In this document: piece by piece, positions 1 through 64,000 of the stretch | Position numbering within the stretch: position 1 is the stretch's first letter | Layout of the letters: the number at the start of each line of letters is the position of its first letter | Assembly (NCBI GenBank): GCA_964564925.1 | Contig: CAZMBY010000001.1 | Location: 37,929 to 101,928, forward strand | Direction: 5' to 3' | DNA from: an uncultured Methanosarcinales archaeon | GTDB taxonomy: Archaea; Nanobdellota; Nanobdellia; Woesearchaeales; GW2011-AR4 | Length of the DNA stretch: 64,000 bases | Notes under the pieces: model-generated | What the model saw: the letters and a program-made list of their open reading frames with translations, nothing else | Database searches by the model: none | What the model was told of the DNA's origin: nothing | Made by a program: the position numbers and the translations under genes

Positions 1-69
1 GTTTTATTCATCATTTAATATTTAATTCTACTTATATAATAAATATTAATAAATCAAATTTTTCCAAAG

Positions 70-108
70 GATACTTATATAATATGTAATTTAACTTATA
101 AAATATAA
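70..108 (+). promoter_or_regulatory. Putative archaeal TATA/BRE promoter upstream of the 109..618 / giant-gene operon
   Basis: AT-rich 'tacttatataata' (about 73-85) lies ~25-35 nt upstream of the ATG at 109, and a second 'cttataaaatataaatg' abuts the start. Seen by eye only. Confidence 0.3.
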
Positions 109-618
109 ATGCAAGAAAAAGAGGGGATTAAGCAGGCTGAAAAAAGAGTTTTGGATACATTAAACTATCTTAAAAAGCAGAAGTATACTCAAGAACAGAT
201 AAGTGAGATTGTTGGAAGAGTTCTAAGGATACAGCCAAAAGAAGAGGTCAAAGTGCCTATTTCTGTTTTCAAAAGTAACCATCTTGGCAGCTTGGAGACA
301 ATTGTAAAGTACCTTAGGGAAAACTTATTTCTTACCTTCAGGCAGATTGGCACCCTGACAAACAGAAATCAGGTGGCATTGGCTGTCACGTACAGAAATG
401 CAAAGAAAAAAGCGCACGCCAAATTTGCTGAAGAGGTGTCCCCTTATTCTATTCCTGTTTCGATTCTTCAGGACAGAAAGCTAAGCGTTCTCGAGAATAT
501 ATCTTCCTACTTAAAAGACACTTTTGGGCTTACTTATCATGCGGTTGCTGTGCTGCTGAACAGGGATGACAGAACAATCTGGACTGTTTACCAGAGGGCA
601 AAGAAAAAGAGAAAATGA
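109..618 (+). CDS. Small DNA-binding protein with two tandem HTH modules resembling sigma-70 region 4 (ECF-type)
   Basis: Internal duplication of a ~55-aa module: '...LGSLETIVKYLRENLFLTFRQIGTLTNRNQVALAVTYRNAKKK' and '...LSVLENISSYLKDTFGLTYHAVAVLLNRDDRTIWTVYQRAKKK'. These match the sigma70_r4 pattern (LxxLxxxxrxvfxLxxxxGlsxxEIAxxLgxsxgTVksrlxRArkkL). The stop overlaps the giant gene start by 4 nt (ATGA at 615-618). Confidence 0.45.
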   Translation: MQEKEGIKQAEKRVLDTLNYLKKQKYTQEQISEIVGRVLRIQPKEEVKVPISVFKSNHLGSLETIVKYLRENLFLTFRQIGTLTNRNQVALAVTYRNAKKKAHAKFAEEVSPYSIPVSILQDRKLSVLENISSYLKDTFGLTYHAVAVLLNRDDRTIWTVYQRAKKKRK

Positions 619-3600
619 ATAGAATACAAAATTTCGAAAAATACGGATATGTTTATGCAGCTGTGCTAGCTGTGATACTTCTTTCAGCAATAATACTCAT
701 TAACAAGCCCGCAACAACAGGATTTGCTGTTGCAAATGAATCTTCTGATGATAAGGCTAAAAGCAAGGATATTAACGAGAGTGTTGAGCCTGCTTCCAAG
801 AAAACAATTGAAATTCCAGCCATAAATGTGTCTGCAGTTGAAACTGGCAATAATGTAACAACAAATGAAACAAAAGATAAGTCAAAAGAGGAAAAACAGA
901 GTGAAAAAAAACCAGAAGACAAAACCATTGAAATAAAGCTTGATTACAAGAGCGGAACTCTGTATGACAGCGATGACGATGGTGTTGAAACAACAACGGG
1001 CATTGTGGACTTAAGCGTTGAAAACACAAAATTCGGCTGGGATGCAAAGGATGAGAACCTTTGCACGAGATGGGAAGTATACAGCATTGAAGATGCAGCT
1101 TCAACTATATTATGCTATGGAGGCGAAAAATGCTGCGAATTCGTCAATTTGCTGTCTTCGCGCCCAACTTGGAACGAGCCGTTTTATGCCAGCTACGGCT
1201 CTTATGGCGCAACCCTGCTCAACATTGTCAGTGCTCAAGTCTTATATGTCGACTACAGCCTGGATCCAAACGAGCCGTTTGCTGAGGTTTACAACAGCGA
1301 ATGGGAAAACTCAAGCGTACAGTTCTTTTCAGAGTACATCGACTTCAAGGACACTTGCATTGACACTTGCCTGCTAAGCGGCTTTAACGAAAGCTCATAT
1401 AAATTGATTTTTGAGATAAATAATTCTGTGCTGGTGCTTGACACATTGACTTATACAACAGTAGAAACCATAGACAAAGTCAGAGTCGATGTAGATGTTA
1501 AGGACAGCGAAGGAATTGCATCAGGCTCTTATAGTCTTTATAAGAATAATGATTTAGTCACAGGGGAATATGTAGAGCCTGATTATTACAATATTGAGAT
1601 TATCCCGAATGAAAAAATCATAGACAGATTAGTTGTCAGGCTCAATATATCAAAGCCATTGACAGCCAAAATAGGCCTTGATGATGTAACCAGGGATATT
1701 TCAATAGATTATGTTGACATAAAGAAGACCTTTGCTGCAAGCCTTGAGGATTTGCAGTTTGACGAGGCTGAGCTGGAAGCGACTGCAAGCGCAAATTCTT
1801 TGTATAGATGCAAGCAATGGGACTTTGAAAGGGAGCTGTGCTTTGGCTCATGGGAAAAAGTGATGGATTTGGCTGCTGGCCAGCAGTACAAGCTTTCATT
1901 GGCAAAGGAGGCTGCTGGATTTGTTGAGGGAAATGCAAACATAACAATATCAAATGCAACTGATTTAATTTTTGTTGCAAATATTCCCAACATAAGCATA
2001 GTCAAAAATGGCAATGCGACCATCAATTTGAGCCAATACTTCTCAAATATTGGCGATAAGACAACTTTCACTTATTATTTGCAAGACAACATGAGCATTC
2101 TGTTTGAAAATGACATTGCAACAATCATCCCCGGCAAGGATTTTGTTGGCAGAAGGATAACATTCATAATTGGAAACCAAAGCGACACAGTTGCTGTCTC
2201 AAACGTGTTCAGCATTAATCTTACAGAAGAAAATCCTGCCTTGAAGCGCGGTAAAAGAGGTCCTAACATATTCGAGGATGAAGATGTCCAATTTAGCCGA
2301 GATGGCATCATCTTTGAAACTCCACAAGGTGATTATTTAGAGACCAAGATTATTCCAGATTTGCCAACGCCTCATTCGCATGGTTATGAAATAAGCAGAA
2401 GAAAATTAGCGCAAAAATTTGCATTCAATGCCACAAATAACGGCATTGCCAATCAATTGAAAAATAAGGCTGTTAATGTAGCATATCAATTAAACTTTTT
2501 GCATGACATATCAGGAGAATATCTCTTTGACAAAATCAACCTTAAAGGCAACAGATTTTTCTTCAAGAAAGACTTCTACTGTAATGTGCAGACTGGCAGC
2601 AATCAGTATAATGTCAAAGGCAATATTTTAAATCAAAATTTGCTTGAAGGCGGAGAATCATTAGTCATAAATATTTCTTATTCATTGCCAGCAGACATTC
2701 AAAAAGATTCTGTGATTACATGCTACGACCCAGTCCAGCCCAACACAGATTATGTTGATGGCTCTGCAACTTTGATTGGGACTGGAAGCCCGGAAACAAC
2801 TCTTGCTTCTTTGGGTACTGACATTCCAGCAGGCACAAACGCTGTCTTAGTTTTTGCATACATGAATACAAGTAGTGCGTCAGACAGTGATACAACATTC
2901 ACACTGCGAAGAAATGGAAACCTGATATTAACAAGTGCTGGCGCATCCCAAATTGAGACTACCGCAGTAGCAGAGACAGAGCTATGGGCAGGAGTTTATC
3001 TCGATGAAAATGCTCCAGCCTCTCCATTATATGAATTGAATGCAACATCAACCCTTTCAAACGCAATAATAGGTGAGGCGAAGATCGCCGTGCTTAACGG
3101 AGTGACTGGATACTACAACAGGTCTTCCAGAACTCCTATCACAGTATCAACAACAGTTCCTACATCGCTTGCAATGGCAAAAACAAATTTACCTGCAGGA
3201 AACCATACAATAATTGCAATAGTCGAATATAATATGACAGGTGCGGCAGGAAGGAATATTGCTGCAAAGGGCCTTCAGTTGAGGAATGTTTCAGGGAACA
3301 CTTTCAGTGTGCTTGCACAGAATGAATATATCATAGAGTTATCCTCGTCTGGTGCTGCAGACAATTCCAGGGTTGCTGTGCTCACAGCCTATGATACAAA
3401 TGCTCCGGCAAATGCGCAATATAATCTGACCTCAGTGATAAGCGGCTCGTTAGTTGTGGGAACAGGCACAATACTGGTGCTGGATTCCAACAACATGTCG
3501 ATAGCATATTCCAACATTTCAAATAATTTAGGTATTACCGCAACTAATATAACAAGCTACACTACAGATTTTCCAGCTGACGGTGATTCAATCGTAATTG

Positions 3601-6600
3601 CAACGGCACAGGCAACATCTACTACATCAAACAAGTTTATACCGGCAGGCGGCCTGCAAATCAGGCAAAATAATGAATCGAGTGTGAACGGCACTTCAAG
3701 CGAATTTACTCTTATGGTTGATGTTGGCGTAGCTGGGAATTTTTTTGGACTTGTCAGAAAATATGGCAATATTTCAGCAAATCCTGATTACAGCCTGTTG
3801 AGCAACATATCAAGCACAGCACACGTAACCACAATGACAGGTAGATTGCTAGCCATAAGAGTGAAAAGCCCTACTGCCGATGTGACTTTCCCGATGGTCA
3901 ACACTTCTTTTAACATTTCAAGCCCGACAGCAGGCCAAGTGATAAACTTCACAGGCAATGCTACAGACGACATTGGATTGGTTGCAATGAACATAACCTA
4001 TAACCTATCGGGAATCATAACCTATCTTAATTTTTCATTGTCAGGCTTGCCAAAATTCCAGCAAGTGAGCAACGTTACCACACTTCCGGCAACAGCAGCA
4101 GTCCTTAATTTCACTTTGTATGCTACAGACATAGGGAATAATGTTAAGCAGAACAGCACTTTGATCAGTGTGACAACAGTAGACCAATTTCCATCATTAA
4201 AAATCAGCTTCAATCTTTCCTCCATACAGCAAGGGAATGTAATAAACTTTTCAGCCAATGCAACAGATGATGCTGGATTATTATTTATTAATTTGACAAA
4301 CAACCAGTCAGGGTCAGGGCAATTTATGAATTATTCAGTTTCTGGAATATCCTATAATGTTAGCAACACAACTTCTATAACTGCTGCCGCTGGAAATGTC
4401 ATCAACTTCACAGCTTATGCAACCGACTCAATAAACCAAGTCACTCAATTAAGCCAGTTGTTTACTGTTATTGAGAGCGCTGCACCTGTTGTCAACACTA
4501 CATTCAATATTTCATCTCCATTAATTAACAACGTGATTAACTTCACAGGAAACATAACAGATGAGAGTGGATTGCTGATGGCAAACATAACATGGAACAT
4601 AAGCGGGATAATCACTTATTCCAATTATACAATTAGTGGAACATCTGCACAAGTCAGCAATGCAACTCAATTAACATCATCTGGAGTATTCAATTTCACG
4701 ATGTTTGCTACAGACACAAGCAATAATGTCAAGCAGAATTCAACTTTGATAATAGTGCCATTTGGCACCTTCTACGTCAACATAAGCCTGCCATTAAATA
4801 ATTCGCAAGTTACAGTTAATACAACATTTTCCTTAATTGCCAATGTAACCTGTAAAAATGCAGATTGCGGCGTTGTTCAGGGGCTTGCAAGGTATAACGA
4901 TAGTGGAAGCAATATCAGCAACAAGAGCATTAGCACTGTAAAATTTGCAACTCCATTGTTTATTAATGGCTCTGGAAGCGGCATTAAGCAATACAATTTT
5001 GGCGGTGTCACCTATCCTGCAGCCATTACATCGAGTAATGCAACTTATGGGTATCATACTTCAACAAAACCACAATTTGTAAATTTAACATCAGAAACAG
5101 AATTTGGTGGTGGAGGGAACACTGCAAATAATTATACTAATATTTCAAGCTTGGATGAAGTTTATGCACTATCTACCGGAGGCTCTAGTAGATTTGTTGC
5201 ACATAAATTCATATTCAAAATTAATGAATCTGAAAGTGCGGTTTCAAAATTGACAATATTTTGGAATGGGACAGGAGGACGCTCAGGGGGCGATTTAGGC
5301 GGTCCTGATGTTAATATCAACTTATCAATTTGGGATAGCAATGCTTGGGAAGTTTTGGGAAATTGTACTAAACCTAATGTTAATCCTATTACAGATTCTG
5401 GTTGTGTGATTAACTCTACCATAATAACAAACATTGGAAATTATATCAATGAAACAGATAACAACGCAGTCTACATATTAGCTATATCATCATTCAGTGG
5501 ACAAGGTGGTCCTGGCGGTTATACCAGTGCTGTTAAAACCAACTACATAGAACTCAATGTTACTTCCACAGCACAAAACCCGCTCTCATGCGGCAATATG
5601 CTCCAAAACGACCAGTGCCAGTTGAACTGGACGATTAATGCTAGCGGTGATGTTGGCTCTCAATTAGTTGTTGATGTCAACTTCAGCTCTGACAATGCAA
5701 ATGTTGCTGCGAATGACACAGAGGATCATTTGATTATAATTGTCGGTGCAGCAGACACAACATTCCCAATAGTAAACACATCATTCAATATTTCATCTCC
5801 ATTAATTAACAATGTGATTAACTTTACTGGAAATATAACTGATGAGACTGGGTTGTTGATGGCAAACATAACATGGAACATAAGCGGGATAATCACTTAT
5901 TCAAACTACACAATCAGCGGAACTTCCGCTCAAGTAAGCAATGCAACTCAATTAACTTCATCCGGAGTATTCAATTTTACAATGTATGCTACTGATACTA
6001 ACAACAATGTAAAGCAGAATTCAACTTTGATAATAGTGCCGTTTGGTGGCTTACTTATCAACATAAGCCTGCCACTAAATAATTCGCAAGTAGTTGCTAA
6101 TACAACATTTTCCTTAATTGCTAATGTAACCTGCAAGAATGCAGATTGCGGCGTTGTTCAAGGAATTGCAAGGTACAACGATTCAGCAAGCAATGTTTCA
6201 AACAAGTCGATAAGCATAACATTTGGAGCAACTCCATTGTTTGTGAATGGCACAGGAGAGGTCATTAAACATTATGATTTTGGAGGAATCACTTATCCTT
6301 CTCCAGTTGCTTTAAGCAATGCAACATACGGCAATCATACTTCCACAAAGCCAGATTCCATAAATTTATCAGGGGAGTCTGAATTTGGAAGTGGTGGAAG
6401 CCTAAATATTAATTATTCAAATATCTCATCTCTTGATGATGTATTTGCTAAAACAAGGGACAACACTGCTAAGTTCGCAGCGCAAAAATTCACTTTCAAA
6501 ATCAATGAGTCCGAGGATGCAATATCCAGCTTAAAAATTCTTTGGAACGGTACAGGTGGTCGAGGAGCAGAAGGCGATTCACAAGGTGTGAATGTCAACG

Positions 6601-9600
6601 TTTCAATTTGGAATAGTAATGCTTGGGAGGCGATTGGAAACTGCACAAAACCGAGCGTAGACGCAAGTAGTGATACTGGCTGTGTCATAAATATATCCAT
6701 CACCTCAAATATTGCTAACTACATAAATGAAACGGACAATAATGCAGTTTATATATTGGCGTTATCAATGTTTCCTGGAAGCTTTGGAAGAGTGAGTGTG
6801 GTCAGGACCAACTATATAGAATTGAATGCAACAACTACAGCAGCAAATCCTCTTTCCTGCGGCAATATGCTCCAAAACGACCAGTGCCAGCTAAACTGGA
6901 CGATTAATGCAAGTGGGGATGTTGGCTCTCAGTTAGTTGTTGATGTCAACTTTAGCTCTGACAATGCAAATGTTGTTGCGAATGACACAGAAGATCATTT
7001 GATTACAATTGTAGGTGCAGCAGACACAACTCCACCAATCGTGAACACAACATTGAATGCAACAACAGGAGCAGATGGGTATCAATTCACTTCAAGGAAT
7101 ATAGATGTCTTGAACTTTACGGGAAATGTGACTGATGAGACAGCTTTGCTGTCTGCAAACTGGACAGTAAACTTCTCAAGCAACAAGCAGTTCATGAACT
7201 ACACTTTGTCTGGAACAAGTGCGCAGGCAAGCAACACAACGGATTTAAGGGGATTGGTTAATGGAAGTGTATTGAACTTTACATTATTTGCAACTGATAC
7301 TTCAAATAATGTAAAACAAAATTCTACTCTGCTGATCGTTACTGACGCTTTAGTGCCTGTTGTGAATACAACCTTAAATGCAACTCCAAGAATAAAAGAT
7401 GTCATAAACATAACAGCAAACATAACTGATGAAACAAGAATAATGACTGCTAACATAACAATCAACTTCACAACAGGGACTGTATACGTAAATTTCACTT
7501 CGACAAGCGCATCATCACAATTCAGCAACTCAAGCCAGATCCCAGACAACTGTGTTGGAGGCTGTGTGATAAACTACACAGTTTATGCCACAGACACGAG
7601 CAATAATGTTAAGCAAAACTCAACTGTTGTGACGGTTATAGACAATGTGTTCCCGATAGTAAATACTACATTCAATAAAACAAACCCTGCGGTTAATGAC
7701 ATAATCAACATCTCAGGAAACATAACGGATGAAACTGGCTTGCTTTCGGCGAACATCACATGGAACATATCAGGCATAATAACTTATTCAAACTATACTC
7801 TTTCCGGAACCTCGGCCCAATTATCCAATTCCACTGCCTTAGCCTGCACTGAGTCTTGTGTTATAAACTTTACAATGTATGCCACAGATGCATCTGCCAA
7901 TGTCAAGCAGAACAGCACATTGCTTATTATAAATGATTTAACTGCACCAGTTGCCAATACAACTTTTAACTCAACAATCCCAAGAAATATAGACATAATT
8001 AATTTCAGTGGCAATATAACTGACGGGATAGGATTGCTTTCTGCAAACTGGACAATAAATTATTCAAATAATAAGATTTACATGAACTATACTTTGTCGG
8101 GAACAACTGCGCAAGTGAGCAACACAACTGATTTAAGGGGATTGGTTAATGGAAGTGTATTAAACTTTACTTTATATGCAACAGACACTTCAAATAATGT
8201 CAAGCAGAATTCAACTCTGCTGATTGTTATTGATTCTTTAGCTCCTGTTGTAAATACGACATTCAATATTTCATCTCCATTCATTAACAACGTGATTAAC
8301 TTTACTGGAAACATAACAGATGAGAGTGGGTTGTTGATGGCAAACATAACTTGGAACATAAGCGGAATGATAACCTATTCTAATTACACTTTATCTGGGA
8401 CTAGCGCACAAGTAAGCAACGCGACAACTTTGCCTTCAACCCCTGCTGTAATTAACTTCACGATGTTTGCTACAGACACAAGCAATAATGTCAAGCAGAA
8501 CTCCACTTTGATTTCCGTAATTGATTTGATCCCAAGGATCAACGCTTCTTTGGATGATGCACTTCCATTCCAATTCTCAAGGGTAAACATGACTGCAAAT
8601 GTCAGCGATGAAACAGGATTGGCTTTCTGCCAGTTCATTGACAACCAAAGCCTCTCTAATGGGGCCAAGACTTACTTCAATACCTCTGTCACTGGAACAA
8701 GCGATCAATGCAGCCAAAACTATACGATAAGATTGGCTGCTGGAAGCGTGATTAACTTTACTGTTATTGTGAATGATACAAATAATAATATTAACGCTAG
8801 TGTTAATAGAAGTGATTCTGGTACTTTACATATTGGGCAGATTATAACTGTTAGATCTAATGCTATTAATAATTGTACCACACTTGATGCTCCAAATTCA
8901 GTTTTTAACTTAACGCAAGATGCAAATAGCGGGGAAACCTGCTTCTACATAGCTGCGAATAATGTAACTCTAGATTGCAAAGGTTTTGAGATTAATTATT
9001 CGCAAAGCGCTGTTGGGTATGGAATTAATATATCAAGCCAGAATTATTCTACTGTTAAAAGCTGCAATATTGTGCAGGCTGATTTATCTTCTGATACGGC
9101 AAATTCTTATGGGGTTTATGTATTTAAGAACTCGAGCAACAATACTTTCTACAATAATACAATAACAACTAGTGGGAGTAATGCTAATGGGGTGCATTTA
9201 ACTTCAACTGCTTATAATAATTCTGTTTATAGCAATACGATAGCAACTAGTGGTGCTGGGATTGGGGTGTATTTACTTTTAACTGCTTATGGCAATAATG
9301 TGCATAATAATAACATAACAATAACAACTAGTGATAGTAACGGGTTTGGGGTGTCTTTAAATTCAAATGCTTATAATAATTCTGTTTATGGCAATACGAT
9401 AATAACTAGCGGGAGTACTGGGTATGGGGTGTATTTACTATCAACTGCTTATAATAATTCTGTTTATAGCAATACGATAGCAACTAGTGGGGGTGTTGGG
9501 ATTGGGGTGTATTTAGACACAACTGCTTATGGTAATAATATTTATAGCAATAACATAACAACTACTGGGAGTAATGGGAATGGTGTGTGTTTAGACACAA

Positions 9601-12230
9601 CTGCTTATGGTAATAATGTATATGATAATAACATAACAACTAGCGGGAGTACTGGGTATGGGGTGTGTTTAGATACAACTGCTTATGGTAATAATATTTA
9701 TAGCAATAACATAACAACTAGCGGGAGTAACGGTTTTGGGGTGTATTTACTATCAACTGCTTATAATAATTCTGTTTATGGCAATACGATTGCAACTAGC
9801 GGGAGTACTGGGTATGGGGTGCGTTTAGCATCGACTACTTATGGTAATAATGTATATGATAATAACATAACAACTAGCGGGGGTAACGGTTTTGGGGTGT
9901 ATTTACAATCAACTGCTTATAATAATTCTGTTTATGGCAATACGATTGCAACTAGCGGGAGTACTGGGTATGGAGTGTATTTACTATCAACTGCTTATAA
10001 TAATTCTGTTTATAGCAATACTATCACAACATCCAATTTGTCCAGTCACGGTATTTATCTAAATAACAATGTTTTCAACAACACAATTTATGGCAACAAC
10101 ATTACAACAAAAAATACAAGCAGTTCTTATAGTATTTACTTGGAAAGGGGCGTAAACAACAATTCATTCTACAGGAATAGGATATCATCATTGGCAGCAG
10201 GAATTGTGATTAACGGAAGCACTCCGACAGATACTGAAGTGACAACATTCAATTCGTTCACAAACGATACAATAGTTCCATGCACAACAGGATGCGCTTC
10301 TAACTACCAAGATATTGTTCTGACAGCAAATGCAACCGATATAACATTCATTAATGCCAGCTTCAACAAGTCAAGAGTTGCATTTAGTCCTTTGGGATTA
10401 GCTGCGCCAAGAGAAAAAAACAACATGACGGTCCAATGGTTCCTTGATGTCAACGTAACAAATTCCTCAAACAATAATCCCATAGCAAATGCACAGGTTG
10501 TTATCAATGACACAAATGGCTTAAATATATTTAATGGCACGACAGATGCAACTGGAGGCATTCCCACACAGCTTGTCACAGAATTTACAATGAACGGCTC
10601 TGTCCCTTGGGGCAATAATGACAGCTGCAGGCAGGTATTAAACACTCTTATAACTGAAAACTTGACTTGCTTCACAACCTACAACATAAGCGTTAATTAT
10701 ACAGGTTATAATAATAACAACACAAAGGCTGATGTTAACAGCAGCAAGTTCTTGAATTTGAGCATGGCGATTATCGCAGACACAACATTCCCAATAGTCA
10801 ACACAACATTAAACGCGACAATTGCATCAGAAGGAACATCTCAGTTCACAGCAAGGAATATAGATGTGATTAATTTCACAGGCAACATCACAGATGAAAC
10901 TGGATTGTTGTCAGCAAACTGGACTGTAAATTTCTCAAACAATAAGCAGTTCATGAACTACACATTATCAGGCACTACAGCGCAAGTGAGCAACACAACT
11001 GATTTAAGGGGATTGGTAAATGGAAGCGTATTGAATTTCACTTTGTATGCAACTGACACTTCAAATAACGTAAAACAAAATTCAACTTTGCTTATCGTGA
11101 CAGACGCTTTAGTGCCTGTTGTTAACACAACTTTCAATATTTCATCTCCATTCATTAACAACGTGATTAACTTTACTGGAAACATAACTGATGAAAGTGG
11201 ATTGAAGTTTGTTAATGTGACTTACAATTTAAGTGGAGTAATAACATACGCAAACTACACTATTTCAGGAACAAGCATACAGATAAGCAATGTCACAACA
11301 TTGTGCAGCTCTGCTTGTGTATTAAACTTCACTATGTTTGCAACTGACACTTCGAGTAATGTCAAGCAGAACAGCACTTTGATCACAGTTACAAACAGAG
11401 CGCCAATAATCAAGCTCAACAACGTGACTGGTTTTGCTGTTGATCCTGTTGAAGCGGGAAATTCAATAATCTTGCTCTCATTCAATGTCACAGATTCTGA
11501 TGGAGCAGCAACAATCAATGCAAGCAAAGCGATTGTCAACCTGACTCTGGGAACAAATGATGGGCAGTTCAGGTTTAACATATCAAGGCCTGATAGCGAC
11601 TCAGAATTTGGCACATGCATCAATCACACAGAACCAGGTCCCGGCTCTGAAACTGCAAGAGTGGTAATAAACTGCACTGTTTTGTTAAGATACTATGAAA
11701 ATTCAAGCTCCAACTGGGTGATTAATATCAGTGTAAAGGATATATCAGGCTCGGCTGCAATAAATGACACTTTGAGATTTACTTATAATGTCTTGTCTGC
11801 GATTTCGTTGCCATACCAATCCATAAACTTCAGCACTGTAAACCTTGGGCAGCAGAATGTGAAGGCGTATCCGCATATCCTGATGAACAACACAGGCAAT
11901 GATGACTTCAACAGGATAAACATGAGCGCAGCTGCACTTGTCGGCACGACAACAGCATCTGAGAGTATTGGAGTCACTAACTTTGGCGTCAACTTGACAA
12001 ACAGCTCAACATCTGAAAACAAATACCTGGCATTCTCTGCTGATGGCACAGTTAATTTGAGAAATCCTCTTAATGGGAGCAACGCCTCTTTATATCACGG
12101 GCATACAAGCGCCTTCGCTCCAAACAATGACAAAGGGAACATAAGCGCTTTCATTTGGGTCAATGTGCCAAGCTCTGGATTGAGCGCGCAATTATACAAC
12201 GCGACCTGGAATATAACTGCTGTTTCTTGA
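615..12230 (+). CDS. Giant (3871 aa) secreted/cell-surface glycoprotein with N-terminal signal anchor, many Ig-like ~86-aa modules, lectin-like domains and an embedded right-handed beta-helix repeat domain
   Basis: Uninterrupted 11.6-kb ORF with an N-terminal hydrophobic segment (YVYAAVLAVILLSAIILI). Roughly 9 N-x-S/T sequons per 86-aa module, e.g. 'TTFNISSPLINNVINFTGNITDESGLLMANITWNISGIITYSNYTISGTSAQVSNATQL...FNFTMFATDTSNNVKQNSTLIIV' repeated more than 10 times. No C-terminal TM. Confidence 0.85.
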   Translation: MNRIQNFEKYGYVYAAVLAVILLSAIILINKPATTGFAVANESSDDKAKSKDINESVEPASKKTIEIPAINVSAVETGNNVTTNETKDKSKEEKQSEKKPEDKTIEIKLDYKSGTLYDSDDDGVETTTGIVDLSVENTKFGWDAKDENLCTRWEVYSIEDAASTILCYGGEKCCEFVNLLSSRPTWNEPFYASYGSYGATLLNIVSAQVLYVDYSLDPNEPFAEVYNSEWENSSVQFFSEYIDFKDTCIDTCLLSGFNESSYKLIFEINNSVLVLDTLTYTTVETIDKVRVDVDVKDSEGIASGSYSLYKNNDLVTGEYVEPDYYNIEIIPNEKIIDRLVVRLNISKPLTAKIGLDDVTRDISIDYVDIKKTFAASLEDLQFDEAELEATASANSLYRCKQWDFERELCFGSWEKVMDLAAGQQYKLSLAKEAAGFVEGNANITISNATDLIFVANIPNISIVKNGNATINLSQYFSNIGDKTTFTYYLQDNMSILFENDIATIIPGKDFVGRRITFIIGNQSDTVAVSNVFSINLTEENPALKRGKRGPNIFEDEDVQFSRDGIIFETPQGDYLETKIIPDLPTPHSHGYEISRRKLAQKFAFNATNNGIANQLKNKAVNVAYQLNFLHDISGEYLFDKINLKGNRFFFKKDFYCNVQTGSNQYNVKGNILNQNLLEGGESLVINISYSLPADIQKDSVITCYDPVQPNTDYVDGSATLIGTGSPETTLASLGTDIPAGTNAVLVFAYMNTSSASDSDTTFTLRRNGNLILTSAGASQIETTAVAETELWAGVYLDENAPASPLYELNATSTLSNAIIGEAKIAVLNGVTGYYNRSSRTPITVSTTVPTSLAMAKTNLPAGNHTIIAIVEYNMTGAAGRNIAAKGLQLRNVSGNTFSVLAQNEYIIELSSSGAADNSRVAVLTAYDTNAPANAQYNLTSVISGSLVVGTGTILVLDSNNMSIAYSNISNNLGITATNITSYTTDFPADGDSIVIATAQATSTTSNKFIPAGGLQIRQNNESSVNGTSSEFTLMVDVGVAGNFFGLVRKYGNISANPDYSLLSNISSTAHVTTMTGRLLAIRVKSPTADVTFPMVNTSFNISSPTAGQVINFTGNATDDIGLVAMNITYNLSGIITYLNFSLSGLPKFQQVSNVTTLPATAAVLNFTLYATDIGNNVKQNSTLISVTTVDQFPSLKISFNLSSIQQGNVINFSANATDDAGLLFINLTNNQSGSGQFMNYSVSGISYNVSNTTSITAAAGNVINFTAYATDSINQVTQLSQLFTVIESAAPVVNTTFNISSPLINNVINFTGNITDESGLLMANITWNISGIITYSNYTISGTSAQVSNATQLTSSGVFNFTMFATDTSNNVKQNSTLIIVPFGTFYVNISLPLNNSQVTVNTTFSLIANVTCKNADCGVVQGLARYNDSGSNISNKSISTVKFATPLFINGSGSGIKQYNFGGVTYPAAITSSNATYGYHTSTKPQFVNLTSETEFGGGGNTANNYTNISSLDEVYALSTGGSSRFVAHKFIFKINESESAVSKLTIFWNGTGGRSGGDLGGPDVNINLSIWDSNAWEVLGNCTKPNVNPITDSGCVINSTIITNIGNYINETDNNAVYILAISSFSGQGGPGGYTSAVKTNYIELNVTSTAQNPLSCGNMLQNDQCQLNWTINASGDVGSQLVVDVNFSSDNANVAANDTEDHLIIIVGAADTTFPIVNTSFNISSPLINNVINFTGNITDETGLLMANITWNISGIITYSNYTISGTSAQVSNATQLTSSGVFNFTMYATDTNNNVKQNSTLIIVPFGGLLINISLPLNNSQVVANTTFSLIANVTCKNADCGVVQGIARYNDSASNVSNKSISITFGATPLFVNGTGEVIKHYDFGGITYPSPVALSNATYGNHTSTKPDSINLSGESEFGSGGSLNINYSNISSLDDVFAKTRDNTAKFAAQKFTFKINESEDAISSLKILWNGTGGRGAEGDSQGVNVNVSIWNSNAWEAIGNCTKPSVDASSDTGCVINISITSNIANYINETDNNAVYILALSMFPGSFGRVSVVRTNYIELNATTTAANPLSCGNMLQNDQCQLNWTINASGDVGSQLVVDVNFSSDNANVVANDTEDHLITIVGAADTTPPIVNTTLNATTGADGYQFTSRNIDVLNFTGNVTDETALLSANWTVNFSSNKQFMNYTLSGTSAQASNTTDLRGLVNGSVLNFTLFATDTSNNVKQNSTLLIVTDALVPVVNTTLNATPRIKDVINITANITDETRIMTANITINFTTGTVYVNFTSTSASSQFSNSSQIPDNCVGGCVINYTVYATDTSNNVKQNSTVVTVIDNVFPIVNTTFNKTNPAVNDIINISGNITDETGLLSANITWNISGIITYSNYTLSGTSAQLSNSTALACTESCVINFTMYATDASANVKQNSTLLIINDLTAPVANTTFNSTIPRNIDIINFSGNITDGIGLLSANWTINYSNNKIYMNYTLSGTTAQVSNTTDLRGLVNGSVLNFTLYATDTSNNVKQNSTLLIVIDSLAPVVNTTFNISSPFINNVINFTGNITDESGLLMANITWNISGMITYSNYTLSGTSAQVSNATTLPSTPAVINFTMFATDTSNNVKQNSTLISVIDLIPRINASLDDALPFQFSRVNMTANVSDETGLAFCQFIDNQSLSNGAKTYFNTSVTGTSDQCSQNYTIRLAAGSVINFTVIVNDTNNNINASVNRSDSGTLHIGQIITVRSNAINNCTTLDAPNSVFNLTQDANSGETCFYIAANNVTLDCKGFEINYSQSAVGYGINISSQNYSTVKSCNIVQADLSSDTANSYGVYVFKNSSNNTFYNNTITTSGSNANGVHLTSTAYNNSVYSNTIATSGAGIGVYLLLTAYGNNVHNNNITITTSDSNGFGVSLNSNAYNNSVYGNTIITSGSTGYGVYLLSTAYNNSVYSNTIATSGGVGIGVYLDTTAYGNNIYSNNITTTGSNGNGVCLDTTAYGNNVYDNNITTSGSTGYGVCLDTTAYGNNIYSNNITTSGSNGFGVYLLSTAYNNSVYGNTIATSGSTGYGVRLASTTYGNNVYDNNITTSGGNGFGVYLQSTAYNNSVYGNTIATSGSTGYGVYLLSTAYNNSVYSNTITTSNLSSHGIYLNNNVFNNTIYGNNITTKNTSSSYSIYLERGVNNNSFYRNRISSLAAGIVINGSTPTDTEVTTFNSFTNDTIVPCTTGCASNYQDIVLTANATDITFINASFNKSRVAFSPLGLAAPREKNNMTVQWFLDVNVTNSSNNNPIANAQVVINDTNGLNIFNGTTDATGGIPTQLVTEFTMNGSVPWGNNDSCRQVLNTLITENLTCFTTYNISVNYTGYNNNNTKADVNSSKFLNLSMAIIADTTFPIVNTTLNATIASEGTSQFTARNIDVINFTGNITDETGLLSANWTVNFSNNKQFMNYTLSGTTAQVSNTTDLRGLVNGSVLNFTLYATDTSNNVKQNSTLLIVTDALVPVVNTTFNISSPFINNVINFTGNITDESGLKFVNVTYNLSGVITYANYTISGTSIQISNVTTLCSSACVLNFTMFATDTSSNVKQNSTLITVTNRAPIIKLNNVTGFAVDPVEAGNSIILLSFNVTDSDGAATINASKAIVNLTLGTNDGQFRFNISRPDSDSEFGTCINHTEPGPGSETARVVINCTVLLRYYENSSSNWVINISVKDISGSAAINDTLRFTYNVLSAISLPYQSINFSTVNLGQQNVKAYPHILMNNTGNDDFNRINMSAAALVGTTTASESIGVTNFGVNLTNSSTSENKYLAFSADGTVNLRNPLNGSNASLYHGHTSAFAPNNDKGNISAFIWVNVPSSGLSAQLYNATWNITAVS
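4480..7030 (+). repeat. Tandem intragenic duplication of a ~1.28-kb (~425-aa) segment within the giant gene (copy 1 ~4480-5756, copy 2 ~5757-7030)
   Basis: The protein segments 'FNISSPLINNVINFTGNITDE...CGNMLQNDQCQLNWTINASGDVGSQLVVDVNFSSDNANV..NDTEDHLI.IVGAADTT' occur twice back to back. They are ~80-85% identical at protein level and carry identical DNA stretches (e.g. 5571-5700 vs 6851-6980). Confidence 0.8.
9105..10200 (+). repeat. Array of ~15 near-identical 66-69-nt (22-23 aa) tandem repeats encoding parallel beta-helix (PbH1/pectate-lyase-like) rungs
   Basis: The protein repeats 'NNSVYGNTIATSGSTGYGVYLLSTAY' / 'GNNVYDNNITTSGSNGFGVYLxSTAY'. The DNA units at 9760-9830 and 9910-9980 are nearly identical. 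Confidence 0.8.
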
Positions 12231-12300
12231 ATCTATTGCAACTGCCCATGAACTACGAGGGAGAATAAATGCCTGAAAAACAAAAAGTTTAGGGGGTTTT

Positions 12301-12840
12301 TTACTCATATAATTCTTTGGGTATACTAAACTCTTTATTGGAAAACACTGTTTCTTCGCATTGGGATATAGCTTTCTTGCAAATATCCGTCATATACTTA
12401 TATTTGCCCATAATTTCCTGGCTCTTGATTGAAGAACCGTATCTGGCTTGTTCCCTTTCATCCACATCTGATTTTTCTGCTTTCTCCCTGTAAACCGTTA
12501 TTCTGTCAATAAAATCATCATCGTATTCTATGAGATTGCTGTCTTTGACATATCTCAGAAAAGCAGCGGTGCATTTTTGGCTTCTGCTTTCTATCCCAAA
12601 TTTTGACAAAATAGCAAGAGCACAATAATAAAGAGTGTAAAACCATTCTTCCGGAATCTTATAGTCAAATCCCTTCTCCTTGTAAAAGTCGCAAAGTTCC
12701 AAGTTCTTCTTTGCCTTGGCAATATACTCTTGTGCTTTTTTATCGTCCTGTGTAATGATAAGCAACCCTTTGTGCTTTTTTCCTTTTTTCTCGTCCTTTA
12801 TTGCTGTTATAAAACAATCTCTGACACTTTCTGGTTTCAT
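12301..12840 (-). CDS. HEPN-domain-like protein, putative toxin partner of the adjacent nucleotidyltransferase
   Basis: 179-aa ORF overlapping the upstream MNT gene by 4 nt. It is helical with a HEPN-like N-terminal helix, 'KKAQEYIAKAKKNLELCDFYKEKGFD'. The R-x(4-6)-H motif was not clearly located, so the call is architectural. Confidence 0.45.
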   Translation of the reverse strand: MKPESVRDCFITAIKDEKKGKKHKGLLIITQDDKKAQEYIAKAKKNLELCDFYKEKGFDYKIPEEWFYTLYYCALAILSKFGIESRSQKCTAAFLRYVKDSNLIEYDDDFIDRITVYREKAEKSDVDEREQARYGSSIKSQEIMGKYKYMTDICKKAISQCEETVFSNKEFSIPKELYE

Positions 12841-13439
12841 TTTCTGGCTATTCTTTTGAAGAATTCAATAAACCTTTCCTGGCCAAATAATACTATGCCT
12901 TTCTTTATTGCATCAATAAATGCCTTATTTGGCTTTTCAAGCTCCTGCTTGAATTCTAGCGGTGTAAAGTTTATAATATGTATTTTCTTGCTTAGGGTTT
13001 TTTGTATATTTTTTATTGTTTCCTCAATTTCTATAAACTTATTTTTTTTTGAGGTTATTCCCAAGACATCGACATCATCAGCTTCCTGCGGTGAATTGAT
13101 TATGCTGCCGTATAGAATAAAAAAATCTCCTTTGCTTTCAAGTTCCGCAAAATTATTTCGCCATCTTTGGTATTTTAAGGCATCTTCAGTCAAATGCAGT
13201 GCCAAATTTTTCTCCACAAGCGGGTTATCCCAATTCAAGCTTATATTGTAAGTGCTTGTTTTTCCGGAGCCGATTTTGGAAAGGATAATAAGCTTTTCAG
13301 ACTTCATTTTCTTAAGGATCTTCCATGTTCCTGGCCTGCTTAATCCAGCCTCATCTGCTAAATAGGTTATAGTTGGCTTTATTGCAGAATCTTTCAATAA
13401 TATTTTCAAAATTTTTGAGTTTGATTTTTTATGCTCCAT
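12837..13439 (-). CDS. Minimal nucleotidyltransferase (MNT/Pol-beta superfamily) with N-terminal winged HTH; putative antitoxin of a HEPN/MNT pair
   Basis: It carries a 'GS-x9-DxD' nucleotidyltransferase motif, 'ILYGSIINSPQEADDVDVLGI'. N-terminal 'ITYLADEAGLSRPGTWKILKKMKSEKLI' is HTH-like. Confidence 0.6.
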   Translation of the reverse strand: MEHKKSNSKILKILLKDSAIKPTITYLADEAGLSRPGTWKILKKMKSEKLIILSKIGSGKTSTYNISLNWDNPLVEKNLALHLTEDALKYQRWRNNFAELESKGDFFILYGSIINSPQEADDVDVLGITSKKNKFIEIEETIKNIQKTLSKKIHIINFTPLEFKQELEKPNKAFIDAIKKGIVLFGQERFIEFFKRIARK

Positions 13440-13527
13440 CGGCTATTTCCTTTTAGTTAATAGTTATTAACTTATCGTTAATAGTATATAAAAATGTTTC
13501 GGTTTTTTCTTTCATATACCGAGCTCT

Positions 13528-13590
13528 GGATTAAGCGCGCAATTATACAACGCAACTTGGAATATAACTGCTGTTTCTTGGATACTACTG
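13528..13590 (+). pseudogene. Orphan remnant of the 3' end of the surface-protein C-terminal cassette
   Basis: 'gagctctggattaagcgcgcaattatacaacgcaacttggaatataactgctgtttcttgg' is ~90% identical to the last ~60 nt of both 615..12230 and 14236..15180 (…SGLSAQLYNATWNITAVS*). It has no upstream ORF. Confidence 0.7.
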
Positions 13591-14235
13591 TATTGCTATT
13601 GAGTTGCGAAGAAGAAAAATAAACCATAACTCATTCATTTTGCTCTTGCTCAAGGCTTGACAATAATTTTTTCAGCTTCAATTTTGGCGTCTAAGTTTTT
13701 ATTGCAGCCCAGACAAGATTGCAGTCAATTCCAAAAATTGCATGATTGCTAAGCACTTTTAGCTTGTCTGCCTTCTTTACCTTAATAATGGTCAAAGCTA
13801 ATGGGTTATACTCAATCACCTTTTCACTTGTGGGATATTGAATTTCAAGTGCCACTTCCAATCATAAACTAGGATTATTTAAATATTTTTCTTGAAGTTT
13901 ACCTCTTTCTTGAAAAATACTCCAGGAAAGGCTCATCCACTTTTGGATGCCGTTTTACCTTTCTTTTCTTTTGCCTCAACATTATAATTATTTTATGAAA
14001 TTCGAATAAACCTTTGCGGATTTCGTTAACAATATTGGCAGTTTAACTTCAAAAAGCAAAACTTTTATATACAACTTATTGAATAAATCATTTATATAAT
14101 ATCTTAAAAGGTATACTTGATCCATATTATAAATAAGTTTCAATAGTTATAGGCCAAAATTGGTTTGTAGCCCATTAGCTTTTTCTTGGCTGTGAATCGC
14201 GGGGGAGTTTTGGGTTTATAACGAAAACCCCGAAA

Positions 14236-15180
14236 ATGATTGTAAGGATAAAAAAGAGGAGCCTGGCATTATTAGTTATACTTGCTATTGTCAGTGTATC
14301 TATAGTGTATGCAGCTTCCACTTCTGTTGTAAAAAAATTTAAGGTTGATCTTGTCATTACAAACAGAAATCCGCAGATTAATGTTTCTAATGTGAGCGGT
14401 TTTTCTGTTGATCCTTCAGAGGGAGGAAATTCAATTGTTTTGATTTCATTCAATGTCACAGACGCAGATGGAGCAGGCAATATAAACGCAAGCACAGCCA
14501 TAGTCAATTTCACGCTTGGCTCTCCGAATGGGCAGCATTACGCCAATGTATCTGCTGTAGCAAGCTCTGAATTCGGAACGTGCATAAACCATAGCGAATC
14601 GAGCACAGTAGTTGTGGTAAATTGCACTGTTGTAGTCCCATATTTCGCTAATTCCAGCTCTATTTGGGTTGTGAATATAAGCATTAGAGATATATTTGGC
14701 GGCTCAGCCACAAATGACACACTAAGGTTTACATATAACATCCTCTCAGCGTTGTCATTGCCCTATTCATTCACCAACTTCAGCACTGTAAACCTTGGGC
14801 AGCAGAATGTGAGGGCGTATCCGCATATCCTGATGAACAACACAGGCAATGATGACTTCAACAGGATAAACATGAGCGCAGCTGCACTTGTCGGCACGAC
14901 AACAGCATCTGAGAGTATTGGAGTCACTAACTTTGGCGTCAACTTGACAAACAGCTCAACATCTGAAAACAAATACCTGGCATTCTCTGCTGATGGCACA
15001 GTTAATTTGAGAAATCCTCTTAATGGGAGCAACGCCTCTTTATATCACGGGCATACAAGCGCCTTCGCTCCAAACAATGACAAAGGGAACATAAGCGCTT
15101 TCATTTGGGTCAATGTGCCAAGCTCTGGATTGAGCGCGCAATTATACAACGCGACCTGGAATATAACTGCTGTGTCGTAA
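14236..15180 (+). CDS. Secreted 314-aa paralog of the giant protein's C-terminal ~290 aa, with its own signal peptide
   Basis: N-terminal signal 'LALLVILAIVSVSIVYAAS'. Residues 40-175 are ~55% identical to the giant protein region 'NRAPIIKLNNVTGFAVDPVEAGNSIILLSFNVTDSDGAATINAS...'. The last ~135 aa are identical to the giant protein C-terminus. Confidence 0.8.
   Translation: MIVRIKKRSLALLVILAIVSVSIVYAASTSVVKKFKVDLVITNRNPQINVSNVSGFSVDPSEGGNSIVLISFNVTDADGAGNINASTAIVNFTLGSPNGQHYANVSAVASSEFGTCINHSESSTVVVVNCTVVVPYFANSSSIWVVNISIRDIFGGSATNDTLRFTYNILSALSLPYSFTNFSTVNLGQQNVRAYPHILMNNTGNDDFNRINMSAAALVGTTTASESIGVTNFGVNLTNSSTSENKYLAFSADGTVNLRNPLNGSNASLYHGHTSAFAPNNDKGNISAFIWVNVPSSGLSAQLYNATWNITAVS
14777..15175 (+). 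repeat. ~400-bp segment ~99% identical to 11827..12225 (3' end of the giant gene)
   Basis: Direct comparison of the two stretches shows one substitution (gaaggcg vs gagggcg) plus differences in the last two codons. Upstream flanks have diverged. Confidence 0.9.
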
Positions 15181-15220
15181 CTAAAAAAATTTATTAATAG
15201 AGCAAATCCTAACTAGGTGA

Positions 15221-15772
15221 ATGAAGCGTTTAATAGTTCTGGCAGCAGCTTTGATGATTGCGATTCCAATTGTAAATTCTCTTGGTGTAGTGTCTGATTA
15301 TTTGGAAGGAAACACTTTGGAGATAACAGAAGGCCAATCAAAGATTTTCAGCATAAGGCTCCAAAATCCAACTGAAAGCGAAATAGCTATTGTTTTGAAT
15401 TACGACAAGGCTTTTATGAAAGCTGTAGACTATAAAGAAGTTTATGTTTTGCCTGCCAAAACATCAGGATACAGGGTATTATTCAATGTAACAGCGCCAG
15501 GCAAGCCAGGCATGTACGCCATAAGCTATACTGTTGGCGAGGTAGAGCCAAGCGGCGGCGGAGGCTTGCCATTGCGCCTTAAGATAAGCAAAAATCTTAA
15601 TCTGAAGGTTGTTGAAGACCCAAACAAGCCAAAAGTCAGCCGCTCTAAGGATGACTTTATGGCAATATTGCTGATGATGGCAATGATTGCAGGCATTTTG
15701 ATAGTGTTTCTGTACAGAAAAAGCCGCAGAAGACATGCCAAAAGGTATACCAATAGAAAAGTAAATAAATGA
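15221..15772 (+). CDS. Small secreted protein with signal peptide and C-terminal TM anchor plus basic tail
   Basis: N-terminal 'LIVLAAALMIAIPIVNS', C-terminal 'ILLMMAMIAGILIVFLYRKSRRRHAKRY'. The ORF is clean, following a GGTGA-like RBS. Confidence 0.55.
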   Translation: MKRLIVLAAALMIAIPIVNSLGVVSDYLEGNTLEITEGQSKIFSIRLQNPTESEIAIVLNYDKAFMKAVDYKEVYVLPAKTSGYRVLFNVTAPGKPGMYAISYTVGEVEPSGGGGLPLRLKISKNLNLKVVEDPNKPKVSRSKDDFMAILLMMAMIAGILIVFLYRKSRRRHAKRYTNRKVNK

Positions 15773-15794
15773 TTAGTGTAAGGTTCTTGTAAAC

Positions 15795-16949
15795 ATGAGA
15801 AAGGCTTTGATATTATTATTTGTGGTTTTGAGCATATTTGTACTGCAAATTAAGCATGCGTACAGCCCATCAGTAGGCATAGGCTTGCAGATAAACTCAA
15901 CAGATAGCGGCTCGTCTTCCTCGACAAGCTCCAGCAGCTCAGGTGGTGGAGGAAGTTCTGGAGGAGCGGGAGGTGGGGGTGGAGGCGAGGTTCTTACACC
16001 AGTTGAGCCGGGATTTACCCTCAATAAGAATTCGCTTAAAGTGGTTTTAAGGCAGGGCGAACAAAAAGAGGATTCCTTTGAAATAAGGAATACCGGCAAC
16101 ACAATACTAGACATATCGACTGACCTTAAGAGCTTGAAGAAGTTTTTATTCTCTCCAACCCAAGACACTTTAAAGAATACATTAAATCCCGCTGAATCTG
16201 AGTCAGTAGACCTTGTCTTTGGCGCTGATGAGGAGATGAAGCCGGATGTTTACAGCGGCGAAATATCAGTAAAAAGCGGAGAATTGGAAAAGATAATCAA
16301 CACAATCATAGAGGTGGAGTCTGCCAAGCCGCTGTTTGATGTTGATGTGCAGGTATTGCCGGAATTCAAAAGCCTATATCCAGGAGACGAGATAACAATC
16401 CAGGTCTCTTTGTTTAATGTCAGGGGGTTTGGAAGGGTTGATGTGCTTATAGAATACTCTATAAGGGATTTTAAAGGCAATGTGATAGCTGCAGAGGAAG
16501 AAACTGTGGCTGTTGAAACCCAAGCCAAGTTTGTAAGGCAACTTTTAGTTCCAAGCGACCTGAAGCCAGGAACTTACATTTCCGCTGTTAAGGTCACTTT
16601 TGGGGATTCGGTGGGGACGAGCTCTGATTTGTTTGAAGTCAAAGCCAAAACCATAAAGCTGTATCCCACATTGCTGAAGAATTATAAGCCATATTTATTT
16701 GTTGGAATTGCATTTGCAGTCCTAGTGGCTTTTTTTCTTATAAGGTATGAATTCAATCCGAGAAAAAGGTATGTTCCTGTTACAAAAGAAGGTGCCAAAA
16801 AAGTGATTAGATCAGAGGCTAAGATGCAGAAACTGGGGAAGGAGCTTCGCGCTATAGAAGGCGCCTATAAATCAGGCTTCATTTCTAAGCAAACTTACTT
16901 AAAAGACAAGATTAGGGTGGAAAAAGAGCTGAAAAAGCTGGGGAGATAA
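15795..16949 (+). CDS. Surface protein with signal peptide, poly-Ser/poly-Gly linker, beta-rich ectodomain, C-terminal TM and short coiled/SHOCT-like cytoplasmic tail
   Basis: 'ALILLFVVLSIFVLQI' signal, then the 'DSGSSSSTSSSSSGGGGSSGGAGGGGGGE' linker. C-terminal TM 'YLFVGIAFAVLVAFFLI' is followed by '...GAYKSGFISKQTYLKDKIRVEKELKKLGR'. Confidence 0.6.
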   Translation: MRKALILLFVVLSIFVLQIKHAYSPSVGIGLQINSTDSGSSSSTSSSSSGGGGSSGGAGGGGGGEVLTPVEPGFTLNKNSLKVVLRQGEQKEDSFEIRNTGNTILDISTDLKSLKKFLFSPTQDTLKNTLNPAESESVDLVFGADEEMKPDVYSGEISVKSGELEKIINTIIEVESAKPLFDVDVQVLPEFKSLYPGDEITIQVSLFNVRGFGRVDVLIEYSIRDFKGNVIAAEEETVAVETQAKFVRQLLVPSDLKPGTYISAVKVTFGDSVGTSSDLFEVKAKTIKLYPTLLKNYKPYLFVGIAFAVLVAFFLIRYEFNPRKRYVPVTKEGAKKVIRSEAKMQKLGKELRAIEGAYKSGFISKQTYLKDKIRVEKELKKLGR

Positions 16950-17095
16950 ACAGGCAATAAAAGGAAAATTTTAAATTTTAGTTATATCAAACTAAATATT
17001 GAATTTCAAGCCCAAAAAAATTATGGATATTTCTTTTTCATCTTTTCTAAATTGTGAAATAGATAATTAATGAAAAACAAAAATTATTAAAGCGA

Positions 17096-18886
17096 ATGCA
17101 GTTACAGAAGGAAATGAGAATTTGGATTGTTTTCTTAATCGCAGTTTTGCTGGTAGCTCCAAATGCATTTGCCAAGCAGGGCCATATGAAGCTGCTTGCT
17201 GTCCGAGAGACAGAAAACGGGTATGAAGGCGGCATTGCGGACCTCTACTTGGAAATAAAGCCGGGCTCTGGCAGGGTTTTTTTGGAAACATTCCCCTTGA
17301 CAAAAACAGACACCCAAATGTCGACGAGGTTTGCGAAGGCGATAGCCTGTGACGCTCTAGAAAAGGATTGCGATGATGTTGATTTCTTTTACACAATAAC
17401 TGCGGACTCTGCCATAATAGCCGGGCCGAGCGCAGGCGCATCGATAGCAGTCCTTACGGTTGCAATGCTTGAAGGCCTGTCATTAAATGAGAAGTACGCG
17501 ATAACAGGAACAATAAATTCCGGAGGCCTCATAGGCCCTGTCGGCGGCTTAAAAGCAAAGGTTGAGGCTGCAAAAAGAGCAGGATTGAAGACGGTTTTCA
17601 TACCTGCAGGAGAGATAGTTGCAAAGGTGGACAACACGACAACAGACCTTAGAAACCTGTCAAGAGAGCTTGGCATAGGCATCGTTGAAGTATCAACTCT
17701 TGGAGAATCTGTCAAGAAGTTCACAGGCAGAGAAATAATTCAAAACTTCAAAGTTATAGATATAGACGAGCAGTATAAAACTACAATGAAGACTCTGGCA
17801 AATGACCTTTGCGACAGAAGCAATAAGCTGAAAGCAGAGGTAGAAAAGGTAGCCTTATCCGGCAATCTTTCTCAAATAAAGGAAATTGCCTACAACCTGA
17901 CCATAAAAGGCAAGGAAGCGTTTGAAAAGCAAACGTTTTACTCGTCTGCAAGCTACTGTTTTGGTGCAAATGTTGAGCTGTCTACCCTGCTGTTCATTCT
18001 CAAAAATTTTTCCAGGGACGCTGCAATCAAAGAGATGCATAAATTAAATGAGGAGATAGTCCAGTTCAGGACAAGAGTTGAAAAACAGGAGAGGAAGACA
18101 ATTACAGACTTGGAAGCCTATATTGTCGTGAAAGAAAGGCTTGCTGAAGCAGAAGATTCTGCCATTCAATCTATTGAGATATTGAACAGGACTAATAAAA
18201 CAGAGAGGGCTGCACGGTCTTTTGCGTATGCATCTGAGAGGGTTAACTCTGCCAATTCGTGGGCAACTTTTCTTGGAAAGAACGGCAAGTCTTTCAACTT
18301 AAACAAAGACGTGCTGAAAAAATCATGCCAAAACAAGATAAGCGAAGCTGACGAAAGAATGCAGTATGTTGAGCTTTATTTTCCCGCTACATTGGAGAGC
18401 ATAAAAAGAGAGATTGAAAAAGCCGGAAATGAGCTTGAAAATGGCAATTACGAGCTGTGCCTGTCTATGGCGAGCAGGGCAAAGGCTGATGTCGATATCA
18501 TACTCAGCGTATTTGGCGTTGACAGCTCACAGTTTGAGAATATTCTTGAAAGAAAGCTGGAAATAGTGAAAAACAGCATTGCAAGCGAAGCTGCCAAGGG
18601 CATTTTCCCGATACTGGGGTACAGCTATTATGAGTACGCGATCTCCCTAAAAGACAGCGACATATACTCCGCTCTGCTGTATTCTGAATATGCGCTGGAA
18701 CTTGGCAACCTGGACATCTACTTTAAGGAAGAAAAGGAAAAGGCCTCAGTAAAAAAAAGGTTAAATGTCGATAAGAAAATGGTTTCTGTCTTTCTCATAG
18801 GGGTTATTGTTGGGCTCGCAGCATCATATACCATTAAACTAAAAAGTGCTGATAGGGCAAGAAAAAAGAAGAGCAAGCGAAAATAA
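17096..18886 (+). CDS. Secreted/membrane-anchored Lon-like (S16 family) serine peptidase domain protein with long helical C-terminal region and C-terminal TM
   Basis: It has the Lon proteolytic-domain Ser motif 'IAGPSAGASIAVLTVAMLEG' and the Lys-containing 'GLIGPVGGLKAKVEAAKRAGLKTVFIPAGE'. N-terminal signal 'IVFLIAVLLVAPNAFA', C-terminal 'VFLIGVIVGLAASYTI'. No AAA+ module. Confidence 0.7.
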   Translation: MQLQKEMRIWIVFLIAVLLVAPNAFAKQGHMKLLAVRETENGYEGGIADLYLEIKPGSGRVFLETFPLTKTDTQMSTRFAKAIACDALEKDCDDVDFFYTITADSAIIAGPSAGASIAVLTVAMLEGLSLNEKYAITGTINSGGLIGPVGGLKAKVEAAKRAGLKTVFIPAGEIVAKVDNTTTDLRNLSRELGIGIVEVSTLGESVKKFTGREIIQNFKVIDIDEQYKTTMKTLANDLCDRSNKLKAEVEKVALSGNLSQIKEIAYNLTIKGKEAFEKQTFYSSASYCFGANVELSTLLFILKNFSRDAAIKEMHKLNEEIVQFRTRVEKQERKTITDLEAYIVVKERLAEAEDSAIQSIEILNRTNKTERAARSFAYASERVNSANSWATFLGKNGKSFNLNKDVLKKSCQNKISEADERMQYVELYFPATLESIKREIEKAGNELENGNYELCLSMASRAKADVDIILSVFGVDSSQFENILERKLEIVKNSIASEAAKGIFPILGYSYYEYAISLKDSDIYSALLYSEYALELGNLDIYFKEEKEKASVKKRLNVDKKMVSVFLIGVIVGLAASYTIKLKSADRARKKKSKRK

Positions 18887-19016
18887 CCCAAGCAGAACAA
18901 AATCGCATGCGAGCAAGCTCATTGTGAACTCGCTCACAACTCACGTTGTCCTGCCGGGAAAAAAAGAGGTGATAGATTGTTACTTTATAATGGATTAAAC
19001 ATATTATCACTATAAA

Positions 19017-20009
19017 ATGGATAAACTAATATTTAAACTTTTCTGTTTGGGAGCGCTTTCTTTCTTGGTTATATTTTCATCCGGGTGCAAAAATGCAACA
19101 AGTTACGCGACAAAAGAAATTCCCTATGAAATCAATAAAGAGCCTGAGGCATACTTTTGCCCAGAAGATGACTGCGGCAAAGCTTATATTGGTCAAATCA
19201 AGTCTGCCAATGCCACTGTTCATTGCGCGTTTTACGACATAGATTTAAAGGAAATGGTCAATGCTCTTTCAAATAAGAGCAAAACAGCTGATGTAAAAGT
19301 TGTCATGGACAGCTCAAATTATGACGGACAAATCAAAGGGAATGCTGTAAAGTTCGATGGAAATGAGCAGCTGATGCACAATAAATTTTGCGTAATTGAC
19401 AATGAGATTGTGATAACAGGATCATTCAACCCTACAGATAACGACAATTACAGGAACAACAATAATGTTGTAGTCATTTATTCCAAAACACTTGCTAAAA
19501 ATTATGAGAGTGAGTTCGATGAGCTGTGGAACGGCAAATTTGGCCAAGGGACTAATGTCAATAGCCCGATTGCTTATGTGAACAGCATAAGGATTGAAAA
19601 TTATTTTTGCCCGGAAGATGGATGCGCATTGCGCATAATTGACTTGATTAAGAATGCTAAAAGAAGCGTGCATTTCATGTCATTCAGTTTTACTCATGAG
19701 GGTATTGCCGATGCCATAATAAGAAAAGATAACATAGATATCAAGGGGATTTTTGATTCGCAGCAATCTGCCATTAAATATTCCCAGTTCAAAAGATTGA
19801 ATGGGTTTGGGATTGATGTGAAAAAAGACCTGAATAAATACAAAATGCACCATAAAGTGTTCATCATAGACAATGAGACAGTTGCAACCGGCAGCTTCAA
19901 CCCCACATTGAGCGCTGACACCAAGAATGATGAGAATCTGATTGTCATACATGACAGAAGAATTGCTGGCGAATTCATGAAAGAGTTCTACAGTTTATGG
20001 GAAGAGTGA
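19017..20009 (+). CDS. Secreted phospholipase D-superfamily protein (two HKD motifs; Nuc-like nuclease or PLD)
   Basis: It has two 'HxKxxxxD…GSxN' motifs: 'HNKFCVIDNEIVITGSFNPTDN' and 'HHKVFIIDNETVATGSFNPTLS'. N-terminal signal/lipobox-like 'LVIFSSGCKN'. Confidence 0.8.
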   Translation: MDKLIFKLFCLGALSFLVIFSSGCKNATSYATKEIPYEINKEPEAYFCPEDDCGKAYIGQIKSANATVHCAFYDIDLKEMVNALSNKSKTADVKVVMDSSNYDGQIKGNAVKFDGNEQLMHNKFCVIDNEIVITGSFNPTDNDNYRNNNNVVVIYSKTLAKNYESEFDELWNGKFGQGTNVNSPIAYVNSIRIENYFCPEDGCALRIIDLIKNAKRSVHFMSFSFTHEGIADAIIRKDNIDIKGIFDSQQSAIKYSQFKRLNGFGIDVKKDLNKYKMHHKVFIIDNETVATGSFNPTLSADTKNDENLIVIHDRRIAGEFMKEFYSLWEE

Positions 20010-20015
20010 TACGTT

Positions 20016-20210
20016 ATGAATTTTTCCAGAATAGAAAATTTTTTATATTATTTAGTAAAGTTATGGGATAAAATGGCCGAGAAAGAAGAGGAGTCAGACG
20101 CTTACAATGACTCTGAAAAGAAGGAAGATGAAGAGTATAATGATGACATACAGGATGAGGAGGACAGTAATGACGATGAGGATTCTGAAGAGGAAGGGGA
20201 TGAGGAATGA
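20016..20210 (+). CDS. Hypothetical small highly acidic protein
   Basis: 64-aa ORF rich in D/E (EEESDAYNDSEKKEDEEYNDDIQDEEDSNDDEDSEEEGDEE). It could be real or a chance ORF. Confidence 0.25.
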   Translation: MNFSRIENFLYYLVKLWDKMAEKEEESDAYNDSEKKEDEEYNDDIQDEEDSNDDEDSEEEGDEE

Positions 20211-20387
20211 GCATTGGCCTTGTCATAATATAGCAAACGACACAAGCGTTTATACAATGATAAGTCGTTTGCTTATTACGAGGAGGCAACTATTGTATAA
20301 TTATTTTTGTCTGCAAGTATAGTGTCCATATAGGCGGCAAATTCTGCATATGGCAAATTTTAAAAATACAGCAGAAACATCATTCTT

Positions 20388-21287
20388 ATGGCTGAAGTTT
20401 TAGTTCTAGGCACAATTGCACTGGACACTATCCAGACTCCTTTTGGCAGCGTTAGAAAAGCCTTGGGTGGCAGCGCAACATATGCTTCCTTTGCAGCCAG
20501 CTTTTTTGCCAAGCCTGCAATCATGTCGATTGTCGGAAACGATTTTCCAGCGGAGTATCTCGAATTGATTAAGGACAGAGGAATAAATCTACAGGGTGTC
20601 AAGATAAGCGGCAAGACTTTCCATTGGGACGGATTTTATGACTTTGACATGAACGAGGCCAAGACAAGAAAAACAGAGCTAAACTCTTTGGAGAGCTTCA
20701 AGGTTGACGTCCCAAAGGGATATGATGAAGTTGAGTATGTTTTCCTGGCAAATATCGATCCTGAGAGGCAGCTGGAAATGCTGAAGCAGCTTAAAAAGCC
20801 AAAGCTTGTCGTGATGGACACAATGAATTTTTGGATTAGCCACAAGAAAGATCTTTTGCTTGATGCTGTAAAGAAAGTTGATGTCCTGCTTCTTAACGAC
20901 GGAGAGGCGCGGCAGCTTTTCAGCACCATCAGCCTTGTTAAAGCTGCAAAGGATGCCTTAAAATTGGGCCCAAAAGCCGTGATAATAAAGAAAGGCGAGC
21001 ATGGCGCATTATTATTCACAAAAAACAGGCATTTCAATGCTCCAGGCTACCCGTTGGAGAACATAAAGGATCCTACTGGATGCGGGGACTGCTTTGGAGG
21101 GGGGTTTATCGGCTATATTGCAAAAACAGGGGATTTCAGCGAGAGAAATTTCAGGAAAGCGGTTGTTTATGGAAGCGTAGTCGCAAGCCACAATGCTGAG
21201 GATTTTGGATTGAGCAGGCTGAAATCGCTGACAATGAAAGACATAGAGAACAGGTACAAGGAGTTCCAGGAGATAAGGGAATTCTAG
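20388..21287 (+). CDS. PfkB/ribokinase-family carbohydrate or nucleoside kinase
   Basis: It has PfkB signature 2 'DPTGCGDCFGGGFIGYIA' and the N-terminal 'VLVLGTIALD' fold start. Length is ~300 aa. Confidence 0.85.
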   Translation: MAEVLVLGTIALDTIQTPFGSVRKALGGSATYASFAASFFAKPAIMSIVGNDFPAEYLELIKDRGINLQGVKISGKTFHWDGFYDFDMNEAKTRKTELNSLESFKVDVPKGYDEVEYVFLANIDPERQLEMLKQLKKPKLVVMDTMNFWISHKKDLLLDAVKKVDVLLLNDGEARQLFSTISLVKAAKDALKLGPKAVIIKKGEHGALLFTKNRHFNAPGYPLENIKDPTGCGDCFGGGFIGYIAKTGDFSERNFRKAVVYGSVVASHNAEDFGLSRLKSLTMKDIENRYKEFQEIREF

Positions 21288-21385
21288 GATTGTAATGTCA
21301 AGGCAAGCCAAATGCTATAGGCATTTCTAAGATTCTTTTCATGGCAAAGTTCTATCAACAAAATTTGCGGGCTGGATAAAGCTGA

Positions 21386-22111
21386 TTATTGCTTGCAAAC
21401 AAAACACTGCCCTGTGAACAAAGGTATAGGAACCTCACTCTTGTCCTCAAAAAACTCGTCTATGGCTTCTTTCGCTCCTGCACAAGACATGAAGCTGTAG
21501 TCATCAAATAATATGATTCCGCCTTTGGCCATCTTATCATAAAAGTATTCACAGCCATCCATCATAGACTTGTAGATATCCACGTCAATATGCACAAGAG
21601 AATATCCCATGCCATCAGGCACGTTCCTTGCCGACTCTGGAAACAATCCTTTGAATATTTTAAAATTTTTTTCATGCAGGAAAGTCCTTACATCCCAGTG
21701 ATTTGCATTCAAATCGCCTTCCTGCCAGAAATTATCTTTAGCTTCGTTCACGCCAGGCATGCCTTCAAATGTGTCAAAGCAATAGATGTCTTTCTGTTTA
21801 TTGGAAGCCTCGTACATGATTCTTGCACTTCCCCCTCTATAAACTCCAAGCTCTGCAAAAACACCGTCTAATTCCCTGCAGTTTCTACAAAATTTGTAAA
21901 GAACGAAAGCCCTTTTCTTGTCCAATAGCATCCTTGACTTAACCTTTTGATAAACATGGTTGAACTCTGCATTCTTATCCCATATATAGTCCATGCCTTG
22001 AAATATTTTGCCAGTAAAATTAACTACATCCGGAAACGTTTTAGTTGCCAGTTTCCATCTTAATTCATCCGGCACCAGCCTGCTTGTTAAATGCCTTATT
22101 TGTTTAATCAT
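21386..22111 (-). CDS. TylF/MycF-family class I SAM-dependent O-methyltransferase (macrocin-O-methyltransferase-like; sugar O-methylation)
   Basis: 'GVFAELGVYRGGSARIM' Gly-rich SAM motif, 'DTFEGMP', '..GGIILFDDY'. These are features characteristic of Methyltransf_24/TylF proteins. Confidence 0.7.
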   Translation of the reverse strand: MIKQIRHLTSRLVPDELRWKLATKTFPDVVNFTGKIFQGMDYIWDKNAEFNHVYQKVKSRMLLDKKRAFVLYKFCRNCRELDGVFAELGVYRGGSARIMYEASNKQKDIYCFDTFEGMPGVNEAKDNFWQEGDLNANHWDVRTFLHEKNFKIFKGLFPESARNVPDGMGYSLVHIDVDIYKSMMDGCEYFYDKMAKGGIILFDDYSFMSCAGAKEAIDEFFEDKSEVPIPLFTGQCFVCKQ

Positions 22112-22184
22112 TGATATAATCCTCCTTTTCGGTATTTTGATTATTTTATTCTTGTATTTTTCTTAATAAACAGGATGAATTGCA

Positions 22185-22658
22185 TCATATCTCTTCTTTC
22201 AAATTTGCAGTTGCGACCATTGTCAATGTGGATTGTATCTCTTTCTTGTCCTTTCTGAAGTCCAGGACAAACTTGTGGAACTCTTCCACATCCCTGAATT
22301 TTAATTTTATCAGCACGTCGTACTCGCCTGTTATTCCAAAAACTTCCTTCACGTGCCTGCTGTTGATCACTTTGCTGTCTATATAGTCTGAAGTGCTGCC
22401 CTTGACAAGCATTATCACAATGAAGTTTTCCCCGATGGCTTTGTCGTTTAATTTTATGGTAAATCTTTCAATTGATTTATTCCCAATCAGCTTTTGTATT
22501 CTCTGGTGGACTGTGCTAGGCCTTATCATGGTAAGCTTTGTGATTTCCCGTATAGATGCCCTAGAGTCATGCTTCAGGATTTCTATTATTTTTCGGTCTT
22601 TTGCATCTATAATCATATGGCCAAAAGGCCCTCTGTCTCTTGTTTGGGGGTAAATCAT
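22185..22658 (-). CDS. Lrp/AsnC-family transcriptional regulator
   Basis: N-terminal HTH 'DAKDRKIIEILKHDSRASIREITKLTMIRPSTVHQRIQKL' is followed by a RAM-like domain '..FIVIMLVKG...EVFGITGEYDVLIKLKFRDVEEF'. Confidence 0.8.
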   Translation of the reverse strand: MIYPQTRDRGPFGHMIIDAKDRKIIEILKHDSRASIREITKLTMIRPSTVHQRIQKLIGNKSIERFTIKLNDKAIGENFIVIMLVKGSTSDYIDSKVINSRHVKEVFGITGEYDVLIKLKFRDVEEFHKFVLDFRKDKKEIQSTLTMVATANLKEEI

Positions 22659-22775
22659 TCTCGAGAGCCTTTTAAAATAGAAATTTTATAGGAAATATTT
22701 AAATATATCTATTTTTGTTCATAAAAAATGAAAGAAAATAGATATTTTACAAGTTTTGGCTAAAAAAGTATATAA

Positions 22776-24074
22776 ATGTGCGTAAAGTTGCTTGTTCAGG
22801 TGATGGTCATGGACAAAGGCAAAGATTATGAGGTCAAAGACATAGGATTGGCAGAGCAAGGATTCCTGAATTTGGAGATTGCAGAATCAAGGATGCAGGC
22901 TCTAATGAGGATAAAGGAACGATTCAAAAGAGAGAAGCCTCTGGATGGCGTCAGAATAGGAATGGCGCTTCACGTAACAAAGGAAACAGGAGTTCTTGTA
23001 AGAACCTTGATAGCTGGAGGAGCAGAAGTCGCAATCACAGGATGCAACCCATTAAGCACGCAAGACGATGTTGCTGCTGCATTGGCAAAGGAGAATGTCA
23101 AGGTCTGGGCTTACAAGGGTGAAACGAAAGAGGATTATTACAAATACCTAAACAATGTCATAGCGTTCAAGCCAAACATAACAATCGATGATGGCTGTGA
23201 CTTGGTGTCTGAAATCCACAAAAAGCACCAGCATTTGATTAAAGGCATGATTGCAGGATGCGAGGAAACAACAACAGGCGTGATAAGGCTGAAAGCCATG
23301 GAAAAAGACAATGCCTTAAGATATCCCATGATTGCAGTCAATGACAATAAGACAAAGCATTTGCTGGACAATTACATAGGGACAGGGGAATCTACATGGG
23401 ACGGGATTAAGAGAGGGACTAACGTGCTGGTTGCGGGAAAAAATGTTGTTGTGGCTGGATATGGGGACTGCGGAAAAGGAGTTTCCTTAAAGGCAAAAGG
23501 TATGGGCGCAAGAGTAATAGTGACAGAAGTGAATTCATTCAGGGCGCTGCAGGCTTTCTATGATGGATATCAAGTCATGAAAATGGACGATGCGGCAAAG
23601 ATTGGCGATATTTTTGTTACAGTTACTGGGAATAAGCATATCATAAAAGTTGAGCACATGAATCTAATGAAAGATGGGGCCATATTGGCAAATTCAGGCC
23701 ACTTCGACATAGAGATAGACTATGCAGGGCTAAAAAAGGCGGCAAAGAAAGTGAGAGAGATAAGGCCGCTGGTGGAGGAATTCACATTAAAGAATGGTAA
23801 AAAGATATTGACATTGGGACAATGCAGGCTTGTAAACCTATCCTTAGCGGAAGGGCACCCAAGCGAAGTCATGGATACTAGCTTCTGCGGCCAGTCTCTT
23901 GCATGCGAATATGCATCCAAGAACAGGGGCAGACTGCCAGCCAAAGTTATCGATCTTCCGGAGGAGATTGATGATGAAATTGCGCAGCTGAAATTAGAGG
24001 CTTATGGGGTTAGAATTGATAAGTTGGATAAGGAGCAGATTGAATACCTCAACTCCTGGGAAGAAGGGACTTAA
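22776..24074 (+). CDS. ahcY: S-adenosyl-L-homocysteine hydrolase
   Basis: NAD-binding 'VVVAGYGDCGKGVSLKAKGMGARVIVTEV', 'HFDIEID', and N-terminal 'YEVKDIGLAEQGFLNLEIAESRMQALM'. The true start may be the internal Met at ~22806. Confidence 0.9.
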   Translation: MCVKLLVQVMVMDKGKDYEVKDIGLAEQGFLNLEIAESRMQALMRIKERFKREKPLDGVRIGMALHVTKETGVLVRTLIAGGAEVAITGCNPLSTQDDVAAALAKENVKVWAYKGETKEDYYKYLNNVIAFKPNITIDDGCDLVSEIHKKHQHLIKGMIAGCEETTTGVIRLKAMEKDNALRYPMIAVNDNKTKHLLDNYIGTGESTWDGIKRGTNVLVAGKNVVVAGYGDCGKGVSLKAKGMGARVIVTEVNSFRALQAFYDGYQVMKMDDAAKIGDIFVTVTGNKHIIKVEHMNLMKDGAILANSGHFDIEIDYAGLKKAAKKVREIRPLVEEFTLKNGKKILTLGQCRLVNLSLAEGHPSEVMDTSFCGQSLACEYASKNRGRLPAKVIDLPEEIDDEIAQLKLEAYGVRIDKLDKEQIEYLNSWEEGT

Positions 24075-24280
24075 TTTATTGATTTTTATGCCGATAAAAA
24101 AGAAGGGAAAGCTCACTTTGCACGTCCTCAGGATTGGTATTTTAGACGAGCTACATGACTTCTATATATTCAACTTAGAAAGAATTCCCGAGAATAATTT
24201 AAAACTTAAATTTAATTGTACTTAAATAATTCTCAGCGCACCAATTGTTGCAATCACAAGAATAATCGACAATGTAAATC

Positions 24281-25021
24281 TCACTTAAACCCGGTTTCCT
24301 CTTTCTCCACCAAAGAAAACGGAGTCTGGTCGAATAGAACTTTCAGCCCGTCTTTGCCTATGGTGATAGGATAGACATCAAGGCTGTGGTCCTGGCCTCT
24401 GAGCTTTGCTACTGTGATAACTCGCTCAAAATAAGAGCCTTTCCTTATCCTTGAAAGCACGATAATTCCTTCAAAAACAAAATCCATCATATCAAATGTC
24501 AGCCTGTCAAAATCAGTGACAGACCTTTCAGAAGCCACCAAGAAAGTCACTCCGGCTTTTTTCATCTGCTGCATGAATATCAGGACCTGCCTTCTGAATT
24601 CCATCTTATTTCCATCAAACTTTGGATAAAGGTACTCAAAAAAAATTAGGGAGTCAAGCGCAACTCTCTTTATATTGTTCTTTTTTATTGCATCGAGCAA
24701 TCCCTTGATAGAAGAGATTCCTCCTTTTAATTCTGCTATCGGCTTTTGCACAAAAAATATCCTGCCTTTTTTTGTCATGGATTCAAGGTCCATTCCAAGG
24801 TTATTTGCGGTCTGATTCATCACCTCAAGGCTTTCCTCTGTTGAAATGAAAATGCCGTTCTCATTGCAGTCTTTTGCACCATAGTAGATAAACTGCAATG
24901 CGAGTATTGTCTTGCCTGTTCCGGGCGCCCCAGTCACTAAAATAGAAGAATTCTTCCTCAAGCCTCCTTTTAATACTTGATCTAGGCCCGAGACGCCTGT
25001 CTTTATCAGCTCTACTGCCAA
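24281..25021 (-). CDS. Single-domain KaiC/RecA-superfamily ATPase (FlaH/ArlH-like)
   Basis: 'GVSGLDQVLKGGLRKNSSILVTGAPGTGKTILALQFIYYGA' (Walker A) and Walker B-like 'RVALDSL'. Length is ~246 aa. Confidence 0.8.
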   Translation of the reverse strand: MAVELIKTGVSGLDQVLKGGLRKNSSILVTGAPGTGKTILALQFIYYGAKDCNENGIFISTEESLEVMNQTANNLGMDLESMTKKGRIFFVQKPIAELKGGISSIKGLLDAIKKNNIKRVALDSLIFFEYLYPKFDGNKMEFRRQVLIFMQQMKKAGVTFLVASERSVTDFDRLTFDMMDFVFEGIIVLSRIRKGSYFERVITVAKLRGQDHSLDVYPITIGKDGLKVLFDQTPFSLVEKEETGFK

Positions 25022-25073
25022 AATATCACCCTTTTTGCTGTTTCAGTTCAAACTTATATAAAAGGCTTATGTT

Positions 25074-25703
25074 TTGCGGCTGCAATACGAAAAGTTTATA
25101 TTTAGAGTGATAGAGTTCATGCTTAAAAAAGTGGTGGAGATGCTCGAATTTAAAGAAACTTTTGATAATGAGGTTAAAAGCCTAAAGGACTACATACTTC
25201 TTATAACAGTTGATGCAAAAAATTACCAAAAAACAGCTATCGATATTGTCAGGTCCTTAATAAATGAGCAGAATGTCCCGGGCGTTTATGTGACATTGAA
25301 TAAGCCATACGAAATAGCCCAGAGATTGCTTTTGGGCAATGGAATAGACCCCAGGCTGATCATCTTTATAGATGCTGCAACCAGAGCAGAAATCCCAAAG
25401 AAAGTTGAAAATTGCCTGTACATCGGAAGCCCGGAAAAATTAAGTGACATGTCTGTTGCTATGGACCAGGCTGTCAAGGCATTAACTACTGAAGAAAAAT
25501 TCTTGATTTTTGACTCCTTAAACACATTGGCTATCTTTAACAAGCCTGCAACTGTGGCCCGCTTCATATATTTTTTGACGGCAAAAATGCGGGAATGGAG
25601 GGTAAAAGGGATAGTGATCACGCTTGAAAAGGAGACTGACCAAGTGATTCTTGACCAACTTACACAGTCATCTGATTTTAGGATTGACATAGGAGGTGAC
25701 TAA
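25074..25703 (+). CDS. Degenerate KaiC/RecA-like domain protein lacking Walker A (pseudo-ATPase)
   Basis: Same fold cues (..VYVTLNKPYEIAQRLL..IIFIDAAT..FLIFDSLNTLAIFNK..) but no GxxGxGKT. Divergently arranged with the KaiC-like gene. An alternative start is at the internal Met (MLKKVVEM). Confidence 0.45.
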   Translation: MRLQYEKFIFRVIEFMLKKVVEMLEFKETFDNEVKSLKDYILLITVDAKNYQKTAIDIVRSLINEQNVPGVYVTLNKPYEIAQRLLLGNGIDPRLIIFIDAATRAEIPKKVENCLYIGSPEKLSDMSVAMDQAVKALTTEEKFLIFDSLNTLAIFNKPATVARFIYFLTAKMREWRVKGIVITLEKETDQVILDQLTQSSDFRIDIGGD

Positions 25704-25705
25704 GA

Positions 25706-26113
25706 GTGGCGTATTTAGTCATAGTCAGCGTAACAACTGTGATATTCGGGATTGCATCGCTTTTGCTGATTTCAAAAGCAAGAAGCAGGCTAAGTGACGG
25801 GTCTATAAGGAGGTATTTGGATAATTTTGCCATATGCCTTGCATTTATGGTGATCTTTTCTGTATGGCAAAGTGCCAGAAATATTTTTGTTGACGGTGCA
25901 GCTGTCAGGGAGCATTCCCAGTATTTAACATACCCCGAGTACATATTTATCGTATTTGCCTATATAGCATTCATCATAGCATCATTCAGGGTAATCAAGA
26001 TAAGCCAGGAATTTGGATTCAAAGAAGATGGCAAGAGAATAGGCCATTTAATAGAAGAAAAAAGGGCTGTTAAAAAAATCGAAATCAAGAAGCGCATGGC
26101 TAAGAAAAAATAG
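25706..26113 (+). CDS. Small membrane protein (3 predicted TM helices) with basic C-terminus
   Basis: Hydrophobic stretches 'LVIVSVTTVIFGIASLLLI', 'LAFMVIFSVW' and 'IFIVFAYIAFIIASF'. Start codon overlaps the upstream gene. Confidence 0.45.
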   Translation: MAYLVIVSVTTVIFGIASLLLISKARSRLSDGSIRRYLDNFAICLAFMVIFSVWQSARNIFVDGAAVREHSQYLTYPEYIFIVFAYIAFIIASFRVIKISQEFGFKEDGKRIGHLIEEKRAVKKIEIKKRMAKKK

Positions 26114-26160
26114 GAATAGCCAAGCTTAAGAAAATCGCAATTGACTGGTATTCTAATAAA

Positions 26161-26571
26161 ATGGCGCATAAATCCCAAATTAGCGTAGAATACATGCTTG
26201 TTATAGGTTTCGCAACGCTGATGTCAATACCTTTGCTCATAATCTATTATACATATTACGCCGAGACAAATGATAGTGTGGCAGCTGGCCAAGCATTGCA
26301 GATAGCTAGAAAGGTGATTGATGCATCTGAATCGGTGTATTATCTTGGAAAGCCATCGCAAACAACTTTAAAGCTGAATTTTCCAAGCAATATCTTTTCA
26401 ACAAACCTGTCAAATAAAGAGGTTGTCTTCAAAATCAATACAAGAAATGGGGTGACTGACATTGTGCAGGTCTCTTCTGTGAATATGAGCGGAAGCCTGC
26501 CTAAAAGCCAAGGTGTCCATATTCTCACACTAAAAGCTGAAGACGGTTATGTTCAAATAACATCAAACTAA
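26161..26571 (+). CDS. Pilin-like protein with class III (type IV pilin-like) N-terminal signal/TM
   Basis: 'MAHKSQISVEYMLVIGFATLMSIPLLIIYY': a short basic N-terminus, then Q and a hydrophobic helix. ~136 aa. Confidence 0.5.
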   Translation: MAHKSQISVEYMLVIGFATLMSIPLLIIYYTYYAETNDSVAAGQALQIARKVIDASESVYYLGKPSQTTLKLNFPSNIFSTNLSNKEVVFKINTRNGVTDIVQVSSVNMSGSLPKSQGVHILTLKAEDGYVQITSN

Positions 26572-26578
26572 AAAAGAG

Positions 26579-26965
26579 GTGGCATTCATCAAGGCGCAAA
26601 TCAGTGCTGAATTTTCCATATTTATAGCTTTAGGCCTGCTGATTGCGATAGCATTCGAAATAGCTTCTTTAAATCAGTTAAATGCTTATCGGCTGCAGAA
26701 GGAAAATGAAGCGGTGAGGGATCTTGCGCTAAAGCTGCAAAAAGAGCTGCTTATAGCCGCTTCTGTCGAGGACGGCTACGTAAGGGTCTTTGAAGTGCCT
26801 GACAACCTTGATACAATAAACTATTCTATAACTACTCAAAACTCAACTCTTTTTGTCCAGTCAAAAAACGGTTTTCATTTTGTGGCAATCCCGAAAATAG
26901 TCGGCAATGTCACCAAAGGCACTAACCTGATAAACAAGACGGAGGGAGTGATTTATGTCAACTGA
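26579..26965 (+). CDS. Pilin-like protein with class III signal peptide (GTG start)
   Basis: 'M(V)AFIKAQISAEFSIFIALGLLIAIAF'. RBS 'aagaggtg' upstream; GTG initiation codon. Confidence 0.5.
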   Translation: MAFIKAQISAEFSIFIALGLLIAIAFEIASLNQLNAYRLQKENEAVRDLALKLQKELLIAASVEDGYVRVFEVPDNLDTINYSITTQNSTLFVQSKNGFHFVAIPKIVGNVTKGTNLINKTEGVIYVN

Positions 26966-27042
26966 TATTCTATGCAAAAAAGAGTTATTTTCAAATGGAA
27001 GAGCAGCAGTTGGAAATTGTTTAGTACACAAAGAGGTGTTAT

Positions 27043-28218
27043 ATGAATTCTAGGGCGCAAGCTTCTTACCTGGATTTTGCAATAGGCATGCTGCTTTTCA
27101 TAATCACATTAGTTGTTTACTACAGCTATACAAATAACATTCAGAAGGAAGAAAAAGATGTGCTAGATGTTATGCTTACCGAAGCTCAATCAATCTCCTC
27201 CTCATTGCTGCTGAGCGGATACCCGGAAGATTGGGACAACAATACTGTTGTGAGAATTGGAGTAGCCGATGATCAAAGGTTAAATGCAGGCAAGCTAAGG
27301 AGCTTCAAGAGATTAAATTATACCAGAACAAAACAAAGCTTTGGAACTCCTTATGAATACTTCGCCTATTTCGTCGGAAAAGATAATGCAGTACTTAACA
27401 TAAATGGAATTTGTGGTGTAGGCCACCCGCTTGTGAATTTGACTTATAAAACAAAAAGTGCATATTATTACCAGGACCCTTCAGATTCCTTCCTCAAGGA
27501 CTTCATGATCAATTCATTTAAGGCTGATTTGTATTTTGACGAAGACCCCGACGATACATATGATATAGATGGGCTGGCAAGCAATCTTACCAAATATGAC
27601 TTGGTTGTCATGGAACACCCAAAGCTGCAGCCATCTAAACTCGACCAGAATTACAGGGAGTTCAACAATTATACTGCAAGGGGTGGCAATTTAATAATAG
27701 GGGGCCTGTTAGTGGATGCTGCCTCTGGATTGGATCTTAATGGGATTACTTTTGACAAAAAAACCGGGCAGTCAGAGCCACAAAGAATAGCCGTTGTGAA
27801 CAACACTGATGTATTATTAGGCTTAGAAATAAATCAGACCATGACTTTCAACCAGTACTACTTTGTCTACAATGACACACCGCCAGTAATTGTTACCGAC
27901 CAAAGCGATGACGACTACAATCCAGTGCCTGCTGATAATTACGAGATATTAGCCGCATACAACAAAACACCAGAGGACGAGGCAATTGCAAAATGGCAGT
28001 ATGGCAATGGAACAGTGTATTTTTTCAGCGATTTCGACGTGATAAATTTTGACAGCAACTTCATAGAAATAATTGAAGATGTTGCTAAAGGCTTGGCTGG
28101 CGGCAACTGCATCTCTATAAATCTAACCGGGATTAATGTAAAGAACCTTGTGAAGACCGAGCGGTACTTGATATACGGGTCCGATATAGTCAAGATGGTG
28201 GTGTATGTATGGCAGTGA
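27043..28218 (+). CDS. Pilin-like N-terminus fused to a ~360-aa globular domain (minor pilin/pilus-associated protein)
   Basis: 'MNSRAQASYLDFAIGMLLFIITLVVYY' class III-like N-terminus. Overlaps the next gene by 10 nt. Confidence 0.5.
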   Translation: MNSRAQASYLDFAIGMLLFIITLVVYYSYTNNIQKEEKDVLDVMLTEAQSISSSLLLSGYPEDWDNNTVVRIGVADDQRLNAGKLRSFKRLNYTRTKQSFGTPYEYFAYFVGKDNAVLNINGICGVGHPLVNLTYKTKSAYYYQDPSDSFLKDFMINSFKADLYFDEDPDDTYDIDGLASNLTKYDLVVMEHPKLQPSKLDQNYREFNNYTARGGNLIIGGLLVDAASGLDLNGITFDKKTGQSEPQRIAVVNNTDVLLGLEINQTMTFNQYYFVYNDTPPVIVTDQSDDDYNPVPADNYEILAAYNKTPEDEAIAKWQYGNGTVYFFSDFDVINFDSNFIEIIEDVAKGLAGGNCISINLTGINVKNLVKTERYLIYGSDIVKMVVYVWQ

Positions 28219-31200
28219 AGAAAGGCATTTTTTTCACAATCGACAGCCTGCTTGCATCAGGAATTGTGATACTGACAGTTCTTCTTGTTTCAACATTTTA
28301 CATAAATGAGCATAAGAAAGTAAATGTAAGCTATGCCTCGCAGGATTTGGTCAGGGTTTTTTCCACTCTTAAAATAGGCGAGGTTGACAATGAGTATGTT
28401 GCGAGCCTTATTTCTTCAGGCGAGATTACAAATGTCAACTACACAATAATTGAGCAGATTGGCGACTTTTGGGCGCAAGACAGGATGGATTTGGCTCAAA
28501 AAATTGCGATTAATTTGACTCATGACTTGATCCCTGCAGCTTATGGGTTCAGCCTGCTTATTGACGAGGAGGAGATATATAGCAGAAATGTGCAATTAAG
28601 AAAAGCACTTGTTTCGTCAAGAAAGCTTGTGACAGGCATAACAAAGGCCCAGCCTACAGACGGATTCAGCGCAAGAGTGCTGCTCCAGGGAATCAAAAGC
28701 AAAAAAACAAATGCTTATGTTTACTTTGGCGGCTATGAGGGGGACGGAAATTTAACAAAAAAACTGACTCTTCCTAATGATGTAACTTCATTCGAAAGCG
28801 CGTATCTTGAAGTCGATGCTGGCGGAAATTTTACCTTGTATATTAATGGATTCGAATCTGGCGATTTCGTCAAGGGTTCAGCTGGCGGGGGGAGCCTATT
28901 GGCTGATAAGTGGAACTTAACAAGTAAAAATCTTACATTCTTCAAAGCAGGAGAAAACACTGTCACTTTAAATTTCACCTCAGACCAAAGTTATATTGCA
29001 GGAGGATTTCTTAAAGTGAAGTATGAAACTTCTTCGTTCAATGGGACTGAGGTGCCGGGATATGAAAAAAATTTGTTGCCGGGAATTGATGGGCTGATCA
29101 ATCTTTACTCTTCTGTTTATTTTCCAAGCAATTTAACTAACATGAGTGTGTACCTTCATTTTAAAAGCTCCAATCCTCTTTATTTGACGATAGGAAACAG
29201 CACAGTATTTGAGTATGGAGGATCTAACCAGATAGTGGAATTTACTCTGAATAGCAGTAATTTGTCAGAATCCATGAAAAGCAGCGCTTTGAGCTACGAT
29301 TTCCTAAAAGGAAAAACTGTCCCATTCAGGCTTGGATTGAGTAGCGGAATTCTTGCAGTTGGGGGGGCTGATTCCATACTGATCACAGACAGAACAAATA
29401 GCATGAGCAAATGCGATGTGCCTGCCAGCTGCTCGTTGTCAGGTTTATGCGACACAAACCCCAATGGGGGGTGCCACATGAGAAGAATTGATGCCGCTGC
29501 TGATAGTGACAGAAAATATATTGAAATTATGCTGAACGAAACAAAAAAAAACAATAAAGTCGGATTGGTGGGATTTGGCTTTGACACAAACCCTGTCTGT
29601 GACATTCGGGACTTTAGCCAAGACAACAGCTCATTAGCCAACTGGACAACATACTACAAGAGAAATGCCTGGTGCGGGAACACCTGCATCTCATGCGGCG
29701 TTTATTCCGCAACACAGATGTTGACAGAAAACGAGAAATTACATGGGTTTAATAAGATCACATTCAATGAGCCAAAGGAGTATAAGCTTGGAGTGAGCAA
29801 TTTCAATTCTGTCACAGTTTATGTCAATACAACATTCAATCCAAGCAATATTGTAAAAGCAAGGCTGTCAATTTTTGGCGATAAAGTTGATGTGGATAGC
29901 GGCCGCCAGGATTGCATATACTTCAATAATCGCTATATTGGGAGAATGTGTGAAACGAAAGGCGTAAAGCTAAGCTACCATACATGCCAGTATGTGATTA
30001 AGCCGGAATGGTTCAATACAGACGATTTGAGTAAAAACAACATAACAGTTACTGCCGGCACCAACTCAAACTGCTTTGGAGGGGCTGGAACAGAGGACAA
30101 TTGGAATTTAACTGATATAACCTTGATTGCATGGGAAGCTGATGAACCCCCAAGCATAATTTTCAATTCGACTTATGATAATGCCCAATATGCAGACGGC
30201 ATAGAGCTCAGCAAGACGCAAATAACAAATTCAACAACTTTCAACATAAGTAACGTGGTCTACATTGAAGAAAACAAAACTAAAATCAAGTCAGCCTGGT
30301 TAGAATTTGAGGCTGCAAATGGGAGCCTTGATAATTTCAATTGCGTGTACGTTAATGGGAATTTTATCGGAAGAGTTGATGCCCAGGAATGGAATTCGAC
30401 AAACAACAACAAATGGCAAAAGGTGATGTTTGATGTTCCAGATATTTTCCTGCGAAACGGCACAAATGAAGTAAACTTGACAAGCGGCACGTCTCAAAAC
30501 TGCAAGGGTTCAACTGGTAATACCCATGACAAGTGGCGCTTTAGGAATTTGAGCCTGACAGTTTTATGGTCAGATGCCAATTCAAAATATAACAGGCACA
30601 AGTCAATGCTCGTCATGAGCGATGGCATAGCAACCGAGGTGCTAGACAGAAGAAACGCCCAATATGCTGAAGCAAGGGATGAAGTTGTTGACAAGGCTTG
30701 CGAAGCACATAACCTCTTCAATATATCAATTTATACTGTAGCAATGGGTGATGCCGCTGACGCTCCAACACAGATGATGCAGGACGCTGCATGCTGTGAT
30801 AATTGCTCACATTATTATCGAGCAGAATCGCTTGATGAATTGCTAAATGTCTATGGGGAGATTGCAGCACTGTTGTCGAATGTAGCTTTTGAAGAAGGCT
30901 CTCAAACAGCGTTCTCCGGCTCCTTTTTTGAAAGGACGTCGTTGTTCCCGGACTCGTTCATCGATTTCAATTACACCTTGCCGGATTTTGAATTCAATAG
31001 GCTGCCTTTGGTTTTCGAAACAAACAGGTTCGGCAACGACATATCTTCCGGGCCATTAACAATATACCAAAACACCACATTTTCTGAAGGCAAGGTAACT
31101 TCTTATTCCAGTTCAATGTGGACTGACAAAGTGCTTGTGAACGGGACTTTAACATTCGATCTGGGAATATATGGGAATTACTCATCAAATGATCCAACAA

Positions 31201-31694
31201 TGACGAAGGTCTATAGAAACATCGGGGATCCGTTCACAGTGAATATACCTGCCAGTATGATTGATGAAGGAATTTATAATATTACTGTAAGCACAGGGAC
31301 AAACTCCTCAAACCCAACAAATGGCTCAGCGGATAACATGGTAATATACACGTTGCTCTTAAACACATTCACAGACTACAGCCCGGTTGTTGCAGAATCC
31401 GATGGCTGCTCCTGGACTGTGGAATTTCAGGATGGCACGTCATCATTAATCGACATTCCATTGGGCTATAACGGGCCCGATACCTGCAGCTTTACTGCAG
31501 CATTGAAAAAATACAGCTCGAATGATTCTGTGGAAACTGTGGTATTTCAGCTGTTCAAGAACCTCGACATAGACAAGGACGGCAGGCTTGACGTGAACAT
31601 TGACGCAAGCAGTCTGGAGGTCAACACCCTGACCATTTCAAAAGTGCCGTCTTTATGGGGACCTGCTGTTGTTGAAATCAGCGTATGGGAGTGA
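28209..31694 (+). CDS. 1161-aa pilin-like N-terminus protein containing a von Willebrand factor A (VWA) domain; candidate pilus-tip adhesin
   Basis: N-terminal 'MAVKKGIFFTIDSLLASGIVILTVLLV'. VWA/MIDAS-like motifs 'ILITDRTNSMSKCD' (DxTxS), 'MLVMSDGIATEV' and 'IYTVAMGDAAD' are separated by a large insertion. Many Cys and N-x-S/T sequons. Confidence 0.65.
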   Translation: MAVKKGIFFTIDSLLASGIVILTVLLVSTFYINEHKKVNVSYASQDLVRVFSTLKIGEVDNEYVASLISSGEITNVNYTIIEQIGDFWAQDRMDLAQKIAINLTHDLIPAAYGFSLLIDEEEIYSRNVQLRKALVSSRKLVTGITKAQPTDGFSARVLLQGIKSKKTNAYVYFGGYEGDGNLTKKLTLPNDVTSFESAYLEVDAGGNFTLYINGFESGDFVKGSAGGGSLLADKWNLTSKNLTFFKAGENTVTLNFTSDQSYIAGGFLKVKYETSSFNGTEVPGYEKNLLPGIDGLINLYSSVYFPSNLTNMSVYLHFKSSNPLYLTIGNSTVFEYGGSNQIVEFTLNSSNLSESMKSSALSYDFLKGKTVPFRLGLSSGILAVGGADSILITDRTNSMSKCDVPASCSLSGLCDTNPNGGCHMRRIDAAADSDRKYIEIMLNETKKNNKVGLVGFGFDTNPVCDIRDFSQDNSSLANWTTYYKRNAWCGNTCISCGVYSATQMLTENEKLHGFNKITFNEPKEYKLGVSNFNSVTVYVNTTFNPSNIVKARLSIFGDKVDVDSGRQDCIYFNNRYIGRMCETKGVKLSYHTCQYVIKPEWFNTDDLSKNNITVTAGTNSNCFGGAGTEDNWNLTDITLIAWEADEPPSIIFNSTYDNAQYADGIELSKTQITNSTTFNISNVVYIEENKTKIKSAWLEFEAANGSLDNFNCVYVNGNFIGRVDAQEWNSTNNNKWQKVMFDVPDIFLRNGTNEVNLTSGTSQNCKGSTGNTHDKWRFRNLSLTVLWSDANSKYNRHKSMLVMSDGIATEVLDRRNAQYAEARDEVVDKACEAHNLFNISIYTVAMGDAADAPTQMMQDAACCDNCSHYYRAESLDELLNVYGEIAALLSNVAFEEGSQTAFSGSFFERTSLFPDSFIDFNYTLPDFEFNRLPLVFETNRFGNDISSGPLTIYQNTTFSEGKVTSYSSSMWTDKVLVNGTLTFDLGIYGNYSSNDPTMTKVYRNIGDPFTVNIPASMIDEGIYNITVSTGTNSSNPTNGSADNMVIYTLLLNTFTDYSPVVAESDGCSWTVEFQDGTSSLIDIPLGYNGPDTCSFTAALKKYSSNDSVETVVFQLFKNLDIDKDGRLDVNIDASSLEVNTLTISKVPSLWGPAVVEISVWE

Positions 31695-31719
31695 AGGTAT
31701 AATGGAGTGAATATTTAGA

Positions 31720-32646
31720 ATGAACAAGAAAGCAATAATCTATACTGCTGCCGCAATAGCGCTGACCATTGTAATTGTTTTGACATACAGCTCTTATACT
31801 TCCTTCAGGTTAAATGAGAGAATGAGCCCTATACAGACAAGGATCGAGACAGTCAATTTCTTCATCAAGGATGTTGAAAACGATTTGGGAAAGGGAATTT
31901 TCATTGCCGGATTCAGGACGTTGCTCAGTCTCAACCAATTCATCGCCACAAATGGGACATTTATTGATGACGTAAATGAAAGGTTCAAAGAAGCCTTTCT
32001 CAACGGCACTATCAAAAATATTTCGTTCAGCTTAATGCAGGACTCCACTTTTACCGATTGGGCTGACAAGATTTCAGCTCAGGCAGATAAGGTTGATGTG
32101 ACATTTAATTATTCAATAAATGATATAAAATTGAACCAGAGTAGTCCGTGGTCTGTAGAGATTGGAGTCAATATAACTTTGGAGATAAGTGACAAGCGAA
32201 ATACAAGCTATTGGGTTAGGGACAGATTCCTGATTACAAAAATAAGCATAATAGACTTTGAAGATCCGCTTTATATAGTACATAGCGGTGGAAGAGTTAC
32301 AAATACCATAAGAATTTCAAATATCACAAAGTTTGTGGTTAACGGGGATGTTGAAAACCTTCTTGTGCATACTAATGAGTCATTTTATATTGTCCACAAC
32401 GACAGCCCAAGCTTCTTGATGAGATTGGAAGGCGAAATAGGGAATTCAAGTGCCGGCATAGAAAGCCTTGTTAACTTAGATGAATTTATCGGACAAGGCC
32501 TGCCAGTCAAGGACAGGAGCATAGTAGACTCCATATATTTTGGAACACAAAGTACGGTTAATTACAGGATTAACAAAACACCCGAATGGTTCAAAATTGA
32601 CCAGGACCATCTTGATATTTACCAGGTGACAAATATCACCATCTAA
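31720..32646 (+). CDS. Pilin-like N-terminus protein (308 aa), pilus-associated
   Basis: 'MNKKAIIYTAAAIALTIVIVLTY' followed by a beta-rich domain. Confidence 0.5.
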   Translation: MNKKAIIYTAAAIALTIVIVLTYSSYTSFRLNERMSPIQTRIETVNFFIKDVENDLGKGIFIAGFRTLLSLNQFIATNGTFIDDVNERFKEAFLNGTIKNISFSLMQDSTFTDWADKISAQADKVDVTFNYSINDIKLNQSSPWSVEIGVNITLEISDKRNTSYWVRDRFLITKISIIDFEDPLYIVHSGGRVTNTIRISNITKFVVNGDVENLLVHTNESFYIVHNDSPSFLMRLEGEIGNSSAGIESLVNLDEFIGQGLPVKDRSIVDSIYFGTQSTVNYRINKTPEWFKIDQDHLDIYQVTNITI

Positions 32647-32689
32647 AAACATAAGATTTTTATATGCATAAACAAAAAATTTTAACAAA

Positions 32690-33835
32690 ATGGAAATTGA
32701 AAGCAGCATAATAGAGACCGGTGTTGACAAGCTGGTAAGTTTGGTTAAAGTAAGAGGCAAAATAGCCCTGTCAGATGCTGCGAAAGAACTTGGAGTCAGC
32801 ACAACTGTAGTCCAGGAATGGGTCGATTTTCTCGAAGATGAGGGGATTATAAGCGTTGAGTACAAACTAACAAAGCCCTTCCTTGTAGAAAGGAAACTTA
32901 CTAAAAAAGAGGTTGATGCGAAGGCAAAGGAGTTTATAGGCAAAAAAGATGTTTTTGTTAGGAAAGCTGAAGTGAACCTTAGCTTTCTTGAAAAACAGGC
33001 AGACGAGCTAAGGAAAGTGAAAGAGGAATTTGAGAAATTAAAAAAAGACCTTGGCTTGGATCTTGGAACTCTAAAAGATGAGTTAAATGAGATTGAAAGG
33101 TATCAGCAGTTAAAGGAGGAAGTGCAAAAACAGGCGGAAGAGCAAAAGAAAGAGGCCCAATTGAGGATAGTCCAACTGGCAAAAGAGATTGAAAGAGAGC
33201 AAAAGAAATATCAGGAGTTTGTATCTGAAGTCAATATCGAAAGAGAACAATTGCTCAAAGAAAAGAAAGAAGCAGTTTCCATAGAGGAAAGCGAAGAAGC
33301 ATTAAACGCCAGATTGATTGAACTGAAAGACATGGTGGGCAAGCTGGAAAAAAAGCTTTCAGATGAAGGTGTCGCAGTAAAAAATTCAGAAGCGCATATA
33401 CAGAGGCTAAACCTCCTTATGGAAGAGGTAAAGCAACGCGTTGCAGAGGAAAAGGGGATAGTCGAGCCTTTAATAGAAAAAAATAAGGAGCAGGAACGAA
33501 AAATACTTGACCTTCAGGATCAAGTCCTGAAGAAGATAAGTGAAAATGAAAAAAGAGCGTCAAATGCCAAGGATCTGACAAAGAGATTTAAAGTTATTTT
33601 TGAGAAAAGAGTGGGTGCATTGGATTTGATTTACAAAGTGAACAAAGACCGTGATGAATTGGAAAAAAACCTTATGGAATTGATAAGGAAAGCCAAGTCT
33701 TTTCAGCTGACCATGAAAAAAGGAGATGTAAGCAAGGAAATGATTGAGCTGGAGAAAAAATTCAGCGAAGTTAACCAAAAAAAGAGCATTTTTGAAGAGG
33801 AGCTTAAGAAGCTAACATCATTTTTTAGGATGTAA
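32690..33835 (+). CDS. Winged-helix plus long coiled-coil protein (pilus/archaellum accessory, FlaC/D/E-like?)
   Basis: N-terminal 'KIALSDAAKELGVSTTVVQEWVDFLEDEGIISVEY' wHTH, then ~300 aa of heptad-rich K/E sequence. Confidence 0.5.
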   Translation: MEIESSIIETGVDKLVSLVKVRGKIALSDAAKELGVSTTVVQEWVDFLEDEGIISVEYKLTKPFLVERKLTKKEVDAKAKEFIGKKDVFVRKAEVNLSFLEKQADELRKVKEEFEKLKKDLGLDLGTLKDELNEIERYQQLKEEVQKQAEEQKKEAQLRIVQLAKEIEREQKKYQEFVSEVNIEREQLLKEKKEAVSIEESEEALNARLIELKDMVGKLEKKLSDEGVAVKNSEAHIQRLNLLMEEVKQRVAEEKGIVEPLIEKNKEQERKILDLQDQVLKKISENEKRASNAKDLTKRFKVIFEKRVGALDLIYKVNKDRDELEKNLMELIRKAKSFQLTMKKGDVSKEMIELEKKFSEVNQKKSIFEEELKKLTSFFRM

Positions 33836-33861
33836 ATTATTTATCAAAAGAGGTGTAGATT

Positions 33862-35541
33862 TTGTTTAAAAAATTCAGCTTGAATAGAAGTAAAGAGGAC
33901 AAAAAGATAACAACGGCTAAAGAGGAGCATATAAATGAGGAAAGCAAACCTCATGTAAAGGGTCAAGCAGTAAAATTAACGGGCCTGCCTCCAATTGAAA
34001 TAAAGCCGAAGGCTATTGAAAAAAAGCATGCGGATAAACAAGCACTTCATGCCAAGAAAGAAGATGCCAACTTGCTTGCAACATACAACTTTGTATCGGA
34101 CAACATACCCATCATCATCAATATTTACAAAAAAAAAGGCGAATTTGTCCCCATATATGAAGTTTCAATATCAAGCATAAGCAAAAATACTGAGATTATT
34201 CTTGAAAAGATCAGGGAAGAATTGACCACCCAAGTGAGTTTAGGCATGGTCGACATTCTTGCAACAAAGGACACAGGGATCGTTGAGCAGAGGTTCATGG
34301 AGGCAATAACCCTGTTGGTCAACAAGCATTTCCCAGATGCTGACGACCAAACGGTGAATTTCCTCAAATCTTACGTGATACAAAGGAGCCTTGGGCTGGG
34401 CAGCGTGGAAATTCTCATGGATGACAACAACCTTGAGGAGATAGCCATAAATAACGCAGACGAGCCGGTATGGGTCTATCACATCAAATTCGGCTGGCTT
34501 AAGACAAGTGTTATGCTGCAAAGTGAGGACCAGATAAGGCATTACGCCACGATGATTGGAAGAAGGGTAGGGAGGCAGATAACAATACTTGAGCCTTTGA
34601 TGGATGCCCATCTCAGGGGGGGCGATAGGGTGAATGCAACGCTTGAGCCGATTTCTGTCCAAGGAAATACAATTACTTTAAGAAAATTCGCAGCCAAGCC
34701 CTGGACGATTACTGACTTCATAAAAAGCAATGCAATCTCATCAGAAGCTGCTGCGCTAATATGGCTGGGGGTGCAATTCGAACTCTCAGCATTAATATCC
34801 GGCGGAACAGCGACTGGAAAAACCTCTATGCTGAATGTTGTCGCAAATTTCTTTCCCCCTAACCAAAGGATCATAAGCATAGAGGATACACGGGAGATAC
34901 AGCTCCCAAAATTCCTGCATTGGCTCCCAATGGTAACAAGGCTTCCAAATCCGGAAGGCAAAGGCGAGGTTTCAATGCTTGACTTGCTGGTTAACTCTTT
35001 AAGGATGAGGCCTGACAGGATTATAGTTGGGGAAATAAGAAGGAAAAGGGAAGCAGAGGTGCTTTTTGAAGCCATCCATACTGGCCATTCAGTTTATGCA
35101 ACTGTCCACGCAAATGACACTCAGGAGACGATAACCAGGCTGTCAAACCCGCCAATAGAGATTCCAAAAACAATGCTGCCTGCTATATCGATGATTGTTG
35201 TGCAGTATAGAAACAGAAGAACAGGCGTAAGAAAAACATTCCAAATAGCTGAAATTTTACCTGATTCCGAGCCTAATGTGCTTTTGCAATTGGATATAAG
35301 GCAAGGTGTTTTAAAAAAAATTGCAGAATCAAAAGCTTTGCTAGGCACAATTGAAATGTTCACAGGCTTTACAAGAAACGAATTGAAGGGCTCTTTGCAG
35401 GAGAAAGAGGATATTTTGAAATGGCTTGCAAAGAACAGCATTAACACTGTGGACACTGTAGGAAGAGTAATGGCTGAGTATTACACAAATAAGGACAATC
35501 TAATGAAATACGTCAAAAGCAACAGGATATTGGGCGACTAA
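33862..35541 (+). CDS. FlaI/ArlI-TadA-VirB11 family secretion ATPase (type IV pilus/archaellum assembly ATPase)
   Basis: Walker A 'ISGGTATGKTSMLN', Asp box 'IISIEDTREIQ', Walker B 'RPDRIIVGEIR', His box 'HTGHSVYATVHAN'. Confidence 0.85.
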   Translation: MFKKFSLNRSKEDKKITTAKEEHINEESKPHVKGQAVKLTGLPPIEIKPKAIEKKHADKQALHAKKEDANLLATYNFVSDNIPIIINIYKKKGEFVPIYEVSISSISKNTEIILEKIREELTTQVSLGMVDILATKDTGIVEQRFMEAITLLVNKHFPDADDQTVNFLKSYVIQRSLGLGSVEILMDDNNLEEIAINNADEPVWVYHIKFGWLKTSVMLQSEDQIRHYATMIGRRVGRQITILEPLMDAHLRGGDRVNATLEPISVQGNTITLRKFAAKPWTITDFIKSNAISSEAAALIWLGVQFELSALISGGTATGKTSMLNVVANFFPPNQRIISIEDTREIQLPKFLHWLPMVTRLPNPEGKGEVSMLDLLVNSLRMRPDRIIVGEIRRKREAEVLFEAIHTGHSVYATVHANDTQETITRLSNPPIEIPKTMLPAISMIVVQYRNRRTGVRKTFQIAEILPDSEPNVLLQLDIRQGVLKKIAESKALLGTIEMFTGFTRNELKGSLQEKEDILKWLAKNSINTVDTVGRVMAEYYTNKDNLMKYVKSNRILGD

Positions 35542-35542
35542 A

Positions 35543-36370
35543 ATGAGGACTGACATATTCAAGACTCTGTTCCAGCGGGTTTCAAAGTCATTTCCAAACC
35601 TTAGGCTGAAGCTGAAGCAGGCTGGCATGGATGACAAGCCAGATTTGTTTATCAAGAAAACTTTTGTCACGTCATTCTATATGACAACAGGGGTCGTTGT
35701 TTCGTTATTTCTGGTGCTCGCTAAATTGGACGTCCTAAAGGGAGTGATATTCCTGATTATACCTGTTATTTTTGTTGTGATGCTTTTTTATCTTATGAGG
35801 CTCCCGGATGCAAAAATATCAAGGAAAGAAAGGGAGATAAGCAAGGAAATTGTCTTTGCAGGAAGGTTCATCATAATAGAGCTGGAGTCCGGCGTGCCTC
35901 TCTATAATGCAATGGTCAATGTTTCAAAAAACTATGAGATTATAGGGAAATACTTCAAGGAGATAACAGACAAAGTCGACCTTGGAACAAGCATTGAGGA
36001 TGCATTGAATGAAGCGGTAGAGTTCATCCCCTCAAATGACTTCAGAAAAATACTTTGGCAAATCATAAACTCGATAAGGACAGGCTCCAATGTTGCAAAG
36101 GCGCTTTACTCTGTGATGGAGCAAATCACAAAAGACCAGATAACAGAGGTCAACAGGTACGGTAAAAAGCTGAACCCGTTAGCGATGTTCTATATGATAG
36201 TGGCAGTTATTTTGCCGTCCTTGGGAATGACAATGCTGATAATACTGTCTTCTTTCATACAATTTGAGCTAAGCCTCACCATTTTGATTGCGCTTGCAGG
36301 CTTTTTGGGATTTGTGCAGTTCATGTTCATATCATTGGTTAAGTTCTCAAGGCCTGCCATTGAGTTTTAA
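35543..36370 (+). CDS. FlaJ/TadB-like polytopic membrane platform protein (first of two separate genes)
   Basis: T2SSF-like domain 'EIVFAGRFIIIELESGVPLYNAMVNVS...IEDALNEAV...VAKALYSVMEQI' flanked by TM helices. Starts 2 nt after the ATPase stop. Confidence 0.7.
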   Translation: MRTDIFKTLFQRVSKSFPNLRLKLKQAGMDDKPDLFIKKTFVTSFYMTTGVVVSLFLVLAKLDVLKGVIFLIIPVIFVVMLFYLMRLPDAKISRKEREISKEIVFAGRFIIIELESGVPLYNAMVNVSKNYEIIGKYFKEITDKVDLGTSIEDALNEAVEFIPSNDFRKILWQIINSIRTGSNVAKALYSVMEQITKDQITEVNRYGKKLNPLAMFYMIVAVILPSLGMTMLIILSSFIQFELSLTILIALAGFLGFVQFMFISLVKFSRPAIEF

Positions 36371-36416
36371 CTTGCATGCGAGTTTTTCTCGCGTGCCACA
36401 GCTTCCATTAAGCACA

Positions 36417-37517
36417 ATGTTCAACCTCAAAAACATATTGAAGAAAAAAAGCGGTGCAGATAAGCAAGAAACTAGAATTGAGTTTTTCAAGAAAAAATTC
36501 AAGAAGGCCCAGGAAAAAAGGACATTATCAGCCCAAAGGAAGCAAAGAATCAGGGAGTATATAGAAAGAGCCGGTCTTGAAGCGAATCCACAAAAGCTTT
36601 CGAAGATTTTTTTTAATACTGCCATTATAATAAACCTTGCAATATCTGCCTATCTTATCTATTACTTCTCTGTCAATTATGGGATTGAGTGGAGCGCGAT
36701 TGTAACTTCTATGCTGGTCCTATGGATCTTTATCTTTATATTCCTGGTTTTTGCATTGTGGATTATATTCTACATAGCAGTGGATTTGAAGATTTTCAGG
36801 AGAAGGGTCGATTTGGAGGATGTCTTACCTGATTTCCTGCAGTTGACTGCCGCAAACATAAATGCAGGCATGACCATTGACAGGGCATTATGGTATTCTG
36901 TCAGGCCAAGATTTGGAGTGCTTGCCAAAGAGATAGAGATGGTTGCCAAGGAAACAATGAGCGGGGTCGATTTGAAGGTTGCATTGGACAAATTTGCTGC
37001 AAGGTATGACTCCGCAATTCTCAAGAGGTCTATCAGCATGATCAATGAAGGAATAGAAGCTGGCGGGCAAATAGGAGATTTGCTTAACAGGATAGCTGTC
37101 AATATCCAGGAGCAGAAATCAATGATGAATGAGATGTCTGCAAACGTCACAACTTATGTGATATTCATAACATTTGCAACAATAGCTGCCGCGCCCTTCC
37201 TGTTCGCCATGTCAGGAGTCTTAATAGGCGTGGTAAAGACGATAGGCACTTCATTGGGCTCAGCGACAACTGCGGCTGCAAGCGCCGGCGTGCCAATAAT
37301 GTTCCAAGGCACAGGCATATCTGAGTCAGATTTTAAGATTTTTTCCGTTGTATCGCTGATAATAACTTCATCATTCTCTGCCATGATGGTATCCACAATA
37401 AAAAAAGGGAACATAAAATCAGGGATAAAATACATACCCATCTTCATAATTGTAACTTTATCGATATATTTCATTGTGCAGGGAGTTTCACAGAAATTGT
37501 TTGTATTTTTTGTTTAA
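36417..37517 (+). CDS. FlaJ/TadC-like polytopic membrane platform protein (second gene)
   Basis: 'DFLQLTAANINAGMTIDRALWYSVRPRFGVLAKEIEMVAKETMSGVDLKVALDKFAARYDSAILKRSISMINEGIEAGGQIGDLLNRIA' T2SSF-like domain plus TM helices. The ORF track starts at 36288. That extension overlaps the upstream gene and a GCATGCGAG…CTCGC hairpin, so the Met at 36417 is preferred. Confidence 0.65.
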   Translation: MFNLKNILKKKSGADKQETRIEFFKKKFKKAQEKRTLSAQRKQRIREYIERAGLEANPQKLSKIFFNTAIIINLAISAYLIYYFSVNYGIEWSAIVTSMLVLWIFIFIFLVFALWIIFYIAVDLKIFRRRVDLEDVLPDFLQLTAANINAGMTIDRALWYSVRPRFGVLAKEIEMVAKETMSGVDLKVALDKFAARYDSAILKRSISMINEGIEAGGQIGDLLNRIAVNIQEQKSMMNEMSANVTTYVIFITFATIAAAPFLFAMSGVLIGVVKTIGTSLGSATTAAASAGVPIMFQGTGISESDFKIFSVVSLIITSSFSAMMVSTIKKGNIKSGIKYIPIFIIVTLSIYFIVQGVSQKLFVFFV

Positions 37518-37640
37518 ATCCTGCAATTAAATGTTTCGAACATTAATTGTGCTGCAATTCAAGCAATTACGGGAATTCACCCGCATCAATCCATATTATT
37601 GATTAGCATGGGAAAGATTTATATATTAGCTATTTAATTG

Positions 37641-37680
37641 ATATATAAAATAAAAATGGAATTTAAATGAGGTGAAGTTA
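37641..37680 (+). promoter_or_regulatory. Putative promoter (TATA 'atatataaaa') and SD-like 'aggtga' for the pilin gene pair
   Basis: The TATA-like box is at 37641-37650, ~35 nt upstream of ATG 37681. 'gaggtgaag' sits 5-9 nt upstream of that ATG. Confidence 0.3.
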
Positions 37681-38133
37681 ATGAGTGATTCTCCTTTGTT
37701 CAAGCCGAAAAAATCCCAAGCTGCCATGGAATTCTTGATGACCTATGGCTGGGCTATACTTGTTGTTCTTGCTGCTATTGCTGCTCTTGCCTATTTTGGC
37801 GTTTTAAGCCCGGAAAAATTTCTTCCGGAAAAGTGCCTTGTAGAGACAGGGTTCACCTGCATAAGCTCAAAGGTAGAGTCTAGCCAATCCACTATCGTGC
37901 TTCAAAACAGCTACGGGAGGAGTGTTGTCATTGACAATATCCAGATTGGCAGCTGTTCCACTGCATTCACAACAACTCTGACAAGCGAGGATCAAAACAA
38001 TTTTGTGCTGACTGGCTGCAGCAACGGCGATGTAAAGGAAGTATTCAAAGGTGAGGTGATTATTAAGTACACGGAAAAGAACACCAATCTTTCAAAAACT
38101 GCATACGGCCAAATAAACACTAAAATAGAATAA
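37681..38133 (+). CDS. Archaeal type IV pilin (class III signal peptide, major pilin candidate)
   Basis: 'MSDSPLFKPKKSQ^AAMEFLMTYGWAILVVLAAIAALAYFG' is a canonical archaeal prepilin processing site (K-S-Q/AA) plus hydrophobic helix, then a ~110-aa beta domain. The ORF track begins at an upstream GTG (37672). Confidence 0.7.
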   Translation: MSDSPLFKPKKSQAAMEFLMTYGWAILVVLAAIAALAYFGVLSPEKFLPEKCLVETGFTCISSKVESSQSTIVLQNSYGRSVVIDNIQIGSCSTAFTTTLTSEDQNNFVLTGCSNGDVKEVFKGEVIIKYTEKNTNLSKTAYGQINTKIE

Positions 38134-38183
38134 ATTTAAATACTAATGATTTTATAAAAAGAATGATAGAGGTGAATTGAATC

Positions 38184-38618
38184 ATGAACCGAAAATCCCA
38201 AGCTGCACTTGAATTTATTATGACTTATGGCTGGGCCATTCTTGTTGTTTTAGTTGCCATAGGCGCCTTGGCATATTTTGGGGTATTAAGCCCTGACAGG
38301 TTCTTGCCGTCAAAATGTGTTCTTCAATCGGGAATAGCATGTGTTGACCACAAAGCTACCTCAACATCGCTTACTGTAGTTGCTCAGAACTCTTTTGGGT
38401 ATGACTTAACGATAACTGATGTCAAAGCCCAGCAGTGCACAGCACAAACTGGATTGACAACATCATTTCCCAATGGGGGGCAGGCAACACTCGTCATGGT
38501 GTGTACAAATTCCGGAAGCAAGTACAATGGTCAGTTTAATATAACCTACAATACACCATCTGATGTTGGCGGCATTTCCCATACTAATATTGGGCAAGTG
38601 ACAACAAGAATTGAGTGA
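38184..38618 (+). CDS. Archaeal type IV pilin paralog
   Basis: 'MNRKSQ^AALEFIMTYGWAILVVLVAIGALAYFG'. ~45% identical to the upstream pilin; RBS 'gaggtga' at 38169-38175. Confidence 0.7.
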   Translation: MNRKSQAALEFIMTYGWAILVVLVAIGALAYFGVLSPDRFLPSKCVLQSGIACVDHKATSTSLTVVAQNSFGYDLTITDVKAQQCTAQTGLTTSFPNGGQATLVMVCTNSGSKYNGQFNITYNTPSDVGGISHTNIGQVTTRIE

Positions 38619-38843
38619 ACGAACTAATTCTTTTTTATTTTTATATTTTGCTTATAAAATCGTATGGCGAATACCCACAGATTACTTTGAAATGACTTAA
38701 AATTTCAAAGTTCACAGAAAATGCAAAGCAATTTCTTAGGACATCAAGAATCTTTGGTTTTTGAGTGATTTCCTAAAAGATAATCTGGGGGCTGAAAACC
38801 AAAACTTTAAGTAATCAAAATTATCTATAATAAAATTCAATTA

Positions 38844-39422
<579 letters not shown>

Positions 39423-39792
39423 ATTTTGCACCAGGAAGGCAAGGAAGCATACATTCTTTATTTTTCTGCACCCAAACAATCCAAAACCCGGGAGTAAATG
39501 GTTGAAAAAAGTATGCAGCAAATTCTCAATGGAAATGGATAAAATGATCAGTAAATTCGATAACAAACGCTCGGTTGCGCCTCGTTCCACTCAAATTTGA
39601 CTTCGCATGTATCGTTAGGGTTTCTCGTTTAGCGAACCATACATTAAACTTTTAGCGTAGCGACCTCTGCAAGAAGGGAAAGTTCAAGGTGAATGGTTTG
39701 CGTCAGAAACCCCCCAGCCTTAGCTGGATTAAAAGGGTGTATATGCCAATGACTAGAGCAAGGTATAGGAAAGAGAAGAGGTTGGGTGCCAG

Positions 39793-40368
39793 CTAATCAC
39801 AATATACATACTTTATCGGAAAACTGCATCCAACAGCAGCGCATGACTCGGGAGTCAATCTATTGTCTTGGTCAATTTTATCCTGTATTTTTTCACCCTT
39901 GGAATGATATAAGCATTCAACTTTGGCAATCTCTTCAAGTCGCTTATCAAAGACGCAGCATCCACAGCCGCAGGAGATGTAGTATTCTGGCTCCGGGCCT
40001 TCTTTAGCAGAATTGTTCATTTCTTTCACATAAGCACATTTATTAGAAACACATCTTGCTTCAGGAGCTGGAGCACATTCATTAATCATTCTTGAGCATT
40101 TGGAAGCATATTTTTGCATTTTGCCATAGAATAATTCTTTATCAACTTCCTTATTAATGAAATGATAGCATCCAAATTCAATATAGCTCCCTCCCAATAT
40201 CAAAATATCGCAATCAGAATCAATTTGGCAGTAGTTGGCTTTGTCGATTTCACTTTCTATATCATCATGTTGATTTTGGCAAGAAAGAGGCTGATTCAGA
40301 AAAAAATAGCCTGATCCAGCGACTATAAAGATTGAAGCAATTATAATAAAAATATGTTTCTTCTCCAT
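39793..40368 (-). CDS. Cys-rich secreted/lipoprotein-like protein (191 aa)
   Basis: N-terminal 'HIFIIIASIFIVAGSGYFFL', then 14 Cys including CGCGCC and CxxC-like pairs. Function unknown. Confidence 0.45.
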   Translation of the reverse strand: MEKKHIFIIIASIFIVAGSGYFFLNQPLSCQNQHDDIESEIDKANYCQIDSDCDILILGGSYIEFGCYHFINKEVDKELFYGKMQKYASKCSRMINECAPAPEARCVSNKCAYVKEMNNSAKEGPEPEYYISCGCGCCVFDKRLEEIAKVECLYHSKGEKIQDKIDQDNRLTPESCAAVGCSFPIKYVYCD

Positions 40369-40399
40369 AATTCAACAATAAAAAGTTAAAAAAGAAGTA

Positions 40400-43300
40400 T
40401 TAATATTCCCCTTTTCTCTTTTGCCAAGCAAAGTAGCCAATACCTGCCGCTACAACAATTAACAAGACTACAATCCATCCCATTGATGTCCTGCTTAATC
40501 CTCCCTCTGGTGCAACTGCTGTTGGTGTGGATGGTTGTGCTGTTGGAGGCTGCTCTGTTGGTGTAGTTGGAGGCTGCTCTGTTGGCGGCTGTGTAGTTGG
40601 AGGCTGCTCTGTTGGAGCTGCTTCTTTAGTTCCTATGGCAAATGTGCTTGTTCCTGGTGATGTTGATTGATAGCTGACATAATCTGCATCGCTTCCTGAC
40701 TTGGTTGTTGGCAATGGGTTCCACTGGCCATCGCTGTACCTGTACAGCACTATATCATCTTCAGAAGCCCCATTGCTTACCAGCCATGATTTTGGCACTC
40801 TGAAGTTAATTGTTGTGCTTGACGTGTCTAAATCTGCAAAATTGCTCTTTGTTATCTGCAGGTATTGGAATACTTTTGCTGCTGCAGCTGTTGAATATGG
40901 ATTTGCTTTCAGGCTATCCACACTTAATGATGGGTTTGAAACAGCATTAGCAATTCCGATTATTACTGCAGTAAAGGCTATATTCTGGTTGTTGATAGTT
41001 AAAGTTGCTGTTGAGCCTGCAGCTAACTGGTCCCATACTCTACCGACATTTGCTTCTACATTGCTTACCACTCCTCCTCCGCCTCCTCCCCCACCGCCGC
41101 TACTGCTTGAGGAGCTTGAGCTTGAAGAAGAAGCTGCTGAGCTTGTACTAAAGTTAAATGTTCCGTTCTTAGCGCAGTTTCCATTGTTGTCGCATATTGT
41201 TACGTTGAAATGGTATGTTGTAGAGGCAGTTAGTCCAGTTATTTCTACATCCTGTGAGGCATTAAAATCAGTTTGCATGGCAGCAACAGTATTAACTATT
41301 GCCCCTACTGAAGTGCCATAGTACACTGTTGCATTTACCGATTCATTGATGCCGCTTATTGTAATTGTAGCTGTTGTTGTGCCGCCGCTTGCTGAAACTG
41401 CAGTTAGATTCGGCACGTTTGGAGCTGCAGTGTCTGAAACGTTGAACTGCCACAAGTAATTGTTAACGTTGCTATCCGAGTCAGTAACCGTGAAGGTAAT
41501 ATTGAATAGGTTGTCTCCACCAGCATTATTTATTGTATTATTAAACCTCTCGGTTGAGCCAAGGCATATTCCGCTGCTCAAAGTCATTGTTTTGTTGGAA
41601 ACAGACGAGTTTATTGAGTATTTGCAACTTATGGCGTCTGCTGTTACTGATATGTTTGGAACAAACATGCCTACTAACTGGTCTAAAGCTGGTGTTGTGA
41701 CATTTACCAATGGGATTGCTGAATTGTTCACAAACCCTAATCCACTGAAATGGGGCAAATATACCCTTATCGAGCTGTTGTCTGTGTAATTCCAGCAGGC
41801 TGAAGCAGTAAAGCTTGGACTAAATCCTGCTGCGCATTCAGACAAGTTACTCTCTGCGGTGACATCATCAATGTCCGGGAAATACCATAATTCGAATTTG
41901 CCACCAATCTCGTATTGGCTCGCATTGTTAATCCTGTAATTTATTATTCCATAATATGAATTATTGTTGGGGAGGAAATCGTGAATTGTCTTATCAAACC
42001 ATATAAGCTCCTGAACTTCTGAAGTAAAGTTATTGTTTATTTGAGTCATTGTAAGCGAATTATTCATCAGGAAAGTAAAGTTCCTGTCCCAGTTTGCAGC
42101 GGAACCGTTAAATACAACAGTAACATTGTCTATTCTCTGCGAGCCGTTCATGTCCATAAACAGTTTCCAGGTCGAGTCATTAACAACCCTAAAACTGTTG
42201 CTTCCATTATTTAATGTTTCACCTGAAGCATCAGTCAAGTTGACAAAAGATATATTAGTATTGGTAACAAGCAACGATGTATTCACATAGTCTGAAAAGT
42301 TCAGAGGACCTGTTATTGTGAAAGTCAATTGGGTTGCATTTACTACATTACCTAAAGAATCATTCGCTGTCAGCTTTAGCGTATGGGTTCCGGGCGTGAA
42401 GAAGAACCACGTGCTGTTGCCATAAGTGTTATTGACACCTTGGCCGCCTGTGCCTCCTGATGTGCTTGTGTTTATTGCAATCGGTGCAGATACATTGTCA
42501 AGGTAATAACCTACAAAGGATATAGAACTGTCTTGGTCAATTGCTGAGAAATTTATTGATACGTTGCTGTTCGTAAAGGATTGTCCATTTGTTGGTGCGT
42601 AAACATAAATTGAAGGAGCCACATTATCAACAAGGAATCCAAATGTTGTTGCATTTGAGTTTCCTGCTGTGTCTGTTACAGTTACTTTTAACGACCTATT
42701 GCCCGATGTTGTTGGGCATGTTGATGCATTGAATGGGAATACCACAGTGTTGTTTTGGAAATAAACTGTTGTGCTTGAATCACAACTCGAAACATAAGAT
42801 AGGTTAGCGACACTTGCTCCTGATCCAGCAATTCCAAGCCCATAAAACCCAAGTCCCTTAACATTGTCTCTTAATATGCTTGAAGTCAGGTTTGTCTCAT
42901 TTACAGCAGCGGTAGTAATAAGATTATTGGCAGTTACGTTGCTAAAGTTTAATGCTGGAACGCCTCCGCTTTGAACCGTGAAAGTGTGATTTCTGGCTTC
43001 AATATTTCCCCATGTATCTCTTGTTTGTACTAAGATGAAGTGTGACCCATTTACCAATGTGCATGATGGATCGTTTGTTGGTGTGAATGAGCTATTTCTA
43101 AAGGCATCTGCGTTGCCATCAGAAGCGCTTGCGGTTGTAAATCTCTTGAACTTGTTGCAGCCAACTAACACCCCATCAAGGCTGACGTTGATTTCTGCCA
43201 TGCCGCTTGTTTCAATTACAGACCAGCTTACCAATGGCAATGTGGCTGTTGAACCTGTTAGATTAGAGCCGTTTACTGAAACTGTCCCATTGATTGTTAT

Positions 43301-44647
43301 AGCTGACTTTGTCGTATCATTGATGTTCACAGTGATGTTTCGTGCTGCGCCAGATTCATGAGAGGCATTAGTATTTCTATTGCCAAGCGTGTCATTAACT
43401 AATATTCTAAAGGTTATATTCTTGCCTTCAAATTCATTGCGGCCTTTTGAGGGCATGAAACTGAAATTAATACTTGCATTGGTATTTGTTCCAGCATTTG
43501 TTATATTACCCGATATATAATTATTTGTGGTATTTACAGTCTGCCAAGAATTAGCAGTTACATTAAAGAACTGCAAGTCTGCATGGGACGGTTGTGTCAA
43601 GTTATCAGTAAAATTTGCTAATACAAAGATTCTTTTGCCTTGCGCGCCTGAGCCTCCACTAGTCTGCACATCTGATGGCGCACTTGCACCATATCTATCA
43701 CAATAAGACTCTATTGCTGAGGAGCCTGTTTCATTAGTGCAAATAGTGAGATTAACGACATATGGTGGTATCTGGTCAACTGTGACTCGTGATGAAATGC
43801 CTGTGCTATAGGTGCCAAGAGCGTCCATTGCCGATATGTTTAATAGATATGTTCCGTTGCTAGTGAAACTCCTATAAGTAGCATTACAGGTTGTGGCAGC
43901 AGTGCTGATATCACCATTTGTCGCTGAACAGCTTAAGTTGGTTGTATCGCTTCGGTTTATATAGGTGAAAATCCTCACTTGCGCTCCGCCATAGAATATG
44001 GATAGGTTAATAGAATTATTTATAGTCATATTCAACCCTTGCCCAGAATCATTAACTTTGAATTGTATCGATAAAACCTCTGTTGAAGAGGAAGTGTTCA
44101 AGGATGAATTAACTGTTTGATCAGGGACTGTAAAGTTGAATTGTGGCGCGGATGAATCAAGGAAAAAAGTCAAGTTTGTGCTATTAAAGAACAAATCAAC
44201 TTGCGTGCCATTAGAGCTATTAAGGCAGCCAATGTTCCAAGTAAAGTTGCCATTTGTGCTGAATGTGTAGTTAATGTAGCTTATACTGTTATTAATAATG
44301 CCATCAGTATTTGCATTAATTCCTGTCCCATTTGTTCTGTTTGCTGCACCAACCCAGCCGTTATTTCCATTGAAACCACTGATAGCACTTGTTGTATTGA
44401 TGTACAATGTACAATTCGACTGATTTTCAGAGGCACGATCCCAAGTTACATTAAATGTGAAATTTACGTTCCTGCCGATAGAATTATTATAAGTATTGTT
44501 CAATGGCGCTAGCAATTTTATTGACATTGCTTGAGTATAGAAAACAGTCATTAAGAAAATCAGAGCTATGCATAAAAACAGCGCAGTATTCACTTTCGCA
44601 TCTTTAGAATTAACTATAGCGCTAAAACCCTCTTTTTTCATTATCAC
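40400..44647 (-). CDS. Giant (1415 aa) S-layer-like surface glycoprotein with signal peptide, N/T/S-rich beta-rich ectodomain, poly-Ser/poly-Gly spacer, Pro/Thr/Gln-rich repeat stalk and C-terminal TM anchor
   Basis: Signal 'ALFLCIALIFLMTVFYTQA', very dense N-x-S/T sequons, and '…SSSSSSSSSSSSGGGGGGGGG…'. The stalk repeats 'PTEQPPTTQPPTEQPPTTPTEQPPTAQPSTPT' (27-nt DNA repeats ~40500-40620). C-terminal 'MGWIVVLLIVVAAGIGYFAWQKRKGEY'. Confidence 0.85.
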   Translation of the reverse strand: MIMKKEGFSAIVNSKDAKVNTALFLCIALIFLMTVFYTQAMSIKLLAPLNNTYNNSIGRNVNFTFNVTWDRASENQSNCTLYINTTSAISGFNGNNGWVGAANRTNGTGINANTDGIINNSISYINYTFSTNGNFTWNIGCLNSSNGTQVDLFFNSTNLTFFLDSSAPQFNFTVPDQTVNSSLNTSSSTEVLSIQFKVNDSGQGLNMTINNSINLSIFYGGAQVRIFTYINRSDTTNLSCSATNGDISTAATTCNATYRSFTSNGTYLLNISAMDALGTYSTGISSRVTVDQIPPYVVNLTICTNETGSSAIESYCDRYGASAPSDVQTSGGSGAQGKRIFVLANFTDNLTQPSHADLQFFNVTANSWQTVNTTNNYISGNITNAGTNTNASINFSFMPSKGRNEFEGKNITFRILVNDTLGNRNTNASHESGAARNITVNINDTTKSAITINGTVSVNGSNLTGSTATLPLVSWSVIETSGMAEINVSLDGVLVGCNKFKRFTTASASDGNADAFRNSSFTPTNDPSCTLVNGSHFILVQTRDTWGNIEARNHTFTVQSGGVPALNFSNVTANNLITTAAVNETNLTSSILRDNVKGLGFYGLGIAGSGASVANLSYVSSCDSSTTVYFQNNTVVFPFNASTCPTTSGNRSLKVTVTDTAGNSNATTFGFLVDNVAPSIYVYAPTNGQSFTNSNVSINFSAIDQDSSISFVGYYLDNVSAPIAINTSTSGGTGGQGVNNTYGNSTWFFFTPGTHTLKLTANDSLGNVVNATQLTFTITGPLNFSDYVNTSLLVTNTNISFVNLTDASGETLNNGSNSFRVVNDSTWKLFMDMNGSQRIDNVTVVFNGSAANWDRNFTFLMNNSLTMTQINNNFTSEVQELIWFDKTIHDFLPNNNSYYGIINYRINNASQYEIGGKFELWYFPDIDDVTAESNLSECAAGFSPSFTASACWNYTDNSSIRVYLPHFSGLGFVNNSAIPLVNVTTPALDQLVGMFVPNISVTADAISCKYSINSSVSNKTMTLSSGICLGSTERFNNTINNAGGDNLFNITFTVTDSDSNVNNYLWQFNVSDTAAPNVPNLTAVSASGGTTTATITISGINESVNATVYYGTSVGAIVNTVAAMQTDFNASQDVEITGLTASTTYHFNVTICDNNGNCAKNGTFNFSTSSAASSSSSSSSSSSGGGGGGGGGVVSNVEANVGRVWDQLAAGSTATLTINNQNIAFTAVIIGIANAVSNPSLSVDSLKANPYSTAAAAKVFQYLQITKSNFADLDTSSTTINFRVPKSWLVSNGASEDDIVLYRYSDGQWNPLPTTKSGSDADYVSYQSTSPGTSTFAIGTKEAAPTEQPPTTQPPTEQPPTTPTEQPPTAQPSTPTAVAPEGGLSRTSMGWIVVLLIVVAAGIGYFAWQKRKGEY

Positions 44648-44822
44648 TCCTCTTTAATGTAGCAACTTATGTGGCAAATGATAATTGTTTGGGCAACATA
44701 TATTTAAACTTTTTGATTTTGATGATATTGAAACATATCCCGATTCCGCATAAGTTTAAGAATATTAGAACTTTGGTGATATTTGCCATAAGTGCCTCAA
44801 AAAATCCTTCAATTAGCTCAAA

Positions 44823-45164
44823 ATGATAAGAAACCTGACAAAAAAGAAGATTATAGCTGAAAATACCAGAATCTGCGGTGATATTTTCTCAAAATTTATG
44901 GGATTGATGCTCTCAAAGAAACAGGAAAAGGCATTAGTCTTTGAATTTGAAAAGGAAAAGAGCATCTCATTGCACATGTTTTTTGTCTTTTATTCAATAG
45001 ATGTATTGTTTCTGAACGAGGGTAAGATTGTTGTCGATAAGAAAGAAAGCTTCAGGCCGTTTACACTCTATAAATCAAGGAAAAAAGCGATGTACGCTGT
45101 TGAACTGCCGAATGGAACCATAAAGATGACAAAAACTGAGATAGGCGATAAAATTGAGTTTTGA
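44823..45164 (+). CDS. DUF192-family (COG1430-like) small conserved protein
   Basis: It matches the DUF192 pattern: 'FMGLMLSK…ALVFEF…ISLHMFFVFYSIDVLFLNEGKIVV…AMYAVELPNGT…GDKIEF'. Confidence 0.6.
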   Translation: MIRNLTKKKIIAENTRICGDIFSKFMGLMLSKKQEKALVFEFEKEKSISLHMFFVFYSIDVLFLNEGKIVVDKKESFRPFTLYKSRKKAMYAVELPNGTIKMTKTEIGDKIEF

Positions 45165-45309
45165 TTTTTTTGTATATTTTATTTTTGAATTTGTTATTGA
45201 ATAAAATTTATTGATTAAGCAAAGTCTACGATGAATAAATTCAATATGCTATACGTTTAAAAAAACAATAATCTTTAAATAACGAGAATAAAAACTATGT
45301 TACCATATC

Positions 45310-45499
45310 GGGGATGTAGTACAATCTGGCCAGTATAGCCGCCTCCAGTTCATCTGGAAATCTGAGCTGGTGATATGCGAGTGAGCTCGTGCAAACTCGC
45401 TCACAGATGCACAGCGATGAAATGATTAAGGCGATAGCGGCTGATTTTCAGTGGAATCACTCAAAAGCCGAAATTAGGGTTCAAATCCCTACATCCCCA
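45310..45499 (+). tRNA. tRNA-Trp (anticodon CCA at 45345-45347) interrupted by long intron sequence (~115 nt total; one long or two introns)
   Basis: Acceptor GGGGATG(45310-16)/CATCCCC(45492-98), discriminator A. D-arm GTAC/GTAT with loop AATCTGGCCA. Anticodon stem 5' GCCGC(45338-42), loop CTCCAG. T-arm TAGGG-TTCAAAT-CCCTA (45475-91). The 3' anticodon-stem partner GCGGC is at 45437-41, so the intron follows G37 (45348). A further ~28 extra nt lie before the T-arm. A T-rich terminator follows. Confidence 0.7.
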
Positions 45500-45512
45500 C
45501 TTTTTATTTTTT
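45500..45512 (+). terminator. T-rich archaeal-type terminator after tRNA
   Basis: 'ctttttatttttt' immediately 3' of the discriminator base. Confidence 0.4.
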
Positions 45513-45566
45513 ACTCATTAACTTTATTGAAGTTCTAAAGAATTAAAAAAATCAAGAAAAAATAAT

Positions 45567-47966
45567 CTAATAGTAAGCTTCCCCTTCTGTCTGGTCCGGG
45601 ATCTCTTCGCTGAATTCTTCGCTTGGCTCCAGCCATTTCTTTATGCCAAAAGCAAGCCCAATCCCGGCAAGCAATACTGCGATGCCTATCAGGGTTATTT
45701 CTAGGATGTTTTTAAGGCTGGCATTCAAAAATGCGCTTGACGCTACATTTCCCTTGAGCGCAATATCCTTCAGCACTTTATCATTGCTTTTTATTGTAAC
45801 AAGGAAAATCTGCTCGCCTTTCACTTTTGCAGTTGTTGACGCGAATATATTGATTGCTTTTGTTTCTTTTGGCCTTATGACAAACGTGTTTGAGTCGCTT
45901 AATCTTAAGCTGGCCCAGTCTGCCCCGTCCAGCAATACAGTATAAGCATTGGCATCAGGCCCCTGGTTTGTCAGCATCAAGGTGTATATGACTTCGCTGC
46001 CGTCATTACGCATGTCCTGCTTAAGTATCGGGACATTTATCAAAAGCTTGTCATTGACCACTTGCTTTGTCTGGTCATCCGTTCCTGTAACTAGTATAGG
46101 CATTTCTTTTGTTTCGCTTTCGCTTCCGAATTGGGACATTATTTCTGATCTCAATGTGTATGTGCCTGTTTGGGCATCATCAGGGATTTTGAGGACAAAA
46201 TCTTCCTCTATTTCGGATTTCTTTCCTTTGTTTGCAAGCTGGTCAGCAAACCTTGTTGCTGAAACTCCAAGCTCTGGAATGCTTACCTCTGCCCTTATCC
46301 CTTCAAGCGGAACCACACCGCTGTTCTTGAACCTTAAGCTCACGACAAGGCTTTTGCCTGCTGCCACATTATCTTCAGGCATTAGCATCAAGCTGCTTAT
46401 TACAAATGGGAATTCCTTCTGGCTTATCTTCAATCCATATACTTTCTCTTCAAAGTCGCCTTCGGCATCGACAACTTTAACTCTGAGCTTGAAGCTATTC
46501 TGCTCAAAAGGCCCGATCAATGGCAGCTCAAGCTTCTTTAATGTGCTCTCGTCTTTGCCCATATCAAAAGTTGTTGTCGCATCTGCAACCACATCGCCGT
46601 TTTCAAAGGCCAAAACAGCGTCTATGTGGGCATTCTCAACATTTTCAAGCGCTGTCAGCCTTACCCTCAATCCAATTTCTTTTTCGCCTTCTCCAATTAC
46701 AAGAAAATTATTTTCGTCTGCCGCCAATATCTTGCTTTCCACCTCGACACTGTCAACAGAAACGTCCAATGCTCTTCCGGCTGCTCCGCTAACTAGATTT
46801 CTGCCGTTCATTGTGAGCCCGTATATCTGCTTTATTGAGGTGCCTTCTGCATCCACAATCTTTATCGTTAATTCAAAGGAATTGCTCTGCTTCAGCTTAT
46901 TTATCAATTCAAGCGTCAAAAGCCTAGAGTCGCTTGTGTCTTCATCCATATCAAAATTTGGAGAAGCATCGGCTATAACAGCACCGCTCTTGAGGTCTTT
47001 TAAAACTGCCTCGACATGCGCATCTTCCAAATCTTCCAGAGTTGTGAACTCTACAAGGACATCAAATTCGTTGTCTTCATCAATAAAATTTGTCTTCGAT
47101 TCTGCAACTACTTTACTATTGACTTTCACCCTGTCTATTGAGACATCCAATCCTGTTCTTGCTGCTGAAGAGTCTGTTGCCAATCCATATGCTTTCTGCT
47201 CAACATTGCCCTCTGCATCAATAATCTTTATTGTCAAGCTAAAGCTGCCTTCCCTCTTAAGGTCGTCGATAAGCCTTAAAGTCAAAGTTGCAGATGATTT
47301 CTTGTCATTGCCCAAATCAAAAGTTGCTGTCGCATCAGAAACAACCTTGCCGCTGCTTTTTCCCTGAAGGATTGCCTCGACATGCGCATCTTCCAGATCC
47401 TCAAGCGCTGTAAACTCGACTAAGGCAGAGTACACATCAGCATCATCAACAAGGTTTTCTTTTGAGCTTGCAAGAACAACCCCATTTAAAATAACCCTGT
47501 CGATGGATACATCAAAACCATCGCCTTTGACATCATCAAAAGCAATGAAATAGATTTTGCTTTCAAGCTTGCCTTGGTCATTGCCAACTTTGATTTCCAG
47601 CTTGAATCTTTCATCTCCTAGATCGCTGACGTCAAGAAGCAAAAGAGCAGATGTCTTATGGCCATCAAACAAAGTAAAGGGCACTGTGGAATCGGACACC
47701 GTAAGTCCGGTCTTTAAGTCTGTAAGCACAGCATCTACCTTCAGATTCTGCAAGTCTGCAAAAGCAGCCAAGTCAACATATGTGTTGAAGATAAAAGCTT
47801 CAGGGATAAGGTTTGTCTTGCCTTCCGCCAATGTGTGCCTGTTGACCCTGACCTCATCAATTGAAATTTTATCAGAGCCTGACGCTGAGCTTGCATAAGC
47901 GAAGCTAGCAAACAAAGGAATAAGCAAAATCATCAACATTCCTAAACTTAGTATTTTTCTAGTCAT
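45567..47966 (-). CDS. 799-aa surface protein with signal peptide, four ~110-aa internal repeats, and C-terminal TM anchor with acidic tail
   Basis: Signal 'LGMLMILLIPLFASFAYAS'. Repeats 'GLDVSIDRVKVNSKVVAESK.NF.D…FTTLEDLEDAHVEAVL….TIKI.DAEG' occur at least 4 times. C-terminal 'ITLIGIAVLLAGIGLAFGIKKW…EEIPDQTEGEAYY'. Confidence 0.8.
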   Translation of the reverse strand: MTRKILSLGMLMILLIPLFASFAYASSASGSDKISIDEVRVNRHTLAEGKTNLIPEAFIFNTYVDLAAFADLQNLKVDAVLTDLKTGLTVSDSTVPFTLFDGHKTSALLLLDVSDLGDERFKLEIKVGNDQGKLESKIYFIAFDDVKGDGFDVSIDRVILNGVVLASSKENLVDDADVYSALVEFTALEDLEDAHVEAILQGKSSGKVVSDATATFDLGNDKKSSATLTLRLIDDLKREGSFSLTIKIIDAEGNVEQKAYGLATDSSAARTGLDVSIDRVKVNSKVVAESKTNFIDEDNEFDVLVEFTTLEDLEDAHVEAVLKDLKSGAVIADASPNFDMDEDTSDSRLLTLELINKLKQSNSFELTIKIVDAEGTSIKQIYGLTMNGRNLVSGAAGRALDVSVDSVEVESKILAADENNFLVIGEGEKEIGLRVRLTALENVENAHIDAVLAFENGDVVADATTTFDMGKDESTLKKLELPLIGPFEQNSFKLRVKVVDAEGDFEEKVYGLKISQKEFPFVISSLMLMPEDNVAAGKSLVVSLRFKNSGVVPLEGIRAEVSIPELGVSATRFADQLANKGKKSEIEEDFVLKIPDDAQTGTYTLRSEIMSQFGSESETKEMPILVTGTDDQTKQVVNDKLLINVPILKQDMRNDGSEVIYTLMLTNQGPDANAYTVLLDGADWASLRLSDSNTFVIRPKETKAINIFASTTAKVKGEQIFLVTIKSNDKVLKDIALKGNVASSAFLNASLKNILEITLIGIAVLLAGIGLAFGIKKWLEPSEEFSEEIPDQTEGEAYY

Positions 47967-48214
47967 TTACCGCGACTGCCCCAACAAATTTTTATTATTA
48001 GACAGTAATTACAATTTTTGAAGTATCTATAAGCTACTATATAAAGTTTTCGGTTTTAACCATTTGAAAGTAGGTACATATCCTTAAAGTAGAGGTTTAC
48101 ATATTTAAAGATTTATCTGGGATTAGATTGAATTGTTATTTTATTTCTATATTGAAAATAAATTAAAGGATATTTTTAATCATCTATATATATAAGATTG
48201 CAATTCTATACGGC

Positions 48215-49306
48215 ATGATTACTATAATAGGGGCCGGGCCTGCGGGAAGCTATTTGGCTTACTTGCTGGCAAAACAGGGTGAAAAAACAGTGATAATAGA
48301 AGAGCATGACACTGTTGGCAAGCCAATTCAATGTACAGGCATAGTCACCCATTCAATTGAAAAATTTTTCAGGCTGAAGAAGGGAATAGTTGCTAATAAG
48401 CTTGACAAGGTGATTGTCAACAGCAAAAGCAATAAAATCACAGTCAATGTTGATGAAATTGTGATGTGGCGTGACAAATTTGACCAGTTTGTTGCCGAGA
48501 TGGCGCAGGAAGCCGGAGCTGAAATGCTGCTTAACCACAAGTTTCTGGATTTCAATGGGAAGGACCTTATAAAAATAAAGGACAAAAAAAGCAATAAAAC
48601 AAAGGACATCAGGACAGACATTGTTATTGGAGCTGACGGCCCATATTCTTCTGTGGCTAAAGCTTGCGGCATGGCTCAAGACCAGAGGAATTATATTGGA
48701 ATGCAGGCGAAAGTAAACCTTAGCATGGACAACACAGCCTTCGAAACGTATTTTGGCAGTGATTTTCCAAATTTTTTTGGCTGGTGCGTGCCAGAATCTG
48801 ATGGTACTGCGAGGATTGGCATTGGCTGCTTTGAAAATGCTCAAGAGCATTTCTACAGGTTTTTGCAGAAAAGGACAGGTAAAAAAGAAGTGCTGTGCTG
48901 GGAATCCGGCTTAATTCCCGTGTATAATCCAAAGAAACAGCTGCAAAAAGGCAATGTCTATTTGATAGGCGATGCTGCAACCCAAGCCAAAGCAACAACT
49001 GGAGGCGGGATAATACCATCCTTAAAAGCAGCCCATACATTGTGCGATTGCATTATCGGCAAGAAAGACTACAATAAGGAATTCAAAAGGCAGTCTGGAA
49101 AGGAATTGCTTTTGCACTTGAGGATTAGGAATCTGTTAAACAAATTCAGCGACAGGGATTACGACAGGCTATTGGGACTCATGGATAAAGAGAAGGTAAG
49201 AAAAATACTAAAAAAATATGACAGGGACACTCCAATACCTCTTGTGGCAAACTTGCTGCTCAAGGAGCCCGGATTTCTTTACTTCTCAAAGCTGCTCTTT
49301 GCTTAA
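48215..49306 (+). CDS. FAD-dependent geranylgeranyl reductase family oxidoreductase (archaeal lipid/isoprenoid saturation)
   Basis: Rossmann motif 'MITIIGAGPAGSYLAYLLAKQG', plus 'IGADGPYSSVAK' and 'GNVYLIGDAA' typical of the GGR/FixC-like family. Confidence 0.8.
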   Translation: MITIIGAGPAGSYLAYLLAKQGEKTVIIEEHDTVGKPIQCTGIVTHSIEKFFRLKKGIVANKLDKVIVNSKSNKITVNVDEIVMWRDKFDQFVAEMAQEAGAEMLLNHKFLDFNGKDLIKIKDKKSNKTKDIRTDIVIGADGPYSSVAKACGMAQDQRNYIGMQAKVNLSMDNTAFETYFGSDFPNFFGWCVPESDGTARIGIGCFENAQEHFYRFLQKRTGKKEVLCWESGLIPVYNPKKQLQKGNVYLIGDAATQAKATTGGGIIPSLKAAHTLCDCIIGKKDYNKEFKRQSGKELLLHLRIRNLLNKFSDRDYDRLLGLMDKEKVRKILKKYDRDTPIPLVANLLLKEPGFLYFSKLLFA

Positions 49307-49311
49307 AGGCT

Positions 49312-52300
49312 TTGCACAATAACCCGCTCTTGAATCTCGTTTTTGCCATCGACTCAGCTGCAATGTATGGGATAATGGCATTTTTCTATCTGGAACCTCG
49401 AAAAATGCTAAAACAATGTCCGGATTGGCTTCGCATTTTGATGGCAAAACTACTTTTTGTGCAAAGCCTTTCTAACAAAAGCTTTTTAATGATGCGCCAT
49501 TTCCCTTCCAAAGGGTGTATTTTGTTTATGGAGTCAAAAGAAGACGAAGAAATTTCTATAAGTGCTAAGAAATCAAAGATTTCTGGCATCTCCGAAAATT
49601 CAGACGAGGAATTTTCGATAGATTTTGGCAAGATAAAGAAGTTTTTCAAGGGCAAGGGAGAGAAGGAGCCTGAAGATAGCCCAAAAACCGAGAAAACCGA
49701 AGATGAAGAGATTGCAGTAGATTTCAGCAAAGTCAAGAATTTCTTTAAATCTGGCGAAAAGGAAAGAGGAAGCGAGGATATAAACGTAGACTGGTCAAAA
49801 TTTGCTGATTTCTTTAAAACATATGGCATCGTATTAATTGCCTTGATTCCAATAATACTTTCAATCTATGTCAGAATGCAGGCTGATACCCTGCCATTCG
49901 CTGATGATTGGGCATCAAATAGCGTGTTCAACAACATCAGAAACCAGATAAGGAATAGCATAGACCAGCAATACCCAAATTTGCCAAGTGCAAACAAGGA
50001 TGCTTTGGTTGAAACAGAGATGCAGAATTTTATCAATCAGAACAAGCAGCAGATTGACCAGCAGGTGAAAGGGACATCAGACTACGTCAAGTCATTCTTC
50101 CAGGACGAGAATGGCAATAATTACATGCCAGACATTGATCCTTATTATTGGGTCAGGTATGCTGACAATATTGTCGATCATGGTTATCCTGGCGATGTCT
50201 TGGTTGAAGGGAAATCTTATGACAACAGGCAAGTAGCTCCAAAAGGAAGGTTTGTAACTGGCGACATGTTTCATTCATACTTCTTGGCATATTTTTACAA
50301 GTTCTTGCATTTATTTTCGCCAAGCCTGACTCTGATTCGCTCATCATTTTATGCTCCTGTATTTTTGTCGGCTTTGTGTGTCTTGCTTGTTTTCCTAATA
50401 GCAAGGAAAATTGCCGGAAACACAGGCGCTCTCATGGCGGGGTTGATAATGGCAGTAAATTCCGCATTCTTAGGAAGAACTATGTTTGGGCATGCTGACA
50501 ATGATGGGTGGGTTATCTTCTTTCCGCTGATCGTCACCTGGCTGTTCATTCAGACTATTGACGCCACAAGCATAGCCAAGGTCATTATTTCTGCTGCTCT
50601 GGCAGGTTTCTTCACAGGCTTGTTCACTTTAGCATGGAGCGGCTGGTGGTTCATTTTTGATTTTCTCCTCATTACTGTAGCAGTGACATTCCTATACCTA
50701 GTGCTTACAAACCTTCTGGACATCAGGAAAAATCTTAGATTCTTATTCCAGAATACTGTTATCAGGGATATAATAATTTTTGGCATTGTTTATTTCATTG
50801 CAACTGCAATGTTCACCACTTTCTTTTCTGGATGGGGCCAGTTCAGCAACAGCTTTCTTGGCCCTTTAAGCTTTAAGTCAATCAAAGAGCCGGTGAGCAG
50901 CGGCTCATTGTGGCCAAATGTATTGACCACAGTTGCAGAATTGAATGAAGGCTCCTTCAATGGCATTGCCAATTCAGTTGGAGGGTACCTATTCTTCTAC
51001 ATAAGCTTAATCGGATTGCTTTTGGCAGTCTCAAGAACAGAGGGCCTGAGGAAGTTTGATTTTTATTACAACGTTGCTGGATTTATTTATTATGCTGCAT
51101 TCCTGCAGCTTGTGAAAGCAGAAACTATAAACTCAATATATACCATAATGGCAGGAGTCCTGCTTCCAGTTGCGGTAAGGATGATTATTCTGATATACCA
51201 CAAAGACAGATCCTATGATTTCAAACTTTCCCTGTTGCTTTCGCTGTGGATTGTATCAACTATTTTCGCGAGCATAAAAGGAATTAGATTCACATTGCTT
51301 CTTGCTCCTGCATTCAGCGTTGCGTTTGGTGTTGCGCTTGGGAAGCTGTATATGTTTAGCTCAAAATTATTGAACAAAGAGCTGAAAATTAACAAGATTG
51401 TCGGCAACTCTGTCCTTATTTTATTGATATTGTCTTTGGTTTATGTGAATCCCACAAAGGCTGCCATAGGCGCTTCAAGTTCTGATCCGCCAATTGTCAA
51501 TGACGCTTGGTACTCTGCTTTGACCGCAATAAAGGAGGATTCAAAGCCAGATGCAATAATAACATCGTGGTGGGATTTTGGACATCATTTCAAGTCAATA
51601 ACTGACAGGAGGGTCACATTTGACGGAACAACTCAAACCTATCCACCGGCTCACTGGGTTGGCAAGCTGTTGATGTCGGACAATGAAAACCAATCTCTTG
51701 GAATTCTGAGAATGATGGATTGCAGCAGCAATGATGCCTATGTTTTGCTGCAAAAATTAGATGGCAACGACACTCACTTATCTATTAAGATAATAAATGA
51801 AATTGTAGGGCTTGACAAAAAAAGTGCCGAGAAAAAATTAATGGGCTATAAATTTAGTGATGAAAAAATCAAGGAGCTTCTTTCATATACCCATTGCGAT
51901 CCTGCAGAAGGCTACTTCATTGCCTCAGATGACATGATTGGAAAAAGCGGTGTTTGGGGCCATTTCGGCAGCTGGAATTTTGAAAGAGCTGACATATGGC
52001 AGAATGCAAGGAACATGGCTGAAGAAGACGCTGTCCAATATATGGCAGCCAAGTTTAACTATAGCAGGCAAAATGCGCAAAACCTATACGTTGAAATGCA
52101 GGAGATATTGGGCATAGATGACGCAAACAAACTTAACAGGAAGGCAAATGAATGGGTTGCTCCATGGCCGGGGTATGCAGGCACAATAAACTGTGCAAGG
52201 AATGGAGATGGTATTTTTGAATGCCCTCAACTGAGCGTTGGCAAGGACAATTCCGGCAGGGATGTATATGCCTCATTTTTCATAAATATGACCGGCTATG

Positions 52301-52701
52301 ACGTCTTTGGCAAGGTTGGCGGCACTGAGATAAGGGCAAATCCAGTTGCGTTCACCACAGAGGATGGCATTTACAAAAAACAATTTGACGGGAATACATT
52401 CGGCCTTGGGTTTACAGTAATTCCGGCAGGTGAAGACAGCGTCTTGGTTGTGATGTCCAGCCCGCAGCTTGTAGGCTCAATGTTCACGAGAATGTTTTAC
52501 ATGCAGGGGCATGGGCTTAAGTATTTTAAATTATTTAATCATCCTTCAAGAGGCTTGACAGGAACTGACATTTATGTTTACAAGGTTGATTGGGATGGAA
52601 AGAATGCGACTATTGTTGAACCCTATGTCGATAATTTGAGAAAACAAACCGAAGCAACAGCCATCATTCCTTCGGCAGAGCCTGCAGCAAACAGCTCCTA
52701 G
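49312..52701 (+). CDS. aglB: AglB/STT3 oligosaccharyltransferase
   Basis: Catalytic 'WWDFGHH' (WWDYG motif) at ~51567-51590. It has about 13 N-terminal TM helices and a large C-terminal soluble domain. The ORF-track N-terminus (49312-49527) lacks features; the start is probably the Met at 49528 (MESKEDEE…). Confidence 0.85.
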   Translation: MHNNPLLNLVFAIDSAAMYGIMAFFYLEPRKMLKQCPDWLRILMAKLLFVQSLSNKSFLMMRHFPSKGCILFMESKEDEEISISAKKSKISGISENSDEEFSIDFGKIKKFFKGKGEKEPEDSPKTEKTEDEEIAVDFSKVKNFFKSGEKERGSEDINVDWSKFADFFKTYGIVLIALIPIILSIYVRMQADTLPFADDWASNSVFNNIRNQIRNSIDQQYPNLPSANKDALVETEMQNFINQNKQQIDQQVKGTSDYVKSFFQDENGNNYMPDIDPYYWVRYADNIVDHGYPGDVLVEGKSYDNRQVAPKGRFVTGDMFHSYFLAYFYKFLHLFSPSLTLIRSSFYAPVFLSALCVLLVFLIARKIAGNTGALMAGLIMAVNSAFLGRTMFGHADNDGWVIFFPLIVTWLFIQTIDATSIAKVIISAALAGFFTGLFTLAWSGWWFIFDFLLITVAVTFLYLVLTNLLDIRKNLRFLFQNTVIRDIIIFGIVYFIATAMFTTFFSGWGQFSNSFLGPLSFKSIKEPVSSGSLWPNVLTTVAELNEGSFNGIANSVGGYLFFYISLIGLLLAVSRTEGLRKFDFYYNVAGFIYYAAFLQLVKAETINSIYTIMAGVLLPVAVRMIILIYHKDRSYDFKLSLLLSLWIVSTIFASIKGIRFTLLLAPAFSVAFGVALGKLYMFSSKLLNKELKINKIVGNSVLILLILSLVYVNPTKAAIGASSSDPPIVNDAWYSALTAIKEDSKPDAIITSWWDFGHHFKSITDRRVTFDGTTQTYPPAHWVGKLLMSDNENQSLGILRMMDCSSNDAYVLLQKLDGNDTHLSIKIINEIVGLDKKSAEKKLMGYKFSDEKIKELLSYTHCDPAEGYFIASDDMIGKSGVWGHFGSWNFERADIWQNARNMAEEDAVQYMAAKFNYSRQNAQNLYVEMQEILGIDDANKLNRKANEWVAPWPGYAGTINCARNGDGIFECPQLSVGKDNSGRDVYASFFINMTGYDVFGKVGGTEIRANPVAFTTEDGIYKKQFDGNTFGLGFTVIPAGEDSVLVVMSSPQLVGSMFTRMFYMQGHGLKYFKLFNHPSRGLTGTDIYVYKVDWDGKNATIVEPYVDNLRKQTEATAIIPSAEPAANSS

Positions 52702-53370
52702 ATGAAAATGAACAATGTCTGGGCCATAACACCGGCACACAACGAGGAAAGGGACATAGCCTTGATTATCAAGAAAACCAAGAGATATGCAGATGAAGTT
52801 GTGATTGTTGACGATGGGAGCATGGACAGGACAAGCATTTATGCAAAGAAGGCAGGTGCAATTGTTTTGAGGCACATTGTCAACCTGGGCAAGGGCGCTG
52901 CACTTAAAACAGGCTGTGACTATGCTATTAAGAAAGGTGCAAAATTGATTGTTGTGCTTGATGCTGATGCGCAGCACAACCCTGACAACATTCCAAGGTT
53001 TCTGGACAAATTGAAAAAATATAGCATCGTGTTTAGCTACAGGAAGCTAAGCAGGAAGATGCCGATTGTGCTGCGCTTCGGAAACTGGTTCATATCAGGC
53101 ATTGTCAGCCTGTTTTACGGCGTCAGCTTGAAGGACACCCAATGCGGATTCAGGGCATTCACCGCAGATGCGTACAAAAAAATAAGGTGGAATGCAAGCG
53201 ACTATTCAATGGAATCTGAGATGATAGCAAGGGCAGGAAAGCAAAACTTAAAATATGTGCAGATTCCAATTGAAACAATCTATTCCGACAGGTACAAGGG
53301 CACAACAATTGTAGACGGCATAAAAATTGTAATGAATATGCTTTGGTGGAGGCTGTTTAACACGAAATAA
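52702..53370 (+). CDS. GT2-family dolichyl-phosphate sugar transferase (DPM1/AglD-like)
   Basis: 'ITPAHNEERDI', 'VVIVDDGSMDRT', 'IVVLDADAQHNP' (DxD) and 'QCGFRAF' are hallmarks of GT2 Dol-P-Man/Glc synthases. Confidence 0.8.
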   Translation: MKMNNVWAITPAHNEERDIALIIKKTKRYADEVVIVDDGSMDRTSIYAKKAGAIVLRHIVNLGKGAALKTGCDYAIKKGAKLIVVLDADAQHNPDNIPRFLDKLKKYSIVFSYRKLSRKMPIVLRFGNWFISGIVSLFYGVSLKDTQCGFRAFTADAYKKIRWNASDYSMESEMIARAGKQNLKYVQIPIETIYSDRYKGTTIVDGIKIVMNMLWWRLFNTK

Positions 53371-53371
53371 A

Positions 53372-53713
53372 ATGGCGAATATCCTTGGAATTCAGATTGC
53401 AGGCTCGCTTTTTGGGCTGTTTATGATCTACTATTCTTTTTTGAACTACAAAAGGAAGCAGTTCACAACAAAAGAGTTTGGATTTTGGCTTCTGCTGTGG
53501 GTACTTTTTATTTTGGTTTCGCTGTTTCCGTTTTTGCTTGACCCTGTTGTCAAGCCCGCAGGGTTTTTGAGAGCGCTGGATTTGTTAACAATTACCGGCT
53601 TTATATTTCTGATAGGTGCTGTGTTTTATACATACACCCTGACAAGGAAAAATCAGAAGCAGCTTGAAGAGATTGTAAGAATCGTTGCAATGAAAAAAAG
53701 CAGGAAGAAGTAG
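53372..53713 (+). CDS. Small 3-TM membrane protein co-transcribed with the GT2 gene (DUF2304-like)
   Basis: 113 aa. 'IAGSLFGLFMIYYSF', 'FWLLLWVLFILVSLFPFLL', 'LLTITGFIFLIGAVFY'. Start is 2 nt after the GT2 stop. Confidence 0.5.
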   Translation: MANILGIQIAGSLFGLFMIYYSFLNYKRKQFTTKEFGFWLLLWVLFILVSLFPFLLDPVVKPAGFLRALDLLTITGFIFLIGAVFYTYTLTRKNQKQLEEIVRIVAMKKSRKK

Positions 53714-53825
53714 GCTAAGGACACCAATCCTTAATCATTATTAAATATCCATGCTTTTGCTGCCCTTGGAATGAATTCAGCAAAAAAAATAAATTGAAAT
53801 GCGCTTCATCTGTTTATTCTTAATC

Positions 53826-54494
53826 TTAGAAAAACTTGTACCGAGCAAAGGCAATAATAAATGTTATTATAATTGATAATGCCTGCAGGGAAAAAACAAC
53901 AGGATATTTTTTCCAGCTCATGCTCCTGTTGGGATATATTTCCTTGAATTTATTCTCAAAAAGCAGGATTGAGCCATGCAGTGTAAAAAGCATCAGAAAG
54001 CCTGCTAAAATAAAGCCAACTATCTGGCCCTGAAAAACCAATTCCTTGAAGTGCGCCCAATTGTCGACAAAAATTGCCCAGAAAATCCAGATAATAAATC
54101 CCAGCTCAAATACTGATATTTCATAATGCCGAATTGACCATGCAAATACAGCAGCCAGTACAATATAATATGGAAGGCTCATTAACAGGTCAGCAAAAAT
54201 GCTGCTTGTAGCAAACAAATAAGCTGTTTCTCCAGCTCTAATCTTATCCAAGTTGCTTAAGAAAGCGAGCACTTCAACAAATAAGCCGTTCAGGACCACA
54301 GCTATTCCGTAAGAAAGAAGCGGCCTTTTTATTTTTGGGATTATTGCCTTTTCAATTGGCGCATGGAATATGAAAAAAAGGCCATAGACAATTCCTGCCA
54401 AATATAATATTCTCTCCGAGCCTTTTGCCATGGCAATGCCAAAAAACAAGGAAAAGAGTATTGCAAAAATCCCGAATTTTTGGTATTTATCCAT
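53826..54494 (-). CDS. Polytopic membrane protein of unknown function (~6 TM)
   Basis: 222 aa, almost entirely hydrophobic helices (e.g. 'FGIFAILFSLFFGIAMA', 'IIWIFWAIFVDNWAHF'). Confidence 0.45.
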   Translation of the reverse strand: MDKYQKFGIFAILFSLFFGIAMAKGSERILYLAGIVYGLFFIFHAPIEKAIIPKIKRPLLSYGIAVVLNGLFVEVLAFLSNLDKIRAGETAYLFATSSIFADLLMSLPYYIVLAAVFAWSIRHYEISVFELGFIIWIFWAIFVDNWAHFKELVFQGQIVGFILAGFLMLFTLHGSILLFENKFKEIYPNRSMSWKKYPVVFSLQALSIIITFIIAFARYKFF

Positions 54495-54626
54495 TTTTTA
54501 TTTGTCAGAAAATTTTTGAACATTTTATGAATTTGGTTTTCATGCTTGATTCAGAAGCGCCTATGTGGGACGTCTGACTTCCAAGGCATTCTGTACGACG
54601 GAAAAATATGGCGTGATATGTGGAAC

Positions 54627-55910
54627 TCATCGCACCGGCTGCCACGAATATCTCTGTGGACCTATTCCCGGCACAGTAAAAAGCACATGACGATTTGTGC
54701 CGTCGAGATTTGTAGCCCCTACTCCAATCGGCTCAGGATTCTCCCCATAGATCGGAAGAGTTGGGTGAAGAATCATTTTACTGTCTGGGGACCATGCTGG
54801 ATCATCACCTTGCGTAAGCATTCTCTTGTTCGTTCCATCAGCATCCATCACCCAGATATGCCAGGTTGCCATGATATTGCGGTCGCGTGCTGTAGGCTGG
54901 CTAGTGCCTTTCCTGGTGGCTTCGCTCAATTCAAACATCTCTACACCTTGCCAATAAGCAATGTATTTTCCGTCTGGAGACCATGCGGGGACTTTTTGCT
55001 CGACAGGGGCACCAATCGAGTTATCATACGACGACTCGGTTAATGCAACTGGATTTTTACCGTCAGAATCCATCACCCAAATGCGGAATTTGTCCCAGTC
55101 GCGATCCGAAGCGAATGCAATGCGTTTCCCATCAGGTGACCAACTCGGAACTGCGTCAGAATCATTTCCAAAAGTAAGCTGTTTTTTATTAGAACCATCG
55201 GCATCAATTACAAAGATTTTGACATTCATGATATCCATTGGGTCTTTTTTTCCAGATGCCAGTTCCTGCTCCATGTCTGGAGTTATTAAGCCAGCAGTAT
55301 AAGCAATATGTTCGCCATCCGGAGACCAATCTGGGAGTAAACTCATACTACCGGAGCGCTTTTCGGTGATGGCCTTGTTATCAGAGCCATCAGCATTCAT
55401 CACGTGGAAGACAATTCCATTTTGGGCCTCTGATTGTGTCATATATGCGATTTTCTTTCCATCAGGAGACCACTTTGGCGCAACGTTGCCGTTGCCATCA
55501 TTTGTCAATTGCTTTCGGTTTGAGCCATCAGGAGAAACTGTAAAAATCTGATAGCGCCCTTTTTCATCTTGATAGGAAACTGCAATGAGTCCGCTTGCCG
55601 TGCCGTTTGCCGTTGATGTGCCAAACTGCTCCTGATTTTTTTTATCAAGGAGTAAAAGAACTCTGTCCAAAATATTTTCAGCGTCGTCATATTTTTTCGC
55701 TTTCAATAAAGGATCAAGCTCCTGAAGCTGATTTTGCACTTGTGTTGGGTCGCCTCCTGCAGAGATTAATTTTTCAATTCCTGCTTGGACTTTATTGGCT
55801 TTCTCCTGTATTCTCAATTGGGTTTCAGAAGGACGATTGATTAGAATGAAAATGGCTATTCCAATTATAAAAATAATTCCAATGACAATTAAAATAATTT
55901 TTGGTTTCAT
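54627..55910 (-). CDS. N-terminally membrane-anchored TolB-like (PD40) beta-propeller protein
   Basis: TM 'IILIVIGIIFIIGIAIFILI', a helical ~90-aa linker, then repeated 'PDWSPDGEHIAY', 'PSWSPDGKRIAF', 'PAWSPDGKYIAYW' and 'PKWSPDGKKIAY' blades. Confidence 0.75.
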   Translation of the reverse strand: MKPKIILIVIGIIFIIGIAIFILINRPSETQLRIQEKANKVQAGIEKLISAGGDPTQVQNQLQELDPLLKAKKYDDAENILDRVLLLLDKKNQEQFGTSTANGTASGLIAVSYQDEKGRYQIFTVSPDGSNRKQLTNDGNGNVAPKWSPDGKKIAYMTQSEAQNGIVFHVMNADGSDNKAITEKRSGSMSLLPDWSPDGEHIAYTAGLITPDMEQELASGKKDPMDIMNVKIFVIDADGSNKKQLTFGNDSDAVPSWSPDGKRIAFASDRDWDKFRIWVMDSDGKNPVALTESSYDNSIGAPVEQKVPAWSPDGKYIAYWQGVEMFELSEATRKGTSQPTARDRNIMATWHIWVMDADGTNKRMLTQGDDPAWSPDSKMILHPTLPIYGENPEPIGVGATNLDGTNRHVLFTVPGIGPQRYSWQPVR

Positions 55911-55914
55911 GTTT

Positions 55915-57489
55915 TTACAATTGACCGCTCAAGAATTTCTTGTACGCTTCAATAGCTTCCTTGCTTTTTGTCGCCTTTCCGTATGGCCCTCCTGAATCAA
56001 TTGGCTCCTGCCAGGCAAAGATATTGACAAGCGAAGCGCCATGCGAAAAAAAGTTTGAGAGATACTGTTCCCACGATAGGCCAACTGCTCCACTCCCAAC
56101 GGCAGTGTTCGTCCCTTCTGCCATTGCCCAGTGCGGATTACCCTGCCTTTCCAGCTCGTTGTAGATATTTGCAAAAGTCGCTTCAGTACCATTTACTTTC
56201 AAAATATTAGGATAAACACTAAACCCGGCCCGGGCGTTTGCAGTAAAGCCAACTGAAGGCACAGCATGCCCAACCATAGCTGAATATGAAAAATTAGTAA
56301 TATCTGTTTGCTTTTTAATCTGATCGATAAAGGAGGGAGTAAACAATTCTCTTGGAGGGAAGGCAATGTGGCTGTAAATCCTATCCTTTGGAATACCTGA
56401 TAAAAATAAACTATTCGTCCATAAATCAATCCAATTATTGAGAACTTCTTCCAATGCCTTGTCGAAATCAGCAGGCGGGTTTGAGGCGCTGTATCCTGAG
56501 TTTGTTAGCGAACAGTAGCCTATCCTCTTTTTCACAATTTTCAGATTATTCGCTGCATCGTCATTCTTTCCAATATAGCTCGGGTCAGGAAGATGAGTCT
56601 CCCAGCCGGCTATGACCCCGGCAAAAAGAGATTCCTTGTGTTTTGCTACAAGCCCATCTATTCCTTTTTTTATTTCTGCTCCGATGACATCCTTGGCAAT
56701 GCGCCTGATTTCTTGGCGAAGTGTCGGGCTTGAATAGCACATCTGAGGAGCAAGTTTTATATTAATCCAGCCAACAAAGCGCTGGGGATGAATCGTTCCA
56801 TCCCAATCAGTCCATTCCACATTTTGTGGATCGCTCCACAAATCCTTTCGGTTAATCCAAAACATCGAATCGTCAATGTGAAACGCAACTGCCACATTTT
56901 TCTCCTCGGCAATTTTGAATGATTCTCGAATCATAGTACGCAATTCCTCATCGGTGTGGTCAAGCGCCAAAGGCCCAATCGAAACTCCAAGCTGGCGCGT
57001 CTTTCCATCTCCGCGATTATTATTAACTGCCTTAAGAATATCATCAATATTATTTCTTATGTCTTTTCCATCAAAAGGCTGTGTTTTTCCTTCAGGGCTT
57101 GGCGCATATGTAAAAAGCTGGAAAATGAGATATTGTATTTCATCGCTTTTAATACTTGGAAATTGAGAGTTAGTTTGTGTAAAATTTTTATTGATATCGA
57201 TTTCTTTTTCGCTTTCAAGCATTTCAATTGCCTTGTCTAATACCGCTTCAGCTTCTTTATATTTTCCAGATTTCATCAGCGGATCAATTTCCTGAAGAAT
57301 CGCTGAAATTGGAGATGGATTTTTTCCTTCACTTACCCATTTTTCCATGCCTTTTTGTACTTGTTCTGCTTTTTTCGGAAAGCTTTCTGGAGGATGATTT
57401 GAAAAAATTAAAAAAGCAACCACAGAAATAATCAAAACTCCGATAACTATAAAAACAATTTTTGTTTTCATCAGGTTTTTATCGCACAA
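55915..57489 (-). CDS. Membrane-anchored protein: same N-terminal anchor+linker as 54627..55910, fused to a ~400-aa conserved domain also found at the C-terminus of 60120..63560
   Basis: N-terminal 'MKTKIVFIVIGVLIISVVAFLIF…AEQVQKGMEKWVSEG…LQEIDPLMKSGKYKEAEAVLDKAIEMLE' parallels the neighbour's N-terminus. C-terminal domain motifs 'GPLALDHTDEELRTMIRESFKIAEEKNVAVAFHIDDSMFW', 'VEWTDWDG' and 'GWETHLPDP' match the 1146-aa protein. Fold unknown (possibly glycosidase-like). Confidence 0.7.
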   Translation of the reverse strand: MCDKNLMKTKIVFIVIGVLIISVVAFLIFSNHPPESFPKKAEQVQKGMEKWVSEGKNPSPISAILQEIDPLMKSGKYKEAEAVLDKAIEMLESEKEIDINKNFTQTNSQFPSIKSDEIQYLIFQLFTYAPSPEGKTQPFDGKDIRNNIDDILKAVNNNRGDGKTRQLGVSIGPLALDHTDEELRTMIRESFKIAEEKNVAVAFHIDDSMFWINRKDLWSDPQNVEWTDWDGTIHPQRFVGWINIKLAPQMCYSSPTLRQEIRRIAKDVIGAEIKKGIDGLVAKHKESLFAGVIAGWETHLPDPSYIGKNDDAANNLKIVKKRIGYCSLTNSGYSASNPPADFDKALEEVLNNWIDLWTNSLFLSGIPKDRIYSHIAFPPRELFTPSFIDQIKKQTDITNFSYSAMVGHAVPSVGFTANARAGFSVYPNILKVNGTEATFANIYNELERQGNPHWAMAEGTNTAVGSGAVGLSWEQYLSNFFSHGASLVNIFAWQEPIDSGGPYGKATKSKEAIEAYKKFLSGQL

Positions 57490-58963
57490 TCACAGACACA
57501 GTCGTTTTCATCATATTTCCAGCGGCATCAAACGCCTTGGCTTTCAGCTTATATGCCTTGGCGACCTTCGGAGTCCATGTGCATTTGTATGGTGGAGCTG
57601 AAACGGTGCAAAGAAGTTCTGTATCAGCGAGGAATTCCACATGTGTAACTCCGATGTTATCCGATGCAGTTGCTTTGATGATAGTTGATATTCCTTTCTT
57701 AATGACGGCTTTATTCAACGGTTTGGTTATGGAGACGGAAGGAATCTGGTTGTCTGGTGGAAAATTATTACATAGAGGGAAATTGAAAGTTTTTCCTGTG
57801 GGAGGGATTGCAACGGCGATGGAGCCAACTGGATACCAATAAGCCGAACGTTTAGTGCCCGCAAAGTAAAGAAGCGGCTTACATGAAGATTCATCAAGGA
57901 AAAACGAAGGCGTCCCATGAAACCACGAGTCCCAATCCTGGCCGGATAGTCGAGTGATAGGAATAAACTGTGCATCCCATAAACTGTTTTTATCCCGCGA
58001 ACGGCCCTGGATTCCGAAGTATGTTTCCGCAGACCCACCGAAACCGTTTTGAAGTACTACGACTTGCATTTCGTCATACATTAACTTCGGAGTGTTTAAG
58101 TCGGCCGTGCCGACGGTATCCATCTGCTCGGTCCGAATGGGTGATGACTCTGGTAACTGATCTAATCTTGTTACAGGCGTGCTTTGAAATACTTTTGAAA
58201 AAACATCAAACCATAATCTTGTCTCGCCCAGACTAATCCATTGCAGGTCTGGTCGCGAATACCCAGTATGATTCGCATCACACGCGCTCAAACCATTTAG
58301 ATATTTATCATTTCGGAAGAGCAGATTATAATTCTTATCAAAGGAGGCAATGCCAATATTTCCGCAACTATCTCCATTTGGAATTTCCGGATGCCACTCG
58401 GCAGCGGTATAGAGAACCCACAAATTTTTTTCACCGGAAGTTGCAGAATCTTGCACAAATAGCGAGGGATCGTTCACCTGATGGATGATACCGGTAGGCC
58501 ATTGAGTCGAACTTGTCTCACATGCCTTGTGATCGGGCCGGAGAATGAATTTTTTGAATGTCCAATTAAGACCATCACTCGACTCTGCAAGCCCAATCGC
58601 ATCCTGTGAGCCAGGACCACATGGAATAACACCGGCACCGAACATCATGACATACTTGCCGTTGTACTTTACGACGCTTGGTGAATAGATAGTTACGATT
58701 CCCAGTTGAGTTCCCAATGGCTCTAATCCAGTAGTCGGAATATCTTCAATTCCAAAAATCTTCTTATATGTCCAATTTACATTTTTTAATTGATTGATGA
58801 TTGACTCTGTCGGTAGCGGAAGTTTATTAGCCCTTCCAACTAAATTGCGTGAGTTTTCAGAATAAATGAAACTCATTGAATCATCTTGAAAGTCATGAAA
58901 TGAGAAAAAAGTGAAAATTGTAGCTGAGAATAAAACCAGAAAAAGAGAAGTTAAATTTTTCAT
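57479..58963 (-). CDS. Secreted five-bladed beta-propeller glycoside-hydrolase-like protein (GH43/GH32 clan-like) with C-terminal Ig-like domain
   Basis: Signal 'LFLVLFSATIFTFFSF'. 'VTIYSPSVVKYNGKYVMMFGA' and 'QVNDPSLF' resemble GH43-type propeller motifs. The C-terminal ~90 aa are Big/Ig-like ('..ATASDNIGVTHVEFLADTELLCTVSAPPYKCTWTP'). Confidence 0.5.
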   Translation of the reverse strand: MKNLTSLFLVLFSATIFTFFSFHDFQDDSMSFIYSENSRNLVGRANKLPLPTESIINQLKNVNWTYKKIFGIEDIPTTGLEPLGTQLGIVTIYSPSVVKYNGKYVMMFGAGVIPCGPGSQDAIGLAESSDGLNWTFKKFILRPDHKACETSSTQWPTGIIHQVNDPSLFVQDSATSGEKNLWVLYTAAEWHPEIPNGDSCGNIGIASFDKNYNLLFRNDKYLNGLSACDANHTGYSRPDLQWISLGETRLWFDVFSKVFQSTPVTRLDQLPESSPIRTEQMDTVGTADLNTPKLMYDEMQVVVLQNGFGGSAETYFGIQGRSRDKNSLWDAQFIPITRLSGQDWDSWFHGTPSFFLDESSCKPLLYFAGTKRSAYWYPVGSIAVAIPPTGKTFNFPLCNNFPPDNQIPSVSITKPLNKAVIKKGISTIIKATASDNIGVTHVEFLADTELLCTVSAPPYKCTWTPKVAKAYKLKAKAFDAAGNMMKTTVSVIVR

Positions 58964-59027
58964 TTCGTAAATTAATCCTTATACCCATTTAATAAATTTT
59001 TGGTTTCGTGTGGTTTTCCAAAAAAGA

Positions 59028-60107
59028 TTATTGGAGCATCTTTGCTCTCCACGGTCTTCTGCCGGCTCCATATGCGAACGGCAGGAGCACTCTTGGGTTG
59101 CTGCCGTCGGCATTCATTATCCATGTTTGAGCGCCGCTATTGTTCTTATAGGGGTTGGGGTTGCGATTGGATTCAAATATAATGCTCTTTCCGTCTGGGG
59201 ACCAGCTAGGATTATCACTATTAATATTAACCTGGGTCTCGAAGGTAATCTGTGTGCGGCCTGTGCCGTCGGCATTTATCACCCAAATATTCCCGTACTC
59301 TGTCTCGTACCCAGACCAAAAAGCAATCTTTTTTCCGTCCGGAGACCATGCCGGAGCATTGGCATCAGGAGCGGTAGGGTTTTCTGGAAACGTGAGCTGT
59401 GTCTGGTTCGTTCCGTCGGCATTCATCACCCATATCTCGGAGTTGCCGCTCTGGGTTGACGCGTAAGCTATTCTCTTTCCATCGGGGGAAAATGAAGAAT
59501 GGATGCTCCACCTTATGGGGCCATGAGTCCTCGTGAATGAACTCTTGGTAGTGGTCGTCAGCTGACGCTTATCAGTACCATCACTATTCATGACCACAAT
59601 TTCAGGATGGCCGCTTTGAATGGAAGCATACATGACCTTTGAACCATCAGGGGAGAATGCAGGCGAAATTCCACCATCAGGGGGAAACGTCAACTGCTTT
59701 TTATTTCTGCCATCTGCATCCATTGTCCATATCTGCGGATTTTCTCCTTGCTTCTGCATATAAACGATTCTGTTGCCATCATAAGACCAAGCAGGCAATC
59801 CGTTCATTCCTCCGTTCGTCAGATTGCGCCTACCGCTTCCATCAATCTGTATTACGAATATATCTGACGTACTACTATCACCGGGATCCGCAGAAAATGA
59901 ACCACTTCCCATGACTAACTCTCCAGAGGAGTATTGCAAATCTTTCAGTGAACTATTTTTTTCTGTTGGCTCGGGTCGCTGGGATATTGGGAACGTACCA
60001 GAACCAGGCGACATGGCTGGAGAATTCAAAAGCAATAAATACCCTGCGCCAAGAAGCATGAGAACTCCGATTACAATAAATACGATCTTCATGGAATTGG
60101 CTGCCAC
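59028..60107 (-). CDS. Membrane-anchored TolB-like (PD40) beta-propeller protein
   Basis: TM 'IVFIVIGVLMLLGAGYLLLL', then 'PAWSYDGNRIVYMQ', 'PAFSPDGSKVMYAS', 'SSFSPDGKRIAYAS', 'PAWSPDGKKIAFWS' and 'PSWSPDGKSIIFES'. Confidence 0.75.
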   Translation of the reverse strand: MAANSMKIVFIVIGVLMLLGAGYLLLLNSPAMSPGSGTFPISQRPEPTEKNSSLKDLQYSSGELVMGSGSFSADPGDSSTSDIFVIQIDGSGRRNLTNGGMNGLPAWSYDGNRIVYMQKQGENPQIWTMDADGRNKKQLTFPPDGGISPAFSPDGSKVMYASIQSGHPEIVVMNSDGTDKRQLTTTTKSSFTRTHGPIRWSIHSSFSPDGKRIAYASTQSGNSEIWVMNADGTNQTQLTFPENPTAPDANAPAWSPDGKKIAFWSGYETEYGNIWVINADGTGRTQITFETQVNINSDNPSWSPDGKSIIFESNRNPNPYKNNSGAQTWIMNADGSNPRVLLPFAYGAGRRPWRAKMLQ

Positions 60108-60119
60108 GCGGCATCTCCT

Positions 60120-63100
60120 CTACTCGGAAAGATTCTTGCCATTTAGGAATTTTTTATACGCCTTGATGGAATCTGGCCCTTCTGTCGCAATGCGGAAAGG
60201 ATCGTTCTTTGTTGCATTGCCGCCGATGCCCCATGCAAATATATTAACCAAAGTTGCTCCATGCCCGAACATCCTCGCAAGATAAGATTCCATGGAGCTT
60301 CGCTGATAATCCATATTTGTTCCCTCGGCCATAGCCCATGATGGATTGCCGCTGATGCCGAAAAGCTCATAGAGTTCATCAATCCCACCAGTAGAATACA
60401 AACTATAACCCGGATGCAGGTATTCGCTTATTACAACTTCCGGAGGTGCAGACCAAACCATTTGTGAATATGTTTCATTATATTTTAATTCACCTTTTGA
60501 TTTTTTATCATTATATGCGACTTTAGGAAAGAATGCCACATGGCCATAAACCTTTTCCTTTTGGACACCTCCTGCTATAAGGTTTTTTGCCCAAAGCTCG
60601 ATAAATTCATGGACGATTTTCTCTCGTTCCTTATCAAGATCAGGAGGTGGGTTTGTCTTGTTGAAGCCGCGATTAGTGAATCCACAATAACCGAGAACCT
60701 TGTCTTCGGCATCAAAATCCCTCCCCATACCAGTTTCCCATCCGGTAATGACTCCTGCAAGTAAATCCTGTTTCCCTTTTTTTGTAAGTCGATTAACACC
60801 ATCCGCTATTTCTTGGCCAATGACATCGCGCGCAAGCCGCTTCACTTCCTGCTTGACAGCTTTGCTGTTAAAACACATCTGAGGCCCGATTTTAACGGGT
60901 TGAGGGCCCCAAGCGAGTTTTAGCCCAGTGCTTGGCTTGCCATTCCAATTGCGCCATTCGACGTTTTGGGAGTTGCTCCAGAGGTCGCTCCTTCTAACCC
61001 AGAATTTAGAATCGTCAATATGAAAGCCGATAGATACATTTTTCTCGAGCGCAATAGCAAATGAATCCCTTATAATCTGCCTCATTTGCTCATCAGTCTG
61101 ATCGAGCGCTAAAGGCCCCATGATGAATCCAAGTTTTCTTTCATTGTTTCCTTTTGTGCCAATGGTGTCAATGACGTTTTGAATCATTCCAGCCATAGCG
61201 GTTTTTGATGGAGGGGCTTTCATGGGTGATTCACCGATAGGAACTGCTGGATCATGGTCGGAAGTGAAGATTTGAAAAGTAAGGTATTGGATTGCATTGC
61301 TAGTAGGAGGAGCAACATCTTTGGGTATCCACTTAGGAGCGTTCGCTTGCGCTTTGATTCTGGTTGGAATTTGCTTCGCCCCGTCCAAACTAACCACTGA
61401 TGCGAATGCGCCTTGGTCAGTAATTTCCGTGAAGAGCGCATCACTACCATTTAGGTTCGGAGCTATTGTAAGAAATGCGGGTTTTGTAAGACGGCGTAGT
61501 CCTGTGGTATCAATATTGATGATCCAGAGATTATTTTTATACGGGCCGGTTCCGGGAATCGTACTCGGCTGGTCGGAATTCCAGCGGCTGAATACGACTC
61601 TCTGATTGTCAGATGAGACCTCTGGATCATGGACGCTTGCGACTCCAAGAGGGCCTGCGTTGTCGATGACCATTCGAGGATTAGTACCATCGGAATTCAT
61701 AACCCACAGCTGGTCATAATTCTTGCCCGCAGGAACCCGAAGAAATGCAACCAAGCTGCCATCTTCAGAGACGCCAGGGTCTCCTTCGCGCGAGTTAGGT
61801 GTATCGGTAAGTTGGGTCAGGCCGGTGCCATCGTATTTAATCTTGTAGAGTTCAATAGCATAGGCATCGTCCGGGCTCAGATCGCGAGATCCAGCAAAGT
61901 ATATGAAGCCATGCTGATCAAAACCAACCCCGCCATCTCCTGCAGCGGCGAACTCCGGTACAAGCTGCGCTTCTGTCCCCTTTTCAAGGTCAAAAAGGAA
62001 CATCCGAGCGAGACCGGCATCGTTGCCAAGCAGAGGACGGGGATGGTCATCTATAACCACATATCGGTGATCATATGAGACGGCAACATGCTCAATATTC
62101 CTCGGATTTTCAAAAGTGATTTGAGCTAAATTTCCCCCACTTCTATTCATAGTATAGATAAGACCATTAGAGTGGTACACGATATCAGCATTATCCGGAA
62201 TTTTGCCGAGTTTGACTGGTGTGGGGAGGGAAATACTAATTTCAACAGTATTTTTTACCGGCTGCCATGAAAGCCCGTCAATAGTCCCTTTTGCCCTGAA
62301 AAGAAGCCGTTTATCTGAGCCGTTTGGGCCAACGGCTACAACAGAAATTGCATCTCCAGGCTCCAAGCCACAACTGCGTTCAACAGGATCCCCCTTTTCA
62401 TCAGCGCAGCCAGAATGAATGATTGTGCTTCCATCAGGGGACCATTTAGGGTCATCGCCTGTGCCAAGTTTTCTTTGGTTGCTGCCGTCAGCGTTCATAA
62501 TCCAGACATCGCGTGGCAGGCCACGCCTGGGATCAGTGGCTTCAACGCCAGCCCAATACGCTATGTATTTGCCGTCAGGAGACCACGCAGGAACCTTCTG
62601 TTCAATATCTGCTTGCAGTTTTTCGTCGTAGTATGCCCTCGTGAGAAGCTTTGGATTCTTTCCCTTTGCATTCATAACCCAAATCTGATACCTGCCACCA
62701 TCCCGATTTGAGGTGAAAGCAATTTTTGTTCCATCTGGAGACCAAGTCGGAATATTGTCATCAAAGGGCCCTAGCGTAATCTGCCGACGGTTTGAGCCAT
62801 TTGAATTCATTACCCAGATTTTTAGGGCTTGAGATCCGGTATTGCTTGAATAGGCGATTTTCTGGCCATCAGGGGACCACGAAGGCGCCAGAGCACCGAC
62901 ACCAGCAAGTGTCTCAGTTAACTGTTTCTTATTATCGCCATTAGAGTCCATGACCCAAATTTGCATACCTCCGGATTGACGTGAAACGTAAGCAATTTTT
63001 TTGCCATCAGGAGACCATGCAGGCATCCAACTATGGTTATTGTCACTTGTCAGCTGTTTCCAACTTGACCCATTAGAGGTAACACTAAATATCTGAACTT

Positions 63101-63560
63101 GACCTTGCGCATCTTTATCTGCTATTGTTATCAGCCCGTTCGAGTTTTTTGATGCCTGATTAACATTCAAAACTCCAAGGCTATTTGATTGCTGGCAACA
63201 TTTGCTTGATGAATCAGCAAAAGTGCTGCAGCGGACAGTTCCTCCCGTATTTCCTGCTGTGCAGTCAAAATTGGCTTTTGTTCCATTAAATCCGATAAAT
63301 TTGCATGTTCCTGAAGGTATTTCTGGAGAAATGCAATCCACAACCTTGCCAAAATTGCATGATATAGTATACTTTTCACCGTTTGATACATGCGAGGCAT
63401 TCATACTTCCGCCAATGTAAGACAGGGATTTGCATTTGGCAGCTGAGCTGGCTTTTCCTGACAAGTCACTGTTTTCTGTTAGTAAGCTGCATCCAATCAA
63501 AGCAAGAGAAAATGAAACTAAAAAAAGAAATATTTTTGATCTCTTCATTTGAAATCTCAT
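60120..63560 (-). CDS. 1146-aa lipoprotein/secreted fusion: Cys-rich N-terminal module + TolB-like beta-propeller(s) + C-terminal ~400-aa domain paralogous to 55915..57489
   Basis: Signal plus 'LIGCS' lipobox-like. Blades 'PAWSPDGKKIAYVS', 'PSWSPDGQKIAYSS', 'PTWSPDGTKIAFTS', 'PAWSPDGKYIAYWAG', 'PKWSPDGSTIIHSG'. C-terminal 'GPLALDQTDEQMRQIIRDSFAIALEKNVSIGFHIDDSKFW…VEWRNWNG…GWETGM'. Confidence 0.8.
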   Translation of the reverse strand: MRFQMKRSKIFLFLVSFSLALIGCSLLTENSDLSGKASSAAKCKSLSYIGGSMNASHVSNGEKYTISCNFGKVVDCISPEIPSGTCKFIGFNGTKANFDCTAGNTGGTVRCSTFADSSSKCCQQSNSLGVLNVNQASKNSNGLITIADKDAQGQVQIFSVTSNGSSWKQLTSDNNHSWMPAWSPDGKKIAYVSRQSGGMQIWVMDSNGDNKKQLTETLAGVGALAPSWSPDGQKIAYSSNTGSQALKIWVMNSNGSNRRQITLGPFDDNIPTWSPDGTKIAFTSNRDGGRYQIWVMNAKGKNPKLLTRAYYDEKLQADIEQKVPAWSPDGKYIAYWAGVEATDPRRGLPRDVWIMNADGSNQRKLGTGDDPKWSPDGSTIIHSGCADEKGDPVERSCGLEPGDAISVVAVGPNGSDKRLLFRAKGTIDGLSWQPVKNTVEISISLPTPVKLGKIPDNADIVYHSNGLIYTMNRSGGNLAQITFENPRNIEHVAVSYDHRYVVIDDHPRPLLGNDAGLARMFLFDLEKGTEAQLVPEFAAAGDGGVGFDQHGFIYFAGSRDLSPDDAYAIELYKIKYDGTGLTQLTDTPNSREGDPGVSEDGSLVAFLRVPAGKNYDQLWVMNSDGTNPRMVIDNAGPLGVASVHDPEVSSDNQRVVFSRWNSDQPSTIPGTGPYKNNLWIINIDTTGLRRLTKPAFLTIAPNLNGSDALFTEITDQGAFASVVSLDGAKQIPTRIKAQANAPKWIPKDVAPPTSNAIQYLTFQIFTSDHDPAVPIGESPMKAPPSKTAMAGMIQNVIDTIGTKGNNERKLGFIMGPLALDQTDEQMRQIIRDSFAIALEKNVSIGFHIDDSKFWVRRSDLWSNSQNVEWRNWNGKPSTGLKLAWGPQPVKIGPQMCFNSKAVKQEVKRLARDVIGQEIADGVNRLTKKGKQDLLAGVITGWETGMGRDFDAEDKVLGYCGFTNRGFNKTNPPPDLDKEREKIVHEFIELWAKNLIAGGVQKEKVYGHVAFFPKVAYNDKKSKGELKYNETYSQMVWSAPPEVVISEYLHPGYSLYSTGGIDELYELFGISGNPSWAMAEGTNMDYQRSSMESYLARMFGHGATLVNIFAWGIGGNATKNDPFRIATEGPDSIKAYKKFLNGKNLSE

Positions 63561-63799
63561 TTTTCTTTATCTGAGTAGCAGATTAATATAGTTTTGGTTT
63601 TTATTTTTACTTTAATGTTTATGTTAAACGGCAGAAATAGAGGCAAGGAACATCAATCTATTTTATTGTGGCAATATTTAAATATTGTATATAGTTAGCA
63701 ACTTCCATGTTTATGCTAATAAAACTTGTAGATAGGTACATAGGGGGCTTTATCTGTAATTTTCTTGGATTTTTCAATAGGAAGAAGCAGATTGAAGGG

Positions 63800-64000
63800 A
63801 TGGAATTTGGCAAGATACTGGTTGTGCAGCTTTGGGGAATTGGGGAAACAATCCTGACTTTGCCGGCCATTGAAGCCCTGAGGAAGAAGTATCCCAAAGC
63901 AGAGATAAATGTGCTTGCAACTTCAAGAAACAAAGATGTTTTCTTTAAAAATGGAAACTTGGATAAGATTGTGGAAATGAAAGTGAATCCATTCTCTGTA
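63800..64000 (+). CDS. Partial (N-terminal) GT9-family glycosyltransferase (heptosyltransferase-like)
   Basis: 'KILVVQLWGIGETILTLPAIEALRKKYPKAEINVLA' matches the GT9 N-terminal pattern (ILvirlgalGDvilTlPalraLr…P.A.I). The ORF is truncated by the window end. Confidence 0.5.
   Translation, partial: MEFGKILVVQLWGIGETILTLPAIEALRKKYPKAEINVLATSRNKDVFFKNGNLDKIVEMKVNPFSV

What the first reader, a model, noticed from the sequence alone, without database searches (positions are those of the whole stretch)
615..12230. 3871-aa hyper-N-glycosylated giant surface protein
This single ORF encodes ~18% of the window. It combines a signal anchor, more than 10 Ig-like ~86-aa modules each carrying ~9 N-x-S/T sequons, duplicated lectin/jelly-roll-like segments and a beta-helix domain. 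This is the architecture expected of a host- or substrate-attachment protein in an episymbiotic or surface-dwelling archaeon. AglB is encoded in the same window.
Basis: partly seen in the sequence, partly recalled or inferred. Interest (0 to 1): 0.6.

Follow-up and report, generated by a model that had tools for sequence, protein, structure and literature searches.

The report
Giant sequon-studded archaeal surface fibre protein
A real 3871-residue cell-surface protein of a tiny groundwater-type (Woesearchaeota, DPANN) archaeon looks built to carry an unusually dense sugar coat, and its far end is kept matched by gene conversion to a small secreted protein encoded next door; both the coat and any role in attachment are predicted, not shown.

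Summary
ORF 615-12230 (+) is intact and encodes 3871 aa (414 kDa, pI 4.5). It has 265 N-x-S/T sequons against 106±9 expected from composition. The reverse motif is not enriched.

It contains 12 modules of about 100 aa (not 86). They are seven-stranded Ig-like sandwiches (AlphaFold pLDDT >90), and every strand carries 1-2 sequons. The same 10 sequon columns are kept in 79 modules from 48 other proteins.

- The β-helix is confirmed (13 × 26-aa coils; Pfam NosD/Beta_helix).
- The ~330-aa duplication is confirmed. Its "lectin/jelly-roll" label is not.
- AglB is present, 37 kb away.

All relatives are from Woesearchaeota/Nanoarchaeota MAGs.

New findings:
- An unannotated Cys-rich N-terminal domain defines a family of at least 553 protein clusters, with members up to 6010 aa.
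- The C-terminal 274 aa is a paralogue of a secreted 314-aa protein 2 kb downstream.
- A 360-nt tract is identical between the two genes. In 11 independent loci their last ~140 aa are 64-97% identical within a genome but about 44% between genomes, which indicates recurrent gene conversion.

An adhesion role is plausible but inferred. Verdict: a new variant of a known kind (DPANN giant surface proteins), of moderate interest.

The parts
109..618 (+). 169-aa protein with two σ70-region-4-like helix-turn-helix repeats. Its stop overlaps the giant's start codon by 4 nt.
   Evidence: Weak Pfam Sigma70_r4_2 hit (5.8e-4, below cut-off). A homologue at 63-72% identity (weaker, 36-50%, in four loci) lies upstream on the same strand in 25 of the 54 loci held, including nearly all close head-family loci and L053.
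615..12230 (+). Giant ORF: 3871 aa, 413.9 kDa, pI 4.48, 265 sequons.
   Evidence: The exact protein is on record from an NCBI contig of 104,232 bp.
648..704 (+). N-terminal hydrophobic segment (aa 12-30), followed by the family motif TGFAV. Probably a signal anchor; cleavage is not excluded.
   Evidence: Sequence. Family members carry 50-110 cytoplasmic residues before the equivalent segment, e.g. P0172, which also ends in the C-terminal unit.
921..1463 (+). Domain A (aa 103-283): Cys-rich head domain with six invariant Cys and a D-x-[DN]-x-[DN]-G-x-E loop. Sequon-poor (1.7 per 100 aa).
   Evidence: No Pfam, NCBIfam or PDB match. 553 cluster representatives at E<=1e-3 and 485 at E<=1e-10. Among the 167 of the 234 proteins then held that matched over most of the domain: one copy each, median start at residue 196 (range 1-727), lengths up to 5614 aa; the longest family member listed is 6010 aa. 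Invariant residues. AlphaFold gives only pLDDT 50-80, and <50 for its last third.
1482..2255 (+). Domain B (aa 290-450, two invariant Cys) and domain C (aa 452-547, Big_9/cadherin-like in homologues): β-sandwiches.
   Evidence: AlphaFold pLDDT >90 (B) and about 87 (C). Foldseek gives Ig/cadherin-like hits including dystroglycan. Homologues carry precomputed PF17963/PF17892.
2292..3890 (+). aa 560-1092: three or four weakly related ~120-aa β-rich units, unassigned.
   Evidence: Pairwise local alignment z = 4.4-6.3 against shuffles for three pairs. No family or PDB match.
3879..4772 (+). Sequon-studded Ig-like modules 1-3 (aa 1089-1386).
   Evidence: The model of module 3 has pLDDT >90 and 7 strands, with all 10 sequons in or abutting strands.
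4773..5753 (+). Segment A (aa 1387-1713): a β-sandwich that appears split by an insert of ~200 aa. Fold of the insert unknown.
   Evidence: The flanks are confident β structure, the core has pLDDT <50, and there are no family hits.
5754..6053 (+). Module 4 (aa 1714-1813).
6054..7022 (+). Segment A' (aa 1814-2136): duplicate of segment A.
   Evidence: E=9e-157 to segment A. DNA copies are 86-87% identical over 264-300 nt.
7023..8822 (+). Modules 5-10 (aa 2137-2736). Module 10 is divergent.
9108..10214 (+). Right-handed parallel β-helix: about 13 very regular 26-aa coils (aa 2832-3200).
   Evidence: Pfam NosD 2.8e-15 and Beta_helix 2.6e-11, both above cut-off. 78-nt DNA periodicity. Register shown.
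10215..10778 (+). aa 3201-3388: β-rich region with a weak CarboxypepD_reg/bMG3-like signal. 9.5 sequons per 100 aa.
   Evidence: (below cut-offs).
10779..11405 (+). Modules 11-12 (aa 3389-3597).
11406..12227 (+). C-terminal unit (aa 3598-3871, probably two domains). Paralogue of a family of secreted proteins of ~300-345 aa.
   Evidence: 60 homologues, most full-length matches to proteins of 300-360 aa. 79% identical to ORF 14236-15180. No Pfam, PDB or NCBIfam match. No viral relatives.
11826..12223 (+). Gene-conversion tract: 398 nt with 1 mismatch (360 nt exact, 11864-12223), identical to 14776-15173.
   Evidence: Upstream identity drops to about 65-70%. The last two codons differ synonymously and the stop codons differ.
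13514..13583 (+). Orphan 70-nt remnant of the same 3' end (encodes HIPSSGLSAQLYNATWNITAVS).
   Evidence: Similar remnants occur in L050 and L082.
14236..15180 (+). Secreted 314-aa paralogue of the giant's C-terminal unit (signal peptide MIVRIKKRSLALLVILAIVSVSIVYA). 21 sequons.
   Evidence: The gene order giant then standalone is seen in 13 loci (11 independent).
15221..16949 (+). Two conserved type-I membrane proteins (183 aa and 384 aa): signal peptide, Ig-like domain(s), C-terminal TM and basic tail. They follow the C-terminal-unit gene(s) in the four other loci compared (three for the 384-aa protein).
   Evidence: 34-54% identity to the gene in the same position in L050, L051, L053 and L054.
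49312..52701 (+). AglB/STT3 oligosaccharyltransferase (WWDFG at aa 753).

Best explanation
The ORF is a genuine gene of a Woesearchaeota-type DPANN archaeon. It encodes a 414-kDa acidic cell-surface fibre.

**Shown**
- One N-terminal hydrophobic segment.
- A sequon-poor, Cys-rich head (domains A-C) that defines a large unannotated protein family.
- A long array of roughly 25-30 β-sandwich domains plus a 13-coil β-helix.
- Twelve ~100-aa seven-stranded Ig-like modules with an N-x-S/T on every strand. The sequon positions are conserved across species, with S/T interchange at the +2 position.
- A C-terminal unit that has a secreted paralogue next door, homogenised with it by gene conversion in many genomes.

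**Inferred**
- After Sec export, AglB loads the stalk with N-glycans at up to about one site per 10 residues. This would make a stiff, protease- and virus-resistant glycan-sheathed spacer of the order of 100 nm.
- The protein most likely stays anchored by its N-terminal segment and presents the C-terminal unit distally.
- Because only the last ~140 aa are kept matched between the giant and the secreted 314-aa protein, the two most likely co-assemble or bind the same partner. That partner could be a target on another cell or surface, or the conserved membrane Ig proteins encoded just downstream.
- The overall role is contact or attachment of an ultrasmall, probably partner-dependent cell.
For: - **Intact ORF:**
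- **Directional sequon excess:** z=18 forward against 1.1 for the reverse motif.
- **Conserved sequon columns:** 10 columns at 62-97% occupancy in 79 foreign modules from 48 proteins, with S/T interchange and a mean of 9.8 sequons per 100 aa.
- **Module fold:** pLDDT >90, 7 strands, 1-2 sequons per strand. Foldseek hits are tandem β-sandwich stalks, including an adhesin extender region, 6xi3.
- **β-helix:**
- **AglB with a WWDFG motif:**
- **Taxon:** all relatives come from Woesearchaeota/Nanoarchaeota MAGs.
- **Head family:** 553 representatives; one copy each, median start residue 196, in the 167 proteins examined.
- **Anchoring:** family members have long cytoplasmic N-termini before the TM segment. 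P0172 also ends in the C-terminal unit.
- **Sequon distribution:** the head has 1.7-1.9 sequons per 100 aa, the modules 10.1.
- **C-terminal paralogue and identical tract:**
- **Concerted evolution:** in 11 independent loci the C-part is 78% identical within a locus and 44% between loci, with no orthology signal. The N-part retains an orthology signal.
- **Conserved gene order:** with two membrane Ig proteins and an upstream HTH gene.
Against: - No glycan, expression or localisation data exist for this protein.
- No recognisable ligand-binding, lectin or enzymatic domain was found.
- Topology is ambiguous. The n-region here is short, so signal-peptide cleavage cannot be excluded. Some family members have a TM segment at both ends.
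- Gene conversion between adjacent paralogues can be neutral and need not reflect a shared interface.
- Dense sequons also occur on other secreted proteins of the window, so the coat may be an organism-wide trait rather than a feature of this protein's function.
- Domain A and the segment-A core are poorly modelled.
Confidence: 0.6

Rival explanations
1. Protective envelope or glycocalyx component. The protein, possibly with the 314-aa secreted paralogue as a lattice or sheath subunit, builds a dense glycan brush. The brush would shield a cell that has a minimal envelope from proteases, viruses or desiccation. No specific attachment is involved.
For: - The stalk dominates the protein, and sequons are its most conserved feature.
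- Other secreted ORFs in the window are equally sequon-dense.
- No binding domain was identified.
- The C-terminal unit family is widespread as a small standalone secreted protein, as expected of a structural subunit.
Against: - A conserved, sequon-poor, Cys-rich head and a distinct C-terminal unit suggest specific protein contacts.
- There are several head-family paralogues per genome with variable distal parts. That pattern is more typical of diversified interaction proteins than of a single structural coat.
Confidence: 0.22
2. Surface-tethered polysaccharide-acting enzyme or substrate-capture protein. The β-helix would be a lyase/hydrolase-type catalytic domain and the duplicated segments would be carbohydrate-binding jelly rolls.
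For: - NosD/Beta_helix Pfam matches.
- Weak sub-threshold hints in or near the segment-A position: Polysacc_lyase 0.0048 in the homologue P0220 and GH114_assoc 0.0044 in segment A'.
- Homologues carry Laminin_G_3 domains.
Against: - The β-helix is an almost perfectly regular 26-aa repeat array, which looks structural rather than like a catalytic groove (general knowledge of pectate-lyase-type helices).
- All carbohydrate-related hits are below their curated cut-offs.
- There are no PDB sequence relatives.
- The segment-A core is not confidently folded.
Confidence: 0.08
3. The N-x-S/T pattern is a structural or compositional feature of N/S/T-rich β-strands (Asn/Thr ladders) and is not glycosylated to any great extent.
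For: - The protein is 12.8% Asn, 11.4% Thr and 10.7% Ser.
- All module sequons sit in β-strands, where acceptor sites in an already folded protein would be poorly accessible. Archaeal AglB is thought to act after or during translocation (general knowledge).
Against: - The excess is strictly directional. N-x-S/T is 2.5× expectation, the reverse motif 1.1×, and N-[ST] and N-x-x-[ST] are depleted.
- Free S/T interchange at +2 in conserved columns across 79 modules.
- No N-P-S/T occurs.
- AglB is present.
Confidence: 0.07
4. Assembly artefact: the ORF is chimeric, or its repeat number is wrong because of repeats.
For: - The protein is highly repetitive.
- A 360-nt exact repeat links its 3' end to a gene 2.95 kb downstream.
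- Read data are unavailable.
Against: - Internal DNA repeats are at most 87% identical over 264-300 nt, and the longest exact internal repeat is 66 nt.
- No frameshift or stop occurs in 11.6 kb of 38% GC DNA.
- An independent 3571-aa giant (L054) shares two C-terminal modules plus the C-terminal unit collinearly, and has the same neighbour.
- The pair arrangement and elevated within-locus identity recur in 11 other independent assemblies.
- The only linear path through the repeat that uses all segments is the assembled one (inference).
Confidence: 0.03

Closest known systems
Giant membrane-anchored surface proteins of Nanohaloarchaeota (SPEARE; SVXNc_0300 and BNXNv_0298)
   Same: DPANN archaea. 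Multi-thousand-residue extracellular proteins with an N-terminal export signal and long tandem Ig-like/fibronectin-like arrays, proposed to mediate contact with the host (PMC10266531).
   Different: Those proteins are 8,880-9,409 aa. They contain β-propellers and a VirB4/TraG-like ATPase domain with membrane segments near the C-terminus, and they are read as part of a secretion device (PMC10266531). Here no ATPase or propeller was found. The head domain, sequon-studded module and C-terminal unit are different families, and there is no sequence relationship.
Large extracellular proteins of Woesearchaeota/Pacearchaeota with murein lytic transglycosylase domains (Castelle et al. 2021, PMC8204110), and the Cys-rich, Ca-binding large surface proteins of Huberarchaea (Probst et al. 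2018, PMC6792436)
   Same: Same or a neighbouring lineage. Large extracellular, partly Cys-rich proteins proposed to mediate symbiont-host contact.
   Different: No transglycosylase domain was detected here. The family here is defined by the unannotated domain A. The sequon saturation and the paired secreted paralogue were not found described in the literature searches run.
Bacterial giant repeat adhesins with Ig-like extender regions (e.g. the ice-binding adhesin extender, PDB 6xi3)
   Same: The design is anchor, then a long stalk of near-identical ~100-aa β-sandwich modules, then distal functional domains. Foldseek retrieves the 6xi3 tetra-repeat.
   Different: Bacterial extenders are rigidified by Ca2+ and secreted by a type I secretion system (general knowledge). 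Here the stalk is predicted to be sheathed by N-glycans and exported by Sec. There is no sequence similarity.
Heavily N-glycosylated archaeal S-layer proteins (e.g. Sulfolobus acidocaldarius SlaA)
   Same: AglB-dependent N-glycosylation of extracellular β-rich proteins. SlaA's 31 predicted sites are called a 'remarkable glycosylation density' (PMC5744192).
   Different: The density here is about 3× higher overall (6.8 per 100 aa) and about 10 per 100 aa in the modules. The comparison uses an SlaA length of ~1,400 aa, from general knowledge. The organism's relatives come from groundwater and sediment metagenomes, not a thermoacidophile, and the protein is a fibre rather than a known lattice former.

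Membership tests
Archaeal AglB-dependent N-glycoprotein | Export signal and extracytoplasmic location of the acceptor sites | tested here: met
   N-terminal hydrophobic segment at aa 12-30 and all sequons downstream of it. No SignalP-type tool was available.
Archaeal AglB-dependent N-glycoprotein | N-x-S/T (x not Pro) acceptor sequons under selection | tested here: met
   265 observed against 106±9 expected. The reverse motif is not enriched. Ten columns are conserved in 79 foreign modules.
Archaeal AglB-dependent N-glycoprotein | AglB/STT3 with a WWDYG-type motif encoded by the organism | tested here: met
   ORF 49312-52701: Pfam STT3 1.8e-35, WWDFG at aa 753.
Archaeal AglB-dependent N-glycoprotein | Glycans actually attached | not testable with these tools
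   Requires glycoproteomics.
Right-handed parallel β-helix (Pfam Beta_helix/NosD) | HMM match above the gathering threshold and tandem PbH1-type coils | tested here: met
   NosD 56.8 bits (cut-off 23.6) and Beta_helix 43.8 bits (cut-off 25.9) on aa 2735-3200. 13 coils of 26 aa.
Ig-like β-sandwich repeat (fold level) | Seven-stranded two-sheet sandwich of ~100 aa | tested here: met
   AlphaFold pLDDT >90 for both modelled modules, 7 strands each. Foldseek hits are tandem Ig/MG arrays with probability 1.0.
Named Ig-like families (Big_x, PKD, cadherin, CARDB) | Significant Pfam or NCBIfam HMM match of the module | tested here: not met
   No hit for a module at E<=10 apart from a chance CooC_C match (0.12). 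NCBIfam gave none.
Lectin / concanavalin-like jelly roll (for the duplicated segments) | HMM or fold match to a lectin, LamG or CBM family | tested here: inconclusive
   No Pfam, NCBIfam or PDB hit for segment A. Only sub-threshold hints were found. The AlphaFold core has pLDDT <50.
Nanohaloarchaeal SPEARE-type giant proteins | VirB4/TraG-like ATPase domain and C-terminal membrane segments (PMC10266531) | tested here: not met
   No ATPase domain in whole-protein or segment scans. The C-terminus ends in a soluble β unit.
Woesearchaeota/Pacearchaeota large murein-transglycosylase proteins (PMC8204110) | Lytic transglycosylase domain | tested here: not met
   No such Pfam match.
Woesearchaeal 'domain A' head family (defined here) | Single ~180-aa domain with six conserved Cys near the N-terminus, after a TM segment | tested here: met
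   aa 103-283. Alignment invariants. 553 representatives. Single copy, with median start at residue 196.
Giant plus secreted-paralogue pair (defined here) | Long ORF ending in the C-terminal unit, followed on the same strand by a standalone signal-peptide copy, with within-locus homogenisation of the last ~140 aa | tested here: met
   Window pair: 97-99% identity in the C-part. 11 independent loci: mean 78% within a locus against 44% between loci.

The most novel reading that the evidence does not exclude
The giant and the adjacent 314-aa secreted protein would be two components of a previously undescribed Woesearchaeota-specific surface appendage. The membrane-anchored, glycan-sheathed giant would carry at its tip a domain onto which the secreted paralogue co-assembles, as a cap, a polymer or a shared receptor-binding unit. 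Recurrent gene conversion would keep that interface matched. The system would be encoded in a conserved cluster with a dedicated double σ4-like HTH protein and two membrane Ig proteins, and it would serve partner-cell recognition.
Probability: 0.2. Interest if true: 0.7.

Novelty: new variant of a known kind. Interest (0 to 1): 0.5.

Why it matters
Woesearchaeota are abundant, and to my knowledge none has been grown in pure culture. They are assumed to depend on partner cells, but how they make contact is unknown. This locus offers concrete, testable parts:
- a head domain that marks at least 553 protein clusters, including proteins up to 6010 aa;
- an Ig-like module apparently evolved to carry a glycan on every strand, about 10 sequons per 100 aa and well above the S-layer proteins usually cited as densely glycosylated;
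- a giant plus secreted paralogue pair whose terminal domain evolves in concert across genomes, which points to the functional end of the fibre.

If the glycan coat is confirmed, it would be an extreme case of prokaryotic N-glycosylation outside thermoacidophiles. It would also be a natural scaffold for studying AglB site usage on β-sandwich domains.

Tried and rejected
- **Whole-protein homologue search:** timed out, so I searched three segments instead.
- **Whole-protein Pfam scan:** missed the β-helix and gave only chance hits such as PTPLA and CHS4. The segment scan fixed this.
- **Self-BLAST:** returned only the identity hit. It was replaced by phmmer/HMM mapping.
- **PDB sequence and profile searches** of the head, segment A, aa 548-1095, the β-helix region and the C-terminal unit found nothing real. 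The 'Ika8' hit is a designed β-propeller whose weak repeat scores accumulate, so I rejected it.
- **NCBIfam:** nothing.
- **Exact-sequence contig look-ups** for the giant, the AdoHcyase gene and P0235 failed. The cluster look-up showed they sit on one unnamed NCBI contig of 104 kb, so the source genome's name was not recovered.
- **Viral scan** for the C-terminal unit: no relatives. A prophage or viral-fibre origin is therefore not supported.
- **Class III (type IV pilin) signal** on the 314-aa protein: considered and rejected, because there is no G/A at position -1 before the hydrophobic stretch.
- **A TasA- or donor-strand-type fibre** reading of the C-terminal unit could not be tested.
Full report
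**1. The observation**

ORF 615..12230 on the + strand starts with ATG and runs 3871 codons without interruption in DNA of about 38% G+C. That is 18.2% of the window.

The product is 413.9 kDa and acidic (pI 4.48). It is rich in Asn (12.8%), Thr (11.4%) and Ser (10.7%).

It has 265 N-x-S/T sequons (x not Pro), or 6.8 per 100 aa. Shuffles that keep the composition give 106±9 (z=18). The control that matters is direction. The reversed motif S/T-x-N is at expectation (117 vs 107, z=1.1). N-[ST] and N-x-x-[ST] are depleted, and N-P-S/T never occurs. In all, 53.5% of Asn residues sit in sequons. Cytoplasmic-type ORFs of the window carry about 0.0-1.2 per 100 aa. The sequon excess is therefore real, and composition does not explain it.

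**2. Anatomy**

HMM mapping finds 12 modules with a period of 99-101 aa, not ~86. They lie at aa 1089-1386 (three), 1714-1813 (one), 2137-2736 (six) and 3389-3597 (two). Each has 9-11 sequons in ten shared alignment columns, and pairwise identity is 29-89%.

An AlphaFold model of aa 1287-1813 gives both flanking modules pLDDT >90, with seven strands each. All ten sequons of a module lie in or abut a strand, one or two per strand. Foldseek retrieves only tandem β-sandwich stalks: macroglobulin domains, an adhesin extender region (6xi3) and mastigonemes. The Ig-like label is thus supported at fold level, but no named Ig family matches.

The large duplication is real (aa 1381-1720 vs 1808-2143, E=9e-157). 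Each copy looks like a β-sandwich split by an insert of ~200 aa. The insert is poorly modelled (pLDDT <50 to 74) and has no Pfam, NCBIfam or PDB relative. 'Lectin/jelly-roll' remains unverified.

The β-helix is confirmed once scanned alone: NosD 2.8e-15 and Beta_helix 2.6e-11, both above their cut-offs. It is an unusually regular array of 13 coils of 26 aa (78-nt DNA period).

Two smaller regions remain unassigned:
- aa 560-1092 holds three or four weakly related ~120-aa units.
- aa 3201-3388 gives only sub-threshold CarboxypepD_reg/bMG3 signals.

**3. The head and its family**

The N-terminal 1095 aa retrieve 51 proteins. All those that carry a name are from Woesearchaeota or Nanoarchaeota MAGs.

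Three elements are conserved:
- Domain A (aa 103-283), with six invariant Cys and a D-x-[DN]-x-[DN]-G-x-E loop that resembles DxDxDG calcium-binding loops. That resemblance is recalled from memory and untested.
- Domain B (aa 290-450).
- Domain C (aa 452-547), Big_9/cadherin-like in the homologues.

Domains B and C model well as β-sandwiches. Domain A does not.

Domain A alone finds 553 cluster representatives at E<=1e-3 (485 at 1e-10) in a library of 1.84 billion proteins. Of the 234 proteins held at that point, 167 matched it over most of its length; in each it occurs once, with a median start at residue 196 (range 1-727). Family members reach 6010 aa, and the giants among them carry 3.5-6.5 sequons per 100 aa. 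It has no Pfam, NCBIfam or PDB match.

A scan of one genome per GTDB species found 49 loci. Their records are titled Woesearchaeota, Nanoarchaeota/Nanoarchaeia, plain 'archaeon' or, for TPA bins, 'uncultured Methanosarcinales'. The last label is probably wrong, because their sequences are 48-55% identical to named Woesearchaeota loci. Some genomes hold several paralogues.

The head is sequon-poor (1.7-1.9 per 100 aa), against 10.1 in the modules.

**4. Sequons are under selection**

In 79 module instances from 48 other proteins, the same ten columns hold a sequon in 62-97% of cases. S and T interchange freely at the +2 position in most of these columns. The mean density is 9.8 per 100 aa.

Together with an AglB gene (49312-52701; STT3 1.8e-35; WWDFG at aa 753), this is strong indirect evidence for dense N-glycosylation. 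Occupancy itself cannot be tested here.

For scale, the 31 predicted sites of *Sulfolobus acidocaldarius* SlaA are described as a remarkable density (PMC5744192). Full occupancy here with 1-2 kDa glycans would add 265-530 kDa. That figure is arithmetic resting on an assumed glycan mass.

**5. The C-terminal unit and its secreted paralogue (new)**

The last 274-280 aa retrieve 60 proteins. Most are standalone proteins of 300-345 aa with a signal peptide. One of them is ORF 14236-15180, 2 kb downstream. It is 79% identical overall and identical over its last ~130 residues.

At the DNA level, 11864-12223 equals 14814-15173 exactly (360 nt; 398 nt with one mismatch). Upstream, identity falls abruptly to about 65-70%. 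The last two codons differ synonymously and the stop codons differ.

A third, orphan 70-nt copy of the same 3' end lies at 13514-13583. It sits just beyond a minus-strand pair of small genes that includes an HTH plus nucleotidyltransferase protein.

The pattern is not peculiar to this assembly:
- In GCA_018303185.1 (L051, and an independent ENA contig, L052) and in GCA_053533475.1 (L054, a 3571-aa giant with 6.3 sequons per 100 aa), a long ORF ending in the same unit is followed by a standalone copy.
- A metagenome scan added more, giving 13 loci, of which 11 are independent.
- Within a locus, the last ~140 aa are on average 78% identical (range 64-97%). Between loci they are 43.6% identical.
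- In that C-part there is no orthology signal: fused-to-fused is 43.1% and fused-to-standalone is 43.5%.
- The N-part of the unit does keep an orthology signal: 49.6% against 42.7%.

This is the signature of recurrent gene conversion confined to the terminal sub-domain.

**6. Gene neighbourhood**

- Upstream, a 169-aa protein with two σ70-region-4-like HTH repeats overlaps the giant's start by 4 nt. A homologue (63-72% identity in most, 36-50% in four) lies upstream on the same strand in 25 of the 54 loci held. σ70-like genes were noted before in Woesearchaeota (PMC8204110).
- Downstream of the standalone gene come two type-I membrane proteins with Ig-like domains (183 aa and 384 aa). Both are conserved in position: the first in the four other loci compared, the second in three.
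- Next come a membrane Lon_C-type protease, a PLD-family protein and a PfkB kinase, syntenic with Woesearchaeota MAGs.

**7. How it most likely works**

Shown: the anatomy, the sequon selection, the taxon, the head family, and the paired paralogue with concerted evolution.

Inferred:
- The protein is exported by Sec and heavily glycosylated by AglB.
- It forms a fibre of roughly 25-30 β-sandwich domains plus a ~6-nm β-helix, of the order of 100 nm. This estimate assumes generic domain sizes.
- N-terminal anchoring with a distal C-terminal unit is favoured. Family members carry 50-110 cytoplasmic residues before the TM segment, and one of them, P0172, also ends in the C-terminal unit.
- Cleavage of the short signal here is not excluded. 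Some relatives have a TM segment at both ends.
- The matched terminal sub-domain suggests that the giant and the secreted protein co-assemble or share a partner.

Attachment to a partner cell or surface is the most economical role. It parallels bacterial giant adhesins and nanohaloarchaeal giant proteins (PMC10266531). However, no binding domain was identified, and a purely protective glycocalyx role is a serious rival.

**8. Assembly integrity**

- Internal DNA repeats are at most 87% identical over 264-300 nt. The longest exact internal repeat is 66 nt.
- The only long exact repeat is the 360-nt tract shared with the neighbouring gene.
- Independent assemblies show the same arrangement.

I could not examine reads, so a chimeric assembly is unlikely but not formally excluded.

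**9. Comparison and novelty**

- It is not a SPEARE-type protein, because it has no ATPase or propeller (PMC10266531).
- It is not one of the transglycosylase-bearing large proteins of Woesearchaeota/Pacearchaeota (PMC8204110).
- It belongs to the known general kind 'giant modular surface proteins of DPANN archaea' (PMC6792436, PMC8204110).
- Its head domain, sequon-studded module and C-terminal unit are unannotated families.
- I found neither the one-sequon-per-strand design nor the concerted giant/secreted pair described in the literature searches run.

Verdict: a new variant of a known kind, interest 0.5.

Noticed in passing
window 12301-13583: A minus-strand pair of small genes sits between the giant and its paralogue: 12301-12840 (179 aa, no family) and 12837-13439 (200 aa, wHTH plus Polβ-type nucleotidyltransferase, toxin-antitoxin-like). 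It is flanked by 70-nt direct repeats of the giant's 3' end (12163-12232 and 13514-13583, 90% identical). This looks like an insertion or recombination scar. In L051 and L054 the intergenic gap is only about 0.1-0.3 kb.
   Followed up: partly
window 109-618: The 169-aa double σ70-region-4-like HTH protein is translationally coupled to the giant (ATGA overlap). At 63-72% identity in most loci it is more conserved than the giant's head (50-55%). It could be a dedicated regulator.
   Followed up: partly
window 40400-44647 (-): A second, unrelated sequon-dense surface protein: 1415 aa, 98 sequons (6.9 per 100 aa), with a C-terminal Pro/Thr-rich linker, a TM anchor and weak Big_13 / purple-acid-phosphatase-N hits. 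It shows that dense sequons are organism-wide on secreted proteins.
   Followed up: partly
window 27043-37517: A type IV pilus-like locus. Three proteins have class III (pilin-type) N-termini (391, 1161 and 308 aa; 2.8-4.2 sequons per 100 aa). They are followed by a 381-aa ORF (32690-33835, only a weak HTH hit), a T2SSE/PilB-type ATPase (33862-35541) and downstream ORFs (35543-37517) that I did not scan.
   Followed up: partly
window 45567-47966 (-): A 799-aa secreted, C-terminally anchored protein with internal ~130-aa repeats and FixG_C/NPCBM_assoc-like Ig domains. It has only one sequon, in striking contrast with its neighbours. It may be an S-layer-type or unglycosylated envelope protein.
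   Followed up: no
window 39793-40368 (-): A 191-aa secreted protein with about 20 Cys (CxxC-rich) and no family assigned.
   Followed up: no
window 15221-18886: A conserved trio downstream of the standalone gene: a 183-aa and a 384-aa type-I membrane Ig protein (the latter with a Gly/Ser-rich linker and a cytoplasmic coiled coil), and a 596-aa membrane-anchored Lon_C-type protease without an ATPase domain. The first two are conserved in position in L050, L051 and L053 (the 183-aa one also in L054); the protease gene recurs in L050 and L051.
   Followed up: partly
window 48215-52701: The AglB ORF as listed starts at TTG and has a ~170-aa Lys/Glu-rich N-terminal extension before the first predicted membrane segments, so the true start is uncertain. 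It directly follows a geranylgeranyl-reductase-like FAD protein (48215-49306).
   Followed up: no
homologues P0139, P0109, P0163, P0107, P0156, P0074; P0189, P0133, P0165, P0181: Head-family members differ in topology. Some have a ~50-aa conserved cytoplasmic N-terminal domain (LKxYIxxxLxxGYSxxxIKKxL) before the TM segment. Others have a second TM segment plus a basic tail at the C-terminus. A motif [ILV]TG[FY] directly follows the first TM segment in many (47 of 139 examined).
   Followed up: partly
loci L001-L003, L009, L011, L013 and others (genome contigs): Many TPA MAG records titled 'uncultured Methanosarcinales archaeon' carry head-family genes 48-55% identical to those of named Woesearchaeota. 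The titles look like placeholder or erroneous taxonomy.
   Followed up: no
L050 ~5805-6000; L082 ~3113-3230: Orphan fragments of the C-terminal unit's 3' end also occur downstream of the pair in other genomes, as in the window at 13514-13583. This suggests repeated recombination at this conserved terminus.
   Followed up: partly

Follow-up and report, generated by a model that had tools for sequence, protein, structure and literature searches.

The window, that is, the whole 64-kb stretch of DNA analysed here, comes from a tiny groundwater archaeon of the Woesearchaeota (DPANN), as judged from relatives, and carries a giant open reading frame (ORF) in which a beta-helix domain lies between presumed Ig-like modules and a beta-sandwich domain. 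The ORF, its parts and the neighbouring genes considered below are as follows.

615..12230, + strand: giant ORF of 3,871 aa, encoding a cell-surface protein rich in sequons, with one hydrophobic anchor, at its N-terminus (ORF list and translation)
645..704, + strand: hydrophobic segment at the N-terminus (about aa 11-30), either a signal anchor or a signal peptide (Kyte-Doolittle mean up to 2.59)
7035..8807, + strand: six tandem modules of about 90 aa, aa 2141-2731, adjoining the beta-helix upstream and presumed Ig-like (by sequence HMM)
8862..10388, + strand: complete right-handed parallel beta-helix domain, about aa 2750-3258 (Pfam, AlphaFold2, Foldseek)
10419..10598, + strand: small beta-sandwich domain 3' of the helix, about aa 3269-3328 (AlphaFold2 strands at model residues 525-584)
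10791..11384, + strand: two further modules of about 90 aa, aa 3393-3590, presumed Ig-like (module HMM, 124 and 132 bits)
11397..12227, + strand: C-terminal tip of 277 aa, two tandem Ig-like beta-sandwiches (AlphaFold2 pLDDT 89.7)
14236..15180, + strand: stand-alone paralogue of the tip (314 aa), which has a hydrophobic N-terminal leader of its own
49312..52701, + strand: STT3/AglB oligosaccharyltransferase (Pfam STT3, E = 1.8e-35)
52702-53370: GT2 glycosyltransferase, after AglB (Glycos_transf_2, E = 1.5e-21)

The giant protein contains 265 NxS/T sequons, approximately 20 standard deviations above the mean of shuffled sequences (107 +/- 8). Among stretches of 19 aa, only those beginning at aa 9-18 are strongly hydrophobic, and a Kyte-Doolittle scan revealed no hydrophobic segment at the C-terminus; we infer that the protein is anchored through its N-terminus. 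To judge from its sequons it is probably heavily N-glycosylated, and the AglB/STT3 encoded in the same window would be the enzyme that glycosylates them.

Using a self-built HMM, we detected 12 copies of the ~90-aa module (93-140 bits), including those at aa 1093-1379 and 1718-1806; these modules have no Pfam family match. The beta-sandwich that follows the helix gave a sub-threshold Pfam match to bMG3 (aa 3258-3315) and is conserved in orthologues. Apart from the helix, the characterised parts of the protein, which exclude about 1,700 residues, consist of the ~90-aa repeat modules and beta-sandwich domains, and Pfam and NCBIfam scans returned no enzyme family for any part of it.

Foldseek matched the C-terminal tip to Fab/TCR, to integrin, and to FimH and CfaE, which are pilus tip adhesins of two domains (TM 0.2-0.36). 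The tip's homologues form a large family of stand-alone proteins of about 315 aa. The tip shares with its paralogue in the window a 360-nt block of 100% identity (11864-12223 and 14814-15173), whereas identity upstream of this block is only 55-78%. The gene context is that of a cellular archaeon, with AglB, a geranylgeranyl-reductase-like FAD protein, an adenosylhomocysteinase-like ORF and a type IV pilus locus; no tRNA or other Rfam feature was found in the 64-kb window.

Period and copy number of the rung array

The original prediction, made from the sequence, had placed about 15 near-identical tandem units of 22-23 aa (66-69 nt) at 9105-10200. We confirmed that a tandem array lies there, within the single long ORF at 615..12230, and that the residue numbers given for it are correct, the interval corresponding to aa 2831-3195. 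The unit itself is longer than proposed, at 26 aa or 78 nt, and the example string that accompanied the prediction already has 26 residues. The number of units was approximately right, since the AlphaFold2 model contains about 15 regular rungs; a unit HMM recognised 11 strong (well-formed) and two weak (degenerate) copies at aa 2846-3165. Near-identity was an overstatement, as pairwise DNA identity among the eight core units is 81% on average, ranging from 72% to 95%.

9144..10082, + strand: regular rung array, aa 2844-3156, in 26-aa / 78-nt units (TRF period 78, anchors 26 aa apart, unit HMM)
9381..10004, + strand: the eight most similar units, here called the core (pairwise matrix)

TRF reported a period of 78 over 9156-10030 (11.2 copies, 75% matches, score 804), together with a 234-nt super-period. 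The longest exact repeat measures 66 nt and occurs at 9752 and 9908, and the core contains a duplicated pair of units (156 nt), with 90% identity between 9693-9848 and 9849-10004. The repetition is far beyond chance, given TRF scores of 804-991, the 66-nt exact repeat and a Pfam E-value of 1e-15. The rung consensus is N-x-I-T-T-S-G-x-x-G-x-G-V-x-L-x-S-T-A-Y-N-N-S-V-Y-x. The array of 313 aa is rich in Tyr (10.5%), Thr, Ser and Asn and almost uncharged, with 6 Asp, 0 Glu, 0 Lys, 1 Arg and 3 His, and it carries one NxS/T sequon per rung (13 in total).

An exhaustive search returned 1,517 related clusters at 50% identity, many of them giant proteins; the relatives belong to Woesearchaeota, Nanoarchaeota and Aenigmarchaeota, and among the homologues, which are giant surface proteins of DPANN archaea, the longest reaches 7,646 aa. 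Between conserved landmarks the protein spans 464 aa, versus 433, 366, 362 and 305 aa in five orthologues, and the indels fall on whole units. Each core unit is 83-95% identical to a sister unit versus 60-82% to any orthologous unit, and by this measure the core units are lineage-specific duplicates. Since orthologues also differ by whole rungs, the copy number changes over evolutionary time, and comparison of this protein with its orthologues gives direct evidence of such change between related lineages. The array gains and loses 78-nt units, or multiples of them such as 156 nt, as they are duplicated or deleted in frame. The predicted instability of the copy number is supported in part, as change on the evolutionary timescale rather than as instability within a population or a problem of assembly.

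Sister units differ from one another mainly at about 9 of their 26 positions (1, 4, 6, 8, 13, 15, 18, 20 and 25), and dN/dS between sister units is 0.3-2.6, in comparisons that span 78-156 nt only and are too short for a claim of selection.

The beta-helix fold and the question of catalysis

Pfam and NCBIfam scans of the whole protein missed the beta-helix, and Pfam matched it only in the isolated segment, where NosD scored 57.9 bits (cut-off 23.6) and Beta_helix 45 bits (cut-off 25.9); NCBIfam gave no match to the same segment. The AlphaFold2 model of the helix (m497d85c97e7b; pLDDT 89.5, pTM 0.87) is a continuous solenoid whose three-strand rungs follow a strict E3-E4-E7 pattern every 26 residues and are uniform, without inserted loops that could form a cleft. 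Foldseek matched it with probability 1.00 to the HK620 tailspike (an endo-N-acetylglucosaminidase), AlgE4 and PL6 lyases, and to viral right-handed beta-helix proteins (TM up to 0.54); alginate epimerases and a phage EPS depolymerase were also among the top matches. The TM scores to solved structures are low (0.2-0.4), which establishes the fold class and no closer relationship. Pfam, the predicted structure and Foldseek thus agree on a right-handed parallel beta-helix, as had been predicted, and the domain is of the PbH1, "NosD" or Beta_helix type in the pectate-lyase-like superfamily. A phmmer search of the helix segment against PDB sequences yielded noise only, and a profile of four orthologues gave weak PDB matches, the best to Vag8 (7akv, E = 0.0014) and another to a "parallel beta-helix repeat protein".

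The domain has about 18 rungs between two caps, the N-terminal one containing Cys, and extends beyond 9105-10200; its N- and C-terminal parts (the caps) are conserved in orthologues. The rungs stack through an Asn ladder, turns formed by Gly and a core of Ile, Val and Leu. A standard beta-helix rises by 0.48 nm per rung, and by this geometry the ~18 rungs would form a stiff rod of about 9 nm.

The original prediction had taken the fold as a sign of carbohydrate-active remodelling of a host envelope or polysaccharide, to be recognised by conserved catalytic Asp, Arg or Lys on one face. Our results do not support this: the domain matches no lyase or hydrolase family in Pfam, the array is nearly uncharged, and the rungs have neither loops nor a conserved charged column. 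Even at E <= 10, Pfam returned no PL or GH lyase or hydrolase family for the helix segment, only the generic NosD and Beta_helix models and a tRNA_NucTransf2 match below threshold (0.07-0.31, well under the cut-off). In the family alignment of 40 relatives, conservation within the rungs is confined to columns of N, I, T, G and V, all structural, and no acidic or basic column within the rungs is conserved in at least 50% of the sequences, although alignments of repeat proteins can slip in register, so that a lineage-specific catalytic constellation could be missed. The only conserved charged columns (D2787, K2815 and D3233) all lie outside the array. Among the N-terminal non-repeat rungs, a Q-A-D-L-x-x-D motif (aa 2821-2827) is invariant in the four closest orthologues. 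Orthologues do not retain the three stacked Asp residues of aa 2968, 2994 and 3020; together with two stacked Cys (aa 2992 and 3018) in the rungs at 2949-3026 these residues could, as a further possibility, form a lineage-specific ligand or metal site local to this protein.

An active polysaccharide lyase or hydrolase (of the pectate lyase, GH28 or tailspike kind) that remodels the polysaccharide of a host envelope is accordingly a reading to which we give a low probability. Carbohydrate-active enzymes do dominate this fold class, they account for the top Foldseek matches, some acidic residues are kept in the N-terminal rungs of close orthologues, and the authors of the Nanobdella study speculated that similar proteins degrade host glycans (10.1101/2023.10.27.564410). 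Besides the family, charge and loop evidence given above, one sequon per rung would cover the surface of the helix in glycans, and PfbA provides a precedent that similarity of fold does not imply activity (PMC3718772). We conclude from sequence and model that the helix module is probably non-catalytic, because its rungs do not vary in build, have hardly any charge, abound in Tyr/Thr/Ser/Asn and bear one sequon each; solvent-facing residues and the presence of a groove were judged from strand alternation only. A "pectate-lyase-like" fold in proteins of this kind should not lead to an enzyme annotation unless catalytic residues or activity data are at hand.

Proposed role and related surface proteins

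Attachment to other cells is the way of life of DPANN archaea, and few of the molecules that make the contact are known. We consider it somewhat more probable than otherwise that 9105-10200 encodes the regular central part of a non-catalytic beta-helix in a surface protein, most likely a rigid spacer and/or a lectin-like contact surface. The helix sits in the C-terminal (distal) quarter of a presumably N-terminally anchored protein of 3,871 aa, and in an adhesion or spacer function its rod would hold the two-domain C-terminal tip towards the glycosylated envelope of another cell, the presumed partner. With its clear domain order, confidently modelled helix rod and nearby gene for a glycosylation enzyme, the giant protein is a well-resolved candidate attachment fibre.

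The helix might instead be a purely architectural stalk or envelope element that sets distance or stiffness and makes no ligand contact, which we regard as unlikely. The idealised, uniform rungs, the variable number of rungs among orthologues (305-464 aa between landmarks) between conserved caps and the heavy predicted glycosylation are all consistent with such an element. However, the sister-unit variation at about 9 of 26 positions (dN/dS close to 1, from very small samples) could reflect a diversifying exposed contact face, and the high Tyr content of the array recalls the aromatic ladders typical of sugar-binding surfaces. A fast-evolving, length-tunable contact surface, in which gain and loss of units and the ~9 exposed variable positions adjust the reach and glycan specificity of a host-attachment fibre, is a more specific proposal that we offer as speculation of low probability; if it were true, the number and sequence of rungs would track host range.

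Two further readings concern the identity of the domain and the reality of the array. The best Pfam match is PF05048 ("NosD"), named after the accessory factor that helps to mature the copper centre of nitrous-oxide reductase. Functional NosD is a stand-alone periplasmic protein of approximately 400-450 aa encoded with nosZ, nosF, nosY and nosL; none of these four genes was present among the ~30 ORFs scanned in the 64-kb window, the Pfam model picks up PbH1 rungs in general, the 3,871-aa protein in which the domain is embedded consists largely of repeat modules, and the homologues are surface giants of DPANN archaea. Architecture and context effectively refute a true NosD function, which we consider scarcely conceivable. 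It is very improbable that assembly produced the array, or its copy number, by collapsing or inflating repeats. The contig is metagenome-derived and the units are 72-95% identical, but the longest exact repeat (66 nt) is below typical read length, the frame stays open across 3,871 codons, AlphaFold2 gives a continuous helix, and the same kind of array lies between conserved flanks on five independent orthologous contigs; we rejected the artefact on the strength of the short exact repeat and the architecture common to orthologues.

Among known systems, phage tailspike depolymerases (HK620 TSP and the Klebsiella phage EPS depolymerase) are the best structural matches and share the elongated right-handed beta-helix, at 11-16% identity and TM 0.3-0.54. 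Tailspikes recognise cell-surface glycans. They are unglycosylated homotrimers with an N-terminal particle-binding domain; their rungs are irregular, and their loops build an active-site groove equipped with Asp/Glu catalysts. They are also encoded in viral genomes, and the cellular archaeal context of the window led us to reject a viral tailspike. The domain resembles PF05048 (NosD) and PF13229 (Beta_helix), of PbH1/CASH type, in its scores above gathering thresholds, three-strand rungs and Asn ladder, and differs from the norm of these families in its lack of a nos operon context, its near-uncharged 26-aa rungs and its position as one module of a giant multi-domain protein.

Non-enzymatic relatives in fold include PfbA of Streptococcus pneumoniae, an adhesin with a beta-helix in which lyase activity could not be detected (PMC3718772), and the autotransporter passenger Vag8 (7akv). 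In both, a right-handed beta-helix forms a rod or binding module exposed at the surface, with no sign of catalysis. Both are bacterial and anchored by sortase or an outer-membrane barrel, unlike the present protein, and PfbA has a basic, loop-lined cleft for which we found no evidence here.

The protein adds to a kind already known, since similar pectin-lyase-like surface proteins have been described in DPANN archaea and such modules are common; with 1,517 related clusters, the finding is in itself ordinary. Binding of host sugars has been proposed for the pectin-lyase domains of a Nanohaloarchaeum (10.1101/2023.02.24.529834), and surface proteins of Nanobdella aerobiophila combine a pectin-lyase-like fold with Ig-like folds and 36-52 N-glycosylation sites (10.1101/2023.10.27.564410). 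The giant protein shows the features of such DPANN glycoproteins, namely a hydrophobic N-terminus, numerous sequons, a beta-helix, two modelled Ig-like sandwiches and 12 presumed Ig-like modules. By description it is like N. aerobiophila MJ1_0451, MJ1_0701 and MJ1_0776, which are extracellular DPANN proteins with a parallel beta-helix, Ig-like folds, dozens of sequons and a proposed role in host interaction; unlike them, it is three to four times longer (3,871 versus 908-1,320 aa), and its array is unusually regular and recently expanded.

Fold and anatomy of the repeat array

The interval at 9105-10200 lies within a single forward-strand ORF (615..12230) encoding a giant protein of 3,871 aa, of which it represents aa 2831-3195. 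Tandem Repeats Finder identified one array at 9156-10030 with a period of 78 nt (11.2 copies, 75% matches, score 804), and a 234-nt super-period was also called. With the G-[VI]-x-[LV] motif as anchor, unit spacing was exactly 26 residues, and a search with an HMM built from eight units recovered 11 copies with strong scores (20-52 bits) and two with weak scores at aa 2846-3165. These results established a tandem repeat far beyond chance. However, the original prediction had described near-identical units of 22-23 aa (66-69 nt), whereas the measured unit is 26 aa (78 nt), the same length as the example peptide of that prediction, and pairwise DNA identity among the eight core units averages only 81% (72-95%). 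Exact repeats reach at most 66 nt (copies at 9752 and 9908), and the two-unit block 9693-9848 is 90% identical to 9849-10004.

The proposed beta-helix fold was correct, because Pfam, AlphaFold2 and Foldseek results all agree with it. The isolated segment (Pfam E = 1e-15) matched NosD at 57.9 bits (cut-off, 23.6) and Beta_helix at 45 bits (cut-off, 25.9). The domain was missed by whole-protein Pfam and NCBIfam scans, showing that domain annotation of compositionally biased giants can silently fail. AlphaFold2 modeling of aa 2745-3345, using an alignment of 39 homologues from a 5.8-billion-protein search, yielded a pLDDT of 89.5 and a pTM of 0.87, with approximately 15 rungs of three strands each that recur strictly at 26-residue intervals. 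The N-terminal rungs are irregular, and the model also contains a C-terminal cap as well as a small beta-sandwich. Foldseek against the PDB returned a probability of 1.00 to HK620 tailspike, AlgE4, PL6 alginate lyases and AlgG, with low TM-scores (0.2-0.4); against viral models, the TM-score reached 0.54 (phage EPS depolymerase and "right handed beta helix" proteins).

Enzyme or structural module

The helix had also been proposed to be a carbohydrate-active enzyme, for which we found no support. Apart from NosD and Beta_helix, the isolated segment matched only tRNA_NucTransf2 at E <= 10, below threshold, with no lyase or hydrolase family among these Pfam matches, and no Pfam enzyme family was found elsewhere in the giant protein. 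The 313-aa array is nearly devoid of charge (6 Asp, 0 Glu, 0 Lys, 1 Arg and 3 His) and is rich in Asn (18%), Thr (15%), Gly (13%), Ser (13%) and Tyr (10.5%). In a 40-sequence alignment, the only rung columns conserved at >=70% were N, I, T, G and V/I, corresponding to the Asn ladder, turns and core. A conserved catalytic Asp/Arg/Lys was not found inside the array, as the only acidic or basic columns conserved at >=50% (D2787, K2815 and D3233) all lie outside it. Three consecutive rungs (9459-9692; aa 2949-3026) carry Asp at unit position 20 (D2968, D2994 and D3020), and two of these rungs also have Cys at position 18 (C2992 and C3018), which places the residues in a stack on a single face; this ladder is not conserved, with F, Q or E at those sites in orthologues. 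Loop insertions able to wall a cleft are absent from the modeled rungs. PfbA of S. pneumoniae, a solved beta-helix with a lyase-like look and no detectable activity (PMC3718772), provides a precedent.

The module is therefore most likely not an enzyme but a stiff, glycosylated rod, a lectin-like contact surface, or both, within an attachment fibre. The giant protein contains 265 NxS/T sequons compared with 107 +/- 8 in shuffles, 13 of them inside the array, about one per rung. Its sole strongly hydrophobic segment is at aa ~11-30. A self-built HMM detected 12 copies of a ~90-aa module, presumed to be Ig-like and matching no Pfam family; six of these immediately precede the helix and two follow it. 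The last 277 aa are confidently modeled as two tandem Ig-like sandwiches (AlphaFold2, pLDDT 89.7) resembling Fab/TCR, integrin and the pilus-tip adhesins FimH and CfaE in Foldseek, at low TM-scores. No Pfam family scored above threshold at about aa 31-1092, 1380-1717 and 1807-2140. The gene also carries an internal duplication at 4471-7058 (~1,281 nt, 4471.. versus 5752.., 83-87% identity), covering one ~90-aa module and a Cys-containing block of ~330 aa.

Repeat turnover and the C-terminal tip

We compared five orthologous domains, from loci L001-L003 (genomes) and L006 (metagenome). The N-terminal caps and C-terminal parts are well conserved, and inside the array the domains differ by whole-unit indels: the distance from DC[KH]GFEINYSQS to N[KR]SR[VI] is 464 aa here and 433, 366, 362 and 305 aa in orthologues. 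Within the array, every one of the eight core units has a sister unit at 83-95% identity, but its best match among the units of any orthologue reaches only 60-82%; the array flanks are about 60-80% identical to those of orthologues. Because sister units are closer than orthologous ones and the two-unit block is 90% identical, expansion or homogenisation of the array core took place after the divergence of this lineage from the closest relatives sampled. The reading frame is preserved when length changes by multiples of 78 nt. A short-read assembly error is unlikely, since exact repeats do not exceed 66 nt. The whole-unit indels and sister-unit identity thus support a copy number that changes over evolutionary time; they do not bear on instability within a population. 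The L001 ORF (8297-12304) has two beta-helix regions, with unit matches at aa 84-246 and 665-967, and in L006 (reverse strand) the tip domain comes straight after the helix and sandwich, the two ~90-aa modules that separate them here being absent.

A 360-nt block at the 3' end of the giant gene (11864-12223) is 100% identical to 14814-15173, the 3' end of ORF 14236..15180, and identity drops to 55-78% in the homologous sequence immediately before it. So abrupt a boundary points to a recent gene conversion affecting the tip domain; alternatively, the identity could be an assembly issue, as the repeat exceeds a typical read. The two-sandwich domain also forms a large family of stand-alone proteins of ~300-330 aa (P0214-P0326; in the window, 14236-15180), none with a Pfam domain; most of the named relatives are Woesearchaeota. 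In the window, ORF 14236..15180 is followed by a pair of small ORFs for membrane-anchored products (15221-15772 and 15795-16949).

Genomic neighbourhood and known relatives

The window further encodes a geranylgeranyl-reductase-like protein and the following features.

Other features of the window
26161-37517: type IV pilus-like locus encoding T2SSE, two T2SSF membrane proteins, pilin-like proteins and a 1,161-aa product without a Pfam match
26161.. and 26579..: small pilin-like ORFs with hydrophobic pilin-like N-termini
33862-35541: T2SSE ATPase of the pilus-like locus
within 49312-53370: STT3/AglB oligosaccharyltransferase (1,129 aa), with a GT2 glycosyltransferase directly after
54627-63560, - strand: cluster of four or five ORFs, whose products include PD40/WD40-like beta-propeller proteins (359-1,146 aa) and a single protein carrying a bacterial Ig (Big_7) domain

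The STT3/AglB and GT2 pair fits the ~2.5-fold sequon excess of the giant protein, and the products of the minus-strand cluster look like further secreted or surface proteins. Type IV pilus-like loci have been linked to DPANN-host interaction (10.1101/2023.02.24.529834).

When 1.84 billion cluster representatives were searched exhaustively with HMMER, 1,517 relatives were retrieved at E <= 1e-3, of which 189 passed E <= 1e-30; many of the relatives are giants of 3,000-7,600 aa with several beta-helix stretches. Annotations place the homologues in Nanoarchaeota, Woesearchaeota and Aenigmarchaeota, and the nearest genomic loci are in groundwater Woesearchaeota MAGs. The beta-helix module is genuine and confidently modeled, with a 26-aa rung array that is unusually regular and recently expanded. 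Surface proteins of DPANN archaea that combine a pectin-lyase fold with Ig-like folds and carry 36-52 N-glycosylation sites have already been described (10.1101/2023.10.27.564410), and pectin-lyase-type domains have been proposed to bind host sugars (10.1101/2023.02.24.529834); the present protein adds a member to this kind of surface protein already known from DPANN archaea.

Follow-up and report, generated by a model that had tools for sequence, protein, structure and literature searches.

Evidence for recurrent, domain-restricted gene conversion between a giant surface protein and its small secreted paralog in DPANN archaea

Gene content of the operon

The DNA analyzed here, a 64,000-nt stretch referred to as the window, belongs to a tiny DPANN (Woesearchaeota-type) archaeon. 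It contains an operon, on the plus strand, whose order is HTH regulator, giant and/or small surface protein, 183-aa membrane protein, and a membrane protein of approximately 600 aa (384 aa here). The first gene (109..618) encodes a protein of 169 aa that contains two HTH repeats resembling sigma-70 region 4 (Pfam Sigma70_r4_2, below threshold) and overlaps the start of the giant gene by 4 nt; its homologs lie 5' of module genes at other loci. The giant gene (615..12230) encodes a 3871-aa surface protein. In this protein, an N-terminal hydrophobic segment (aa 9-35) precedes TTGFAV, Ig-like repeats of approximately 97 aa and 26-aa beta-helix repeats come next, and a two-domain module, D1-D2, forms the C-terminus; 265 NxS/T sequons are present. 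The linker strand and D1 (11334..11804) belong to a giant-type lineage and are followed by D2 (11805..12227).

The small gene (14236..15180) encodes a secreted paralog of 314 aa consisting of a Sec-type signal peptide, a conserved amphipathic strand, D1, and D2 (14755..15177). The N-terminal strand and linker, KFKVDLVITNRNP (14335..14373), follow the family motif F-x-V-x-[LIV]-x-[IV]-x-N-x-x-P, which is conserved after the predicted signal-peptidase site in 147 diverse stand-alone members, where the information content of the strand equals or exceeds that of the domains. In the giant, the counterpart of this strand is the last strand of the Ig repeat preceding D1. D1 is predicted to be Ig-repeat-like and D2 a pilin/PapD-like beta-sandwich; the closest folds to D2 are donor-strand pilins and PapD-like domains, although these matches are weak. 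D2 contains approximately 10 N-glycosylation sequons, and its extreme C-terminal strand is its best-conserved stretch. Both proteins end in ...WNITAVS with no C-terminal hydrophobic segment, as the original prediction had noted in stating that neither has a C-terminal TM region. Its statement that no described archaeal sorting system is evident also agrees with our searches, since the module has no sequence match in Pfam, NCBIfam, or the PDB.

The two genes that follow encode single-pass membrane proteins. The 183-aa protein (p183; 15221..15772, plus strand) has a signal peptide, one beta-sandwich, a C-terminal TM region (aa 144-167), and a basic tail, and contains hardly any N-glycosylation sequons (0.7 per 100 aa versus 6.5 for the module). 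The 384-aa protein (p384; 15795..16949, plus strand) comprises a signal peptide, a Ser/Gly-rich linker, two Ig-like domains, and a TM region (aa 297-320) that leads into a helical tail on the cytoplasmic side. Its ortholog in other operons is the fourth gene product of approximately 600 aa (p596), relative to which p384 is shortened at the N-terminus. One p596 homolog carries the submitter's label 'Surface layer protein B SlgB-2', an unverified automatic name. In an AR20-like genome, the operon lies in the core genome and adjoins ribosomal genes.

Near-identity of the giant and small genes is restricted to D2

The 3' ends of the giant and small genes had been predicted to be near-identical over approximately 400 bp, and nucleotide alignment bears this out: 11826-12223 and 14776-15173, both on the plus strand and offset by 2950 nt, are identical at 397 of 398 positions, and the coordinates first assigned to the two long copies are correct. 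The lone mismatch in the tract is position 11863 (Lys/Arg), leaving a perfect run of 360 nt (11864-12223). The last two codons of the genes differ only synonymously, the stop codons are TGA (giant) and TAA (small), and the 3' end of the tract coincides with loss of homology at the stop codon. Just 5' of the tract (11660-11820), nucleotide identity is 66%. The sharp drop in protein identity anticipated upstream is real, although D1 is 62% identical between giant and small rather than the approximately 55% proposed. Similarly, conversion is confined to the C-terminal domain of approximately 135 aa, as suggested, but homology spans D1 and D2: residues 24-314 of the small protein align with residues 3574-3871 of the giant at 76% identity, which covers the entire mature small protein. 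Thus, the mature 314-aa protein is a paralog of the C-terminal 298 residues of the giant, of which only D2 is homogenised. A tblastn search of the window with the small protein found three places only, which are the giant end, the small gene, and an orphan fragment between them.

We asked whether a single D2 sequence could have been placed twice by the assembler. A perfect repeat of 360 nt exceeds typical k-mers, and bubble popping could raise identity slightly. However, mismatches are retained, stop codons and flanks differ between the copies, and the same pattern (89-98.5% identity) is found in at least six unrelated assemblies. Moreover, an independent Logan contig from run SRR12113385, identical to window positions 15144-16890, breaks exactly at the repeat end. 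Its first position lies exactly 30 nt (k-1) ahead of the point where giant and small first differ, as expected if a de Bruijn graph branched where a true repeat ends. Assembly duplication, named at the outset as a result that would overturn the prediction, is thereby ruled against, and we give it a practically negligible chance.

D2 is homogenised repeatedly across genomes

The proposal that conversion was recent is borne out by synonymous sites, as dS within the window is 0.045 for D2 while D1 is saturated (>1.1 in all genomes compared). Other genomes have within-genome D2 dS values of 0.23-0.24 (L002, L022) or 0.5-0.65 (L009, L014, L030), and the ages of last conversion vary widely overall, from dS 0.045 to >1. 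That conversion is repeated, as also proposed, is supported by neighbor-joining trees: the giant and small copies of D2 from one genome cluster as sister sequences in 11 of the 12 genomes, with bootstrap values of 90-100%, whereas D1 in a clade of seven genomes groups giants with giants and smalls with smalls. The identity step at the D1/D2 boundary occurs in independent lineages. D2 identity within a genome is 85-98%, compared to a best between-genome value of 52-75%, and D1 and D2 do not differ in mean between-genome identity (36-43% and 38-39%, respectively). The D2s overwrite each other repeatedly, which leaves them near-identical within a genome with D1-like divergence between genomes. 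Indeed, D2 diverges at least as fast as D1 when the window is compared with L001 (58% identity in D2 versus 70% in D1) or L007 (52 versus 69%).

D2 identity also exceeds D1 identity in additional giant/small pairs from metagenomes, and between the L001 small protein and the L012 giant, which lie on different contigs of one genome (D1 53%, D2 85%). The excess is only slight in L015 and L031 and missing in L033 (D2 61%, D1 64%). D1 adjoins the converting tract with 65-77% DNA identity, yet has long kept type-specific orthology. Judging from these trees and distances, the D2 pattern reflects long-term, recurrent gene conversion confined to one domain, and the giant and small forms are old paralogs whose D1 lineages are separate across genomes. 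The tract in the window is the latest episode of this long-running process.

The orphan 3' end is one arm of a repeat around an inserted cassette

A third copy of approximately 60 bp had been placed at 13528-13590 and regarded as a further product of cassette exchange. The copy exists, but local alignment puts its core at 13514/13519-13583 (90-92% identity) within a wider match at 13500..13620 (plus strand; about 65-120 nt overall) that includes approximately 45 nt of the giant's 3' flank past the stop. Its stop codon is mutated from TGA to TGG. This segment aligns with 12146..12270 (plus strand), the last approximately 85 nt of the giant gene plus approximately 45 nt of flank, and the two are the right and left arms of a direct repeat. 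Between them, on the minus strand, lie a 179-aa ORF with no family match (12301..12840) and a toxin-antitoxin-like gene for a 200-aa winged-HTH and nucleotidyltransferase protein (MNT-like; 12837..13439; Pfam HTH_24, Polbeta, and NTP_transf_2 just below threshold), which form a two-gene cassette. The same repeat-bracketed arrangement is found in two further genomes. Thus, the orphan is the far copy of a duplicated giant 3' end, with the toxin-antitoxin-like cassette inserted between the two copies, and it stands outside the D2 conversion mechanism; it is not a decayed third paralog.

CDI/Rhs polymorphic toxin loci likewise combine a gene for a large surface or secreted protein with small two-gene cassettes and short repeats from its 3' region, both located downstream. 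CDI/Rhs orphans are alternative toxin tips with immunity genes that follow a stretch of 5' homology. Here, by contrast, the repeat takes in no alternative tip but only flank and the last approximately 65-95 nt of coding sequence, and the pairs are generic, toxin-antitoxin-like, and on either strand.

The module is a two-domain unit of a conserved operon

The module family comprises 1938 clusters at 50% identity. In the best 150 of these, D2 always occurs with D1, either as a stand-alone protein of approximately 300 aa or at a giant's end, although some giants carry the module internally (P0138, P0154, P0160, P0171). Giants bearing the same C-terminal module are present in other genomes, and in several other lineages the giant begins with a long cytoplasmic stretch ahead of a TM region. 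Genomes contain one to three module copies, at a single locus in 25 of 28 scanned. The module is a two-domain extracellular unit of a conserved DPANN operon, which occurs as a giant's end or as a stand-alone, Sec-secreted form of approximately 315 aa.

p183 is the invariant next gene 3' of the module, and wherever downstream sequence is available, the last module gene is directly followed by p183 and then p596 homologs. This applies to loci at which the last module gene is a giant (L011, L018, L020), to those with a small gene and no giant (L027, L032, L034, L035), and to those with both. Some operons are giant-only, with no small subunit. A co-occurring protease or sortase had been proposed as a check, but no such gene is a conserved neighbor at the loci compared; what is conserved next to the module is p183 and p596, both single-pass membrane proteins that contain Ig-like domains.

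Alternative roles for D2

The original prediction made D2 a candidate C-terminal sorting or anchoring signal, analogous in logic to the T9SS CTD of Bacteroidota. Spelled out, this reading has D2 as a free-standing tag for a new archaeal route of secretion or attachment, which dedicated machinery would recognise and might remove and which several cargos would share. Like that CTD, D2 is an Ig-like beta-sandwich that forms the very C-terminus of surface proteins, here two of different size, which have N-terminal Sec-type signals and lack a C-terminal TM; the last strand of D2 is its most conserved. The T9SS CTD is carried by dozens of unrelated cargos per genome and is removed by PorU. D2, in contrast, always accompanies D1 in the best 150 family clusters and lies within one operon at one to three copies per genome, a low copy number of the kind named at the outset as overturning the prediction, which does not support a general tag of this kind; both proteins already carry Sec-type signals, some giants hold the module internally, a protease or sortase neighbor is not conserved, and T9SS genes and an outer membrane are lacking. 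Copy number and architecture largely refute a general sorting tag and the new targeting system built on it, which we judge very improbable, while an anchoring or docking role stays plausible. Archaeosortase substrates (PGF-CTERM/PEF-CTERM) also tie an archaeal C-terminal element to surface attachment of glycoproteins. Their signals consist of a short motif, a TM helix, and a basic tail, unlike ...WNITAVS, and the NCBIfam models are unmatched. In another reading, an N-terminally TM-anchored giant would hold D1-D2 at its far tip, where D2 would bind a host or kin receptor, and the secreted small protein, soluble or base-displayed for example, would share a specificity that copying keeps single per genome. 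DPANN archaea are thought to rely on host attachment, and the giants with cytoplasmic N-terminal domains and the rapid divergence of D2 among close relatives fit. This reading leaves the invariant p183-p596 and the small-only operons unexplained, and a D2 with some 10 sequons and a pilin/PapD-like rather than lectin-like predicted fold speaks against it; we find it quite improbable.

D2 could also be the putative acceptor of a donor strand. A chaperone-free surface filament would be built with the small protein as its shaft, each N-terminal amphipathic strand entering the D2 of the preceding subunit; p183 and p596 would be the membrane base or terminator, and the giant, which has D2 without a free donor strand, the tip adhesin (FimH/PapG logic). 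D2 would have to stay identical for the two copies to take up one and the same strand. The conserved strand motif supports this, as do the strand's unpaired state and lower confidence in the AF2 monomer, sub-threshold PapD-like/ASH/DUF1573 matches in p596, and a Sec signal peptide and adjacent paralog reminiscent of Sulfolobus threads (Saci_0406/0405; PMC9715654). However, AF2 predicts D1 and D2 as complete sandwiches with high confidence without the strand, sequence comparison links the module to none of the TasA, DUF1102, thread, and CU pilin families, and giant-only operons indicate that polymerisation is not the universal role of D2. We consider a fibre somewhat unlikely. Compared with chaperone-usher pili (FimH/PapG with FimA/PapA; archaic Csu), there is no usher or periplasmic chaperone, the envelope is archaeal and single-membrane, the shared unit is two-domain, and a groove in the fold is hypothetical; to our knowledge, concerted evolution of a shared domain has not been described for those pili. 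Archaeal donor-strand filaments (Sulfolobus threads, TasA-like bundling pili, Pyrodictium cannulae) share signal-peptidase-I-type signals, beta-sandwich glycoprotein subunits, and an N-terminal strand right after the cleavage site, and in threads the adjacent paralog was proposed as a cap or minor subunit (PMC9715654). Here, homology to them is undetectable, the paralog is a 3871-aa giant, two membrane-anchored Ig-domain neighbors are obligatory, and the filament is putative. Finally, homogenisation might be a neutral by-product of ectopic recombination between nearby paralogous 3' ends, with a generic D2 role and no specific partner. The tract stopping exactly with homology at the stop codon, scattered conversion ages, genomes that lack the D2 excess, and the same 3' end being a hot spot for cassette insertions are consistent with this. 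It is nevertheless unlikely, given a 5' boundary that matches the domain boundary in independent lineages, homogenisation across contigs (L001/L012), and the persistence of D1 orthology beside the tract.

A shared docking domain

We favor, with a probability of about 0.5, the reading that D2 serves both proteins as a docking or assembly domain. Through D2, giant and small would both fit one fast-evolving partner surface, which would make D2 conversion tolerated or favored, while conversion of the functionally differentiated D1 would be purged. The likeliest partners would be the ectodomains of p183 and p384/p596, single-pass proteins always found after the last module gene; shared membrane-anchored partners next door are the likeliest reason for both proteins ending in the same domain. 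The small protein lacks an anchor of its own, whereas p183 and p384 each combine a signal peptide with a C-terminal TM region, and the sequon contrast fits an exposed module atop an unglycosylated membrane-proximal base. Against docking, a mirror-tree test of co-evolution with p183 and p596 did not favor D2 over D1 (p183 partial r 0.46 versus 0.49), and L033, L015, and L031 lack a clear D2 excess. The giant may also be anchored by its N-terminus, as giants of other lineages with a cytoplasmic N-terminus and TM region suggest, with D2 possibly at the distal end. D2-limited conversion can moreover sustain itself without positive selection because diverged D1 stops recombining.

The docking arrangement resembles the Sulfolobales S-layer, in which a heavily N-glycosylated outer protein without a C-terminal anchor (SlaA canopy) is co-encoded with a single-pass holder (SlaB anchor). 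It differs in having no homology to these proteins or to DUF1608 and in having four components, including a giant adhesin-like protein; a lattice is hypothetical here. Under docking, one membrane-anchored surface base would take up either the adhesin-like, heavily glycosylated giant or the small protein.

The giant and small genes share a two-domain module

The window has a G+C content of 40% and carries on its plus strand the giant gene, an open reading frame (ORF) of 3871 aa at 615-12230 that encodes a surface protein, and the small gene, an ORF of 314 aa at 14236-15180 that encodes a secreted paralog. Nucleotide alignment bears out the original prediction that the 3' ends of these genes are nearly identical. 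The stretches 11826-12223 and 14776-15173, offset by 2950 nt, differ by one base (11863), and identity is perfect and unbroken over 360 nt (11864-12223). The final two sense codons differ synonymously between the genes, the stop codons are also unlike, and identity just 5' of the tract (11660-11820) is 66%. A short third copy of the giant 3' end, referred to here as the orphan, was found where it had been predicted except for slightly corrected coordinates (13514-13583, 90-92% identity), and a tblastn search of the whole window with the small protein returned no places beyond the giant end, the small gene and the orphan.

We considered whether the identity could be produced by assembly. An independent Logan assembly of run SRR12113385 contains a contig identical to window positions 15144-16890, and this contig starts exactly 30 nt ahead of the first difference between giant and small, where a break in a k=31 graph is expected if the reads hold two continuations of a shared sequence. 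This break and the mismatches kept between the copies, together with the appearance of the pattern in other, unrelated assemblies, exclude an assembly artefact, to which we assign a negligible probability.

The sharing had been thought confined to the last ~135 residues. Our data indicate that it is not, since the small protein over its entire mature length (aa 24-314) is 76% identical to giant aa 3574-3871. In an AlphaFold2 model of the small protein (47 homologs, pLDDT 86), a signal-peptide helix precedes two beta-sandwich domains, D1 and D2, together referred to here as the module. The near-identical tract coincides with D2, while D1 is 62% identical between giant and small in the window. 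The giant gene also contains internal repeats, of a 26-aa (78-nt) beta-helix type at 9226-10149 and of an Ig-like type of ~97 aa, and a tandem duplication of ~1.27 kb (4491-5790 versus 5772-7058, 86-87% identity).

The module family is widespread and present in low copy number

The small protein family had no match in Pfam, NCBIfam or a PDB sequence-profile search, and Pfam and NCBIfam returned nothing for the small protein and the giant C-terminus even at E values up to 1-10. A profile search of 1.84 billion cluster representatives found 1938 clusters at E ≤1e-3, with 413 at E ≤1e-30. Among the best 150 of the 1938 clusters, D1 and D2 always occur together, and D2-only matches are short, contig-truncated fragments. 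The majority of these 150 are stand-alone proteins of ~280-340 aa; in the other form, the module lies at, or occasionally near, the C-terminus of proteins of up to 3478 aa. Named homologs in a word-indexed protein search belong to Woesearchaeota or Nanoarchaeota, and a scan of genome contigs adds one Pacearchaeota genome. Several operon-bearing metagenome-assembled genome (MAG) records are titled 'uncultured Methanosarcinales archaeon' (loci L006, L007, L013, L016, L018-L020 and L027); the operon is otherwise seen only in genomes labelled Woesearchaeota, Pacearchaeota or Nanoarchaeota, and these titles may be placeholders or wrong taxonomy.

We scanned 185,579 species genomes for the motif [LIV]NNTGNxDF and found 31 loci in 28 genomes, with two loci in 3 genomes and a single locus in the other 25. 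By this motif-based scan of species-representative genomes, many of them incomplete MAGs, a genome contains 1-3 copies of the module; the window has two copies and one remnant. In open-access papers and preprints we found no description of the module family, of donor-strand systems in DPANN archaea or of concerted evolution of archaeal surface proteins.

D2 undergoes concerted evolution

We compared 12 genomes that contain both a giant and a small gene. Within a genome, giant and small D2 are 60-98% identical (98% in the window, 90% in L002 and L022, 87% in L009, 85% in L014 and 82% in L030), while the best D2 match in any other genome reaches just 38-75%. D1 behaves differently. In the window's clade, the D1 of a giant is nearest to that of other giants (63-85%) and the D1 of a small protein to that of other small proteins (47-75%), and inside one genome the two are only 46-62% identical. 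In 11 of the 12 genomes, neighbour-joining with 200 bootstraps pairs the D2 of the giant with that of the small protein (support 90-100%), whereas the D1 tree contains giant-type and small-type clades for seven genomes. Within-genome dS is saturated for D1 (above 1.1 or not computable). For D2 it is 0.045 in the window, 0.23-0.24 in L002 and L022, 0.5-0.65 in L030, L014 and L009, and about 1 or higher in L004, L015, L024, L028, L031 and L033, a spread that reflects conversion episodes of different age.

DNA identity changes abruptly at the D1/D2 boundary in several independent lineages. Homogenisation of D2 only is also seen across contigs of one genome (L001 versus L012: D1 53%, D2 85%), and in six more metagenomic pairs D2 identity equals or exceeds that of D1. 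These paralogs thus resemble each other within a genome more than they resemble their orthologs, do so at synonymous sites too and have a mosaic boundary, as in concerted evolution. The gene-conversion signature first read from the window sequence therefore holds, with D2 grouping by genome at low dS and D1 grouping by type, and D2 conversion is a long-standing property of the system, not a single event. The D1 trees, which part giant-type from small-type over seven genomes, rule out that D2 identity stems from independent recent duplication. Nor is D2 simply slow-evolving, because mean between-genome identity is alike for D1 (36-43%) and D2 (38-39%) and synonymous sites are homogenised.

Two membrane proteins invariably follow the module genes

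The shared operon begins with a gene for a ~170-aa protein with sigma-70-region-4-like helix-turn-helix (HTH) repeats (109-618). After the giant and/or small gene come p183, encoding a membrane protein of ~180 aa (15221-15772), and p384, a fourth gene encoding 384 aa (15795-16949), whose orthologs of ~600 aa are referred to here as p596. The window's p384 is without the N-terminal ~220 residues of its orthologs (an Ig-like and another domain) and has a Ser/Gly-rich stretch instead. Both p183 and p384 have a signal peptide, one or more Ig-like domains and a single C-terminal transmembrane (TM) segment, and their cytoplasmic tails are basic or helical. In all loci with downstream sequence, p183 and then p596 lie directly 3' of the last module-bearing gene, and this order holds in loci with giant and small genes, in giant-only loci (L011, L018, L020, L017 and L026) and in small-only loci (L027, L032, L034 and L035). 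Ribosomal-protein and tRNA-synthetase genes surround the tightly packed operon of an AR20-like genome. A Lon_C protein is encoded further downstream in some loci and is missing from others.

Pfam, NCBIfam and a PDB sequence-profile search placed p183, p384 and p596 in no known family. All PapD-like/ASH/DUF1573 matches of p596 were sub-threshold, and one p596 homolog bears the submitter's unverified label 'Surface layer protein B SlgB-2'. We rejected p183 as a membrane-anchored paralog of the module (hhalign probability 5.6%). The p384/p596 cytoplasmic tail (window 16800-16946; …YKSGFISKQTYLKDK…) resembles a motif that giants of other lineages have in their long cytoplasmic N-termini (L028, L033, L036 and L038; …SGKITYATYIE…, …RISSAEFNYKL…), which hints at a shared cytoplasmic oligomerisation element; a tail of this type in L002 gave a sub-threshold GvpG match. 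Unannotated ORFs at 27043-37517 surround an ATPase of the type II/IV secretion family (33862-35541, PF00437), and this cluster is probably a type-IV-pilus-like system separate from the module operon.

We found that giant and small contain 6.7-6.8 NxS/T sequons per 100 residues and that the module family averages 6.5 per 100 aa, 2.7 times the compositional expectation. Density is 0.5-0.7 per 100 aa in p183 and 0.3 in the window's p384, with similarly few sequons in the membrane-proximal part of p596. This gradient agrees with an exposed module that is glycosylated and rests on a membrane-proximal base that is not. The window also encodes an AglB/STT3 oligosaccharyltransferase of 1129 aa (49312-52701), consistent with the very high sequon density of giant and small. 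The N-terminus of the window's giant is short, with a single hydrophobic segment and then TTGFAV. This motif, [TI]-x-G-[FL]-[AV]-[VI], also comes after the TM segment in giants elsewhere, some with a cytoplasmic region of ~90-130 aa ahead of it. This hydrophobic segment may be either a cleaved signal or a permanent anchor, which is the main uncertainty over which end of the giant is proximal.

The predicted D2 fold may be pilin-like, and the module lacks hallmarks of known sorting signals

A model of D2 only (92-sequence alignment) reached pLDDT 90.6 and pTM 0.83. Its fold neighbours, with scores in parentheses, include CsuA/B (7.5), CupE (6.5), Caf1 (6.3), the PapE, PapH and PapG pilins (6.0-6.1) and the FimA, FimG, FimI and FimH pilins (5.5-5.8), as well as Saf and CS6. 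A Pyrobaculum bundling pilin (6.0), the cannula protein CanX (5.9), the DUF1102 tube (5.9) and PapD-like/MSP/ASH domains (5.5-6.9) are also among them. Foldseek returned the same protein set for the D2 model, though with nothing significant (E at least 0.02, TM at most 0.51), and we take these model-based neighbours as a lead on topology, not as family membership. Chaperone-usher pilins, TasA-like proteins, threads and cannulae showed no sequence membership in Pfam, NCBIfam or the PDB sequence-profile search.

Among 147 diverse stand-alone members, the predicted signal-peptidase site is followed by a strand, F-x-V-x-[LIV]-x-[IV]-x-N-x-x-P-x-[IV], conserved as strongly as the domains themselves. 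The strand is unpaired in the AlphaFold2 monomer, in which D1 and D2 are both predicted complete, and its counterpart in the giant is the last strand of the preceding Ig-like repeat. A class III (prepilin) signal for the small protein is unlikely, as in the alignment the residue after the KKR motif varies (S/T/V/D/N/R) and the hydrophobic stretch is followed by a P-x-x-Y-A site.

The original prediction read the C-terminal domain as a candidate sorting or anchoring signal comparable to the C-terminal domain (CTD) of the bacterial type IX secretion system (T9SS). As predicted, giant and small have no C-terminal TM segment: a scan of hydrophobic 19-mers found none past the N-terminal signals save a weak one in the window's giant at aa 938-956. 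The module has no sequence match to CTD models (Pfam PF18962 / TIGR04183). T9SS CTDs are found on many unrelated cargo proteins per genome, whereas in the best 150 clusters D2 is always fused to D1, and a genome contains 1-3 copies. T9SS has PorU/PorV/SprA machinery, whereas the only conserved neighbours here are the HTH regulator, p183 and p596, so that the conserved protease or sortase-like gene considered as a possible partner is not among them. Low copy number and, in those clusters, fusion to D1 make a general sorting signal very improbable. Archaeosortase substrates (PGF-CTERM and relatives) carry a C-terminal motif, a TM helix and a basic tail, a combination absent from giant and small, and no NCBIfam CTERM model matched either protein. 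By analogy, the system would work most like pilus adhesins of two domains, one of them an assembly domain in common with the structural subunit. A two-component S-layer, where a membrane stalk holds a glycoprotein that has no anchor, is the alternative; by sequence, the system is a member of neither.

The giant 3' end is an insertion site for cassettes

The orphan matches the giant over 12146-12270 versus 13500-13620, running ~45 nt beyond the stop codon into the giant's flank; the 3' flank of the small gene has no match to it. Between the repeat arms (insert 12301-13439) are two minus-strand genes overlapping by 4 nt, one for a 200-aa winged-HTH and nucleotidyltransferase protein (HTH_24, Polbeta, NTP_transf_2 just below cut-off) and one for a 179-aa partner without a family match; database look-ups of both proteins gave no record. 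The order in L004 is giant end, DUF5615/DUF433 pair, orphan (8605-8771) and DUF3368/UPF0175 pair. In L012 it is giant end, AbiEii/DUF6036-like pair, orphan, PIN-like/UPF0175 pair and second orphan. The inserts in L004 and L012 match toxin-antitoxin families, and bracketed toxin-antitoxin-like cassettes thus recur in three unrelated genomes. The bracketed stretches span window 12146-13620, L004 7668-8771 and L012 10831-13433 (two in series); the direct repeats comprise the last ~65-95 coding nt of the giant gene and ~45 nt of flank, and the cassette families differ.

Since the same arrangement of giant end, cassette and orphan occurs in L004 and L012, the orphan is a by-product of cassette insertion at the giant 3' end. 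A decayed third paralog is ruled out because the orphan matches the giant's post-stop flank and, as in L004 and L012, is one arm of a direct repeat that brackets a cassette. Candidate routes are Campbell-type integration of a circle bearing a copy of the gene end and duplication during repair. The inserts in the window, L004 and L012 contain no recombinase gene, the window has no tRNA or Rfam element that would explain the repeat as an att site, and metagenome contigs searched with an exact 33-nt pattern yielded neither strain variants nor empty sites.

The 650 nt that separate the orphan from the small gene are otherwise non-coding but contain a 56-aa ORF (13691-13861, minus strand), which has no significant family match and may be a decayed cassette gene. 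A 125-aa ORF in L001 (5626-6000) holds only the last ~60 residues of D2, with 81% DNA identity to the small gene 3' end of the same locus; it follows the p596 gene, adjoins a small two-gene cassette (DUF4258) and is a further orphan in a different position. Intein/Hint-like and Laminin-G fragments occur in the giant-bearing region of L012 (6385-8000) along with several small, interleaved cassettes, which suggests heavy rearrangement around the giant gene.

A model for the module operon

We consider it shown that D2 is functionally interchangeable between giant and small and that D1 is not. We infer, with a probability of roughly 0.5, that D2 is a common docking or assembly interface for the two proteins. 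Both would join one surface complex through D2, and this complex would be built on the two invariably adjacent membrane proteins, p183 and p596. Because it has no anchor of its own, the small protein must bind something to stay on the cell, and a D2 that is the same within a genome and diverges quickly between genomes is expected if two ligands fit one co-evolving receptor. Mirror-tree and partial-correlation analyses of D2 versus D1 against p183 and p596 did not discriminate the partner domain.

Another possibility, which we regard as rather unlikely, is a fibre formed by donor-strand exchange or beta-augmentation, in which small would be the shaft and giant the tip adhesin, following the logic of FimH and PapG. 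The fold neighbours of D2 and the conserved free strand make this reading attractive; however, the D1 and D2 folds are apparently complete as predicted, and giant-only operons exist. Slightly less probable still is that D2 identity is a neutral by-product of recombination, and we doubt further that D2 is a distal host-binding head.

We rate the module operon as an uncharacterised, widespread DPANN surface operon with a domain-restricted signature of concerted evolution. The abundant and mostly uncultured DPANN archaea are believed to live attached to other cells, and to our knowledge almost nothing is known of the envelope or attachment machinery of Woesearchaeota and Pacearchaeota. We tentatively propose that the operon might encode an undescribed, DPANN-wide surface organelle, the attachment apparatus of Woesearchaeota- and Pacearchaeota-type archaea. 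Here a p183 and p596 base would hold or polymerise either a short subunit or a multi-thousand-residue adhesin via a conversion-maintained, pilin-like C-terminal domain. The adhesin 3' end would act as an att-like landing pad on which toxin-antitoxin cassettes accumulate; with every insertion, the gene end would be restored and an orphan left behind.

An odd repeat has thus become a defined, testable four-gene surface system with approximately 1900 sequence clusters and no family annotation, in which the roles of the domain that docks and the partners that anchor are now posed for test. The giant 3' end is a recurrent insertion site for toxin-antitoxin cassettes. D2 conversion provides a clean prokaryotic case in which concerted evolution has stayed within one domain over long periods, and D2 being alike within and unlike between genomes is a natural experiment that predicts genome-specific compatibility.
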